A stretch of DNA of 64,000 bases from Bispira polyomma (GCA_965649765.1 OZ287757.1:9176001-9240000), one strand, 5' to 3'; counted from the stretch's first letter, positions 1 to 64,000 are shown. Notes: generated from the letters alone by a model not told the origin. Numbers and translations are program-made.

Positions 1-1664
1 AGAAAAGTCTTGTCTGTACTAATTACACTGACTGCCGCCATGTTGTCACACTTGAGGGTAATATTGGAATTTGGCTACTGAGGTCCCCATACTGTCTATC
101 TCATATTGTGATATTGACTGTGTATCAACGAGTTCTTGCAGGAGATCTACTAAATATACTTGCATTGCCCATGATCTCGTGAGAGAAGCATCTACAAATA
201 CTTGTTCTCACTGGTGCTCTCTAGAGAAGTACACCTTTTCATTAAACTATTCTAGGAAGGTCACAAACCAAGCCACGTCACCCTGAAAATCTGGCACTAC
301 AGAAAAACATTGTCTGGATGAGTTTTCCCTTAGAACCCGCAATAATTTACTAAGGAATATACGTTCTCCCGGCACACAACGGTAAACGTACAATAGTTTT
401 TCTAACATGGATTGGAGTTTTCGTTTTGTAATGGTGTTCCTAAGGAGATTAACTTTACACTTGCCAAAATACTTTCTAGTTTCTCAGGGGGTAAAGGTGG
501 AATCTGTGATATAAACAACAAGGGGCTAAAGGTGGAATCTGTGATGTGAACAATACCCATAATAGTGACTTTCGTGGTTGGGGGAGAGACCTTCTTAGGA
601 TTTATGGGTATTTCCAAATCGTGGATGACTCACATTAAAGTTTCAAAGGCTTCCTGAGTCCTATCCCTGTGACAACACAAATAAATGTCATCCATGTAGT
701 TATTCACACCAAAACCTTTGTTAGCCATAATATACTTTATATAATCGGAAATGCGCTGAAAAATAGCTGTGCCCTGGACCGCCCTAAAAGCCAGACTGTG
801 ATCCCAATAATACTATCCTCCCCACCCTATCCCCAAGTGTACTGCATCCCCTGGTTCTATGCGAATATTACGGAATGCCAGAGAAATGTCCATTTTCACC
901 AGTCTCGCCTCCTGTCCTAATCTTGTAGGATCTGGTATCAATGAATCTAAATTTGGAGTACTAACTTAAATGGCAACTCGTCATATGTTTGTTTGATAGT
1001 GTCCCTATTCACTAAGCATTCCCCATAAGAAAGGTCAAGTATCACCCGCCTGTCTACTATATCTTTTTCTCGGGTCATTAAGGGTACTTAATAGATTCAA
1101 AAGGACCAATCATGGCATTGTACCTAATCTCAGTATCCAAATACTTTTCAATAACTTCCAGGTAGGCCCAGCTAAGTGATGATTCTCTACCACTGGGGTG
1201 ACAATACTACATGTTAGATCAAGACCCAGGGGGAAGCCAAAACGGACATAGTCCAGAAATTTTGATCGTGGTAATCTTTTATATTCCCCATCCAATAAGG
1301 TATAGTAAGACATTAGGCTAATGAAAACCTACAGGCTTAATAATTATGAACTGTTGATTCTTTAATCTGAGATACCATATAGGTGTATTCTTCCACCTAA
1401 GACATGTCCAACTTTGGCCCCTGTAGGTAATGTAAAGTGAATTAAAATTAAGGTGTATAAACACCGGGGTGTTATGGCCCACCTTAAAACATTTTTACGA
1501 TATAATACATTATTTATAAAACAGAACAAAATGACTAGACATACAAATGTAAATCTTGACTACAACTGGTATTACCCGCTACAAAACCCATCGTCCTATC
1601 ATGTTGAATTCAACACTGATTCTTATTACTAATTTCAATTACCTTTTTAACACTATCAGACACA

Positions 1665-1918
1665 TGAATTTGAATTTTGGATATTTAACGTCCACTCTAG
1701 TACCTTTTAGTAGGTTATATTGGGACGGGTAGTTGGAAACGCTGGAGGAAACACTGCATACAGTTGGTCAGGGTTCTGCACTGAAACCAGTGGCCCACAG
1801 TAAGGAACTACCACCTTTCCCACATAGGCATAGACGGGATTTGAACTCACGCTGCCCAGAGGTGAGAAACCAGATATTGTAAAGCGCAATGCTTGCTAAT
1901 CACTAGGCCATGGCGGCC
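1665..1918 (-). mobile_element. tRNA-derived SINE (full length) inserted in element A
   Basis: Reverse complement is highly similar to 42545-42797. A box TGGCCTAGTGA, B box GTTCAAATCC, tail GGACGTTAAATATCCAAAATTCAAATTCA. Flanking repeat ATCAGACAC(A/T)TGA at 1655-1667 and 1922-1934. Confidence 0.9.
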
Positions 1919-2274
1919 CCCATCAGACACTTGACTAGAGTCTGTTACTTGACTATAATTACTGTCACTACTAATCGCCAAAAGTGGGAGACCCACAAAA
2001 CTTAAAACTTTAGAGACTTGTACATTATTATATGGACCATGACTGTGGTTTACACACAAAAGGTGCCAAAGAGCGTTATAGTGTCTCCTTAACTCCTCCC
2101 ATGAGACGCGTGAGTTTGACCCACCACCAATAGTTTGTACATCATGAGACCACAAACGTGTGTCTCAAGAAAGGCAGCCAGTGCAATGCTATTTTGTTGA
2201 AGTTTTATTCAGCCTCTGTATGATAGTTATTGTGTTTCAGTGTTCAGAAATAGTCCATGCAAACATGTTTAAAC

Positions 2275-2345
2275 AATTGTAATTGTAATTAGACTTTTAT
2301 TACGCTTAATCTCCCCTTAACAAAGGGGACTCTAAGGCACACCAG
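2275..2345 (-). mobile_element. L2-clade LINE 3' tail fragment, (ATTACA)n family
   Basis: Reverse complement of 54533-54605: 3' stem-loop plus (ATTACA)n tail. Interrupts the gag zinc-finger region of element A. Confidence 0.85.
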
Positions 2346-3629
2346 ACAAAGTGGTTGCTGCTGCATCCAGGTGGTCCTGTTGATGCGAGCATGTGCCTTC
2401 GTTATACTACCTGCGTGTCACTTTCTTTGGTTTTAATTCAGTGAAAGCTTGTGCCGCAGATGCCGTTTTGCTCGAGATGGTAGTAGAGCCAATAAACAGT
2501 TCCCTCGAATCTGTCCACTTCAGAGCCTCCTCCTCGAGTTGATGCATAGATACAGCACAATTGCCTCAGGCTATCGGCCAGGACAAGTTTTCTAATAATT
2601 TGATAGTCTTGGACAGCTCTCACAGCATAGCACGTAAAATTTTGTTATCTTCCGTCTCCAACACATTACCGAGACAACCAAGTACAAAATTGTCAAGGGA
2701 CAAGTCATCATAGGTGAACCATTTTCGTGATGGACCTGTAACACAATTTTTATTCGGCCATCGCTGACTGGCTACAGGGTTAGGAGTTTCGACCACACTG
2801 TATTGACCGCTCTTTATTACCTTGTGATAATTTAGCTTTAATAACGGCCTCTAGCGCCGCCATCTTTTTATCAACCAACAACTGCACTAGTGAACTACTC
2901 CTGAGTGATTCCAATGTCCTGAAGTAAAGTCTCACTGGTAGCTGCTGCATGTGTCTCTATATGTGCTGCAGGTGTCTGTTGTTGTAAATGAACTGGTCCA
3001 TCATAGTAAAAAAATATATTGGAATTCAAGTCTCTTACTAACGAGCTATGCTGAGGTGTCTTCATCCCTATGGGCAGTGGCACGTGGTGTTGTACAGTTT
3101 GTACCTCTGTCTGCTGAAAGTTTGCAGTCTGTTGATAAGGCCTCTGTTGAATGCCCTGTATCTCCATGAAATTATGAACTGGTGTCGAGACGAGATCCCC
3201 CAGTCTCCAGGTCTCATGCAGGTTTTGATTACTTGGCCCTTTCCAGGGTGGCTTTCTTCACACGTGTGTCCTTAATAATTAATGTAGTGTCCATAAACAG
3301 GTCTGTATGGTCGCTAAAATAGTTTCAAATAAAAGGTCTTTTTGTTTCATTGATAAATCTTCACTCCCACCCAACACTTCTTGATGTCCAACCTCCCTCC
3401 TGTCAGCTTCCTTGCCAGTAGAGTGAGCTCGCCTATTACACTTCGAATTTACTGGCCTTTCGTGGCCAGTCTCACACTTTTGGCAAAAAAGCAACATGTT
3501 TAGGCATCTGAGTGTTAGAACTAGAGGCAGTCGCCATTCTAGTCGACAAATTAAAAAGAATAAAAACAAAGAAACTTATAAAAAAACTTTCAATAAAAAT
3601 GATTGGTCATTTGAATATTTTGGAGTAGA

Positions 3630-3665
3630 AACTGACTAGTGAGTGGTCGTGCTTAGGTTTATATA
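3630..3665 (-). promoter_or_regulatory. Putative Pol II core promoter of element A (TATA + Inr)
   Basis: Minus strand TATATAAA (3665-3658) and TCAGTT initiator (3635-3630), with +1 A 32 nt from the first T, upstream of gag. Confidence 0.55.
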
Positions 3666-3709
3666 TGGCCATTTTGTAAGTAAGAGTGGACAAGTTCATT
3701 ATCAAGTGG

Positions 3710-3769
3710 GGTGATAAGAAGAGTTCAAACAAAGGTAGAGGTGATAAGAAGAGTTCAAACAAAGGTAGA
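3710..3769. repeat. 30-bp perfect tandem duplication
   Basis: GGTGATAAGAAGAGTTCAAACAAAGGTAGA x2. Confidence 0.9.
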
Positions 3770-4379
3770 AAGGTTTTGTGACTAAAGACAATATCTTCAC
3801 CCTTAGATATTGTAACCATATTCCAAACCTCTAGGACCAATATTAAGCGAGATATAGGAACTTTAATTTTGACCTTAGGGTAATTTGGCACTCTGTCAAT
3901 GACTTGATTTAAGCTAAATGTCTGCATGCTTATATAGGACATTTATATCCGTTAATTTTCAAAGAAACGCTCTTGGCGGCCATATTGTTTTTCAAAATGA
4001 AACCAAAATTACTTCCAGGCAAGCTTTTGTAATAAAGAACATTTCCTGTAAATTACGTAATGCAGAGTAATCTAATGTACCCACCAGAGTTTTTCTGTGG
4101 ATACAATTATCCCCAGGCTTCAATTAATTTCCTATTCCCACTTCTAATCATTTATTCTGTCCATCACAGTATTCACCAATCACATTCGTTCACATCTGTA
4201 AACTGAAGCTTCATTTGCTTCAAATCAATTAGAATTGATTCACGGTTTGACATGACAGCACTATTATTTTCATTCATTTTGTGTAAAAACTGCATGTTAT
4301 AACCCATTTAGTCTGCTTTTATAATAGAATGGGAAGAACAAAGAGATGAGGTGTTGTGCACTGTGTACATTGTTTGATC

Positions 4380-7300
4380 ATATTACGTATGGCTGTGGTA
4401 TCTGACACCATGAGGGAATTTGCTTTCCGCCCATTGGGGAAGTGTTAGGTTGTCAAATGCTGGCTTCCTTGGACTGACTCCCTAGCCCTTGTGGCACATG
4501 GTCAGGCGCCCCAGCGCTCAGTATGCACGAAGCGGAAGGGGGTTAGGCTGTCCTGTAAGAACCATAGGTTCAGTGTGTCTCAAGTGTCTATGGTAAACAA
4601 AATGTGTGCCAATGGAACAAAGACACACATGTCAGATAGTCAAGCTAAACACAGAACAATATGTAAGGTATTTAACAATAGAAAGTGTTCTTATTGAAGT
4701 GACAATGGGAAATACATACACATATGTTGGCATTGTAATAAAGTTTCAGGCAAAGAATTTGCTCAACTCGAGTTGAAATGTTACAAAGAAAAGGGGACCA
4801 AACGGTCAGTGTTAGGGAGGTGTTCCACAGTCAGTTTACTGGACATTGACCGTTAGTACTGAGAGTAGGGCAGGAAATAGCAATCTTGTTGACAATAGTG
4901 ATGTAAAACTTAAAAGTTAGTAGTAGAAATAGATCACATGTCTAGCAATAGAATAGTGGTAGTAATTTGGTAAATCAGACAATGTCCAAAGTAAAGCATA
5001 ATAAGGATCTATGTGATTTGCATGTTTTGAATGGCAATAGCAACACAAATGTAATTCATAATAATACTGACTGTATAATTGAAAATACTCAATTTCAGGT
5101 TTATGATGGTATTACTCAGTCTAATGTAACAGGTCTGAAATATTATCTAGACATGCAGAATGAAAGTGCTAATAATCATAATGAAAAGCTTTGTCTGAAT
5201 TATGTGAAGGTCAGGATGTAAAAAAAGACGTGAGTGATGAAAACCTTTTATGTGGCAGCAGTCATGGTCATATCCCTAAAATTGCAATTACTCTAAATGT
5301 TTAGTCCACATTTCTATTACTAGTTGCCACCAATACTCCCCAACTTTGAACTGTGTGGCTTTAATATACTATGTTTTAAATTACCATAAACACATTAACG
5401 GTTTTCTTTATATACCATGAGATTACTGCTGCTGAATGCATATATTCCTCAAGTTAAAGTTTAATTCATGAGTTAAAAATTATTGGCATAAACTAACCAT
5501 TATTAGATAAGGAAATGGTAAAATTAAAAAAAGTTTTATTTTTTCAGTAATTATACAATTAAGCCTAACGATGTTGAACCAATTGGATTATTTTGTATCC
5601 TGATATACGTTTATTTAAGTTACTTCACTTGTAAATCGGCTATAAATCTAGGTTTACAACAACAGCTAGACACATTTGTAAATGAATGCAAGCTTACATA
5701 TTTTAGTAAAATCTTCTCTTTTGTCTACAAGTATATGATTTTATCAATGTTGTATTTATGTTACTTATCCTTTAAACACAGGTCCAATTCTCATTTGTTT
5801 GTGTAAGATTTTGTAAAGATGTGGAGATGCTTTAAGAATGAGCTTCCAACATTGTAATGAGGTCACATTACCTGGAATATTTATTGCTTCCTATCACTCA
5901 AGTTGAGGAATGTGTGATTCACAGGAAACAATTTATAAACATGGCAAGTCACATGACTCTTCCCAATACCATATTAGGCAATCTTCTGATCACATGACCA
6001 ATCAATGCATCAACTTTCACTTAACTTACTAAATCCCTGATCAAACCCTGACATCCATATTTGGCGTCTTACTTATGTTCTATGATCATATGACCAGTGT
6101 TTCCTTAGAATTGCAGAGATGAGATAAGCATAGCATTTGGGGCCTTGTGCCCAGAGTCTATAATAAAGAGCCAGTTATATCAGGCCTCACAGAAAAGTAC
6201 CATCAAGATTTAATATGATACTACAAGTGTTGTTTGTTAAATATTTTAAAGTTTGTTAAAAGAAGAAATAAAGTCTGATGAAAAAGCTTACACAATAGAC
6301 TATTATTACTTTGGACTTTTACTGTTGTCAAGCGGTGGAACCTGCCGGAAACACACAACTACCACAAAGCCAAATTTACAGAATTTACAGAAATCATGTC
6401 AGAGATGTATCTTGCTTTGAGCATCATGGGTAGGACTATACTGAATATATTCAAAGGGTTATTCATACTGAACCTGATGATAAATTTCATGAATGTGATG
6501 AGATGTCAAGAGAAGAAATGGCATCATTTACTTAAGTAAGTACCATTATCATGAAAAATATTTGTAGAAGTCGTTATTGCAATAAAATGTCTGTTTGTGC
6601 TTTCCACAATGACTTTTCCCAAAAACAACTGGATTTATAAACATCTCCTCTACAAAATTTGAATTTATAGGGCCATGTATTGCTTCCAGGGCTATTGAAA
6701 TTGTAGAAGGCATACCTTGACAAACTGCTACTTCAATGTATCAAATTTGGGTTTTCTGTTTCATAACCCCAGTACATTATTTAACAAGAAGGTTACCAAC
6801 CAAAACTCTGCTCTCCAATATCTGTGTAAGGAACAACAATTGAGTTCCATGTTAGGATGAGTTTCACAAATAAGCTTAGGCTGATATCATTGCTCTCCAC
6901 ATTTCACGCATCCTAAAGATGCAAGAGACGAGTCCTTTTATATTTGTGCCATCCACATGGTTCGTCAGTGAACGACAATGTAGCTAGGAAAGATTTGATT
7001 GGGTACTTTTTAAAATTGACATTGCACACACATTCAGGAACATATGTGTGGGCCTATCTGACAATCTCAAAGTAGGTATATTATTTGCAGAGGCATGTAT
7101 ATTGATCCTGTGGTTACATTCGACTCGGTCCGTCGTAAATCAGTGTTTTGATGCTGCTCTGATGCAAGAGTATCACATATGCTTCAACATGATTACGTCT
7201 TTGGTTATATAGACGATTATATTGCCGTTACAAGTGAAGACAAAGTGCAACAGGTTTTTGAAATTATTACCTAATTACTCAATGAGGACAAGCATACACA

Positions 7301-8666
7301 GTATAAAACATGTGTGTTTAGGTATCAAAATTAACATTACCCTATCCAGGCATGGATAAAATGCTTCAGTCCATTCAGAACTACTTATGTGATTTTTCGC
7401 CTGGGCAGTTGCACCAATGTCACTCTATTCCGCTAAAAACTACACTGGCTTCCCATTCAGTATAGAATTCATGTAACCACATTAAAGGCTGTAGTCACTC
7501 CACAGGCTTCCTACCTCGCTTCCCTTCTCTCTTCCAGTAACCTAAGGAGTGGCAAAGAACTTTCTGTTTCTTTTTTTAAACCCTCCAGGAAGGCTGGATC
7601 CAGAGCTTTCTCCATTGCAGCTCCCTTGTTATAAAACAGTCATCTGGACGACCTCAGATCATCAGATACATTTATTAGTTTTAAGAAAAAAATTATTAAA
7701 ACCAATATTTTTAATCTGGCCTTCCTACCGTAGTTTTCCTTCTGTACACCCCCACATCCTTCCCTGCAATCTTGTTATGTCTATGGATCACAGGATTGGA
7801 TCACTAATTCTGCTGTTGTGCTTTAGAAAGCACGTTAAAAATGCATACTAATAATGATAATAATAGTGGCACTACTAGCATTCAACCTGATTCAGGGAAA
7901 ATCTTGAACTTTGCAATAGTGTCCATTACAAGCGTTACATTTCATGCAATAAGTGCCAGTCTCTATTAGGTAAGCTACTGTATGTCCATAAATGCGTCAA
8001 ACCGGCATGTACATTTATTACCAGGCTGTATTTATTACCAGTATTCCGTAGCAATAGACCCACTACTAAATTCAAAGTCACTCAAGAAATGTGTAATGAT
8101 TCATCTTGGGTCATAGTGTTTCTGCCACAATTTTATAGCATAGTGTACATTGACCCCAAATAAATACTGGATGTACACAAATTACATCTAGACGCATGCC
8201 TTTGGGGCCTATGCGGGTTGTACAAAAACAAGATTTATTCCACACCATTTTTCAACATCTTCAATATTAAGTTGTTTGCTTGACATGTTGGATATCATAT
8301 TAGCATTGGGCTGAGAAGTGGACTCATAGCAATTAATTATAAACCGTGACAACATGGCCATAGTAATGGTTGTGGATTCACAAAATACTAAGGACAAATT
8401 CCTAGTGGCGTGCCTTAGATACATTTGGCTCATTGCTGCTATATATGACATTACTATTTCTATTTAACACATTTCAATCAAATCCAATTTTATAGCTGAT
8501 GTTTTGTCAGTAATTTTGGGTCCCACCCTAATAAGTTAGCTCTTCTCCAACTCTTCCCAGGCTAGAATTGATACTGCACTCAGATCTAATAAATCCATGG
8601 CTTACAAGAACCAATTCAAGACTTCTCTTGCATTCATGCAATTTGCTGGCATTACCACAATTTCTG
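4380..8666 (+). mobile_element. Degenerate DIRS/Ngaro-type YR retrotransposon (element B): gag C-terminus, pol, start of YR
   Basis: Gag finger ICKVFNNRKCSY..HICWHC (~4660-4740). RT GFINISSTKFEFIG (~6630-6670) and YIDD (~7206). SLLGKLLYVHKCVKPA (~7960). RNase H LHLDAC and DNMAIV (8180-8370). YR start RIDTALR..AYKNQF (8560-8650). Collinear with element F. Confidence 0.8.
7355..7865 (+). mobile_element. 5'-truncated L2 LINE (recurrent family X) inserted in element B
   Basis: LQSIQNYL, LHWLP and 3' UTR GGATCACTAATTCTGCTGTTGTGCTTTAGAA with (TAA)-rich tail; shared with other copies in the window. Confidence 0.8.
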
Positions 8667-9095
8667 TTACGCGATGTATTTTTAAAACTGCTACATTAGT
8701 ATATAAGTTTCTCGATTCAGGAGAATATTTCATACCAGGAGAGCTGCTTCCAAAAATAGATTCCTTCTTGTTCCAAAATGTGAGTCCAAAGTACACAGGT
8801 CAAAGGTTCACTTTGATAAAAGTTTTGCAAATGATGCCCCTACCCTAAGGAATAGTTTGCCTCAACACATTAGGACAGCTCCGTCCCTGTATTCCTTCCA
8901 ACGCAGTTTAAAGACCTATCTGTTCATTGATGCATTCCCTCCATAGTCTCTTTCCCGTTCTCGGTGGACCCATTGATGACGACTTCCATCTGTCTATCAC
9001 CAATGATTTTTGACTCTGGCTGTGGTTTTTGCGCCTTGGAATTAATTACAACGAAAATAAGCTCTAAAATTGTCTGATATATTATATATTATTAC
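8667..9095 (+). mobile_element. 5'-truncated L2 LINE 3' end
   Basis: RCIFKTATLVYKFL ... LKTYLF..AFPP*, then a degenerate GCGCCTT..TAAGC stem-loop and AT-rich tail. Confidence 0.75.
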
Positions 9096-9399
9096 GCTTA
9101 GACATTGTGCGTTGAACTTATCTGTATCCAGTAAACCCAGAGACTCATTGTTGCAAATAGGTTCAACCCCATGGTGAAGTGGAAGTCAACACGACGGAAG
9201 TAACCAATCCAGGCAATGATAAGAAAGACATTTTGTTACACAAAACCAGGAAGCAGGTATCTGTAGGCGGGATGGAGCAGAGTGATGAGCTGAACATTAC
9301 ATTGGATAAACCGCAAAATTAGAAAGTGATATGAGCAAGGTGATAGAATAGTGTTATAGAATAGAACTAAACTCTTGGTCAAGAAATTCTTTCACAGAG

Positions 9400-10320
9400 T
9401 GCACTCCAGAGATTTATGACTGTTGGTGGATTCCTGTATAGGGATACTAAGTTGTGTAAATACTTGGAATTTGTATTTCTTATAGATATGACAGCTGAGG
9501 GTTTCTTGTTTAACAGTAAAGTTAAATATCATGACAGTGCATTATAATTCCCTGAAAGTGTGGATCAATACTTTGTCACTAAGCGCCTTCATCAAGCTAT
9601 TTCAGGTCCTTTTAATGAAACCCCCTATAAGCAATAACACTGTTTACCAGTTATGATTCGCCTTAAAGATGACATTATGCTGCATTTGATTGTTGACCTC
9701 TCTTGGACTTATGACAACACATTAGTAAATAGTGTGGTAACAGAATATATGTATGCTGGGCAGAAATTTGTTCTCACCCTTCTGACGGTGGATAGGTTGG
9801 TTGATCATAATAATACAATTAGCCCCACTGCAAAATTATACAATCTGGATTTCTCCTAAGCATTTAGAAACCTGCAAATTGATCTAGGAGACTATAAGTA
9901 CTGGGGTCTTAAATGGAGATATAACACAAAAATTGATTAGGTCGTCATGATGGGATACAAACACGGTATGGTGGTATGCAAAAAGGTCACGGCAGTATAT
10001 GTCGCATTAATTTCAAATATACAATTATATCAATGACCTTGTTGCCATAGAGACAAGTGATAAAGCAAATGAGTGAGTTAAGCAATTATACCGATTACTT
10101 GAATATTTGGGTCTACCCATACACCCCAAAATGTTTTTGTCTCCCTGCAGAGGAAGTCGTATGCATGAGAATACTGATTAAAGCTGAGACTGGTACAATC
10201 AAAATCCCAGAAATTATATTAAAACAAATTCAACTCAAGTGTAAACAATGACAGGACAGAACTTGTTGTACCAGAAAAGAGTGACAGTCAATTCTTTAAA
10301 AACTGTTACATGTTCACAGA
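9400..10320 (+). pseudogene. DIRS/Ngaro-type RT remnant (element C)
   Basis: SAL*FPESVDQYF, AISGPF, RLKDD..LIVDLSW, LDFS*AFRNLQID, NYIND, PAEEVVCMRILI. Confidence 0.7.
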
Positions 10321-10959
10321 TATAGCACTAGCGTGTCCATTTCAAAACTACAACCTGTATTATTTCATGCAATTGCTTCCACTAGAAAATTCAAAATTGT
10401 GCACTGTGTCGGCTTTGAGGTGCATGTTTGCAAGAAATAATAGCACTAAAAATTCCCCAGTATCTATGTGCAATGTAAGTGTGCAGTAATTTCCTCTTAC
10501 ATCATAAAAAGTTAGGTGTGCATTAAGAGAAATAATTAGTTATTTTAACCCTCAGATAACCCTCAGATTAAGTAAAGTTAAGCTAAATTGGTAACTCAAG
10601 GTGACTGCTAATCACCTTATATATTTAACTATACCACTTGTGTCCCTATCTGGAGCAGCCATGTGGAATGAAAAAAAAAACCAAATATGTACTAACTCTC
10701 TTGGTGAACAAAAATCTCTTAGTTGTAGCTCCATGTAAAGCACAATCACTGTAGCTCTTACCTTCATTATCTGGGCCAACTTAAGAGAAAGTTCAAGATT
10801 AAAAAAATACTGAACCTATAACCATTTCACACAGCAAACAAAGTACTTGATAACGAAGTGGATTTAAGAGATAGCCTTCTGATGATAGAATGATATAACG
10901 ATAGAATGGTTTTAATGACAAGAAACATGAAAACACCATAAGACTTACAGTAATTCTTA

Positions 10960-11580
10960 AACAACATCTGCCACTCCTGCTATCACCATATTTGTGACAT
11001 TAAAAGAATCAAAAACCACTTGTCAATAGACACTGCTATAACTGTTATAAATACCCTTGTAAGTAGTCGCTTTGACTACTGCAACTCCCCTTTTTTTTGG
11101 AGTCACAGATTGAAAAGCTACAGTCCATTGAAAACTATCTATGCAGGGTTATTTTTCGTATGGGCGCTTGCACTGATGTCACATTATAACTCAAAAAACC
11201 ACACTAGCTTTCCATTTATGTCCCCACATTCAAGGCTGTAGTCACTCCACACACTTCCTACCTCGCTTCCCGTCTCTCTTCCAGTAACCTAAAGAGAAGC
11301 AATAGATTCTCTGTTTCTTCTGTTAAACCCTCTAGAAAGGCTGGATCCATTGAAGCTTCCTTGTTATGGGACAGTCTTCCAGTCGGCCTCAGATAATCAG
11401 ACATAGCTAAAACCAATCTTTTTAACCTGGCCTTCCCACCATAGTTTCCCTCCTGTACACACCCTCACCCTTCCTTGCGACCTCGCTCCATGGATCACAC
11501 GACTGGCTCACTAATTCTGTTGTTGTGCTTTAGAAATACCTAAACATCAATAAAGAGTGTATAAAATGCATAATAATAAG
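10960..11580 (+). mobile_element. 5'-truncated L2 LINE (family X)
   Basis: SCYHHICDIKRIKNHLSIDTAITVINTLVSSRFDYCNS plus family-X 3' UTR and tail. Confidence 0.8.
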
Positions 11581-11659
11581 ACATGATTTTGAATTTAGTT
11601 AAATGGATATCTAAGCTATCAAAAATGCCAGCACCACTCAGATAACAAAAACTGATGTA

Positions 11660-11875
11660 CCAGGTACACACTTACCTTCCACTGGCCATCACCAATTTAA
11701 ATCGCAGTCCTGATATGTAGGACAGTTGACGGTAAAGTTGCTAAAGGTCAATGTTTTTGTCAAAATCTGGACCTACTAGCCAGTTTTGCATTCCGTCATC
11801 AGTAAACTGCCTGTCATGATAAAACATGAGGATGTTGAAAGTGACGTTAACCCCCAAGCAAGCTAAACCTAACCT
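11660..11875 (+). mobile_element. Old SINE remnant
   Basis: 3' end GATGTTGAAAGTGACGTTAACCCCCAAGCAAGC resembles the SINE tails at 42770-42797 and ~45690-45715. Confidence 0.5.
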
Positions 11876-12129
11876 GCAGTATCTTTCACTGACATTGAAG
11901 GATATACCACGCTCAGAACTAAGTTACATTAACTTTTTTGGGCATAGTACACAGTATTCAATGATCAAAACTATCCCACTCACTATGGTATAGGGATTTG
12001 TATGTGTGAGTAATTGAAATTAAATTGACACTACACGTAGAGGTTCAAAATCAAGTACAGCATATACTTTTGATTATTTTTGGCATTCATACAGACATAA
12101 TGTCAATTAGAGGACGGCCCTTTGCACCA

Positions 12130-12308
12130 CAGTGCCACAAATACATTCCTTAATAATGCTCCGAAATATAATACAATCATCATTTGTCCATGGGCATTCC
12201 ACCAAATTTCAGGTGAATTGATTCAGTAGTTGTTGTGTTATCTCGGTCATAAACCTGCAAACACATAGACCAGGGCTAAAACATAACCTCCTAGGCTGAG
12301 GTGATAAT
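12130..12308 (-). mobile_element. Helentron-type non-autonomous element fragment (subterminal hairpin end)
   Basis: CACCAAATTTCA...CAAACACATAGAC...AAAACATAACCTCCTAGGCTGAGGTGATAA, i.e. an ACCTC/GAGGT hairpin end next to a decayed microsatellite. Confidence 0.45.
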
Positions 12309-13559
12309 GTTATATTTAATACATGAAACAGGAAAATTGACTGGCGATTTAATAGGTATATGTGTACTAACTCTCTTGGTGAACAGACAATGTTTAATTA
12401 GAAGTTCGATCACTGTAGCTCTTGACATCAAATCATGAGATGTTGTAATCAGTGTGTTATCTGGACCAACTGAGAAGAAATTGCAAGATTAAACAACACT
12501 AAGCCTATAGCTATTTTATACAGTAAACAAAGTACTTGAGAATAACCTTCACATCATAAATTATAAATATAAAAAATAGGCTTTAGAAGACAGGAGATGT
12601 ATGTTGAACCTTATCTGTAGAATTGTTCTTCATCAAATAACTGATGACGTGGTTGTATGTAATGATCACAATTCAAGATAAGATGCCATTGTATATTAAC
12701 CTTGACATATGTATAATATTTGTGAACAGCATGTTATAATAAGGATTTGTCTCCCGTGTCTTTTATGTTGTTCCTCAAATACTCTTTAATAGGTTACCTA
12801 CAAATATTAGATCACAATGTTCTCTCTCAAATTCCATTAGTAAACTTTAAAGCCATCTCGTCAAGTGTTTCCCCTGGATGCTAAACTCCTCGATGGTGAC
12901 ATTGGTTCTGCATTTGGACCATGTTTTGTCCTTCTACTGTTAATGATATTGCACTTCAGAAGTATGCCTGGCATTGACTCAAATATATATCACCATTACT
13001 TTCTAACTTTAACTGCATGTTAAAAGAGACAACGACAAAGTTAAAAAAGCAAGTTTTAATCTTTTATGATCCTTACCCCAAAATGGCTTGTATTCAGATT
13101 ACCCCAATTTCAGTACCATTTATTAACACGTCAACTGAAATGCCAAATCTGGTACGTCAGGGTTGAATTAAATTTCTCAGAAATATCATGATATCACCTT
13201 TCTGGAAGATAAACTAAATCAGTGAAGGGATTGAACCTGACGAAAAAACGTTTCTACAACCTCAAAATATAAAAATACTTCAAGTTCCCAAAGACTTTTC
13301 TTAGGGATTCTTAGGGATGGTTATGACTTTAGTTAAATTGATTTCTAATCTATCAGAACACCACTCATGAAACTAATGTGCCTTTGGTATTGTGCTTAAA
13401 TATTATGATCCAACTTCGGACAGCATGTTTTTTAGTAATGCTATCTTTGACCTAATGGGCCTCAGTGATATAGAGGTAGCACACTTCACTTCCACCTCTG
13501 CCACCGTGGTTTTGAATGTCAGTCACTCCTTACCTGCAAACACATAGACCAGATATATA

Positions 13560-16500
13560 TACCCGGTTTGGCGGTGGCGGCTCGTAATTGTCAAAATTAA
13601 ATTAATCTACTAGTCTTGTTATACCCACGTTTTGGCTTGTTTTACTCAAAAATCATCCTCACATGTTAGTATATAAACTATTTTTCTATTTTTATGCTTA
13701 GTCTTTGTACAACATTTTTTATTTTTTTGAATTTGGGGTTATACTGAAAACTATCCCCTATTATCGACCATCACCACTATATATTGTTTTCTGTTTTTGG
13801 GCTTGGTACCCCTTTTTTTTGTACCATCACGTTACTTTTAGCGCTTGGCGCTTTTGTATCCTCACGCAATATTTTGTTCCTTGTTTTTCTCCGAATTGCT
13901 TTTTTTTTTCTTTTTTTTTTTTTTTTCCCTTACAATATGTTAGCCATTAGGGCTGCCATCTTGTACCTGTCATTCCTTACGTTCTGTTACCGCAACGACT
14001 TAAAACTATCTGATACATTGTCAATGCAATACCACCTGGAAAACATTAATTTGTCTTGCAATCCTGTTCCACACTTCTGGTCCCTTCATACACACTGTTA
14101 TTTTCGATCTAAATTCTGCCCAGTCAATTACCTACCAAAGGCTAAAACATTCAAACTCATTACTATCCTACTGGCAGGTGATATTGTGAGAAACCTCGGA
14201 TTTGGAAATGCCCGCTCGTTGCGGAATAAAGGCCCTGTCATAGCCGATTTGATCGACTCATCCTCCATAGATATTTTCGGCATCACAGAAACACACATTA
14301 GGAGTTCTGATACTCCATCATTCCTCTCTGAACTTACCCCAGCTGACTTTCAGCTATTCCATACCCCTCGTTTAGGTAAACAGGGTGGGAGGGTGGGTTT
14401 TTTATTAAGAAAAACTATGAATGTCGATTAGTTGCTACATTAAGTTTTACATCTTTCGAACTCATCCTTGTCTCTGCTCACTGGAAAAACCAGTGTTTAA
14501 ATTTTGCAACAGTTTATCGGCCTCCTGGCTCAAATCTCACTACTTTTTTCGAAGAATTCATGTCTTTTGTTGGGTTTACTTGCTCGTTACCCTCTCCTAC
14601 TGTATTCTGTGGGGATTTCAATATTCACATAGACACCGCATCTGGAAATAGTAATCGGTTTTCCACAGTTTTGGAATCTTGCAATCTTACCCAACACATA
14701 AACTTTTCTACCCATATTCATGGGCATACACTAGACTGCTTGCTAACTCCTACTGATTTCAATGGTATCAAAAACATAAAAAACATTGGTTGCATCATTG
14801 ATCATTTTTCGATATCCTGTGAAATTGATGCTCCCTCCCCACCATCTTTTGATGTCACACAAATCACTTTTCGGCAATTTCAAAAAATCAATATGTCTGA
14901 CCTTAGACGAGAGTTGGCAGATACGGCCTTCATCAAGTCTCCTGCTGATAATGCCACTGACCTATACACACAGTACTGCACTGACCTGCAGCCTCTTATA
15001 GAACGCCAGAATCCGTGACGGTTTCACATTAGCTGCCCCAAATGCCCCTTTACCAACAGCTCCACCAACCGTCTTCAACTGTTTCTCCACAGTAACTGTT
15101 GATGAAGTCAGGAAAATTATACTGGCATCACCCGTAAAATCGTGCTTGCTAGATCCGTGGCCCACATTCCTTGTCAAAGAATGTATTGACATTTTATTGC
15201 CCTCAATCACAAAACTTATCAACCTCTTGTTGATAAATGGCGTCTTTCCAGATGATTTTAAAAAGGCTATTGTCACTCCTTTAATAAAAAAACCTTCTCT
15301 TCCAAAGGCTGACTTGAAAAATTACCGTCCTGTCTCAGGCCTTTGCTATATCTCTAAGTTGGTAGAACGCGCGGTTGCCTTACAGATCAAACAACATGTT
15401 GACATCAGCAATCTGTCCAATAAGTATCAGTCAGCGTACAAAAGTGGTCATTCTACTGAGACTGCACTTCTCTGCATCAAAAATGATGTTTATACATCTT
15501 TATCCAAAGGTATGCCTACTGCCTTAGTACTGCTGGATCTGTCAGCAGCCTTTGATACTATTGATCACAAAGTTCTTCTTGAGTGCCTATCGTCCTGGTT
15601 CGGTATCAGCGGTATGGCGCTTAAGTGGTTCACGGCATATTTATCTGATAGATTCCAATCAGTCAAAATTGGCAATATCTTATCCGACCCAACATGGTTA
15701 AAATTGGGTGTTCCCCAAGGTTCCGTCCTGGGTCCCATTTTGTTTTCCATGTACACCACTCCACTCAGCAAGATTATTGCTGCATACAAAAACATAAACT
15801 TTCACTTCTATGCTGATGATACCCAACTGTACATCCACCTTACACCTGACTCTGCCCAGGTAGCTTTCACTTCCTTACAGAACTGCCTTGTTGATGTACA
15901 ACACTGAATGGCAGCAAATAAACTCAAGCTGAACCCTGAGAAGACTGAGTTTATTTTGTTTGGCTCCAAGTCACAACGGGAAAAATTGTCCAGCTGTTTT
16001 CTACTTGACATTCTTGGCAGCAGGTTTTTTCCAGCTGACAAAGTACGAAACCTGGGTGTGGTGTTCGACTCTGAATTTTCCTTCTCGAACCATGTCGCAT
16101 CGGTGTGTAGATCATGTTTTGTTGGCCTCCGTGATTTCAGGCGGATTCGACGCTATCTTTCAAAATCCACTGCAATCACTGTTGCCAATGCTTTGGTCAG
16201 CAGCAGGCTTGATTACTCCAACACTCTGTTCCGTTCCTTATCTCGTAGTGATCTCAGACGCCAATATCCAACACTCATTGGCACGTATTGTGACCAAAAG
16301 ATCTAAATTTTCCCACATTACTCCTGTACTCAAGTCACTGCACTGGCTCCCAATAAAATATCGTGTTGCTTTCAAAACAGCAACAATAATATATAAATTT
16401 CTAAATTCTGGATTACCCACTTATTTTAGCCCCCATCTATCCAAATATACATGCTCAGTCAGGACTAGGCGCAGTAACCCTGAAAAATTATACCTTAACA

Positions 16501-16833
16501 TTCCCACTTTCGACCCTCGCATCCACAAATCCAAAGTTCAGTTCAATCACTGCCTAGCTGATGATGGCCTCCTCATTTGGAACAGCCTACCTGATCATGT
16601 TCGCCTGGCTCAAACTTTCTCCTCTTTCAGGAGTAAGCTGAAGGCCTATCTTTTTGAACAGGCTTTTCCACCTTAGCCGTCGCAACCATCTACGGTAGTC
16701 TCTCTGGTTACGACTTCCATCCGCCCACTATTTTTGATTTGCGATTAACGGTTTGGGTTTGTTGCGCCGTAGAATTTGTTGTACAAAGATTAAGCGCTAT
16801 AAAAGTACGACTAGATTAGATTAGATTAGATTA
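13560..16833 (+). mobile_element. Near full-length L2-clade LINE (single ORF: APE endonuclease + RT), (GATTA)n tail
   Basis: APE motifs NARSLRNK, GITET, GDFNIH, GHTLD, IDHF. RT motifs NYRPVSGL, LLDLSAAFDTIDH, GVPQGSVLGP, YADDTQLY. C-terminal LHWLPI, LKAYLF. 3' stem-loop GCGCCGTAG..TTAAGCGC and tail TAGATTAGATTAGATTAGATTA. 5' boundary approximate. Confidence 0.92.
13937..16676 (+). pseudogene. Disrupted L2 ORF2 (APE-RT)
   Basis: Pieces in ORFs 13784-14431, 14560-15018, 15146-15907, 15908-16306, 15960-16676. Frameshifts, a TGA at 15905-15907 and an apparent deletion of the APE-RT linker near 15010. Confidence 0.9.
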
Positions 16834-17245
16834 CCTAAAAAAACTACACTGGCTTCCCATTCACTCTAGATTCACGTTACCACATTCAAGGCTGTAGTCA
16901 CTTAACAGCCCTCCTACCTAACTTTCCTATTCTCTTTCAGTAACTTGAAAAATGGCAATATACTCTCTGTTTCTTCTGTTAGACCCATTAGGAAGAAGGA
17001 ATCCAGAACTTTCTCCATTGCAGCTCCCTTGCTATGGAATAATCTACCAGTTGACCTTAGATCAGTAGATTCACTTATTGGTTTTAGGAAAAAGCTCAAA
17101 ACCTATATCTTTAACCTTGACTACCCACCCAAGTTTCGTCATGTACACCCCCACATCTTTCCTTATAACCTTTCTATGCCCATGGAATACACAAGTGGAT
17201 CACTGATTCTGCTGTTGCGTTAAAAATGCATGATTCTAATAATAT
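16834..17245 (+). mobile_element. 5'-truncated L2 LINE (family X) abutting the tail of the long L2
   Basis: LKKLHWLP ... FSIAAPLLWNNLP ... KKLKTYIF plus family-X UTR. Confidence 0.8.
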
Positions 17246-17420
17246 ATATATGTGGGACAGTTAGAAGTTAACTTGCTGATGGTCAGTGGTTTGTAGAGCA
17301 GAAAATCTTGACTGACTACCTTGTTCTGATTTTAAGGCACCTATAAACGACGTATAAGTGAACATACATTGTCATGCTATCACATACCATGTCACAGCAG
17401 GCCCCCTCAGGGGACTGATA

Positions 17421-19530
17421 GTTCAGTCCACCTTAAAATTTATATACCTTACAACCTTAAATTTAGCTTTACATGTACACCCCAAAAATTGTGTATCAAC
17501 CTTTAGCCAATCATAGCCCACACACTTGCAGCTTAAGCTTCACTTTACAAACTCCATATTGAAATGGCCATTTTAAACTTCTATTTCAACAAGGCAAAAA
17601 GTGGAAAAAAATTTTGAAAGAAATTTAACAAATGAACTGTGATAAATTTCATTTTAATTGTTTTAAGTCTACATTCTTTTATACTGCTACATATTATATT
17701 ATATGTTGTGAAATATGGGAAGGACGAAGAAAACGCCTACACAAAGTACTGCAAAAAAAAACAAAGAAAAAGCCTTTGTCAACGAAACATGCAAAAAAAT
17801 GACAGGCATCAAATTTTATAATAATGAACCTCTATGGCCAGTTAACAACTTGTCTGAAATAATGGCAATATTACTGAGATTAGAGTCTTCTAACGCCAAA
17901 CTGTCAAAACAACTGTCAAAAGTCGAGCAGACAACTGTGGCAAATACAGGTATGTCACTGATACCACTATTATTGGGCCTGACTCACGGATCATCAATTC
18001 TCCAGATTAAAGCCACGGCTTCACTACCTACGGGACACCCAATGGTGACGTCTACAGCGAACATCGGCCTTGATGGTCAGATCATGTCTGTGGATCAGCC
18101 ACTGCTCGTGGGGACACAACCTATAGCCACACAGCATAATTTGGGAGCGTTTCTGACCATCAGCCAAGGCTGCTCACGTTCCGTCGCTGCCTGTTATGAG
18201 ACTTCCACCCACTTATATGCAGAACATTTGCCCCCAGATGTCAACGAATACGCAACCTGCTCCCACCGGGACTGGAATGGTACCTAGTATAGACGCGTTT
18301 CGTTCGCTGCCACATGTCCAGACAGAAGTATCCAGGCAGCTAGCACAGTACACAGCTATGGCTAATAGAGATTTTTCTCAGGGTAAGCCCTTATTAAAAC
18401 ATAAATCAGGTAGATTTTAATAGCACCGATGTAACTACAGTCGACCCTAGATTACGTTGGCCCAATGAGTGCTGGGAAGGCGGGTCAGTGAAGAAGAAGC
18501 CTGCATTTTTCGACTTATCGCTGGCCCAGTGGGCTGCAGGGCAGCTAGGAAACTCGCTTCTCGTTACAAATCTCAATGAGATGAGGGACATGATTAGACA
18601 GGTAATTTCTGCACTTCGGGACGCTTTGTCTCTTCCCTGGCATGTCGTCAGAACAGCATGGGCAGTTAGCATGCATGAGGTGGAGGAAGGTAGGCCACGA
18701 CACCCAGTGGGCACTTAACAGAATAAGTGCCTCAGAGATGGTCATGTTGAATGGTGCTTCTTCTAGTAATGTAACAAGTAGTAGTGACCCAAAAATGATA
18801 TGTAAACTTTATAACAATGGGAAATGTAGTTATAAAACAGATCACAGTAACTATAGGCACGTTTGCTGGCATTGTAGCCGTACCTTAGGGAAAGATTCCA
18901 ATCACCCGGAATTTAAATGTTATAGAGCAAATAGCAAGCAGTTAGTCAGTCAAACCAAAGTAAAGCAAGCTAGGACATTTTTCAACAACTAGTTAAACGA
19001 ACAATTAGAACTGAATGTAACAGCAGAATGGAGACAGTACATGAATTTAAAAACGACAAAGTCAATAGTAGTTCCAATGTAATGTGCGATAGAAATTATA
19101 TATATGATAAAGTATTTTATAGTGATAATGTGCATGATAATGGAAATGTTAACAGTAATTATATGGTTACCAATGTTCCTTCATCTTGTTACAGGAATGG
19201 GCCTGCAGCAGTAGACGATGATGTTATGAACATCCCTGTCAGATATGAGAGAAGTCAAAACATCTAATGATTTAATGTTTCTTCAAAATTTTCAGGCCAC
19301 TCATAATGACATCATACAGGGCTCTCAGCATGCACAAGATGACAATCAAGTCGTCAACGTAATCTCTTATAACTTGATTAAAGATGGTCATTATTCAAGC
19401 CATGTTGATTTCTAAGATAAAGATCTGCATTAATGCTTGCTGGATCAGGACAACAGTGAGTTACCAGACATAAGTGTCAGTGTTACAAACTGGAATCAAT
19501 TTCGTGAACATTGGCTCATCTGGGCTCCCA
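17421..19530 (+). mobile_element. 5' part of a YR retrotransposon (element D), relative of element F: terminus, gag, start of pol
   Basis: Starts GTTCAGTCCA like F. Frameshifted gag (17715-18992) matches F gag: MGRTKKTP, DLSLAQWAAGQL, CKLYNNGKCSYKTDHSNYRHVCWHC. Confidence 0.88.
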
Positions 19531-21187
19531 TAGACCTAGGGCAGACTTAAAAGGATTACTGCAGTATGTCCGTTAGATAGTCCCATTTTCACATGTATTA
19601 ATTATATGTTTTACATTGTTGCCTCCTGCGTGAGGTTTTTCTATAGTTATTACTGATATGGTAATAACCAATAACATATGGTCAGTGATGAATTATTGCT
19701 TTATACACTGTGCAAGGAACTAGACTTGTTCAATTACGTCTTGTGATATTTCTCTTTTATTTTCTGTACTTTGTACGGGCGTTTTTAAAATCTGGATATT
19801 TTAAAATCCTATTATACTACATTTATTGACAACATTATATATTTTACTAATATGTACAGTAATAAAAACCTCAAACCCAGTTTCATTCCCTTCTTGTTCT
19901 CACTTGCAAAATTCATTCAACTATGTAGCTCTACAACTTAACTTTGACCTTGACCTTAATACTTCACTAGTGAACTGGGCATTAATTAGTTGTGAGTCAA
20001 TAAAGCAACAAATACAAGTTCCCATCGCACCACACATTAATTTGCTGGTTAAACTTATAAAAAAATTAAAAGTTTTGGTTACAGACGCAGCTCAGAGACC
20101 ATGTAGAGAGTCCCATCTGTTACCCCTCCTCTGAGTTTACGCTAGGGTTCGGGAATGGAATAAGAGCTCTGTGATGTGGGACTCTGTGCAAGCGAATAAG
20201 TGCCTAGCGTTTCGAGCTTCTATTCCCATCACAACATAAATGATATTTTTATTGGAAACATTGTTTTTCTATGTCATGAGTCTTAGTAAATGCATTATTC
20301 TGACATTTTACGTCAACCTCTGATGGTGTTGTGCGTTTACTTTTAAGTCATTATTATAATACATACTCCTGAGCAATTTTACATGTTTTTAGCGGTTAGT
20401 TTTCTCCTGTTAGTTTTCTATCTTACGTACATCTGTTTCTGTTATGGTATCTTACTTATGTTACGTAGCTATACTGGCATTTAAAAAAAATTACCTACAA
20501 AATGTTATTGTATAGTTGTAAATAGAGACAAGTAGTTAGAGATAAATATTTCCAAACAGCATCTGATTTTTCACTTCCAATCTTATAATTGTGATCCTTA
20601 AGGTCACATTTTACAGCTCCAAGGGCAAAACTGAAATTTGGCGAACACATCCTATCTAACCAACTTAAACGACTGTATGAAATATTGACCATTGCAATGA
20701 GCCTAAGTATTTCGATATATAATAAGATCATAAATTCATTAATAGCTGTGAAACGATTGAAGCACAGTAGTTTATTTTTTAAAATCACAATTATTTGAAT
20801 AATATAAGATCATGCATTACTTCATACATGTGAAGCAATTAAGGCCCAGTAATTTATTAAAACTTACATTTTGGGGAGATATCAGTCCAAATATAGTGTA
20901 CTCTTTCACCTTTGGCAAATGGTTGAAAAAAAGAAAGACGCGTTTACAGAAAAAAACATCTGCTTTAACAATAAATACGAAAAAGAAAATGTTGACTGGG
21001 CCACAGTTCTTAGTCACGTGTTTATATGTACTAGAACCACATATCTTGCCAAATGACAAACACAGCTTCTACATTGTGTGATCGGGCTTATTAGCATATT
21101 TATGAATTTTGAATCCCTGGGTCTGTAATATCCATGTCTACATACATAATGACTCATATCACAACATCATGTTGATATGTTGATGCA

Positions 21188-21218
<31 letters not shown>

Positions 21219-22242
21219 TTGTTTGTGTCCCTGCCATTTACATATATTTGCCAGGAAGTTGCCCCGGTAGTAAGGTATTTCGTTTTCAGTGCTTTGATTT
21301 TATTAAACTTGTATATTAATGCTTTATTAACATAGATTTACCATAAAAAGTGAATAAACGAATTGACTCTCAAGGAGAGAATTTGGGTGTACTATTACTG
21401 AATACTTCTTCCTGGTAACAACAGCTAAGGTGTGTAAAAGTATAAAACGCAGAAATTCACATAAACTCACTGAGGTTTTTTGGTAGTAGTAATAATTGAC
21501 AGTTAACTAAACGTTATGTCAGCTACATATACATTATATAGAATAGCTATATATACCTATGTTTACACATGTATAGGTAAAAAAGATAGGATGGTTAACT
21601 AACTTGCATCATATGACACTGATCCATTGTTTTGGGCAGCCTAAAGTCACATTGTGGTATGCGGGCACTGAGTGTACTATCTCATCAACACAGCAACTCC
21701 AGAACAGAGGACTTTGTGTTTATCATTATAAAACATTCTGGTGGATTTTTCTTCAGCTGGTTGAAAGTCCTCGTTTCAGTGCCTCTCCCTATGTTATAAG
21801 GTACTTGAACTGGGGGTATATCAGTTATATTACTATATTTTAGCTAAACGAATATATATATATACACTGTGAGTATTAAAGGCCACCTTACCAGCATTAG
21901 GGTTAACTTAAATAAATAAGTTTAATTTTAATTTACATTTCAGTTTAAGGTTAACTTAAATATTACCGACTTCACTTTGAGGTGATCTTAAATGCTAGGA
22001 TACATTATACAAAAGACTTTAAGTTGAAATTAAGTTTGAACTTATCAAAGGTAAAGCAGACCCAGGGAAAGGGAAAATAGAATGCCACTAAATGTGTAAG
22101 ATATAGATAAAGTATTAAGGTGCTGTTCCACTATCAAGACAATAGTCGGGAGGGGTCCGGATTATATGATCCTGGCCAATCCTTAGCAATTGCCCACGAT
22201 TTCTTGACCAAAAAAGGCTGAAAAATTTACATATAAAGATTG

Positions 22243-22448
22243 AAAAGATAAGTCTGGAGGGCCCAAAAGATAAGTCTTTGGAAGTAAAAGATAAGTCTTA
22301 ACTGAAAAAGATAAGTCTTAAATCCCACCACGATCTCATAAAGATAAGTCGATCAGCCTTGCTGTTTGAGGTTATCTAACATGTTTGAAAACCTTTTGCG
22401 ACCTCCGCGATTAGAAAAGATAAGTCTTTCATCAAGGGATAAGTCTTT
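22243..22448. repeat. Array of seven (AAAA)GATAAGTC(T) motifs
   Basis: Copies at 22243, 22265, 22286, 22306, 22339, 22415, 22436. Confidence 0.85.
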
Positions 22449-22559
22449 AGTGAGACGAATCTTCCAGGATATTGGCCCCCAAACTCATAATCATTAAGGT
22501 CAGTGGTATGACCGACATAGTAGAAAAAGGGTATAACATTTGTATAAAAATACCCCAAG

Positions 22560-23200
22560 GGACAACTAGGAGATCGGAGCTGGGGGACAAGAGTGTTTGA
22601 AATTGCTGTGCTACTGGTGAACTTGAGATGCGTGCGTCCAGGTAGCATGACCCTGTATGTCTTGTAGGGCTACATTCTGGTTAAATGTCAGAGTAGCACC
22701 CAAACGCTGGAAGGAGTGAAATGTTAAAAGGAGTGACTTATTGGAAAGATACACGCTACCATGTTGTCAGGAAAAGGTTGACTTTTATACTTGGAATTCA
22801 ATAAAGGTGAGTTGCTAGGGCCCAGTGTTATGGCCACTATAATCATCATTGCTTTAACTGGACACATGGTGGAATGCTCCAGGAGTGGAACCTTGATAAC
22901 TCTATGTTTCTGGCTTGTAATGTTTTCCATTTAGTCATAATAGGCAGACTAAGGGGAGCAAATAGGACATCCCTTTGGCTAACTGCTGAAGGTGTGAGTA
23001 GGCTGCAATGGGGAACTAGATTGGAAATTCTCAGAAATAAAAAAAAAATGTAAATAACTAAACTGCCTTCAACACTTGCCCCATACGCATACATCATCAA
23101 CCAAATAGCATCACTACGTATGATGTAAAAACGCATGTCTATGTCTAAACCCGAAGACATATAGGTCGTCCACTTCAAGTCACAATAAGTCATAATCTGA
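22560..23200 (-). pseudogene. Tyrosine recombinase remnant of a DIRS/Ngaro-type element
   Basis: FFLFLRISNLVP, TKWKTLQ, MCPVKAM, HSFQRLGAT, QDIQGHATW across frames. Confidence 0.8.
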
Positions 23201-26200
23201 TGGGTCAATTTTTATTTGACAAAATGCTTAGAATACTCTATATAACATACAACCCCCCCCCCCCCCCCCCCGAAACCCCTAATGTGGCATGTAATGTCAT
23301 CAATAGTTGGGAGTGTAAGTATAAACGGGTTGTATGGCTTTCTCATCCTATCAGAGGACAGCATGACTTCCCTTGGCCAAGGAAAAGTTATGATTGCTGT
23401 CCATAATATCTACTAAATACTCTAACATGGTGTTGTTAATGTCACTACTTTATTCATTTCTGAATGTTTGGACGAAACCAGCCACCATTGAGGCATTGTC
23501 AGGTTGTCACAAGTGACTCTATGTTTGCTCTGTCCTCCAATATAGAATTATGGGGCCATGTAACCCGTTTGTGGACAAATACATTATCAGCTCCCACATA
23601 ATTTGTAGCCTGGTGTCTCAAAACAATCACTGAGCTCTCCTGATGCAACTTTTTGCTCTATTTCAGATATGCGGCCCCACAAGTCTTTTAACTTGTCTAG
23701 TGTTCTGAGGTTTATTTAAGTTGATGTAATATCACTCACAGGGGCCCCAATTAAATCAGTAGCATATTGCATTTTTGTTAATGATTTCTTTTAGTTGCCT
23801 TTGCAGGCTAAACAATCGAAAGTGTTTTCTAGGAACCCTTATCCCTATATTAACTAAGAATAACACTTAATACGTGCAGATATACAATCAGAGATTGTTA
23901 AATTTTGAGCCAAACTACTTGTATTTTAAGTGACTTGGTGATATTAATTGTAAAATATATACGCCCCTCCAATTTTTGCCCAACAATGCAGTGGAAGCTA
24001 TATGAGCATGACTCAAAGCCGAGTTAGCATAAATGGTTAACAGATCAGGCAGACCCTCTTTTCATAAGCCAGCATAAATATTAGTCGATCATAGTTCAAC
24101 ATTCCTGGCATAGGTAAGGGCACACTTGTAGGGTATAAAATCGGTAAATATTTGAAAAAATAATTATATAAAATAAACAGTCTATAAGCATTTTGACTTT
24201 TAGTTACAGAATGAACATGGAGGAAAATTGACGGTGAACATTAATTAATTTGACCCCAGTGCTGACCAATCACTATGTGAGTTAGTCATTACCAGAATAT
24301 ACTTTTAAAATCATTAAGGACACTGACCTTACTATACCGCGGGGAAATACCTTACAAAATCAATTTGACTTGATATTTACATTTTTTAATGAAAGCCAAC
24401 ATGATTTATGGCGTGGATATATTTATGACAAACTTCTAATGCAATTACAAAGTATATAAAAAAAAATAAGTACACACTCACAGATTAAAATAATCATACC
24501 CCATATTGAATAGCTTTAAGAATATCTAGTTAATTACACACCAGCATTGGTGTACTGTATTAGGATAAATACACTTAATTGTTGCATAACTACTGGTGTA
24601 AAATGGCTTTTTGGACATCTGTTTAAAATGGCACGAAACGATTGGTTTGGGAAGCTTGGAGTTATATTTTGTTATGCAGGCACTGAGTGTGTAACACGAC
24701 CCCCTCCCCCTACCCATCTCCCCCACCACACCCACACATACATACACTATGTGGTAAAAACTACTGAACCTTTATGGGACCTTTTTTATGTGTGTGAAAA
24801 ACCAAAAACATAGATTTTATCTCATACCTTCTGCTACTCCAGAACAGTCAATAACCTTGTGTTTATCATTATAAAACATGCTGGTTAACTTTTTCATGGT
24901 CTGGTTGAAAGTTATCATTTCAAAGCACCGATATTTCTTCATTTCATCATTTTGTTATGATATATTGTGACAAAAAATACAATCATTCTAAAAACAGGTT
25001 CTCTCACAGACAGACTGTCAACAGATTCACTTTTGAATGCAGAGGACATGGGTTCGATGTAGGAAAAGGTATCAAAGTGCCTCAAATGGGCATATATTTC
25101 TGAATTTCTTCCAATGTGACCCGACATCGATCACAATCAGGGGCAGACCAAGTTCAGAGAGATACACATAGTAGCTGGTATGACTGCTTGAAATGGTAGA
25201 TTCTATCACCCAGTGGCAGGCTAAAGATCATGGGGCTAGTTGATAATGCCCTGGTCACACGTTGCCGGTATGGTAGTCGGCTCTAGAAGGTAATAGGATA
25301 TACTGTAACTTGTCTTGCCACCTAATAAATTGACATCTTCCATCTACGCAAAATATACCCTCTGTAATTTGTTTTTTTTTCAGACGGGAAAAGATAATAC
25401 TATTACGATAGATACAGTAGTTAAACAGAAATACACAGTAGAAAGAGACCGAAAAAAACTGAAGAAAGAGTTACAGTAGTGAAACAGGAAATACACCAAA
25501 ATTGTCGGAAACAGCCTGAAACACATGGTTACAGGGACGAAAGACTTACAGTATAATTTGGTACTACCCAGAAATGGGTGGAAGTTTTTTACCGCGTTGA
25601 TTATAAATACCCAAATGTCTCTTTTCAGCTAGGGGAATGCAAGTTACTGTATTTGTGCAATAATGAAAAGGTTAAGTATCCCCTTGAATATCCGGTAATA
25701 AAGGTAGATGATTGTGCTACTTTTATGACTTTGAATACAATACCAATCTTAACTCTATACCTAGTGAATACCTAAAACTTCAAGAGTACAAACTAATGCC
25801 CCATTTACATATTACCAGGAGGTCTTGTAACTGGTATTTCTATCTGTTATATTGGCTGTCCACCTAGGAAAAAAATAAATTCTGTGAAACTTGTCCATAT
25901 AAGTTTTACAGAAAAAAAGAAACGATTACTGGCACGAAAGAGTTCCAGCTAGTAATGATACAGAAATATTCTAAAATTGTCGGAAACAGACGGTTTTGGG
26001 GACGGAAGACTTACAGTAGTGATAAAGTAACTCACTCGGAATCAAGGGGAAGGATTTTTTAGCCTTTTTCCGCCTTTGTGAGGACGTTAAATATCCCAAT
26101 TCAAAAAAAAAAAAAAATTATCATTATTTTAGAAATGCTCATACTTATACACTACATTATATAAATAGTACTAGAATATTACAACAGCTAATAGTGTTGG

Positions 26201-27280
26201 TACTTTCGTGTATGTATATGCAATGATATATGATAACCCCAACATTGCATATGCGGCTACTTTTAAACTACTACATTATTTTTTTAAACAGCTAAATATT
26301 TTTTTGGGGTCAGAGACCTCTAACTTAAACATTAGCTAGGCGTCGCCATGTTGTATGACGGGTCCAAGATGAACAATGATTATATTCGTGAAATGAATAT
26401 CTTGTTTTATCGTTGTTAATATTGTATTTGCCTGATATCTGTGGTTAATATATATGTCTGCTATAACATTTTACATCAAGTGCCCCCACCTCCTCTCTGA
26501 CCCGGCTTTTAAAAAAAACATTCTTGTGGCACCATTTGTTTTTGTGTGTACACAAATGCTGAAGAAAATGACTCTCTATATTTTGTAGTGAGATAAAGCT
26601 GGAGTGAATCACAAGCTATAGGTGTGTGTGTGTGGTTTTGTGTTGCTTGTCCCAGCCAGTTGATTTTACACACTGATATGTGTTATCAACACAGACACAA
26701 GGGAGGACAAACTGCAGTTGTTAGAACCACTCACTGTGCAGGCAGTTTGTGATACCAATATGTGTTTCCACACACAAAAGTTACACAGTACATGTATAAT
26801 ATAAAGTGTGTAAAACTTACAAACAGGCAAGAACATTGAATATACAAACTCCTGCAGTTACAAGTGATCTATTTCATCCATTTATTTGAACGAGGAATGG
26901 TGTGGGAATTTATATATTACTTAAAAAGAAGCTTGAACAAGAAGGTTGTGATGATCAGTTGCATCACATGTAAACTGTATGTAAATCTGTGTTTAATTAC
27001 ATATGATGACTAATTAATGTGTGACATACATGGCCTAAAAACAGTCCTGAACTTTGTACTTTCTGTGAAAGCAAGCGAGATAGGCTTACCTGACAGGCGG
27101 ATAAAACAGGTGACTATGTTCAAGTGCACTGATAAAGTGAACAGATCAGAATATGTACAAAATAGATGTGCCTTGCTGTTCAAAGCCCTAAGACGTTACA
27201 ACAATAACTACAGTCCTAATCATGAGTTTGGGCTTTGGTCTGTACAGAGCATTAGTGACAGATCTGAACAGAGAAGAGAC

Positions 27281-27562
27281 ATGGTAGAGTATGGACAACA
27301 TACAAGGCAACCAGCAGCTGTGGGGGCTCAGCAAAAGGCTGGCTTGGAGGCCAGAGAACAACAGCAGCAGCCGATGGATGAAGGCAGTAGTGGACTTCCC
27401 TTTGAACAATACATGGAGAGTGACAGATATTTTAAAGACCAAGAAGCTAAATCTCCAGCATGGATCGCCAAGGATTCTGCGTATATTGGCTACTCTGATG
27501 AAACCGATGAATACGACGACGGTAGTGCTGTGGATCACAATGTGGCAGAATTACTGGCTAAG
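27281..27562 (+). CDS. Probable host first coding exon (94 codons, acidic/Gln-rich N-terminus), product unknown
   Basis: GC-richer open frame. GACATGG start at 27281, possible acceptor TGTACAG ending 27247, donor AAG|GTAAAT at 27562/27563 (phase 0). No recognisable TE motif; no partner exon identified. Confidence 0.5.
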
Positions 27563-27685
27563 GTAAATATAACGAAAAGCATAAGTGAATAGTTATAGAT
27601 ATATATACATAAAAATAGCTTTAGTTTAAGCATGGTGAATGTAAAACCTGTTTGTTATTCGTCCGTCTGTAATATCAGTGAATCA

Positions 27686-27990
27686 GCACATTAAACATTC
27701 TGGCTTCCGGGGTTTCCCCTTTAGCTCTGTTAAGCGTGTGACTATTAATCTCAAAATCTGCAAGAACTACGGGTTGAATCAAGGCAGAACTAAGTCTTTC
27801 TTCATAATATTAAGAAAGGTGTCATAGTGTAGTCATATACGACCTAAGGACAGGTCTTCGTGGAGGATCGCATTAAACACTACAGGTTCTCACCTTTAAC
27901 GCAACTGTTAAACGTGTGACTATTAATATCAAAATCACAAGATCCACGGATCGAATTCCAGCCGGACAAATATTTCTTTATAATATTACA
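27686..27990 (+). repeat. Diverged ~185-bp tandem unit with tRNA-like core
   Basis: CTGTTAA(G/A)CGTGTGACTATTAAT..CAAAATC..CAAGA..ACGG.T.GAAT occurs twice; partial third unit ~28190-28270. Confidence 0.6.
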
Positions 27991-27994
27991 TGTT

Positions 27995-28145
27995 CAATTT
28001 GCCTCAATGTAAGTATAATTGATTAACCTTCCTATGCCCATGGACTTTACGATTTGATCACTGATTCTTCTGTTGCGCTTTAGAAGATGCCTAGCATCAA
28101 TAAAGCGCATTAAAAATACATAATAATATATCATAATAATAATAA
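27995..28145 (+). mobile_element. L2 family X 3' UTR/tail only
   Basis: GATCACTGATTCTTCTGTTGCGCTTTAGAAGATGCCTAGCATCAATAAAGCGCATTAAAAATAC(ATA)n. Confidence 0.75.
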
Positions 28146-29589
28146 AAAGATACCCCCCCCCCCTTCTCAGCAAGTTGGTTGCATAGTAGTCATAATGTAG
28201 TCATATAAGGAAATGTCCTGGAGGAGAGGTATGAAATATCAATGTATATCAGCACATTAAACACTCAGGCACCCGTTGTTCAGTAGACACTTTTCACCTG
28301 TATCAGTATGGTATTGTAACTGGATAACTATTGATGGCACATAATAAATGTGCATTGGGGATTTGAATTCTAATCAATGTTTCAACATTGTGCAAACAGC
28401 AATATTCAAATTGATATCAAACTGAGTTTAACGTTATTGTTTACAAAACCTTTAGCAATACACCTTACTTTACTTTGAACATATTGTATAGGCCATTTCT
28501 TGATGGGCAGTTTGATATTTTATGGAATTTGCATCTTATCTGTCTGAACAGGTTTAATGTTATCGAACCATCATCTTGAAATGGTTAAACTCCATACAAT
28601 ATAAACTTAACTAAGTATATCTGATAGTATTAAAAAATATATAACAGAAATTCAAGCATAAAATTCAAGAGTTAGTTTTTTTAGTTACATGCGAGTGACA
28701 AAATGTTTGGAGTTTCACGTTGGATGGGAATTGAACCCAGACTGCATAAGGTAAGTAACACTCAATGGTATATATTTTTTTACAATTAAGTTTTATTGTC
28801 ACATCAAGACATTACAATACATTTACATTACAGCCATATACAAAATACAACATCAAAAAATTAATTTGTACTTATCATCAAAACTAAAACACAGTAATCC
28901 TATTAGTACAGAAGCAGCTTTTTAAATTATTACAGATACATGTTATCTGATATATTGAAGTCATATTTATTAGGTGAAAAAAATATTTTTAGAAAAGTAT
29001 GTCTAGCAGTTGATCTCTAAAAACTAATGGTGCAACATCATTGCCTAATGTAGTGCCAACAATGCTTCCAAACTAGACATGGCTAGATGTATAGACGAAC
29101 AATCTATAATCAATATGACTAGATACTAAATAATGTTTGTATATTAGACATTGTCCTAAATCTATCAGAGTATACGGCAAAGTCTTGGCTTAGCCCTTCT
29201 ATAAATACCGCTTTTGTGCATTTTAGTAAATCCTATACAGCGAACAAACGAAATACCTTCTACAGTAGAAGGGCATTGACTTGTTACACATTTAGGTGGG
29301 GATCACATTTCAACAGAAAATATGTTATTAATGAATAACAAAATTTAGTCATTATACAGACAATTTATCTCAACGTCCTAAAGCTCTGACTTGAAATGTA
29401 TTACAAACAGTTGGCTGACCATGATACAATTTATCGTTTGCAAATATACACCACATTGTCTGACTGCAGAGGTGGGAGGCGAGTGTAACCTGTACACTAC
29501 TAGAGCCCCACCTGGAGTTTTGTTAAATCTTTAACCCCTTGTAGATTGGTATACTAGTAGTCCCATGTACAGAAAGAAAAATTCCAGGG

Positions 29590-31870
29590 TTAACAGGTAT
29601 TACAGATAAATGGAGTCACTAAAACACACACCACTGGCTACTCTCCGGCATTCATTTAAATTTGGCCTAATGCAGTTTATAAAACAAAGAATTGGGTTTA
29701 CTAAATGTTGCCAATGTTTGGGACTTAAGATAACATCATTTTTGAGTGTCAACTGCAAGATGACACTATACGTGTCGAAAAGTGTCAATCGGAATCCTCC
29801 AAAAATCAACCTTGATGTCCACCTTCCTAAGAAAAGTGCAACCATAATGTTAATTTTTTTACAAAATAGAACTTAAACAATGTGAAAGTCATATCTATGG
29901 ATACTAGATGTGATAGACCTATTTCCCCCATTAGGAAATAGCCAATCGATTGATGTTACAGATAAAAGTTCAAATTATCATACCCCCAAGGCAATCAAAA
30001 ATCAAAATTGCTGTATGCTCATACAATGTAATTTTGCCACAAATTTGAACTGGTACACTGTCAAAGCAGTATCTATGAAAACATGTAAAAAACAACGGTC
30101 ATATTAGGTCACAGTGTTGAGATTGAGGTACATGTACCAGTACCAAAATTTCAATAGGAAATTACCCCATAGTCAACATTAAAGCAAATTTGCTACAATG
30201 AATCTGTGGTATAATACAGTGTCAAGGCCGTAGATATTGATATGGTTAGTACTAAAATACTATAGGCTAAAAAGTTCTGTTTGTTTATGGGTGATAGAAA
30301 AACCTACATACTAAAAGCATAAAGCTGCTCTGTCTTACATAAATTTGGGGCTTGGTGAAAAAGCATACTAAAATACCATTTTACAAAACACAAGTAGCCA
30401 TCTGGTTTTATAATATTCTCTGTAATAATTCCATAACTTTATTTAATCATATAACATTTGAATACCATCTCATAATACTACTGTAAATTATAAACATATT
30501 TATACATGTATAAATAATATTACTTCTAAAAACAGCAACTTTATAATAGTTATAGTTTTACAAAAATCTACCAGTGTTATTGTTATTATTAATTTTTAAC
30601 GTGTTTTATTGATGCTAGGCATCTTCTAAAGCACAACAGCAAAATCATTGATCCAATCATTAAGTCCATGGACATAGCAAAGGAGTAAGGAAGTGGGAAC
30701 GTGCATGAGGGAAGCTTAGGTGGGTAGGCAATGTAAAAAGACCGGGAGACTGTTCCATAACAATGGAGCTGCAGTGGAGAAGGCTCTGGATCCCGCCTTC
30801 CTGATGGGTCTGACCAAAGAGACAGAGATTGTTACCTCTCTTGTGGTTACTGAAGGAGAGAAGGGAAGCAAGGTAGGGGGCTGTTGAGTGACATCAGCCT
30901 TTAAAGTGGTAACGTGAATCTTGAACAAAATACGAGACTGAATGGGCAGCCAGTATAATTTTTTAAGGTAAGGAGTAATGTTTGTGCAACAACTCAGGTA
31001 AAAAAATAACCCTGCATAAGTAGTTTTGGATGGACTGGAGCTTTTTAATATGCGACTTGTTTGCTCTGTACGGAAGATAATTGCAGTAGTCGAGGCGGCT
31101 ACTCACAAGGCCATTAGCCACCGTAATCATTGTGTCCATGGGCACGACGTTTCGGATTCTTTTGATGTCACGTATATAGTAATAGCAGGAGCGACAGATG
31201 TTGGCAAGATGAGTGTCGAATCAAATAGCTGAATCGAAAGTGACACCCAGGCTTTTGGCATCTTCGGAAGATAGTATGTTTTTTTCCCAGCAGGGAGATG
31301 GGAAACTAAGATTTTAAGAGTTCACTGTTTTTCTTGTATATTTTTGTATTTTTCTTGTAATTCAACCTTTTTTGTGGTGACATAAGCAAGGTACCATTTG
31401 TGTTGTATCAGTCAGTGACCTTGCTTTGGTACACACAAACCCAAATATATACACACATACACCACTCACTGTGTACAAAGAGGATCTCTATTCCACACAA
31501 GTATACTTATATGCCAAGCAGTTTAGTGTTGGGGGTGTACATACACACACACATTTTAGGAACACTTCTATATACCTCCTTGTTGATAACCTGTGGTGTG
31601 GCTTTTTCTGCACATATACAATATACATGTATGTATGATTCATAATATGATACAAGAAGCTTTGTAAGAAACATCAATCAATGTCATACAATTCCCTTCT
31701 CCCTGTGCATATATAAATACATACTCAAACAGACCAAAACCCTGTGGTTTGTACATACATTATACTAGTAATATTATGTAGACCAACCAAATCTTTATAT
31801 ATTTCTGCCATGGCCCCTGCAGAAAAGATTTGGTTGGTATTACAATATACACTGAATATTTCACACAAAC
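29590..31870 (+). repeat. Local duplication, copy 1 (interrupted by L2 family X)
   Basis: 29590-30575 plus 31360-31870 align with 32480-33195 plus 37747-38525 (e.g. TGGAGTCACTAAAAC, GCAAATTTGCTACAATGAATCTGTGGTATAATACAGTGTCAAGG, GTTGTATCAGTC). Confidence 0.85.
30576..31320 (-). mobile_element. 5'-truncated L2 LINE (family X)
   Basis: Minus strand AKSLGVTFDS, TVANGLVSSRLDYCN, LQSIQNYL, FSTAAPLLWNSLP, family-X UTR. Absent from duplication copy 2. Confidence 0.85.
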
Positions 31871-33195
31871 AGATTGTAACCTCTATACCACTAGGGCCCA
31901 TTAATCTAGGGTTTGTGGTTGATCTTTAAACCCTTTCTCGACTGGTATAATAGTATTCCTGTGTATAGAAAAAAATCCACAGTCTGTTGAAATTTCTGTG
32001 TGCGACCATGAGGGCCAGTAAAAATAAGTATTGACCTTTAAGGTTTGTAGAGGTCATGAGTGAGAAATGTTACCTTTAGGGGTAAAATGTAAGATGACAA
32101 TCGGATGCAGTTTGGGATAACTTTATTTACAATCCTTTGCTTTTATATACATCTGTACACAAAAATTCAAATTTAAAATTTTTAAAATGCCATACATATG
32201 CAATAGAAGTAACCCATATAATACCTACACTAGTATAACCTAAAATGAGGGAGGGTGGTTTGGGCATGATTTTACTTGTTGCTTGTTTAACTTTAAATTT
32301 TCTAATGCCAACATAATGAAAAGGGCAGCAAAATGCCTGAATGAACCGGCCTGCTATTGGCTCTAGCTAAGTACTCTGATAGGCTACTGCCTCAGTAAAC
32401 AAGTTCTTTATAAGCAATACTGTATTATGTAAAATTTTCGTGACTGACAAGCCATGCCTGCTGCATTGACTGTCACTGTCAAGAGGTTACAAATATCTGG
32501 AGTCACTAAAACGCACACCACTGGTGACTACCCGGCATCCAATTATGGCCTAATGCATAGTTTTTAAAACAAAGAATTGTCTTTTACTAAATGTTGCCAA
32601 TAAGCAGGACTGAATAAAATAAAATAATAATTTTGCGGGGTCAACTGCAAGATGACAATACAGGTGTCGAAGTGTCAATCCAAATCCTCCAAAAGTGAAC
32701 CTTGAAGTCTACTTCCTGACAAAATGTGACTGTAATGTTATTTGTTTTACAAAATAGAACCTGAACAATGTGAAAGCCATATCTATCGATACTAAATGTG
32801 AAAGACATATTTCCTCATTAAGCCAATCAGTTGGTGTTACAGGTAAAGATTAAATGATCACATCCCAAGGCAATCTGAAATCATAATGCTGCATGCTCAT
32901 ACAAAGTGGTACACTGTCAAAGCCAAATCTATGAAAAATGTAAAAGAACAACTCTCATATTAAGCCACAGTGTTGAGTTTGAGTTACATTTACCAGTACC
33001 AAAATATTAAGACCCAAATACCCCATAGTCAACTTTAAAGCAAATTTGCTACAATGAATCTGTGGTATAATACAGTGTCAAGGACATATGTAGTTACATG
33101 CCAAATATTAAATACCTAGTCAAATATTAACGGTTAAAAAGTTCTGTTTGTTTGTGGGCGACAGAAAAACCGACATACAAAAAGCATAATGCTTT

Positions 33196-34570
33196 TGTTG
33201 TGTTTGGGTTAGTTGGGGTGTTCGCTGCTGAGAGAGGTATTCACTGAGAAACTGTAAGTTTTGTAAGTCCATTGTTTTATTGAAGTACTAAGAGTTTTGA
33301 ACATTCACTAAACATTTACCATAGCTTATAACACATTACAAAACTCATCACTGTTTAACTCACAAACTCTTTACTCTGAACTAACTATTCTTGACTGTAG
33401 CATTTCCTTTGTAAGACTGTTTTTAGGCTGACTATCAAATAACTAAAGATTCATTTGAAACTGTATTATAGACTGATCTTTTCACTGATCTAAAACTGTA
33501 TGTCAACTGTAGACTGATCTTTTCACTGATCTAAAATTGTATGTAAAACTATAGATTCCAGACTGAAGTTCAAGCCACATGTCTGGCCTTTTTATACACA
33601 ATATAACTTTAGTTTAACATATACAATCACAGTAAGTCTTATTACTGTGCACCAATGAAATTACATAAACTCTTGTTTACAGTGAGTCCACCAATGAGAA
33701 ACCAGAACTTATCCCAAGTGATATGTAAATATATTTAACTAGACATTCATTAAGTTACAGTGACATCTGTGAAAACAAGGAAATCCTAAAGGAATACTGA
33801 TAAAATAGAATAAAGGTAAATTTCCTATTTGTTGCCATTCTTTGACAAGTTTCAGTAATGCACCTTTTATAAACATTGACATTTAATCCTACAAGCAAGT
33901 GAGACCTATACTTTCAATTTGCTGGCACTTTCATCACATACACAAATACACAACTTCACAGTTACAGATTAAGGAAACACAACTGACCATTGATCATGAT
34001 TTAGGAGAGAATAATTGTTTACCTAAGAGGTCAGTGTGTCAAGGGATTATAAACACAAGTGTTATTATATGGAACTAAGGTATTTGATGTCACTTGCATC
34101 TCATTTGTTTTGTAAGATCTTAGGGCTGACTAAATACTAAACCTACAGTGTAAACTAAAAGCCCTTCATACAATATGTATGTGTGATCTAGTCACACCAC
34201 TAAAAACATGTTACAAAACACTGAAGGAACTAATTCCCATAAGATAAAGATTAGTCATTACATTCTATGTATACAAGTTAAAAGTAAGAACCTAGTATAT
34301 ACTTCATCAATAATAACCTGAATATAAAATGACATTGTATCATATTGATTATTATAATATAAAATATAGAGAGAAATATAAAGATACAAGTGTCTAATTA
34401 CTACTAATACCCAATTACAGGAATTCATATGAAATACAATAACTACATTACTTAAAGATATTAATATAATGGTATGTTACATCATAAAAAATTGTGTAAT
34501 AATGAGAACATATAAAAAATAATGTACACTGTCAATTTGTCCATTTATAAGAAAATGTCCATCTACAACA
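33196..34570 (-). repeat. Complete 3' LTR (1375 bp)
   Basis: Bounded by TGTTG/CAACA and preceded by the PPT. Minus-strand TATAAAAAGG (~33596), AATAAA (~33281) and an internal 41-bp tandem repeat (~33468-33550). Confidence 0.88.
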
Positions 34571-35999
34571 TCTTCCCGCCCTACACGAAAAAGGTTGACT
34601 GCGTCAACTAATAACATTGAATATACATACAAGATAAGTATTTAAATGAAATAAAAGTACATGTATACCGATTAACTAATATCAAAATAATGTATAATAC
34701 AAGAAAAAAATATGATATTTGACATACAACATGATAAATCATATACATTAAATAATGAACTTCAAACTAATTTTAGTTTGAGAAATATGTACATGAAGTC
34801 CATGACCCGGTGTACTTGTGTACATCCATATTAACATCAATGTTGATCCTGCGTAGTAGTTGACTCTGTCGGACTGTCCTGCAGAAGTATTCTAAATATT
34901 TCTTCATAGTATTAGTATGGTTAACATTATGTATAATAAACACACATTTCACTGACATTACAATATCTGAATATCGTTCACATTACAATGTCTGGTTTAG
35001 TCCCATACAGCACAAATACACAATGTTTGAACAGTGGAAAATTATGATTTATTTACATATATACAAATTTTAAATCTCTAAATATAAGTTGTCTATTTTA
35101 TGTGAAATAAAGTGGAAAGTTGTTATTAGTTATGATGTCTGTGATAGAAGTGAAAGTTTTGGGTTTCGGAGTTAGTGCGTATAGTGAGTATTCCAATTCA
35201 TTTAACTTAGTTCTAATAATTCTATAAGCTAGACATAGTTGATTTTAACAGATTTTAAGATATGGTTCACCTGTTCATTGTTAGCTGTTCTCTTTAGAAT
35301 TTTAACTTTCCTGATTCTATTTTGCTATGGTATCCTATTTTGATCACCTTAGCAGTCTGGTTAATTTATTGTTAATAACCGCTGAAATTCTATCCTTGTG
35401 AGCATACATAATTTTGTGTTTCTTTACACAAATTTCTAAAGTGGGATGTAGGTGCGAATCTGGGACACTTGTTTTAATTAATCATAGTATTACTATCTGA
35501 AAAGAGTGTCACCATTATTGCTACGCTACATTGATTTCTCCAACCCTTTTGAAACTGTAATCTTTAGTTGTTTCTAAATATCTAATTTTTTCTGCTCACC
35601 TTGGACGTGCATAAGAGAAATCAGGAAGAGACTACACTTGACTTAATGTTAAGTTGGCTACATTCATAGAAATATACACTTTAATGTTAGAACTAGGTAG
35701 AATGCTATTGTTTGTAGGATAATGAATGATCAGTTTGTATAGTGTAACTAATTAGGTATATAAAGTTATGCCTAAAGTTTGCTAGCAAAGAATTTTGAAT
35801 TTTGTGGGACAAAAAAAAGAAAAAGTAGCTAAGAAGTTACAACACTAAGAAAGATCATTTTATTTATAGAATAACTATTATTGTATTTGAATGTATAATC
35901 AATAGCCCATTAGTCAATGTTTATGAAGAACAGTGAAATTGTCTACTTTTCCTAGTAGTGATGTTTCAAGTTAACAACATGTATAACCTCTTTACTTCT

Positions 36000-37698
36000 T
36001 TAAAGCCTTTTTGGCTTTTCCCTGCATGGTTTTATGAATATGGAAATTCTCACGTAATTGTTGAGGCACTAGGTAATCTCAGAGAAGCCTAGGTGAAGAA
36101 CCACTTAATTTAACAAAGTACCATTTATGACCATTATGGTCTCTGGTATATCTGGAAATTTTTTTAACCTCTGTGTTTGACTGTTTATTAGATGTGCTAT
36201 GATCATCTGTATGATCTTTAGTTTGATCCTTTGGCTAATCTTTGGTAGGGGAACTATCTGCATGTTCAACATTTGTGCTAGTAGCATTGTGTGTATTAGT
36301 GGGTCTCTGACTTGGGTCGAGACACCTTTTGAGCCTATTAGCATGAACACGGTTGCGTTGAAAGATATCTGTGTTGCACTGACGTACTAGGTATGTGTTA
36401 TTCTGGTTGCAATCTGTAACATAATAGGGACCTGCCCATTTGGGAATGAGCTTTGGTGACAAGCCTTTGATATTGTTGTGATTTGAAACATAAACATGAT
36501 CACCTTCTTTGTACTTGCACTCAGTTGCTTTCTTGTCAAAATAATTTTCAGACTTTTGTTGAGCATATGACAGATTTTGTTTGGCCTGCTCAGAAGAAAA
36601 AATTTTTTTTCTAAGTGATCATTGGGTTTGTGCAAGGTGTCGGTTGCTGTTGACAGAGATATGTAAATAGGGCGTGTACACTCTTGTCCAAACACAAGCA
36701 TGTATGGTGTGTGTTTTGTGGACTGTGTAGCTGGTGTGGTTCTGTATGCTAGCATGATAGATTGTAAAAACTCATGCCAGTTGTTTTGGTTTTTGTTACA
36801 TTGAGCCCGTAATCCCTGTAAAATGTAACTATTCATTCTTTCACATGAGGAATTTGTTTGTGAGTGGTAAGAGCTAGTACTAATTTTAACAATTTGAAAG
36901 AGTTTGCACAGTTCTTTTAGTATGGTTGACATAAAATTTTGACCTCTGTCTGTCAATATTGACTTTGGTGCTCCATATCTGCAAATAATTTCATCATAGA
37001 GTACCCTAGCTACAGTAGCAGCATCTGTGGATTTTAGTGGAAAAATCTCAGGCCACTTAGTAAAAGAATCTACAATCAGAAGTATATGTTTATGGCCTCC
37101 TGTAGTGGTTGGGAGCGGTCCCAAAAAGTCCATATGCAGTCTACCAAATCTTTCAGCAATGGGAAGTGGCTGCAGTGGTGCTCTAAGGGCATGGTAATTT
37201 CTTTTTAATTTTTGACAGACCTCGCATGATTCAACATACAATTTTGTGTCTTTTGACATAGTGTGCCACCAATATTTTGACTTCAAACGTTCATACGTTC
37301 TATTGAATCCTTGGTGGGACCCCATGGGACTGTCATGGTATGACTTGAGCAAATCATCTCTTAATGTGTGGGGAACCATGAGCTGTTTAATGAGACGGTC
37401 ATTTTTATGACCCTTACCCTTTGGAAAGTATCTGTAGTACAGAATTCCTTGTTCAACCTCATAGTCTGAATGGGTTGCTCGAATTTCTCTGACAAGCTTA
37501 TCATTGTCTGGTATAATTTTGTCTTCAATGAATCTAAGAATGGGACCTAAGTCAGGGTCACTGAGTTGCATGTACCTTATGTCATTCACTGATTTATTTG
37601 TCAACTGTTCTGCAAGATTTATTGAACTGATTGTACTGTATTGTTCTTCTGACTGAATCAGTTGAGTAAGCAGTGAAGGTGCTGTATTGTGTGGGCAC
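36000..37698 (-). pseudogene. Gypsy integrase (HHCC, DDE core, frameshifted GPY/F and C-terminal tail)
   Basis: HDSPMGSHQG..CEVCQ, LHMDFLGP, IVDSFTKW, LTDRGQNF, CERMN; WAGPYYV lies in a second frame. Confidence 0.92.
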
Positions 37699-40600
37699 TG
37701 TACACTGTCAATTTGTCCATTTATAAGAAAATGTCCATCTACAACACTTTGTTTTGCATAAATTTGGGGCTTGGTGGAAGAGCAGACTGAAATACAAAAC
37801 ACAAGCAGCTATCTGGTTTTATTTTATTCTCCATAATAATTCTATCACTTTATTTAATCATATAACATGTAAATACCATCTCATAATACTACTGTAAATC
37901 ATAAACATATACATACATACATATATATATATATATAACAATGCTTTCAAAAACGCAGCAACTCTATAAGCCTCTTGTATTACTAAAATCTACCAGTAAA
38001 TAATGTTGTTCAAACTTTTGTGTAGTGACATTAGCAAGACAGGTCATGTGTTGTATCAGTCGATGACCTTCCTTTGGTACACACAAACCCACATACATAC
38101 ACCACTCACTCTATAGGTATACAGATATTCTCTATTCCACACATGTATAATAATTATATGCCAAGCAGGTTGGTGTTTGCGATATACATATACAAACACA
38201 CCCACACACATTTAAGGGACATCTCTATATACCTTTTGTTGATAACATGTGGTGTAATATTTTCTGCACATATACAATGTATATATAGGTATGATTCATA
38301 ATATAGTACAAGAAGCTTTGTGAGAAACGTAAATCAATATCATACAATTCCCCCTTCATCCTAAGCACATATTATATACACACACACTTAAACAGACCAA
38401 AACTTGTGGTTTGTACATACATTCTACCAGTAGTATTTTATGTGGACAAACCAAAGATTTATATATTCTGCCATGGCCTTCACAGAAAATATTTCGTTGG
38501 CATTACAATATACACTGACTATTCTACACGAACAGAGTGTGTTTCTCGCCTTGTGAATCAATGAACAATAAAGTTGGGCAAATATGGCCGAGTTTGAATG
38601 AAGTGTGCGTGTATTGATAAACAAGTACTGGCCCAAAATGTGGTGCAATATTATTGGTAATGTACTGCTGATTAGTTGGTCGTAGTAACGGTGTATTAAT
38701 ACTGTCAATATATTGGACTTGTGTGCGTTGGAATTGTGTAGCATGTTTCAATGTGGTGATATTATTCATGGTTTACATTTTAAAGGTAGGTGACTTGTGC
38801 TGTTTTAATATGTTTTGTCTATATACGGCTGCCCATCTATTCAACATTGGCATAGGGGTGCCTTCTTTTGGACAAACTAACATTTGTTTTCAACAAATAA
38901 CTTTGTAAGTACATCACAAAACATGCTTGTCATTCATTGGTATAAACTTGTGAACATTTATTGTTATAATAAAACATTTGACCAAATGCAAAACATTCAT
39001 GTGTAATATACACCATCATTTGTTTTGGGTATACTCATAAAGTACCCATATATTGTCCAAACTATGTATATGGTAGCAGTATATAAATTCCGGGGTGGTA
39101 TTTAGAAAAGGAAGAAGTCTATAGACAGTACAAAAGTATGCTATATCTAAGACAAAAGCCTTTGCTTAACTCTTTAGTGAATACAATCCCTGACAGGTTA
39201 CAGTTAGGATTGTTTGATATTTGACCTCATGCTATCAAATTTAAATGTTTATATTTTCTGATACACTTTAAAAGTGCAATGTTTTATTTGTCTTTTATTT
39301 AATACGTCTTACTGTAATGTTGAACCCACACTTACTTGTCTTAAAGTTAGGTCTTCAGTGGCCGAGTGGTTAGCAAGTTTGGCATCTAATCACAGCAAGT
39401 TATATGTAGTTTTGACATTGATAAATAACTGTTTTCATCAATTCAACTGAAAATCTGAAAAATTAACAAGATGATACATTAAATTTGGCATGGCAATAAT
39501 ATACAGTGTTCAGTCGCAAGAGAGTGACAACATTTTTTTCAAGGTTGTAACTGTATGATTGGCTAGCAATTATGGACAGTGAACCAGTTATGGTCAACAT
39601 GAACATTTTATGCTTCATAATTGGTGGATTGATCCACCATTAAAAACAGCAATCAATTTGTAACTAAATATTAAGAGTGTCCATAATTTCTAACCAAACA
39701 TAAAGTTTGGGTGTGTATTGCATTCGTTTGTAATGGAACAATACAGATATGTAAATGACAATAAATTCATGTACCACCACCCTGCACATTATGTCTATTG
39801 TTTATTATTCCTGGTCAAGATATGTCAAAATCAACTTCACTGTACATATTTAAAATATTACACTGTTCATTGTATGACACTTTCTATCCTACTTATTTTA
39901 TATGTAATGCAATTTTATGCCCATCATTGGTAAATATTACTGAATATAAGTGATGTAGTTGAACACATTATTGTGAACTATATGTGGTTGGTTGTAGATG
40001 AAATGAAAGCATACTGAAAGATTTTTGCTGATCCCATGTGAGAATCCATGGGGATCAGATCCCTTATTGTTGTATTACATGATAACATGTATGTGGCTAA
40101 ATAATTTATTTTGTAACTATTTTGTTTTCTTAACCATGTAATGTGTTCCTCAAAAAAAAACAAGTTACTGATTTCGGTGTAACTTTGACCTATGTTGTAA
40201 CAGATACATAATATGTTTAATGCATGTCACCAGGTGCTTACATTATGTTGAGGATGTCAATGTCAGAGTTATAAACAGGAACAGGTCAATTCTTTATATA
40301 AAAGTATCAAATGTTTGTGTCTCCATAATGTGCAGGCTCTCCATTGCTTGTCGGCAAGGGTTGAAAGATAAAGCAATATAGTAAGCGAGTCAGAACGTAT
40401 AAAATTGTATGCATATATTTCAACCTTGATATGAATGTAAAAAGTGACACAGCATCTGTTAGGCTCACGTTTCTGTCGCATATAAGCTATGACAATCTTA
40501 CAATACAGATATACACTATTGATCATTGTTCTATTGTGAAAATAAATGTTGCTTATCTAAATTATACCACTGACATTATAAATTAAATGAATGACTCATT

Positions 40601-42544
40601 ATATCTTTGACATATCGAAATGAGATTATAGTTTTAATTTCAAACATATTGAGATATTTAAGTTCGTAATCTCTGGACAAGACATCACCATTTGTAAAAA
40701 CGTTTAGTGTGTATATCTAATGACTAAAGGTTGATCAAAAATCTTTAGTCCCTGTGCATCTGATCAATTTACATTGAAAGTGGTTGAAAGTATTTGGTTT
40801 TCATAACACTAGTGCAAGATAATTAAAGTGCTGTTTATTTATAGGATTGATTGCTTACATTTGACGTTTTATGTAAAAACCTTTGGATGTTGTAAATGCT
40901 TTTTCGTTTTAAATAAAAACGACAAACAATCCTAAAATGCTTATGTGTTTAGTTTAGGCTGTTGTTCTTTTTATATGTATCATTTTACAATTCTGACTTT
41001 TTAATTTGATAATTAGATGTTTAAAACAGTCATGTTTTCCCAATTCCAAAGCAAATCTCGCCTGATGAAGAGTTATTGTTTGAGTGGTTCTTATATTATT
41101 ACTTTAAATGCAGTACATTGGAAAGACAGAATAACTGTTAGTTGTTTTTCCATAATCAAAGAGTACAGAACTAACCAGTTACTCCATAATACCATAATTT
41201 ATTGACATATGCTATGCATATTAAGATAGACATATTAGGAAAGCAGACTATGTCAAATGCATTAGTGTTTTAGTACATATTTACATTTATTCATTATAAA
41301 TATATATTTACTTATGCTACAAATGTTTTTAATTAATCAAAATTTTTCTTGTGGTGGTCTTGTGTAAGGAAAGTGACCATATTTATCAATATCTACAAAT
41401 GTATTCCTCAATATGAATTAAAGTTTAATTTAATTTAGTTGGGTCGAATGTCGCTTTCCACAGCTTAGGTCATATCCCGGAAGCCAGATCTAATCCTAAA
41501 TTTTGAAGAACTGCATTGTAAATAGCTCAATAATTTGTGAAATAGTAGCCACTTGAAACTTATATCAGAGGTTGTAGACACAGCGCATTAGATGATGTCA
41601 ATTATATAGATGACTTAGTTTCTTTAGTTGAAATATATGTAAATATTTATGAGAAACAAGTTTTACAACTATATGTGTCATGATGTCTTATGATTCTGGT
41701 GTTTCCATGTGTAAGTTAATTTCTTGGTGGATGAGGCACTACCATGAACAAGATGATTTTCTTTGTACAAATATTTGATTGTCTCTCAAGGGGCACTTAT
41801 TTATTTTCACAGTTTTCCTCAACGCTGTACTCTTGAATGCAAAAGCTTATCCATTCTCTTGAGTTATTTTTTTACTTATACATAGATCAGTTTTATTTTG
41901 GCACTCCTAAAAGTCACCACTCAGACAAACTTTTATAAGCCTCATTTTGACCTTTGTCTTTTCAAAATAGACAAAATATATTAACGTTACAGTTTTTTTC
42001 TAAAAAAAATGTCCCACATTTTAGTGTTAGTACCCATGTGGAATTTTTGTAACTTTTTAAAAATTGTCTGATATGCAACCGGTGCACATAGAACAATTTT
42101 TAGCTAATCGTTAACCCAAGAGAGCATAATATTTTATTTAATTTCAGCAGCTATTTTAAAGTGCTGCAACATATCCCATATTTGTTAAACGGCACATTTC
42201 TTGCATTATAACATTATATTCACACATTACATTGACTGCAATACACATGCACAAATATAAGATACCAAAACTTCTAATATAACTGTTTCATATGCATATA
42301 TTCACACACATGTCATTGTAAAATATGACCAACTTCATTACATGGGTACATTATGACCACTAATGTTTGTCATAATGGATCAATTCACATTGTACAGCAC
42401 ATTGATTCAAGTCTTTTCTCCTATTTAATTTTTCCAGGCTATTTGTGTATTGGTTGTTTACAACACAGTCATATTACTCTTTAAAAAACATTTTTTTAAA
42501 CACTTTAATATTTTGACTATTTGCTTTCTTTTCATACAAATCAT

Positions 42545-42797
42545 GGCCGCGGTGGCTTAGTGGTTAGCAAGCATTGCGCTTCACAATCACTGGTTTCTCA
42601 CCTCTGGGTGGCGTGAGTTCGAATCCTGTCGATGCCTATGTGGGAAAGGTGGTAGTTCCTTACTGTGGGCCGCTGGTTTCATTGCAGAACCTTGACCAAC
42701 TGTATGCAGTGTTTCCTCTAGCGTTTCCAACTATCCATCCCAATATAACCTACTAAAAGGTACTGGAGTGGACGTTAAATATCCAAATTCAAATTCA
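42545..42797 (+). mobile_element. tRNA-derived SINE (full length)
   Basis: A box TGGCTTAGTGG (42553-42563), B box GTTCGAATCC (42617-42626), (AAATTC)n tail. TSD TTCAT(A/G)CAAATCAT at 42531-42544 and 42794-42807. Confidence 0.92.
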
Positions 42798-43249
42798 TGC
42801 AAATCATTTGTTTGTGTTTTGTTTAGAGTAAAGCATTGGCACATGGCGAGAACACTATGGCAAAGAAAAGAAAAGTAAAGCGTGCAGGTATAACCTTTTC
42901 CATTACTCTTACAAATATGTGGTGGTCAGTTAAAGAACAAGATGGCCAGATATTCATTATATTTGAATGGATAATTATTTCAGCAATATGTCTAAATATA
43001 AAAATTGGGTGTCAGTGTTCTAGCTATAACACTCTCATCTCCTAAGTCTGTAGTTGTGGGTTTGAGTCTCAGCCATTGCATGTATTTGGAAATCTGTCAG
43101 CAGATTTACCGAAAGTTGGTGGTTTAGAAATTTGATTAAACTTCCTTGGTTTACTAGACTTAATTTACTGCCTGTGGTGATAAAATGTGAACTTGTAGAA
43201 ATGATGTGAAACTCAAAATAAATCTAAATTTCAGAATGTTCCTACTTTC

Positions 43250-45350
43250 CTTTTTGTATCAATAATGCCATCATACCCGCCTTTCAGTTACAACATGCCT
43301 GTTTCGTAACCAACTCCTACAGGTGACACACTGTCGTCTTTGTAAGTTGTTATGAGCGATACTTGTGCAGCCACGTAAGTTTTGTTGCTGACTCAAGACT
43401 TTCATTCAATATTTGGCCTCTAAATGGTAATTTACCTTCTCGTATAATGCTTACATGTGGCAGATCTCAGTTAACTATTGATTTTGCCGGTAATCTTGGA
43501 TAAATTACTGCAAAGGAGTAATAGAGATGGTGCGTCGTGGATCATATACTGACTTTCGCCAAGCATTGGATCTGGATGGAAATTGGATGTAGGACAATCC
43601 CACCTATTTTTATCAAGTTACAAATATGCAATATTGTCCAAAAAGCATTGAACTACACCATATACTAGACAAATTTCAAATATCCAGAAAAAATACGAAA
43701 TTTGAAAATTTGCTGGCACTTTGGAAACTTGGACTTATTCTCTAGAGAGACACTTGGCACTTTGGAAATTTGGACATAATCTCCGGAGAGACACATGATA
43801 GACGACAAAGTTGTCTATTGTTTTAAGCGATGAATGTGCTTTCCGAAACTTTACCAAGTCTTCAATCACACCATAGTCTACACAAAGTATAAAAATCAGA
43901 TAACAATAGTTTCAACTTAGTCTCAGGATGGACACCTTGGAGGAAAGTGGCCAACATTATATTTTTCCATTTGAGATTATGGTGGCTTTCTGAACCTTCA
44001 AGTTTTCAAAAGCATCTTAAATAGAATCAATTGCTGCGACTTTAAACTTTCTGTATCTTTTCAACCTTGAAAGATTTTTCCTTTGTAAAAACATTCAAAC
44101 CAACCTTTCACGAAAAACATTTAAAGGACCTGCTGATAATTATAATGAATGTATGTTAATTGCTTTTAGTTTCTTTTATTTTTGCTACATCACGTTGTTT
44201 CCCAATGACGATGTTTGTCGCGATCGGCTGTCTATGTCATGGGTGCACTCTGCTGTTTAATTTTGATGGGCCAGTCGGCCAACTGCCTTGGTCCCTTGTG
44301 CCAACTATCGAGTACTGTGAACAAATATCGACTACTTTGACATTTGAACTCTGCAAAGGCGAAACAACCATGTCACTACATTCTATTTTCACTACACCAT
44401 ACAGTTCAGACAGTTAAATAGTAAAGTATTTAACTTATTTATTTGATATGAAAATTGATTGTTTGATAAAATTACCATTTAACAGCTGCAATACCAGTGT
44501 ATGGGAGCTCTGGTAACAACAATTTATGTTAACATCAAAATAGTTTACAATTCACTAACATCTATTTGGTTACTCAATCTTATATCATTATGTAGGTCTC
44601 CTGTGTATCCAGATATGCAGTTTATCCAACCAAAGCCAAAGTGGAAATTGACAATAATTTTATAAATCCTTGTCTTCTGTAAGCGAAAATACAAGAGATT
44701 TCGGCCACTACCTCAACTGGCTACTCTGGTTCACCATCCAGGTGAATGTTTGTTTTCATTAGTGAATAACGATTTTCAGGTAGCATAGTTTTTTAAGATA
44801 ATTGTTTATATTCTACCAGGAGATTGTCTTTTCATTTCTATCGGTTGCTTTGTTACATCGCGTTGAATAGATTTGACCAATTCATCAGTCACTGAATGTT
44901 TGGTTCATATATGCTTTGTTTCTGTGATCATAAAAGTATTCAGCCCCCTTTGGTGGTATTCTGTAATCATTATACTTTTGTATATACTTTCTGGTCAAGA
45001 TCATCAACATCTTTAATGTTCTTACATCTATTTATTTCCTTTGATCATCAGTCTTGTAGACCCTGTTAGTATACAATTTCTTGTAAATATTACCAACACC
45101 ATCATCTTTGCCAGACACCAGTGTTTCTTCATATTCAGTCTTCATATTAGCGACTTACGTATATTACTGGTAATGTATTTGAAACAAATGTAACTGTGAA
45201 GTTGTCTTTGAAAATTCTGCATCAAGACGATGGTTTCAAGAATGACTTGGTCAACTTAGGGGTGAATTGAGAATGCATATTCCATACGGGATAATTGTTG
45301 TAGTTGAACATAAATCAAGTACAACCAGTGCAAATTGTAGGTCGCCCAGA
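43250..45350 (-). pseudogene. Possible highly degenerate Academ-like DNA transposase
   Basis: Frame-hopping fragments RDVAKIKET, KMLLKT, DLP..ALYEKVNY..AKY*MKVLSQQQNL and a decayed Cys-rich end appear in the order expected for Academ-type transposases; weak, by eye only. Confidence 0.3.
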
Positions 45351-45409
45351 TCATCTTAAAATTGCTTAGATCAAGAAAATGTGATTAGGCTTTAAGTAAT
45401 TTATTTGTA

Positions 45410-45715
45410 CTATGGTTAGGAAAGTGGTAACACACTTGCCTGCATCATCATACCGTTGTGGGTTAGAATCCTCATCCTAGTGTGTGGGTGGTCAGTTAAA
45501 GATCAAGATGGTCATATATTTATAATATTTGAATGGATAATTATTTCAAGAATATGTCTAAATATGAAAATTGCGTGTTCTAGCTAACAGAATATTAGAA
45601 GGCTGGTGGTTTACAGAGCATATACATTGACGGACTGCATTGCTCTGCATTTCTGTACCAATAACCCACCCTTACGATACAGTACAGATGTTGAAAGTGA
45701 TGATAAACCCAAACT
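45410..45715 (+). mobile_element. Old tRNA-derived SINE remnant with a ~100-bp insert
   Basis: Head GTGGTAACACACTTGCC..GGGTTAGAATCC, tail GATGTTGAAAGTGATGATAAACCCAAAC. Insert 45488-45585 is similar to 42923-43025. Confidence 0.5.
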
Positions 45716-45809
45716 TCTTGTGATATTAGCAGAGATGAAGTCCTCAAAATCATAAATTCATTTCCACTATATAAATATTTTACTAACTTTAGTCACAAGC
45801 ATAATTAAC

Positions 45810-46480
45810 TACTCACTTCAAGACTGCTGCTTACCAACGTCTTTCAGAACTGCCAATGTTACTCCTCTACTCATAAGCCATACTTAGACAGAAATAACCT
45901 TTAAAATTACAGACCAGGATAAAATTTGAGTTTTGTCTCTAAACTAATGGAGAAAGCTGTTGCACTTTAAATAAATGAACACTTGTCTAACAACCACATG
46001 GGAAACACACGCCAATCAGCCTACAGCAAATCCCATTCAACTGAGAAGTACTAGTAAATATTATCAGTTACATTTGTATGGTCTTGGATAAAAATGGTCT
46101 AGTTGCTCTAACCCGTCTTGACTTGTCTTCTGCATTTGACACAATTGACCACAAGATACTCTCTGAATGTCTAAATTCTTGGTCTATCAGTCTCAGTTCT
46201 TTAATAGATTGAATCCTATCGCGACCACCATGATCAAATCATCAGGGTCATTGGAGCCAAGTCATCCACTTTTAATCTCCCATTCAGTGTCACACAGAGT
46301 TTTGTCCAGCAACTTTCCTTGGTAACATCACTCTTCCTGTCAACAGTGCCAAAAACCTAAAAGTCACTTTTGACTGATTTGTCCTTTGAAAAACATGTTT
46401 CCAACATTTTCCAATCATGCTACTGCAATATCTGTGAGTTAAGTCTAGAAAATGCTGTTACTACTGCAATTCACTAGTGA
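45810..46480 (+). pseudogene. Degenerate L2 RT fragment
   Basis: FRTANVTPL, SFVSKLMEKAVA, QSAYSKSHSTE, LDLSSAFDTIDHKILSECL. Confidence 0.8.
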
Positions 46481-47199
46481 TCGTTTCTTTTAGTTTGGGG
46501 ACCGGCATGGTGTAAGTCTTCTGTTTCTGTCGACAAGCAGATCTCAGAATCTGCCAGGAGCAGTGGCCTAATATTTGGATGAAGTGCTCTGTTTGGTTTG
46601 TACTCGTTACAGATTTTTTTGGGTGTGGATCGGTTTAGTAATTCTTGAGATGTTGGTCTTTATGCAGATCATTATATTAACATGTAACTAGTATTTTATA
46701 TATAGACTCTTTGTTCCTATGTATAAATCTTGTATATAGAATTGGACTGGGGCAAATAACCAACCTACTAAAAATTCAAAACACCCTGTGCATAATTGTG
46801 TAACATGCTGGTCCCCGCTCATATACAACACCTCTGTGCAGCAACCTGCCTACTTATCATCTATACTATCTGTCTGCTATGTTACCAGAGGAAATCGCCT
46901 CTTCACCTCTGGTTTCTCAGTCATAAAGCCAGAAAGAAGTCCATATATTGGGCTACTATTTTTTATTAGTCTCTATAACATTAACACATAATATACTGTT
47001 GTTGATGTAGTATAAAAATACTGTTGACAAGATATAAAATTGTAAAGAGAACAAGCCCCCCAAAATACTAATAACGTGGCAGGAATATGTTTTCCATGCT
47101 TACAGAAAATGTTACATAAAAGTTACCTGCTATAAACACCACATGGCAGGAATATGCTCCCTTAAAACGTTACATATCGTTAAAACACTAATAATAGTG

Positions 47200-47735
47200 A
47201 CCCAAGTGTGGGTGGGTCGTTGTAGTATTTACACGTGACCTTCTTGGCCTTGGACTGTGTTCTAGGCGATCCTGTGTTGTGAGACTTTTGCTGTATTTTT
47301 ACTGATCCACTGAAGACAGCGCTCTGGGCCATTCTGTTTTCTGCCCAGACTCTCGTGTTCCCCCCACTCTAGCTGGGAAAGCCCGCTTGGCAATCGGCCA
47401 AAATAGGTTCTCTGCTAGCTGAACGGTTTCTAGTAGGTCCCCCAAAATCAGCCAGGCCACCGCTATATCTGTCGTGTCCAGGGCATTTCTGATGCTGCCA
47501 ATTACAAATTGTCCCAATGTCAGGTCATCATATGTTGTTTTCTTCCGGTTTGGCCCAATCAGGCAAGCCAGATTTGGCCAACTCAAATTAGCCACTTGGC
47601 TCAGCTTGTCAGTGGTGTTCTACCGTCCACTCTTTTTTTCTTTCTACCTTGTAGTTCTATCCTCATGCGAGTTTTCATGGCCGCTATCTTTTCATTAACA
47701 AGCTTCTGCACATTTGGATTATTGCACAATAGTAT
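47200..47735 (-). pseudogene. DIRS/Ngaro-type gag remnant (element H)
   Basis: PNVQKLVNEKIAAMKTRMRIELQG, SGR, WPNLACLIGPNRKKTTYDDLTLGQFVIG. Confidence 0.75.
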
Positions 47736-50700
47736 AGTACATTAGCCCTTGTTAGGTGCCTAGTAGGATCAAAACAGTTTGAAGTTGAAGGGGTTAAGTT
47801 GGAAATTCTGAGAAAACCAAAGAACACAAATGATATTGTTGTTCTATAAAGTTCAGGAAATGCCAAGGTTAGACAGAGTTTTGATATTTGTTGGAGTTGG
47901 TAAATATCCAAAATCCCTTTTGGTTTCGGGATGAACCTTGAGTTGATTGCTAGAGATTTCTGGTACATGGCAATCCTATGAGTATTTTGTATGTGCAGCA
48001 ATTTGCGTGTATGACGAATGGCTGCTATGTAATTGTTAATAACTTTAAAAGAAATGTTTGATTGATGGAGGTACTCCATAAAAGCAATCAGTGAAGTGAA
48101 AGAGAAATGATCTTCTATGTTATGGTAGACCATAAAGGCCATGTACAGTCTAAATTGTTTGTCATATTGGCATCTTGTCCTTGGTCGTTGACTGTCTTTA
48201 ATCTTCATCATAGCATCGGATACCAAAGCTCTGATGGCTGGGGAGTTACCTACAATTATATATCGTTATTCATCAAGAACCATTCCACCTTAACTTCTTT
48301 CATCACGAAATTGTTAATTATATTATTTTTCATTTCATAACAACGAGAACCTAAGTTGTGCCATCTAGAGAGTATATCTGCTATTACATTCTTTTTTCCC
48401 ATTATGTGTCTAATATTTATGTTAATATTGTGCCCTGCACAGATCAACCATCAATTCCTAAAGCATGTACTTAAATAAAGGTCCCTAGTTTTGGAGGACT
48501 GCACCACAGAGACATCTGCCGCATTGTCTGATTGTATCCTTACTGTCTTATCTTTAAATTTGTGTTTCCACAGTCTTACAGTCACAAGGAGGCTGATCAT
48601 TTCAAAATGAGCTATGGACAAAGATTGCTTCATACATAAGGGAGTAAAGTAGTGAAAACCTCACCGTCAGATACTCCCCCAATGCCGTCAACGCAAGCAT
48701 CTACTTGTAAATGTACTGTCTGTTCTATGTCGCCACTTTGATATTTTGTTGTCCCATTATAGTCGAATAAAAATTTTAGAAACCAGTTTAAGTCCTTCTT
48801 AAAGTCCTGAGTTAAAGTTATCACTTTTTCATTTGTTGCATTTCTTAGTATGCTCAACATCCTGTTGATAAAAGTCCCTGCTGGCTTTATGCACCTATGT
48901 ATGTATAGTAATTTGCCTAGCAAGGACTGGTATTTACTTTTCTTCACTTTTGTCAGGGGGATAAACTCCACACACATTTCGTGTATTGATTCTAATTTTT
49001 CCTGATCGATACTTGGTGTTTTTTCTCGCACGTCTATTGTTATCCCCATACATGTTACTCGTGTACTGGGGGGACTGTTTTCATTGATGGGGAGACCAAG
49101 GTCACGTAGTACTTTCTTTAAAAAATCAAAAAGCTGAGGTGGCCTTATCTTGGGACTCTGCAATTACAAAATCGTCGATGTAATTAAATGCCTTAAAGTC
49201 AAGACTTTTCATAATTTAAGTTACTGCGTCTGACGTTCTCATAAAGACGGCCGTCCTGTGGGTGAGGCCAAATGCAAGCGTTGAATCAACATAAAATTGT
49301 TGTTTCCAATTATAGCCGAGCTTAAGGCAATCTAAAGGATCGACCCTTATATTCCTAAAAGCATGGGCCACGTCCACCGTTGCTATTCTCACTGAGGGGT
49401 CAATATGGTTAATATGCTGAACAATCTGATCTATTGTTGGCAATCTTAAACTGAATTCAACGTCATCATATGCGCTTTTAATTGTACAATAATTAACTGA
49501 TGCCCCACTTGGGTGAGACAGATTCAAAATAAGCCTTCTAGTTCCGTCGTCCTTTGGACGAGTTAAAAGGGGGGAATAATGTACTTTATTGTCCCCAATG
49601 TACTAATTGGGCCGACAATGGTGCCTTTATTCAGTTCTTTCTGAAAGTATTTGTCAACATATTCGGGGAATTGTAGCGCTGAGTAATGGTTTTGAACATT
49701 TTTTGTTTGCAAGCGTGTTCTCTCATATATCGATATAGGAAAACCGTACTCAAGATACTGCAGCAAAAGCTGGTCAGGGTAGTCTCTTAAATAATGTTTC
49801 CACTGGTCTATGTTAAGACCCGACATGAGTGGAATTCTAGCACTCTTATAATTTGACTGGCATGTTTGCTTTATTATGTCAGCTATTTGTGTAAGAGTGG
49901 CATAGTCTTTAATGTCGACAGGTTCTCTCCAGGGACCTATGAACTCAAAATTTGTATTACCCTGACGGATATACCCGTACTGCCTTACTGAATCACAACC
50001 CTTTACACATTTAGTGTCTTGTTCAAGTCCACCTACTTGTAGTAAATGATCCACTCTATGTTCACTACTGTCCATGTCTGCCTTATTGATCTTATTGCTA
50101 CTGTCACCACCTAAAAGTCCATTATTGTCCCAAATCCTTTTTGTTTCTTGTCGAGTAAGTGTCCTATTTGATGTGATATGATGAGTGTGTTCTGTAGCTG
50201 CTTTAGATGTGTAATGCCTATGTAATAATGTGTTTGACCAATCTTTGTTCTGACATGTGATGTTATTTTCTGTTTATGTCTGTGTGTCTATTTCTATTAT
50301 TGTATTTGGTCGTTTTGTCTGTCTGAGTGTAAGTCTCTATGTTATTTGAAGTTTGTATTAACATGTCTGTTTGTGTACAGTATGTCAAAGGCCATATGTC
50401 ATTTGTGTTATAGCCCTCTTTGTTAATTCAACCTGCAATACATTATTATGACATAATTCATATACTCCATTCAAATTAGTTTCAGCTTTACACATTAAAT
50501 AATACAATTGGTTAGCATTACAACTAGTATAACAGCTACTATATACATCTACAGTTACCCACTTTTGCACATTGTTTTGATTCCCACAGTTATCACCTTG
50601 CACTGTATCAGTGGCTAAATATGTGACATTGTTCATGAGCTTTAACTTATCTATACTCTTATTATCTAAATTAGAAATTTGTTTGTCTTTTTCTACAATA

Positions 50701-51170
50701 TTTAATTTATTTACTATGCTAATCTCATTGCCATTGTTTTTGGTGAACCAATCTTGACCATAGTTCCCACTATCAACACTAACTACTCCAGTGACAGCTC
50801 CCTTCAGATGCAGTCTCCTGTCCTATTGTACTGGTGTACTCCCCATCTGGGGTTTACCATTGATCTTAAAACATTTTGATTCTGGGTGATTATTCTCCCG
50901 GATGCGAACACTGACCCTTTTGGTAGTGCCTACAAGGCATGCGCATTTTCGTTGCTTTGATGGTCATCGAGGCTGATATGGAAGCCTGAGAATATGAAAT
51001 CCTGTTCATACTCCACTTGGTCTAATCAGCCCAAGTCAGTCGTCCCTCCTCAAGGTCATGCATGTTGCTAGCATAGGTAGCTTTTGCAAATTGCCATGAA
51101 ATGTTATTTGCGTCACGCAAGGTGTCCCCCAATTGCTTTTGCACAACACGACTACTCTAGGGGTCTGTTA
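47736..51170 (-). mobile_element. Degenerate YR retrotransposon (element G): gag C-half, pol, 5' half of YR
   Basis: DTLRDANNISW..HDLEEGRLTW, LQYLEYGFP, LTRPKDDGTRRLILNLSHP, VDVAHAFRN, NYIDD, LQVDAC, SDNAA, ADILSR, FFGFLRISNL. Confidence 0.9.
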
Positions 51171-51449
51171 GTTCAGTCCAACATAAGATTTAGCCAACCT
51201 TAAAAATTTTAGGTTACACATAACCTTTATTTTCCTGTTTATGTGACAACCTCCAATCAAATTCAAGTTCAGTCACCCATGACCGCTCCCCTCCATTTTG
51301 TTAGCATTATTAACTGGAGATTTGAACGAGCAACACAGACATTTTGAAAACTGGAATGTATATAGTATTTTTATTTGTGTTATTTTAGTTTGTTTTTAGT
51401 TTTATACATCCAGTAATTATTTATGTATAGTGTGATCCATAAGAAGAAA

Positions 51450-52847
51450 ATGGGCAAAACAACGAAGAAAACGCCAGTTACAAGGGCGAACAAAGCTAGG
51501 ACTAAGAAGAGCATGGTAATTTCTACAGACCTCAGCAAAGGTCAGCAGGTATCAGACTTTATAGTTTCCGAGGTTCAAGCTCAGTTAACTGCCTTAGTGG
51601 CTAGACCTCTCGAACCGTCTCTAGAATTCTTGTCCACAACTACTACCAACTCCGGGGCCGCTTATGGTCAGGTCACACCTCCACGTGCACCTAATAACAT
51701 CACCAAGTCTTTATTGCCATATACTCTGGGCTACTCGACTGCAGACAGAGACCTTCCTTATGCTGGGGTTACACCTTCACGTTTGCAGACTCCGTCGGGG
51801 GCGACTGTTATTCAACCATTCATGGCGAGTCAACAGCCCATGTCGAGCGTTACTGTTAATACAGACAGCTCATCAGAGATGCTGGCTATACTCAGACAAC
51901 TGGAAACTTCGAACGCAGAACTCAGTCAGCGAATCAGTAAGGTTGAAACGACTCAGACCCAACAAGCGTTACTTACTAGGCCTGCAGCAGATACCACAGG
52001 AACACACCACTCCACGTTGGCAGCTTTGGCGTTAGTAGCTCCACCTCCGTTATGTCACATGTGGGCGTTGAATCCAGGTCCAACCGCATTACCCTCAGGT
52101 CATCAGGATTTTGCTAAGGACGGCGTGGTTCCACAACTGGACACTCTTCGGGCGATACCAGCTATACAGGCCGCCATAGCCAGGCAGTTAGCGGGGTATG
52201 AGACCAATATCCAGAGAGACATTCTTCAAGGTAAGGCTCCAGTAAAACAGACATCTGGGCGTTATAACAGTTCTGACATTTCCACAGCAGACCCCAAATT
52301 TCTATGGCCGAATGAGGGGTGGGTAGGCGCTAACGCGAAACGGAAACCGACTTTTGACGACTTGTCTTTGGCGCAATGGGCGGCTGGGCAGCTTAACAAT
52401 GCTCTTCTAGTAGCAGACCCTGTTTTGATGAAAGGTATGATCCAGCAAGTAGTTCACACACTCAGGGACGCGGCAGCTCTTCCCTGGCCAGTGGTTCGCA
52501 CGGCCTGGGGCCACAGTATGCAGGAAATAGAAGAAGGGCGACTTACATGGGACAACCAAATGCAGTGGGCTTTAAATAGATTGAGTGAATCCCAAATGGC
52601 ACTAGTAAGCAATACTGGGAACAATGGTAACAATGATCTGAGTAAGGGGAAACAAAATGAATTTAAGACGATCTGTAAGTTATACAACAATGGGAAATGT
52701 TCTCACAAAACCGACCATGCTAATTACAGGCACATTTGTTGGCATTGTTCGAAAACACTTGGCAAGGATGCAGTGCACCCTGAGTTCAAATGCTTTAAAT
52801 TCCAGGCCAATCTGAACAAGAACCCAGAACAGTCAAATAATCGTTAG
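51450..52847 (+). CDS. gag: Gag-like protein with C-terminal Cys/His fingers
   Basis: Open frame (upstream ATG also at 51423). MGKTTKKTP matches element D. WPNEG, FDDLSLAQWAAGQL, CKLYNNGKCSHKTDH..HICWHC..HPEFKC. Confidence 0.88.
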   Translation: MGKTTKKTPVTRANKARTKKSMVISTDLSKGQQVSDFIVSEVQAQLTALVARPLEPSLEFLSTTTTNSGAAYGQVTPPRAPNNITKSLLPYTLGYSTADRDLPYAGVTPSRLQTPSGATVIQPFMASQQPMSSVTVNTDSSSEMLAILRQLETSNAELSQRISKVETTQTQQALLTRPAADTTGTHHSTLAALALVAPPPLCHMWALNPGPTALPSGHQDFAKDGVVPQLDTLRAIPAIQAAIARQLAGYETNIQRDILQGKAPVKQTSGRYNSSDISTADPKFLWPNEGWVGANAKRKPTFDDLSLAQWAAGQLNNALLVADPVLMKGMIQQVVHTLRDAAALPWPVVRTAWGHSMQEIEEGRLTWDNQMQWALNRLSESQMALVSNTGNNGNNDLSKGKQNEFKTICKLYNNGKCSHKTDHANYRHICWHCSKTLGKDAVHPEFKCFKFQANLNKNPEQSNNR

Positions 52848-55564
52848 GGACAATACCGTCAGCCAATCAGCGAATCGGAAGTGTATAGTATTAAGCAGGA
52901 AAGTAGTATAATTTGTGTCACTAGTAAGGAAGGTAAACAAATTAGTAGTAAAATAAATAATGATGATCTTAATGCCAAGACTAGTTCGAACATTGCCAAT
53001 AATGTTCACATGCAGGTAGTGGAGAACACACCAAGGGAGCATTATGATACTGTGAATGATTTAAAAAATTGTAGAAAGGTAGTTAATTGTTTACAGGAAA
53101 ATTTTGAAGATACTAATCCTATTTTATCAGTCAAGTTTTATGGTAAAGATACTGGTTGTACTACCGGTGAAACTATTCAAGTGCATATATCTGTTACAAA
53201 TTTATCTGAAATTTCTAGTTACGGGGGAGTCAAAGCCCCAGTGGTTTATATTCAGAGTGAAAATAAGAACTTTAGCAAGGGCTTCTATTGCCTTTGTCAC
53301 TGTGCTACATACAATTGTATGGTATATTCTCCAACAGTTGTTAATTCAACAGGTGAACTGCAGATTATAGATTCATATGAAGCTGAAATTTGGTGGGAAG
53401 ATAGCATAATAGGAAAAATTCAACCTAGCATTGCTAATTATTCTTATGATATCAGGCAACAAGCAAAAAATTGTTACTATTACCATGAAAGAGATTTGCA
53501 GTCCTCTGTTCAACATAATTATAACTATACTTCTTATATAGAAAATGTTATTGATGTCTTAATTAAGCAGTCACAGGCAGCAGATGTCTGTCATGTCAAA
53601 GATAGTCAAAATGTAAATAAAATGATTGTTAATAAAAGCAAGCAGGTAAAGGTGAGTAGTGACGACTTACCGTATTCACATACGCATCCGTCTGTCTTCT
53701 TCGAAAATTGTCATAGCACAAACATCCAGGTAGACAGAAATACTACCAGTTCTGGTAACACTGACATTAATAATCCAGACAAGACTACAGGATTCATGGC
53801 AATTTCTTCCACAAAATTTGAATTTATAGGTCCTGACAGGAAACCTGTGAACATTGACTCGGTAGGAAAAATGATTGAAATTGGCAAGTTGGTTAGTGAC
53901 ACTGAGGTTCCTAACTGCAAAAAAGCCAGGTATCCAATCATTTCAGGTTTGAACCCAAGTGCTTGGGAAAACATTTTTTCTGATTATCCTGACCAGCTGG
54001 TAATCCAGTATGTTAAATTTGGATTTCCTTTAAGTTTTACTAATCCTGATAGCTTAAACAATGTAAGAATAAAAAACCACTTCTCTGCTTTACAATACAC
54101 TAAGGCTGTAGGTCAATATCTAGACAAAGAGAAAGACATTGGAGCTATGTTGGGCCCAGTCAAAGCCATTCACTGTACACAATTACATTGTTCTCCATTA
54201 TTAACCCGTCTGAAAGATGTTGACAAAAGGCGAGTAATTTTGAATCTCTCTTATCCCCAGGGCGATTCCCTGAATGACAACGTTAACAAAGTACAGTTTG
54301 ACGGGGTAGAATTTTACATGAATGCTTTGTTTTTGATGCTCCCATTGTTTGGAATGGTCTTCCTGATGTGATTCGTGCTTCCCCCTCACTAGCCTGTTTT
54401 AGAAAGAAGCTTAAAACCCACTTGTACACTAAAGTATATCCACCTTAGTCTCAATCATCCCCCGGCGCGCTCTATGTTGCCGACCCTTTTTCTGTCCCTT
54501 GATTTTGGAAATTGGATAACTGTCTTTTGTGCTGGTGCGCCTTAGAGTCCCCTTTGTTAAGGGGAGATTAAGCGCAATAAAAGTCTAATTACAATTACAA
54601 TTACAATGAATAAGTCAGGTTTTAATTTACTTTGCTACATCGATGACTACATATGTATCACACCTAAACATAAGGCTAAGGAAGGCTTTGAAATTTTGAC
54701 AGATTTACTATGTAAATTAGGTCTCCCACAAACAGCGAGAAACTCACTCCATCCACACAGACTATGACATGTCTGGGCATAGATATTGATATACAGAAGG
54801 GCGCAATTTCTATCACTAAAGAAAAAATTACCCAAATTTGGGATCTATGTTTGGAAATTTATAATAAAAAATTTATTTCAAAAAACAAATTTCAATCCTT
54901 GTTAGGTAGTCTGCTGTACATTCACAAATGTGTGAAGCCAGCGCATACTTTCATAAATAGACTCTTAATAGCATTAAGAGGCAATACTGACAAGCGCATT
55001 AAGGTCAATGCGAACATGAAAAGTGATTTACAATGGTTTGTAAAATTTCTGCCTTCCTACAATGGAGTCACATATATTAACCCCACCATAGTTTTGCACG
55101 CTAACGAACTACATCTGGACGCTTGCCTCACAGGTTTTGGAGGCGTTTGGGGCGACCAGGTATATGCAACTCCGATACATAACGTTTACAACCGAGACTT
55201 AAATATTGCACATCTCGAGATGTTAAATATTATAATAGCTATTAGAATCTGGGCGAATGACTGGGCCCACAGCAAATTAAACATTCATTGTGATAACATG
55301 GCTGTAGTATTGGTTGTCGGATCCCAAAAGACTAAAGATGACTTCTTAGCACTCTGTTTAAGGAACTTGTGGCTAATAGCAGCAGTACATGATATAACAC
55401 TTACTATAGAACATATTCCTGGGAAACAAAATATTACAGCAGACGCTTTATCTAGAGTATACTCACCTAACCCTCCTTGTGTGGAAATGATGGAGGCATT
55501 AAACAATAATTTTTAATGGAAACAAGTTCCATTGGAACACTTTAACCTTAATTTATCTGTGTAA
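52848..55564 (+). pseudogene. pol: Pol (N-terminal unknown region, RT, RNase H), disrupted
   Basis: YVKFGFPL, CSPLLTR..KRRVILNLSYP, CYIDDY, LHLDAC, HLEMLN, CDNMAVV, ADALSR. Carries an L2 insertion, an RT-core deletion, a frameshift near 54730 and a premature TAA at 55514. Confidence 0.9.
54324..54605 (+). mobile_element. 5'-truncated L2 ((ATTACA)n family) inserted in F pol
   Basis: FDAPIVWNGLP..FRKKLKTHLY..YPP*, stem-loop and (ATTACA)3 tail; flanked by ATGAAT at 54318-54323 and 54606-54611. Confidence 0.9.
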
Positions 55565-55570
55565 TTGCAG

Positions 55571-56547
55571 GCTCTACCAACCTCAGTAGCCAATTTGTAG
55601 CCTCAGCCTGGAACAGAATTGACACTGCCATCAGACCAAAGACAGCTAGTGCTTATAAGTCACAATTTAGTACCTTTCTGGCATTTAATTATTTTGTTGG
55701 CATTTATCAAGTAACTGTACATTCAGTACTGGTATTTCTAGAGTATCTGGTTCAAGCAGGGTTATCACCCAGGGCTATAAACAACTATGTAGCTGCCATT
55801 AAATACATGATACAAAAATATCAACTAGACACTACACCAGTATCACACAAATACATTCAATTATTCTTGAGAAGCTTGACACATAATTCAGCTTTCAAGC
55901 CAAAACACAAAGGCATTTTCGACATACAACAACTGGCTAGTATTTCCAAGGCTTGCAATATTCTGGAAGATCAATTATTGTTCAGGGCTATATTCCTCAT
56001 GGCATTTTTTGCTTTCTTGAGACTGTCTAACATAGCAGCACACTCAAAATCGGCCTTTGACCCTACCAGACATTTCCTTAGGCAGGACCTATTATTTAGA
56101 CCACCTGGGGCACATATAACACTTAAGTGGGCGAAAAACTTACAAAACAGATCTGACACACACATAATACAGATTCCTGAACTTCACAATACTATATTGT
56201 GCCCTGTATTAGCTTTAAGGAAATTGCTTGCTTCCTGGAATCTTGCACACAGAGCACCATTATTTGCAACGGCTACCCAACCTTTCTACCCTGTGGTGGA
56301 TTCTCATGTGAGGGCAGCTCTCCAAAAAATTTTAGAACACATTGGCATTGAATACAAATCACATGGCTTTCATACTTTTCGAAGATCTGGAGCTACATAC
56401 GCATTCAACAATAATGTTTCATTACAGAATATAATGTCACATGGCTTATGGAGGTCTTCAGCTGTGTGGACCTACTTGCAACAGACTTCAGAAGCAGCTT
56501 CTGTTGTCCCCCTCACTTTTGTTTCCACCATTCCTCCTTCCTCTTAG
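55571..56547 (+). CDS. Tyrosine recombinase (intact frame, no ATG until 55807; probably a spliced 3' exon)
   Basis: Stop-free frame from 55552 to 56547. Catalytic set LRLSN, KWAK, HTFRR, HGLW, WTYL. Preceded by TAATTGCAG|G. Confidence 0.9.
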
Positions 56548-56555
56548 TTGGGCTT

Positions 56556-57983
56556 GGGTATCAAAAAATTTCAAAATAATTTTAAAATTTTTATTACTTT
56601 ACATCTTATCTGTACATGTACATATATACTAATGTGTAAAAAATAAAATCCTCAAACAGAGTTCCATTGACTTATAAATTCATTCCAACAAACTTCTTTG
56701 GGAATCATCTTAACTTATTGCTTTCACATCTTAGAACTTGGACTGAACATAGCCCTCGCTGTACCTGCATTCCTGACCTCTAAAATATTTTGTATTTGCT
56801 CTGATGCAAATTGTGACACCGTTAAATCATCATATGAAGAACTTTTCTTACTTATACCAACCAGACAACTCTCATTAGGCCACCTCACCTCACCTACAGG
56901 ACGTAGAGTAATATAGACTGACTCTAGGGTAGCTAGGCACTCTTAGGCTGTCACTAATGTCAGAAGTTCGCTTCAAGTACTTCAATAAATGATAAAATAT
57001 ATTTATAAACTGCAGTGCACTAGTATTGCTAAATAACAAAAAATTAATAATTTAGATTCTTACACCATTTACTTTCCCTTTTCCCCACCTACAGGATGTA
57101 GAGTAATATAGACCGGCTCCAAGGGAGCTGGGCACTCTTGGGCGGTCGCCATTATTAGAAGCTTGCTTCAAGTATTTAAAAATTGCTGGATATGTAGATG
57201 ATGTATGTGATTATAAATTTGTGTATTAGTTGTCTTAGTAAGGCAACTTTATTTGAATGGCCATGATTATGGCTTGATTAATGCCCAGTACAGGGGTAAT
57301 AGTGTTTATTCTAACAATCAGTTTATGCCAGGTTTATGGCCATGTACTGGGTTAGGAACTAGTTCGCTAGTATGTTCAGGGGAAAGATTCGGTTAGGCGT
57401 TGCCTTATGGATATATAACACACCCTGTGCTTCTGTTATGTCAAAGCGAGTTAAAATGGGGCTAGTCCCTCAGATTTTAATGAAGTTATTTTAATTATCT
57501 TAGTATATTATTATTATGTTGCTGGTAATAATTACTTGTATAAACACTATACAACATTATAGTATTATGTCTTGCATACGTGATCCTACTGTATTATTTG
57601 ATGAAGGGATCTTAATGTTAATATTCTATGTTATTGGTATGGCACTTGTTAGCGGGTATCAAAAAATTTCAAAATGATTTTAAAATTTTTATTACTTTAC
57701 ATCTTATCTGTACATGTACATATATACTAATGTGTAAAAAATAAAATCCTCAAACAGAGTTCCATTGACTTATAAATTCATTCCAACAAACTTCTTTGGG
57801 AATCATCTTAACTTATTGCTTTCACATCTTAGAACTTTGCCTGAACATAGCCCTCGCTGTACCTGCATTCCTGACCTCTAAAATATTTTGTCTTTGCTCT
57901 GATGCAAATTGTGACACCGTTAAATCATCATATGAAGAACTTTTCTTACTTATACCAACCAGACAACTCTCATTAGGCCACCT
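56556..57983 (+). repeat. 330-bp direct repeat (56556-56885 and 57654-57983) flanking a 768-bp unrelated segment
   Basis: Offset 1098 bp with four mismatches noticed. The repeat spans the F right end and 137 bp of antisense gag. Confidence 0.92.
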
Positions 57984-58815
57984 GTACTGGGGGTCTGTAG
58001 TGCATTTTTCGGATGTGTTAAAATGTCCTAATCTTTTCTTTGAATAAAGCTTACTATGTAAGATGTCATCCGACGCCATGGACTCATACTGGGCCAACCT
58101 GTGATTCACCTCATTCTGTATAAGCGCAGAATGTTGTAAGATGTCATTAGAGGGGTGTATGTCGCGAACTGATTTGTGTGACAACTCCTGTGGCCACTGT
58201 CATTTGAGCGAGTGCTGGGCAGGCCTGTCTGAGTTAATGGGTGTTCTGTATGTACCCCACTGAGGTACATACAGAGGTTCTCTCGCTTGATGAGCTTCTT
58301 GCGAGTGCGAGCTACCGAGGGTGGGAAGTCCCTGCTGCCAATCATCCTGGCGGCATGAATTTGGTCTTGAGTGCCGGGTTGGCACGGCGAGCGTTGGTTG
58401 TGAACTAGTAACGAGTTGACGCGTACGTTTCTGAGGGGGAAATCTAGAACTCAGGGTAATATCAGCATTGTAACTCACATTTCTTTGTAGGTTGTCCTCA
58501 TGCACTCCTGTACCAGATGATTTCATGATGTCCTCGTGAATGGCAGGCTCCCTGTCCTTGGCTTTCAATTGGGTGATGTCCTTCTGTTGTGTGGATACTG
58601 ATTTGAGGCTGGTATCCATCATCGCTTCCTGCTTTCTACACATACGTTCATACATAAAAGTACCATTATCATCTTCACTTGGTACTTCATCATTAGCCTC
58701 TATTTCGTTGTCACTAATAATTCCTTCCGTGACTACAGTTTTTAACACTTGATTTCTTACACACCTTTTGCCTACAGGCCGTTCGTGTTTAATTTCACAT
58801 TTGTAGACCTTCCTT
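57847..58815 (-). pseudogene. DIRS/Ngaro-type gag N-terminal half (element E)
   Basis: CEIKHERPVGKRC (~58760-58800), IQNEVNHRLAQYE, DPQYRWPNESCLVG..SYDDLTVSQFA..NILEV. Confidence 0.82.
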
Positions 58816-58849
58816 TAAGGATTTCCTCTGATTGGTCCTAAGCAATTAG

Positions 58850-59850
58850 GTTACAAGTGTGTGAATATAAATACAGTAAACCCTCTGCTTTCTGCAACTG
58901 ACTTGTCATGCTCCCAATCCCTGCAGTGACTTACAATAGTTCCCACCCAAGTTGACACTGGAGCACGTCCCACCGCTGCTGCTGGATTAACCACTGCTTG
59001 TACTTGCACTGGGGCCCCGTACTGATCCAGATAAGGCATTATGGTGTTAAAGTTCATGTCACGCTGAATCTTATCCCCCATCATGTTCTGTGGTTACACT
59101 CCCGTCTGGTCTGGTGTCATCCAGCCCCAAGCCACGCTCTATTGTACTGGTTGGTAATTATGTCCTGCTACGGGTCCCATCCGATATATGCTTTGTGTTT
59201 CTCCTGCTTGCACAAGAGTCCCGTCCTGCAAACCCCCTGGCTGGTCAACTGTGGAGATCTCACCATTATCTGTTAACACGACCTCCTCTCGTGATTTGCT
59301 TCTTTTAGTCTTAGGGGTCTGTGCTTTACGTGGTTTACTTGTGGGTTCCTTGAAAACTACCGCAGTGTCACTAAATGTCTGTTTTACCCTTAAGTCTGTT
59401 TTCTCCTCTGTCACATACCCTTGCCCATCCAAAAACAAAGGCTCACTGTCATCCGACATGTGTCTGTGTCTATTACGTTTCTCTTTATGTGCCACGTCTC
59501 CAAGCTCACTGGTGTTCTCATTGTGCCTTTTATCTAGCCTCCCCACATGGCTTGTCCACCTTGGCTGTCATTTTTGTCATTCTTTTTGCCATAGAGCCTA
59601 ACTATTCACCAAAGTTCTGTATTGTGGACATAAGAGCTGTCATCACTGAATCGCTCTGTTTGGTGGCCTCATTCACACTCTCCTTCTCGGCGTGATCCTG
59701 CCGCCCTACCTCCTTCCAGTTCAAATCTAATTAAAAATAAACAGAGATACCGCCACTAAAAATGCTTCAAATAATGAACTATCACAGGTCGCGATGCCAT
59801 TTAAATAGCCAGCTGCATGCTGTGATTGGCCGATAGGTATTGGCGGACTA
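58850..59850 (-). mobile_element. Probable 5' end of another retroelement: promoter plus degenerate charged/low-complexity ORF
   Basis: Consecutive minus-strand ORFs 59139-59546 and 58851-59084 lie downstream of a CCAAT/TATA/Inr cluster; no diagnostic motif. Confidence 0.35.
59772..59843 (-). promoter_or_regulatory. Putative Pol II promoter: CCAAT x2, TATTTAAA, Inr
   Basis: CCAAT at 59843-59839 and 59829-59825, TATTTAAA at 59807-59800, TCATT at 59777-59773 (+1 A 32 nt from TATA). Confidence 0.5.
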
Positions 59851-59944
59851 GATCATTATTTGGCCTGGTCCATTTTGACTGAGTCTTAATCCAAATCGAT
59901 GAAGTTACACACATACCCAAAAAACGGGCTCGTTTAAAATCATT

Positions 59945-60120
59945 TAAAGCTGCAGCACATGTGAAGTGGAATGGTCTCCCTACTAGTCTGCATACTATGA
60001 CAAAGATTACAGGATTCCGGGAAAAGCTTAAAACACATCTGTAGCAACTCACTTTTCTACCTTAACATTTGTCTCATGATCACAAACCTTTGCAATGGGC
60101 TCATGATTTACAGTGCTTCA
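59945..60120 (+). mobile_element. L2 3' fragment
   Basis: AAAHVKWNGLPTSL..GFREKLKTHL. Confidence 0.65.
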
Positions 60121-60885
60121 ATTGCTGGTTTCTTTCACCTTTAAATCTGGCCATCTTGATATGATGTAATCTCTTGAAAGCGTAGTGAACCACAACTAAA
60201 TTCCAATTCTTTGAATCAGCTGACTTTGTGGGCTATACCAAGCAATTTAAAAGTCATAAATATAATGTTTTACGTACATAAGCAACCAATAAGCAAAAAC
60301 ACCGAACAGCTGTCTGTTTGAGTTTAAATTAAATGTAGCCAAAATCAAATAGCTTTGACAAGTCAAATGTATACATTTGGCCATATGTGTTCAATAGTGA
60401 AGAACAATCTCCTGTAATATTAATGGGTATTAAATTACACCTGGCCAACTTTTGCACTGAGTTTACTTTTTCCAAAAGAAGGTACACTTAATTACGTCGT
60501 TAAAAATAATGATTAAATGAATGTGATATATGACATCTAAATATGGTTAACTCTTAGGGTGGTGTAAGTAGGATAGGGTACTTGCTTTCTCTTTGAAAAT
60601 AGGGTACTCTGTCCTTACAATACCTTCATAACTGTACACCATTTTTAGAGGAAGAATATCTATCCTAACATAAACAGTCTGGCATTATTTTTCAAACTAT
60701 TTTGCAGTATTTTCTGGAAACCTTTAAAAAAGAGGAAAACTTTAAGATCTTCGTCACCGTACTCCATTTTTAAACAGAGAACCTATCCTAACACATAAAT
60801 AATAAATAGAAAATTTTTATTTCAAAAATAGTTTTTTTATTAGCCATCAAACCGAGAAGGCTACACAAAGAACAGTCTGGCATTA

Positions 60886-60930
60886 TTTTTTGCATGATTA
60901 TGCCAATGCTTATTGGCATAATCATGCTAT
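60886..60930. repeat. Perfect 16-bp inverted repeat (likely Helentron/HINE 5' end)
   Basis: GCATGATTATGCCAAT-GCTT-ATTGGCATAATCATGC (60892-60927), after a T run and followed by TAT. Confidence 0.7.
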
Positions 60931-61246
60931 CCCGGAGAAAAAGCGGGGGAATAGTTGAAGAACCTTAGTTACGAATGGCAACATCATGTCAACAGGGCAA
61001 TCTCTGTCGGGAGTTGTGCTTTTATATTTGGAATATATACACTCTCTGGTCTCAAGTTGGTCAAAAATTTATTTGGCTTGATTATATGGGGTATAGTATA
61101 AGTTATTCAAGTTTTATATATTGTCAGATTTGATTGAAGGGTCCTTTCCCACTTCAAACAGCATGACACACATGGTATTCTATGTGTGTGTGTATGTATA
61201 CACTGTTAGGTACAACAAGTGAATGACATCACAGCCTAGAGATCAA

Positions 61247-61249
<3 letters not shown>

Positions 61250-61282
<33 letters not shown>
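61250..61282. repeat. (GT)n microsatellite
   Basis: Uninterrupted GT run. Confidence 0.95.
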
Positions 61283-61283
<1 letters not shown>

Positions 61284-61762
61284 CTGGGGTTATGCACTTG
61301 TCAGTTCTCATACATATACGGCTGGTCACAGTATTTGGCTTGATTATAATCTCTTTAATTTTTTGACTGTTTTGATTATTTTTATTAATTTCATACCATC
61401 TAATCATATATATATACATATATATATATTAAAAATGCTTTAAGCTTAAAGCAATCATTTATTGGTGTACGTTTAAAACAACAACACATACATTTAGTTC
61501 TACCCTAACTATAAAAACTGGCCTTAAAAGTTGAAACTGTTATAACTGAACATAATTTTGACAACCAGTGTACTGCTGTAAAATGAAAGCAAAGTCCAAC
61601 ACCTCCCTTTTCATATACATACACTGATGGTCACAATGTGTGTTTAGGTCATGGTTGGATCATTTTATTGTTTGTTGGCTCTTTTTATTAATTTAAACAC
61701 AACATAAATATCTGTTAAACTCGACTTCAACTAAGTTGTCTATTTACCTTAAATCACTATAC

Positions 61763-62243
61763 TTTTTAGGCGGCTTGCGTGTAACAAACCCGCCTATTAG
61801 ATTGATGTGTCTGACATCTGCCATCTGTCCATCAATATTTTAATTTCCTGACATTCAAAGGAAAACTATTGGAGGTATCATCACCAAATTTTTTGTGGAG
61901 GTGTATCAATAGCTTAGTTGGGATTGTACTTGGGCCCATTCTGAAAAAAAAGATGGCCGCCATGGCCGCCATTTTGAAAATAGTTTCCGGACATTTAAAA
62001 AAGTATTACAACTATCATCACCAAATTTGTTGTGGAGGTGCATCTAGTCAATAGCTTGGTTGGGATTGTATTGCGGCCCATTCCGAAAAACTAGATGGCT
62101 GACGTTTTGCTCATTTAAAAGAAAAGTATTGCAGCTGTCATTACCAAATTTGTTTTGGACGTGTATTATGTTAATAGCTTGGTTGGGATTTGACTGCTGC
62201 CAATTGCCCAACCCGCCTTTTTGGGGTCTATAACTCCACTTGT
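61763..62243 (+). mobile_element. Helentron-associated non-autonomous element (HINE/DINE-1/pearl-like) with internal tandem repeats
   Basis: TTTTTAGGCGGCTT..AACCCGCCTA 5' subterminal IR, decayed (GTCY) tract, ~2.5 units of a 120-140 bp repeat, 3' subTIR AACCCGCCT (62210-62218), terminal hairpin GGGGT-CTATA-ACTCC. Confidence 0.8.
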
Positions 62244-63584
62244 CTTTTATAAAGTTTAAAACATCAATACAAACCTTTACTCACGCTACAAATATATGGC
62301 TTTAAAAATGACACAACAATGGCCTGAATACTATTTTTCAAGCAGTATACATGAATACAACTCTCCACAGAAGAACCTTGGGGACAAATGGAAGGGGAAA
62401 TAGTACAAAAGCCAGAAAACTGGGAAAGGGGTTGGGAACTAGTACAAAAACCAGAAAACTGGGAGAGAGAGAGGGGGGGGGGGGGGGGGGCATTTCTAAA
62501 GAAACTTTATACATGCAAGACAACTTTTGTTCTGTCTGTGTGAAAAAAATATGAAACAGCTACACATTACTTTCTACATAAAATAAAACATTTTGGAGAT
62601 CTTATGGTCAACATTTTTGTTATAATTTTTAATAACTATTAATTATGTCTTATATAATGTGGTAGGTTGTTGGAGGTTTATTAATAATATATGATATAGT
62701 GTTCGCGGCAGTTTACTGGACCTGTGACCAAATGGTTGGATCTATAAGAATAATTTACTAAAAATATTTGCTTCGTGTAACAACCCCTATTTAAAAAAAA
62801 AACTATTATCTTGCCATTTAGTCTGTGGTTATATATTGAATAATCTAATAGCTATACACAATAGTATAACTTATGACCAACATTTAAGGACTTCCTTACA
62901 TAAATAGCATTATCTGAAAATATTGCCGTATATTTCCCCTTTGAAAAGAACCTAATAAACTGCTGTGTCAGATTCACAATGATTTGCTATGGCAAAGAAC
63001 TCTCTCCCTCGCCATATGTACCATCAGTAAATCTAAGCATTGTTGAGGACAGAAAACTTGTTTTATAACTACAGTAGTGACCGTAAAATCACTGCAGTTT
63101 TGCAGCCCCGAAATTGGGCTTTAAAGCTGCACTCAACAAACTAGTCATTCTCTTGTGTAAAAAATAAATTATAAAAAAAAAAAAAATCAAAACATTTTTA
63201 CATAGACGTCTCAGATTTGAATTTTTCCCTTCGATTTAACTTACTAGGTACCCACAGTAGATGGTGCTCAAAATCCATTTCAAACCGTTAACTAGTAACT
63301 GGTGGCTCCCTATTTTCAGACTCATCAGTGACTTACTTCGTAGTGGCATTATCATGATATGGCCGCCAGGCCATTCTCCTCTTGTTTAAGATTTCACAGT
63401 ATTTTCTGAAAACCTTTCTGAAAGAGGAAAACATCTCTTGTTTAAAACCTATGAGTCAGATTTCTAAAAATGATTTGATTGCTATATCTTTGACACTCAT
63501 GTTTCTAACATCTGTCGCTCCTGTCGCTTTTTAAAAATAAGTTAATTGCTATAAGTTTGATACTTATGTTGCTAAATTCTGTTG

Positions 63585-64000
63585 CTCCTGTTGTTACCAT
63601 ATATGCGACATCAAAAGAATACGAAAACACCTGTCAATGGACAGGGATAACAGTGGCTAATGCCCTTGTTACCAGCCACCTCGACTACTGCAACTCTCTT
63701 CTGTTCAGAGTAAGCAAGTCACAGATCAAAAAGCTCCACTCTATCCAAAACTACCTATGCAGGATTATTTTTCGCCTGGCTTGTCATCGCAAACGTCACT
63801 TCTAACCTCAAAAAATTACACTGGCTGCCCATTCACTCTCGTATTTTGTTCAAGATTCACATTACCACTTTCAAGGCTATAGTCCCTTAACAGCCCTCCT
63901 ACCTTGCTTCCCTTCTCTCTTTCAGTAACAGTAAGATAGGCAACAGACTCTCTATTTTTTCGGTCAGATCCAGCAGGAAGGCGGGATCCAGAGCATTCTC
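63585..64000 (+). mobile_element. 5'-truncated L2 LINE (family X), runs off the window end
   Basis: ITVANALVTSHLDYCNSLL, LHSIQNYLCRIIF, LHWLPIHSRILFKIH. Confidence 0.85.

What the first reader, a model, noticed from the sequence alone, without database searches (positions are those of the whole stretch)
52830..52900. gag and pol in one frame separated by a single UAG-G: candidate stop-codon readthrough
Seen: F reads CGT TAG GGA CAA TAC..., and the same frame stays open for about 500 codons into RT. G reads CAA TAG GAC AGG... (TAG at 50825-50823) and is open in frame into ORF 50636-50385; a GACAG..CTGTC stem is possible just downstream. Decayed copies retain TAG-G at the same place but out of register with their gag: D TAGGAC at 18971 (in frame with ORF 19028) and B TAGGGAGGT at ~4813. 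Established: gammaretroviruses such as MuLV make Gag-Pol by readthrough of UAG followed by G and a downstream structure, whereas described DIRS/Ngaro elements usually have overlapping frames. Inference: this family uses readthrough. Combined with the spliced third gene, this would be a retrovirus-like expression scheme in a YR element.
Basis: partly seen in the sequence, partly recalled or inferred. Interest (0 to 1): 0.75.

Follow-up and report, generated by a model that had tools for sequence, protein, structure and literature searches.

The report
Retrovirus-style leaky stop in a retrotransposon
A jumping gene of what is probably an invertebrate animal keeps its coat-protein gene (gag) and its reverse-transcriptase gene (pol) in one reading frame, split by a single stop codon at a fixed place, so ribosomes likely read through that stop now and then, as they do in mouse leukaemia virus.

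Summary
Confirmed. In copy F of a multi-copy tyrosine-recombinase retrotransposon (Ngaro-like: gag, RT/RNase H, recombinase, no methyltransferase), gag ends at TAG 52845-52847, next base G, and the frame stays open into RT. The stop is a family feature: 26 of 44 gag homologues end 12-18 residues after the zinc finger (F: 17). In several database relatives the stop position holds Q, W or Y (one base from TAG), mostly before a G-starting codon; two run from gag into the RT core as one protein. A distant relative has an in-frame UGA-C instead. The post-stop region encodes a conserved domain with no fold match, and no conserved start codon. The TAG looks a poor splice acceptor. No downstream hairpin or pseudoknot is supported; copy D is one base off, copy B ambiguous; F itself is dead. 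Readthrough is the best explanation (about 0.68) but no RNA or protein data were available, and Tca2 shows that such junctions can mislead. A spliced gag-recombinase message is predicted as well. Eight library searches found no report of readthrough in these elements.

The parts
51140..51449 (+). 5' end / leader of element F
   Evidence: similar to the leader of copy D (17393-17711); contigs join 51139 to 56746, which looks like the empty target site
51450..52844 (+). gag of copy F (465 aa) with C-terminal Cys/His finger
   Evidence: 14 homologues at E<=0.001, 1578 by profile; no Pfam match
52227..52237 (+). predicted phase-1 splice donor (CAAG|GTAAGG, GT at 52231) inside the conserved Q-G-K codons of gag
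   Evidence: GT at the same codons in 5 window copies; QGK-like motif in 65 of 88 gag homologues with the neighbouring motif; not seen in RNA
52845..52848 (+). gag stop TAG followed by G: candidate readthrough site
   Evidence: 17 codons after the last finger Cys, as in many homologues
52848..53170 (+). unconserved, Asn/Ser-rich linker, open in the gag frame; first in-frame ATG at codon 55
53170..53595 (+). conserved N-terminal pol domain (five beta strands, then two long helices), no fold match
   Evidence: profile of 30 relatives matches F at E 1.8e-11; models; searches
53790..54315 (+). conserved pol core from the GF..T.F.FIGPDR motif into the N-terminal part of RT
   Evidence: 50 homologues at 48-70% identity, most with RVT_1
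54324..54607 (+). inserted 3' fragment of a very high-copy non-LTR repeat ending in short tandem units; about 90 RT codons are missing here
   Evidence: depth jump and loose ends; translation; comparison with homologues
54608..55564 (+). rest of RT (YIDD at 54636-54647) and RNase H; broken by a frameshift near 54720 and a premature stop at 55514-55516; ends TAA 55562-55564; no methyltransferase
55540..55572 (+). predicted phase-1 splice acceptor (TAATTGCAG|GC, AG ends 55570) in frame with the recombinase
   Evidence: AG-free for >40 nt upstream; same motif in G; not seen in RNA
55571..56547 (+). tyrosine recombinase ORF without its own early ATG
   Evidence: Pfam Phage_int_SAM_1 above cut-off, Phage_integrase E 8e-4
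50385..50825 (-). copy G: TAG-GAC (50825-50820) and 145 open codons
18971..19267 (+). copy D: TAG-GAC and 97 open codons, one base out of register with its decayed gag
4813..4818 (+). copy B: TAG-GGA, out of register, ambiguous

Best explanation
This Ngaro-like retrotransposon family has gag and pol in one frame with a single stop codon at a fixed place, and it likely makes its reverse transcriptase by occasional ribosomal readthrough of that stop, giving much Gag and a little Gag-Pol. Shown: the in-frame stop, its fixed position, the coding nature of the region behind it. Inferred: that a near-cognate tRNA decodes the UAG; that the 3' G (UAG-G here, UGA-C in a distant relative) is the selected signal; that no stable RNA structure is needed or that it lies beyond what folding detects. 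Predicted second step: the recombinase is made from a spliced RNA joining a donor in mid-gag to an acceptor at the end of pol, which completes a gag / gag-pol / spliced-third-gene scheme like that of gammaretroviruses.
For: (1) Fixed stop: 26 of 44 homologues with a whole finger end 12-18 residues after it; 43 of 43 further listed cluster members with a finger end at their family's position; none of the best 150 profile hits is longer than 434 aa. (2) Not a private lesion: in three DNA runs the element is multi-copy and no other letter is listed at 52845-52847, whereas F's premature stop at 55514 is listed (only 40 of 1597 rows shown). (3) Stop-lost relatives: P0212 and P0167 run from the gag finger into the pol core as one protein; P0094's tail matches the pol N-terminal profile (E 7.5e-6 among 21 targets). 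At the stop position of their nearest stop-ending relatives, P0212/P0140, P0094, P0072 and P0087 carry Q, Y, W, Y, then G, G, G, D: one-base neighbours of TAG followed by G-starting codons; rough chance 1e-4 for four families; W fits TAG but not TAA, Q and Y fit TAG but not TGA. (4) Distant relative L001 (33% identity in the pol core, gag profile E 2e-9) has gag-TGA-C-pol in one frame; a TGA cannot be a splice acceptor, and UGA-C is the Sindbis context (PMC2194720, background section). (5) The post-stop region is coding: conserved domain, F matches at E 1.8e-11, confident fold. (6) No conserved start: first in-frame ATG at codon 55, 63, 19 in F, G, D; none in P0094's 143 post-stop residues, first at 82 and 137 in P0212 and P0167.
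Against: No RNA, ribosome or protein data. No structure after the stop: z -1.04 or higher, no long-range stem, no H-type pseudoknot in F, G, D, although MuLV needs one (PMC8310308 passages). Of 5 junctions read as DNA, 3 are in frame (F, G, L001), D is one base off and B is ambiguous. Stop-lost proteins can only be found if in frame, so they do not measure how often families are in frame; P0072, P0087 and P0036 are not shown to continue in the pol frame, the stop position in P0167 and P0036 is uncertain, and 2 of 9 long tails (P0096, P0100) look like frameshifts. The database proteins may all come from one or a few assemblies (contig lengths recur). UAG-G is not a leaky context on its own in mammalian reporters (recalled). 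In Tca2 a similar junction did not direct readthrough in a reporter (PMC2194720, abstract).
Confidence: 0.68

Rival explanations
1. Pol is made from a spliced RNA: a donor in gag or in the leader joins an acceptor at the TAG|G itself, in the linker, or at the conserved FIG motif.
For: The element probably splices already for the recombinase. The FIG codons read YAG|G in phase 1 in F, G and B (3 of 3; ATA is 36 of 106 Ile codons, so about 4% by chance). Acceptor-like sites exist in every linker. Earlier scan notes describe splicing to pol in other YR elements (unchecked).
Against: At the gag TAG the AG-free stretch is only 13, 6, 2 and 4 nt and pyrimidines are 6-8 of 20, against >40 and 37 nt at the recombinase acceptors of F and G (B: 2). 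L001 has TGA. Linker acceptors share no phase or place. Splicing at FIG would drop a conserved domain, and splicing would not keep the frame open back to the stop.
Confidence: 0.12
2. Pol is translated separately, by reinitiation after the gag stop, an internal entry site or an internal promoter, as found for the Tca2 junction in yeast.
For: Each window copy has some in-frame ATG in the linker; Tca2 precedent (PMC2194720, abstract); L1 ORF2 reinitiation (recalled). Some called pol proteins begin with residues like those just behind the stop, but the caller also writes GTG/TTG as M.
Against: No stop-start overlap; first ATG in any frame 113, 62 and 42 nt after the stop in F, G, D; no Met column is conserved before the domain; this route would not need the shared frame or the G after the stop.
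Confidence: 0.12
3. The UAG is edited in RNA (A to I, read as Trp), as at the amber/W site of hepatitis delta virus (recalled).
For: UAG is a preferred ADAR context (recalled); copy B has a hairpin around its TAG (z -2.6 at +/-60 nt).
Against: No duplex around the stop in F, G or D (z -0.8 to +0.9), and F's best duplex within the element is matched by 3 of 20 shuffles; B is decayed and out of register; UGA-C in L001 fits poorly.
Confidence: 0.04
4. The TAG is a chance nonsense mutation in a single gag-pol ORF, or TAG is a sense codon in the host.
For: A few relatives do read through as one protein.
Against: These are single copies (clusters of 1-2) while multi-copy families all stop; no long fusion found. 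0 TAG against 84 Gln codons in 1538 other codons of F, and the recombinase ends at TAG.
Confidence: 0.02

Closest known systems
Ngaro retrotransposons (order DIRS, tyrosine-recombinase retrotransposons); PMC9210276, PMC4157794, PMC3783388, PMC8547959 (passages found by keyword)
   Same: gag, RT/RNase H, recombinase in that order on one strand; no methyltransferase; no protease or DDE integrase found.
   Different: The passages describe ORFs that frequently overlap (all overlap in the Xenopus Ngaro families); none mentions an in-frame stop between gag and pol. This family has an extra ~300-370-residue pol N-terminus with a conserved domain. Split direct repeats were not found in copy F.
Moloney murine leukaemia virus gag-UAG-pol readthrough; PMC8310308 (passages), PMC2194720 (background section)
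   Same: Single in-frame UAG after the gag zinc finger, G next, purine-rich first 8 nt (6, 7, 3, 6 of 8 in F, G, D, B); a third gene reached by splicing is predicted here.
   Different: No pseudoknot or stable stem found; the domain behind the stop is not shown to be a protease; the third gene is a recombinase fused to part of Gag, not env; readthrough is measured in MuLV (about 5%) and not here.
Tca2 (Candida albicans) and SIRE1, LTR retrotransposons with in-frame stops; PMC2194720 (abstract and background)
   Same: Retrotransposon ORFs split by one in-frame stop.
   Different: They are LTR/DDE elements; in Tca2 the flanking sequence did not direct readthrough in S. cerevisiae and held a minor promoter.
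Sindbis-type UGA-C readthrough with 3' stem-loop; PMC2194720, PMC8310308 (passages)
   Same: The distant relative L001 has UGA-C, with a possible stem (z -2.3 over 100 nt).
   Different: One sequence only; the stem is not significant at 60 or 150 nt or in the duplex test (p 0.085).

Membership tests
Ngaro-like YR retrotransposon | gag, RT/RNase H and tyrosine recombinase ORFs in that order on one strand | tested here: met
Ngaro-like YR retrotransposon | no methyltransferase domain after RNase H | tested here: met
   full-length relatives end about 36 residues after the RNase H-like match, no MT family in Pfam; F ends at the same motif
Ngaro-like YR retrotransposon | split direct repeats A1-ORFs-B1-A2-B2 | tested here: inconclusive
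   no second copy of F's 5' end in the window; a 330-bp direct repeat after the recombinase includes flanking gag of another element; contig depth is 2-3 times higher at both ends than inside
Ngaro-like YR retrotransposon | RT phylogeny within the Ngaro clade | not testable with these tools
   no named reference sequences were available to the session
DIRS1-like / PAT-like | methyltransferase domain in pol | tested here: not met
DIRS1-like | inverted terminal repeats with internal complementary region | tested here: not met
   no inverted repeat joins the two ends of F
MuLV-type readthrough signal | single in-frame UAG between gag and pol, followed by G | tested here: met
   F and G; indirect in stop-lost relatives
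MuLV-type readthrough signal | 8-nt purine-rich spacer followed by a pseudoknot | tested here: not met
   spacer purine-rich in F, G, B but no H-type pseudoknot in F, G, D by a simple scan, B's matched by 30 of 100 shuffles; no stable stem
MuLV-type readthrough signal | Gag-Pol fusion protein made at a few per cent | not testable with these tools
   no RNA holder listed; needs reporter, profiling or proteomics

The most novel reading that the evidence does not exclude
A lineage of tyrosine-recombinase retrotransposons has independently arrived at the full gammaretrovirus expression plan: Gag from the genomic RNA, Gag-Pol by stop-codon readthrough (UAG-G here, UGA-C in a distant branch, without a pseudoknot), and the third gene by splicing out pol, with a domain of unrecognised fold sitting where retroviruses have their protease.
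Probability: 0.5. Interest if true: 0.75.

Novelty: new variant of a known kind. Interest (0 to 1): 0.62.

Why it matters
How DIRS-order elements make their RT and recombinase from start-less or overlapping ORFs is not settled in the papers seen. An in-frame, family-wide stop gives a directly testable answer for this Ngaro-like lineage and would extend programmed readthrough from retroviruses and a few LTR elements to a retroelement order with a different integration chemistry. A UAG-G signal working without a pseudoknot would be a new readthrough context; annotation pipelines would also be miscalling pol as starting at the first ATG.

Tried and rejected
No whole genome was held. DNA of relatives: gag-profile scans of metagenome, viral and genome contigs found nothing; pol-profile scans found one locus and none in the other two. 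A search for long gag-containing proteins found none, which the tool calls weak evidence. No RNA holder listed. The read-laying run covered 6.2 kb, so the letters at the junction were not tabulated. Folding, long-range duplex and pseudoknot scans gave no conserved structure; covariation could not be tested because the four window junctions do not align behind the stop. Fold searches for the N-terminal pol domain gave no match (best Z 5.3 on helices only; best Z 3.8 for the beta part; no Foldseek hit at E<=0.001); the protein atlas gave no usable hit; this shows neither a new fold nor a protease. Copy B was rejected as evidence. A tree of 47 gag fingers places stop-lost proteins in several sub-branches but most deep forks are unsupported. 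Literature searches found no paper on readthrough in YR retrotransposons; the founding Ngaro papers and the 2015 review (recalled) are not in the library and were not read, and no supplements were read.

Full report
Observation. Copy F has a gag ORF (ATG 51450) that ends AAT CGT TAG at 52845-52847; the next base is G and the same frame is open for 507 codons. Between the stop and the conserved pol core lie 327 codons with no stop, against 16 and 53 in the other frames and at least 10 in each of 20,000 shuffles. F is nevertheless a dead copy: a very high-copy repeat fragment is inserted at about 54324-54607 with loss of about 90 RT codons, there is a frameshift near 54720 and a premature stop at 55514-55516. 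G has TAG-GAC at 50825 (minus) with 145 open codons; D's TAG-GAC aligns to F's with a one-base gap; B's TAG-GGA is out of register and its gag frame has another stop further on, so I set B aside.

What the element is. The ORFs are gag, RT/RNase H and tyrosine recombinase. Full-length relatives end shortly after RNase H with no methyltransferase, and no inverted terminal repeats were found. By the definitions in PMC9210276 and PMC4157794 (passages) this is Ngaro-like; split direct repeats were not found in F and no reference tree could be made, so membership is likely, not proven. The window's other repeats (non-LTR and Gypsy-like pieces, 29-45% GC) suggest an invertebrate host (inference).

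Is the stop real and conserved? Ten of the first 14 gag homologues have a whole finger and end 14-17 residues after it; F ends after 17. Among 44 homologues with a whole finger, 26 end after 12-18 residues, 9 after fewer than 12 or 19-30, and 9 run on for more than 30. All 43 further listed cluster members with a finger end at their family's position. None of the best 150 profile hits exceeds 434 aa. In three DNA runs that hold the element, summed contig depth inside F is 300-1800 in the two runs where unique-looking contigs have 11-18 (the tool warns that this is no copy number); the table of other letters lists F's premature pol stop but nothing at the gag stop (40 of 1597 rows shown, so this is modest evidence). 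TAG is not a sense codon here: 0 of 1538 other codons against 84 Gln codons.

Is the frame shared in relatives? No DNA could be fetched for the close database relatives, but single decayed copies that lost the stop act as a natural test. P0212 and P0167 run from the gag finger through the linker into the pol core in one protein. P0094's tail matches a profile of the pol N-terminus. Laid against their nearest stop-ending relatives, P0212/P0140, P0094, P0072 and P0087 have Q, Y, W and Y exactly where the stop stands, followed by G, G, G and D; these are single-base neighbours of TAG followed by G-starting codons, rough chance 1e-4. Limits: such proteins can only be found when in frame; P0072, P0087 and P0036 are not shown to be in the pol frame; the stop position in P0167 and P0036 is unsure; two long tails look like frameshifts; and these proteins may come from few assemblies. 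The one related DNA locus found, L001, is distant (33% in the pol core; gag profile E 2e-9) and again has gag and pol in one frame across a single stop, now TGA-C, with a short linker. Of five junctions read as DNA, three are in frame.

What lies behind the stop. Long relatives carry about 280-390 residues before the pol core. After an unconserved linker there is a conserved domain; a profile of 30 relatives finds it in F at E 1.8e-11, and AlphaFold gives five strands and two long helices at pLDDT mostly 80-96. No structural match was found. No methionine is conserved ahead of it: codon 55, 63 and 19 in F, G, D, none in P0094's 143 post-stop residues.

Mechanism. A fixed in-frame stop, an open frame right from the stop, a conserved start-less domain, and stop contexts that resemble two known readthrough types point to readthrough (0.68). 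MuLV reads through UAG at about 5% with an 8-nt purine spacer and a pseudoknot (PMC8310308 passages; PMC2194720 background). Splicing is the main rival because the element probably splices for its recombinase: a phase-1 donor in the Q-G-K codons of gag (GT at 52231; same place in five window copies) fits a phase-1 acceptor at the pol stop (AG at 55570; same motif in G). But the gag TAG lacks an AG-free, pyrimidine-rich approach, L001 has TGA, and linker acceptors are not shared. A YAG|G at the FIG motif in three copies leaves room for an additional spliced form. Reinitiation or an internal promoter remains possible, and Tca2 is the warning: its similar junction gave no readthrough in a yeast reporter (PMC2194720 abstract). 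RNA editing has little support.

Novelty. Eight searches of the held library returned no paper describing readthrough in DIRS-order elements; keyword passages of PMC6681497, PMC3783388, PMC8547959, PMC9210276, PMC4157794, PMC7192593, PMC2632668 and PMC12440569 speak of overlapping or frameshifted ORFs or say nothing on the point. The founding subscription papers were not available and no supplements were read. Earlier notes of this scan report similar in-frame stops in Ngaro-type elements of a protist and a diatom-like genome and spliced recombinases elsewhere; they are unchecked leads, not support. Verdict: a real, conserved feature; a new variant of a known recoding scheme in a retroelement order where it seems unreported; mechanism inferred.

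Noticed in passing
window 52231 and 55570 (F); 48250 minus (G); donors also at 18379 (+), 2816, 47643, 58050 (minus): Predicted gag-to-recombinase splice: phase-1 donor in conserved Q-G-K codons and phase-1 acceptor right at the pol stop, in frame; relatives' recombinase ORFs start with the same I-x-G residues (P0247, P0251).
   Followed up: partly
window 53170-53595: Conserved beta-strand plus helix domain at the N-terminus of pol, where retroviruses have the protease; no Pfam, atlas or structure match; absent from the distant relative L001.
   Followed up: partly
window 51139/56746 and 57825-58814 (minus): Element F appears inserted, in opposite orientation, into the gag of a related element (G); contigs in all three runs join 51139 to 56746 as if the site were empty. 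Nested insertion into a relative may reflect target preference.
   Followed up: partly
window 56556-56885 and 57654-57983: 330-bp direct repeat (99%) made of F's 3' end plus about 140 bp of the interrupted gag, 1098 bp apart; origin unexplained (local duplication or assembly).
   Followed up: partly
window 53829 (F), 49937 minus (G), 6670 (B): The conserved FIG codons of pol read as a phase-1 YAG|G in all three copies: a possible extra acceptor.
   Followed up: partly
L001 376-470: UGA-C followed by a possible stem (z -2.3 over 100 nt), like alphavirus readthrough signals; single sequence.
   Followed up: partly
window 54324-54607 and 2275-2350: The same very high-copy repeat 3' end has inserted into two different copies of this element family.
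   Followed up: no
window 4795-4860: Copy B has an 11-bp hairpin stem around its TAG (z -2.6), not seen in other copies.
   Followed up: partly
window 13748-16676 (+), 36235-37808 (-): A decayed non-LTR (endonuclease-RT) element and a Gypsy-like integrase fragment, by translation only.
   Followed up: no
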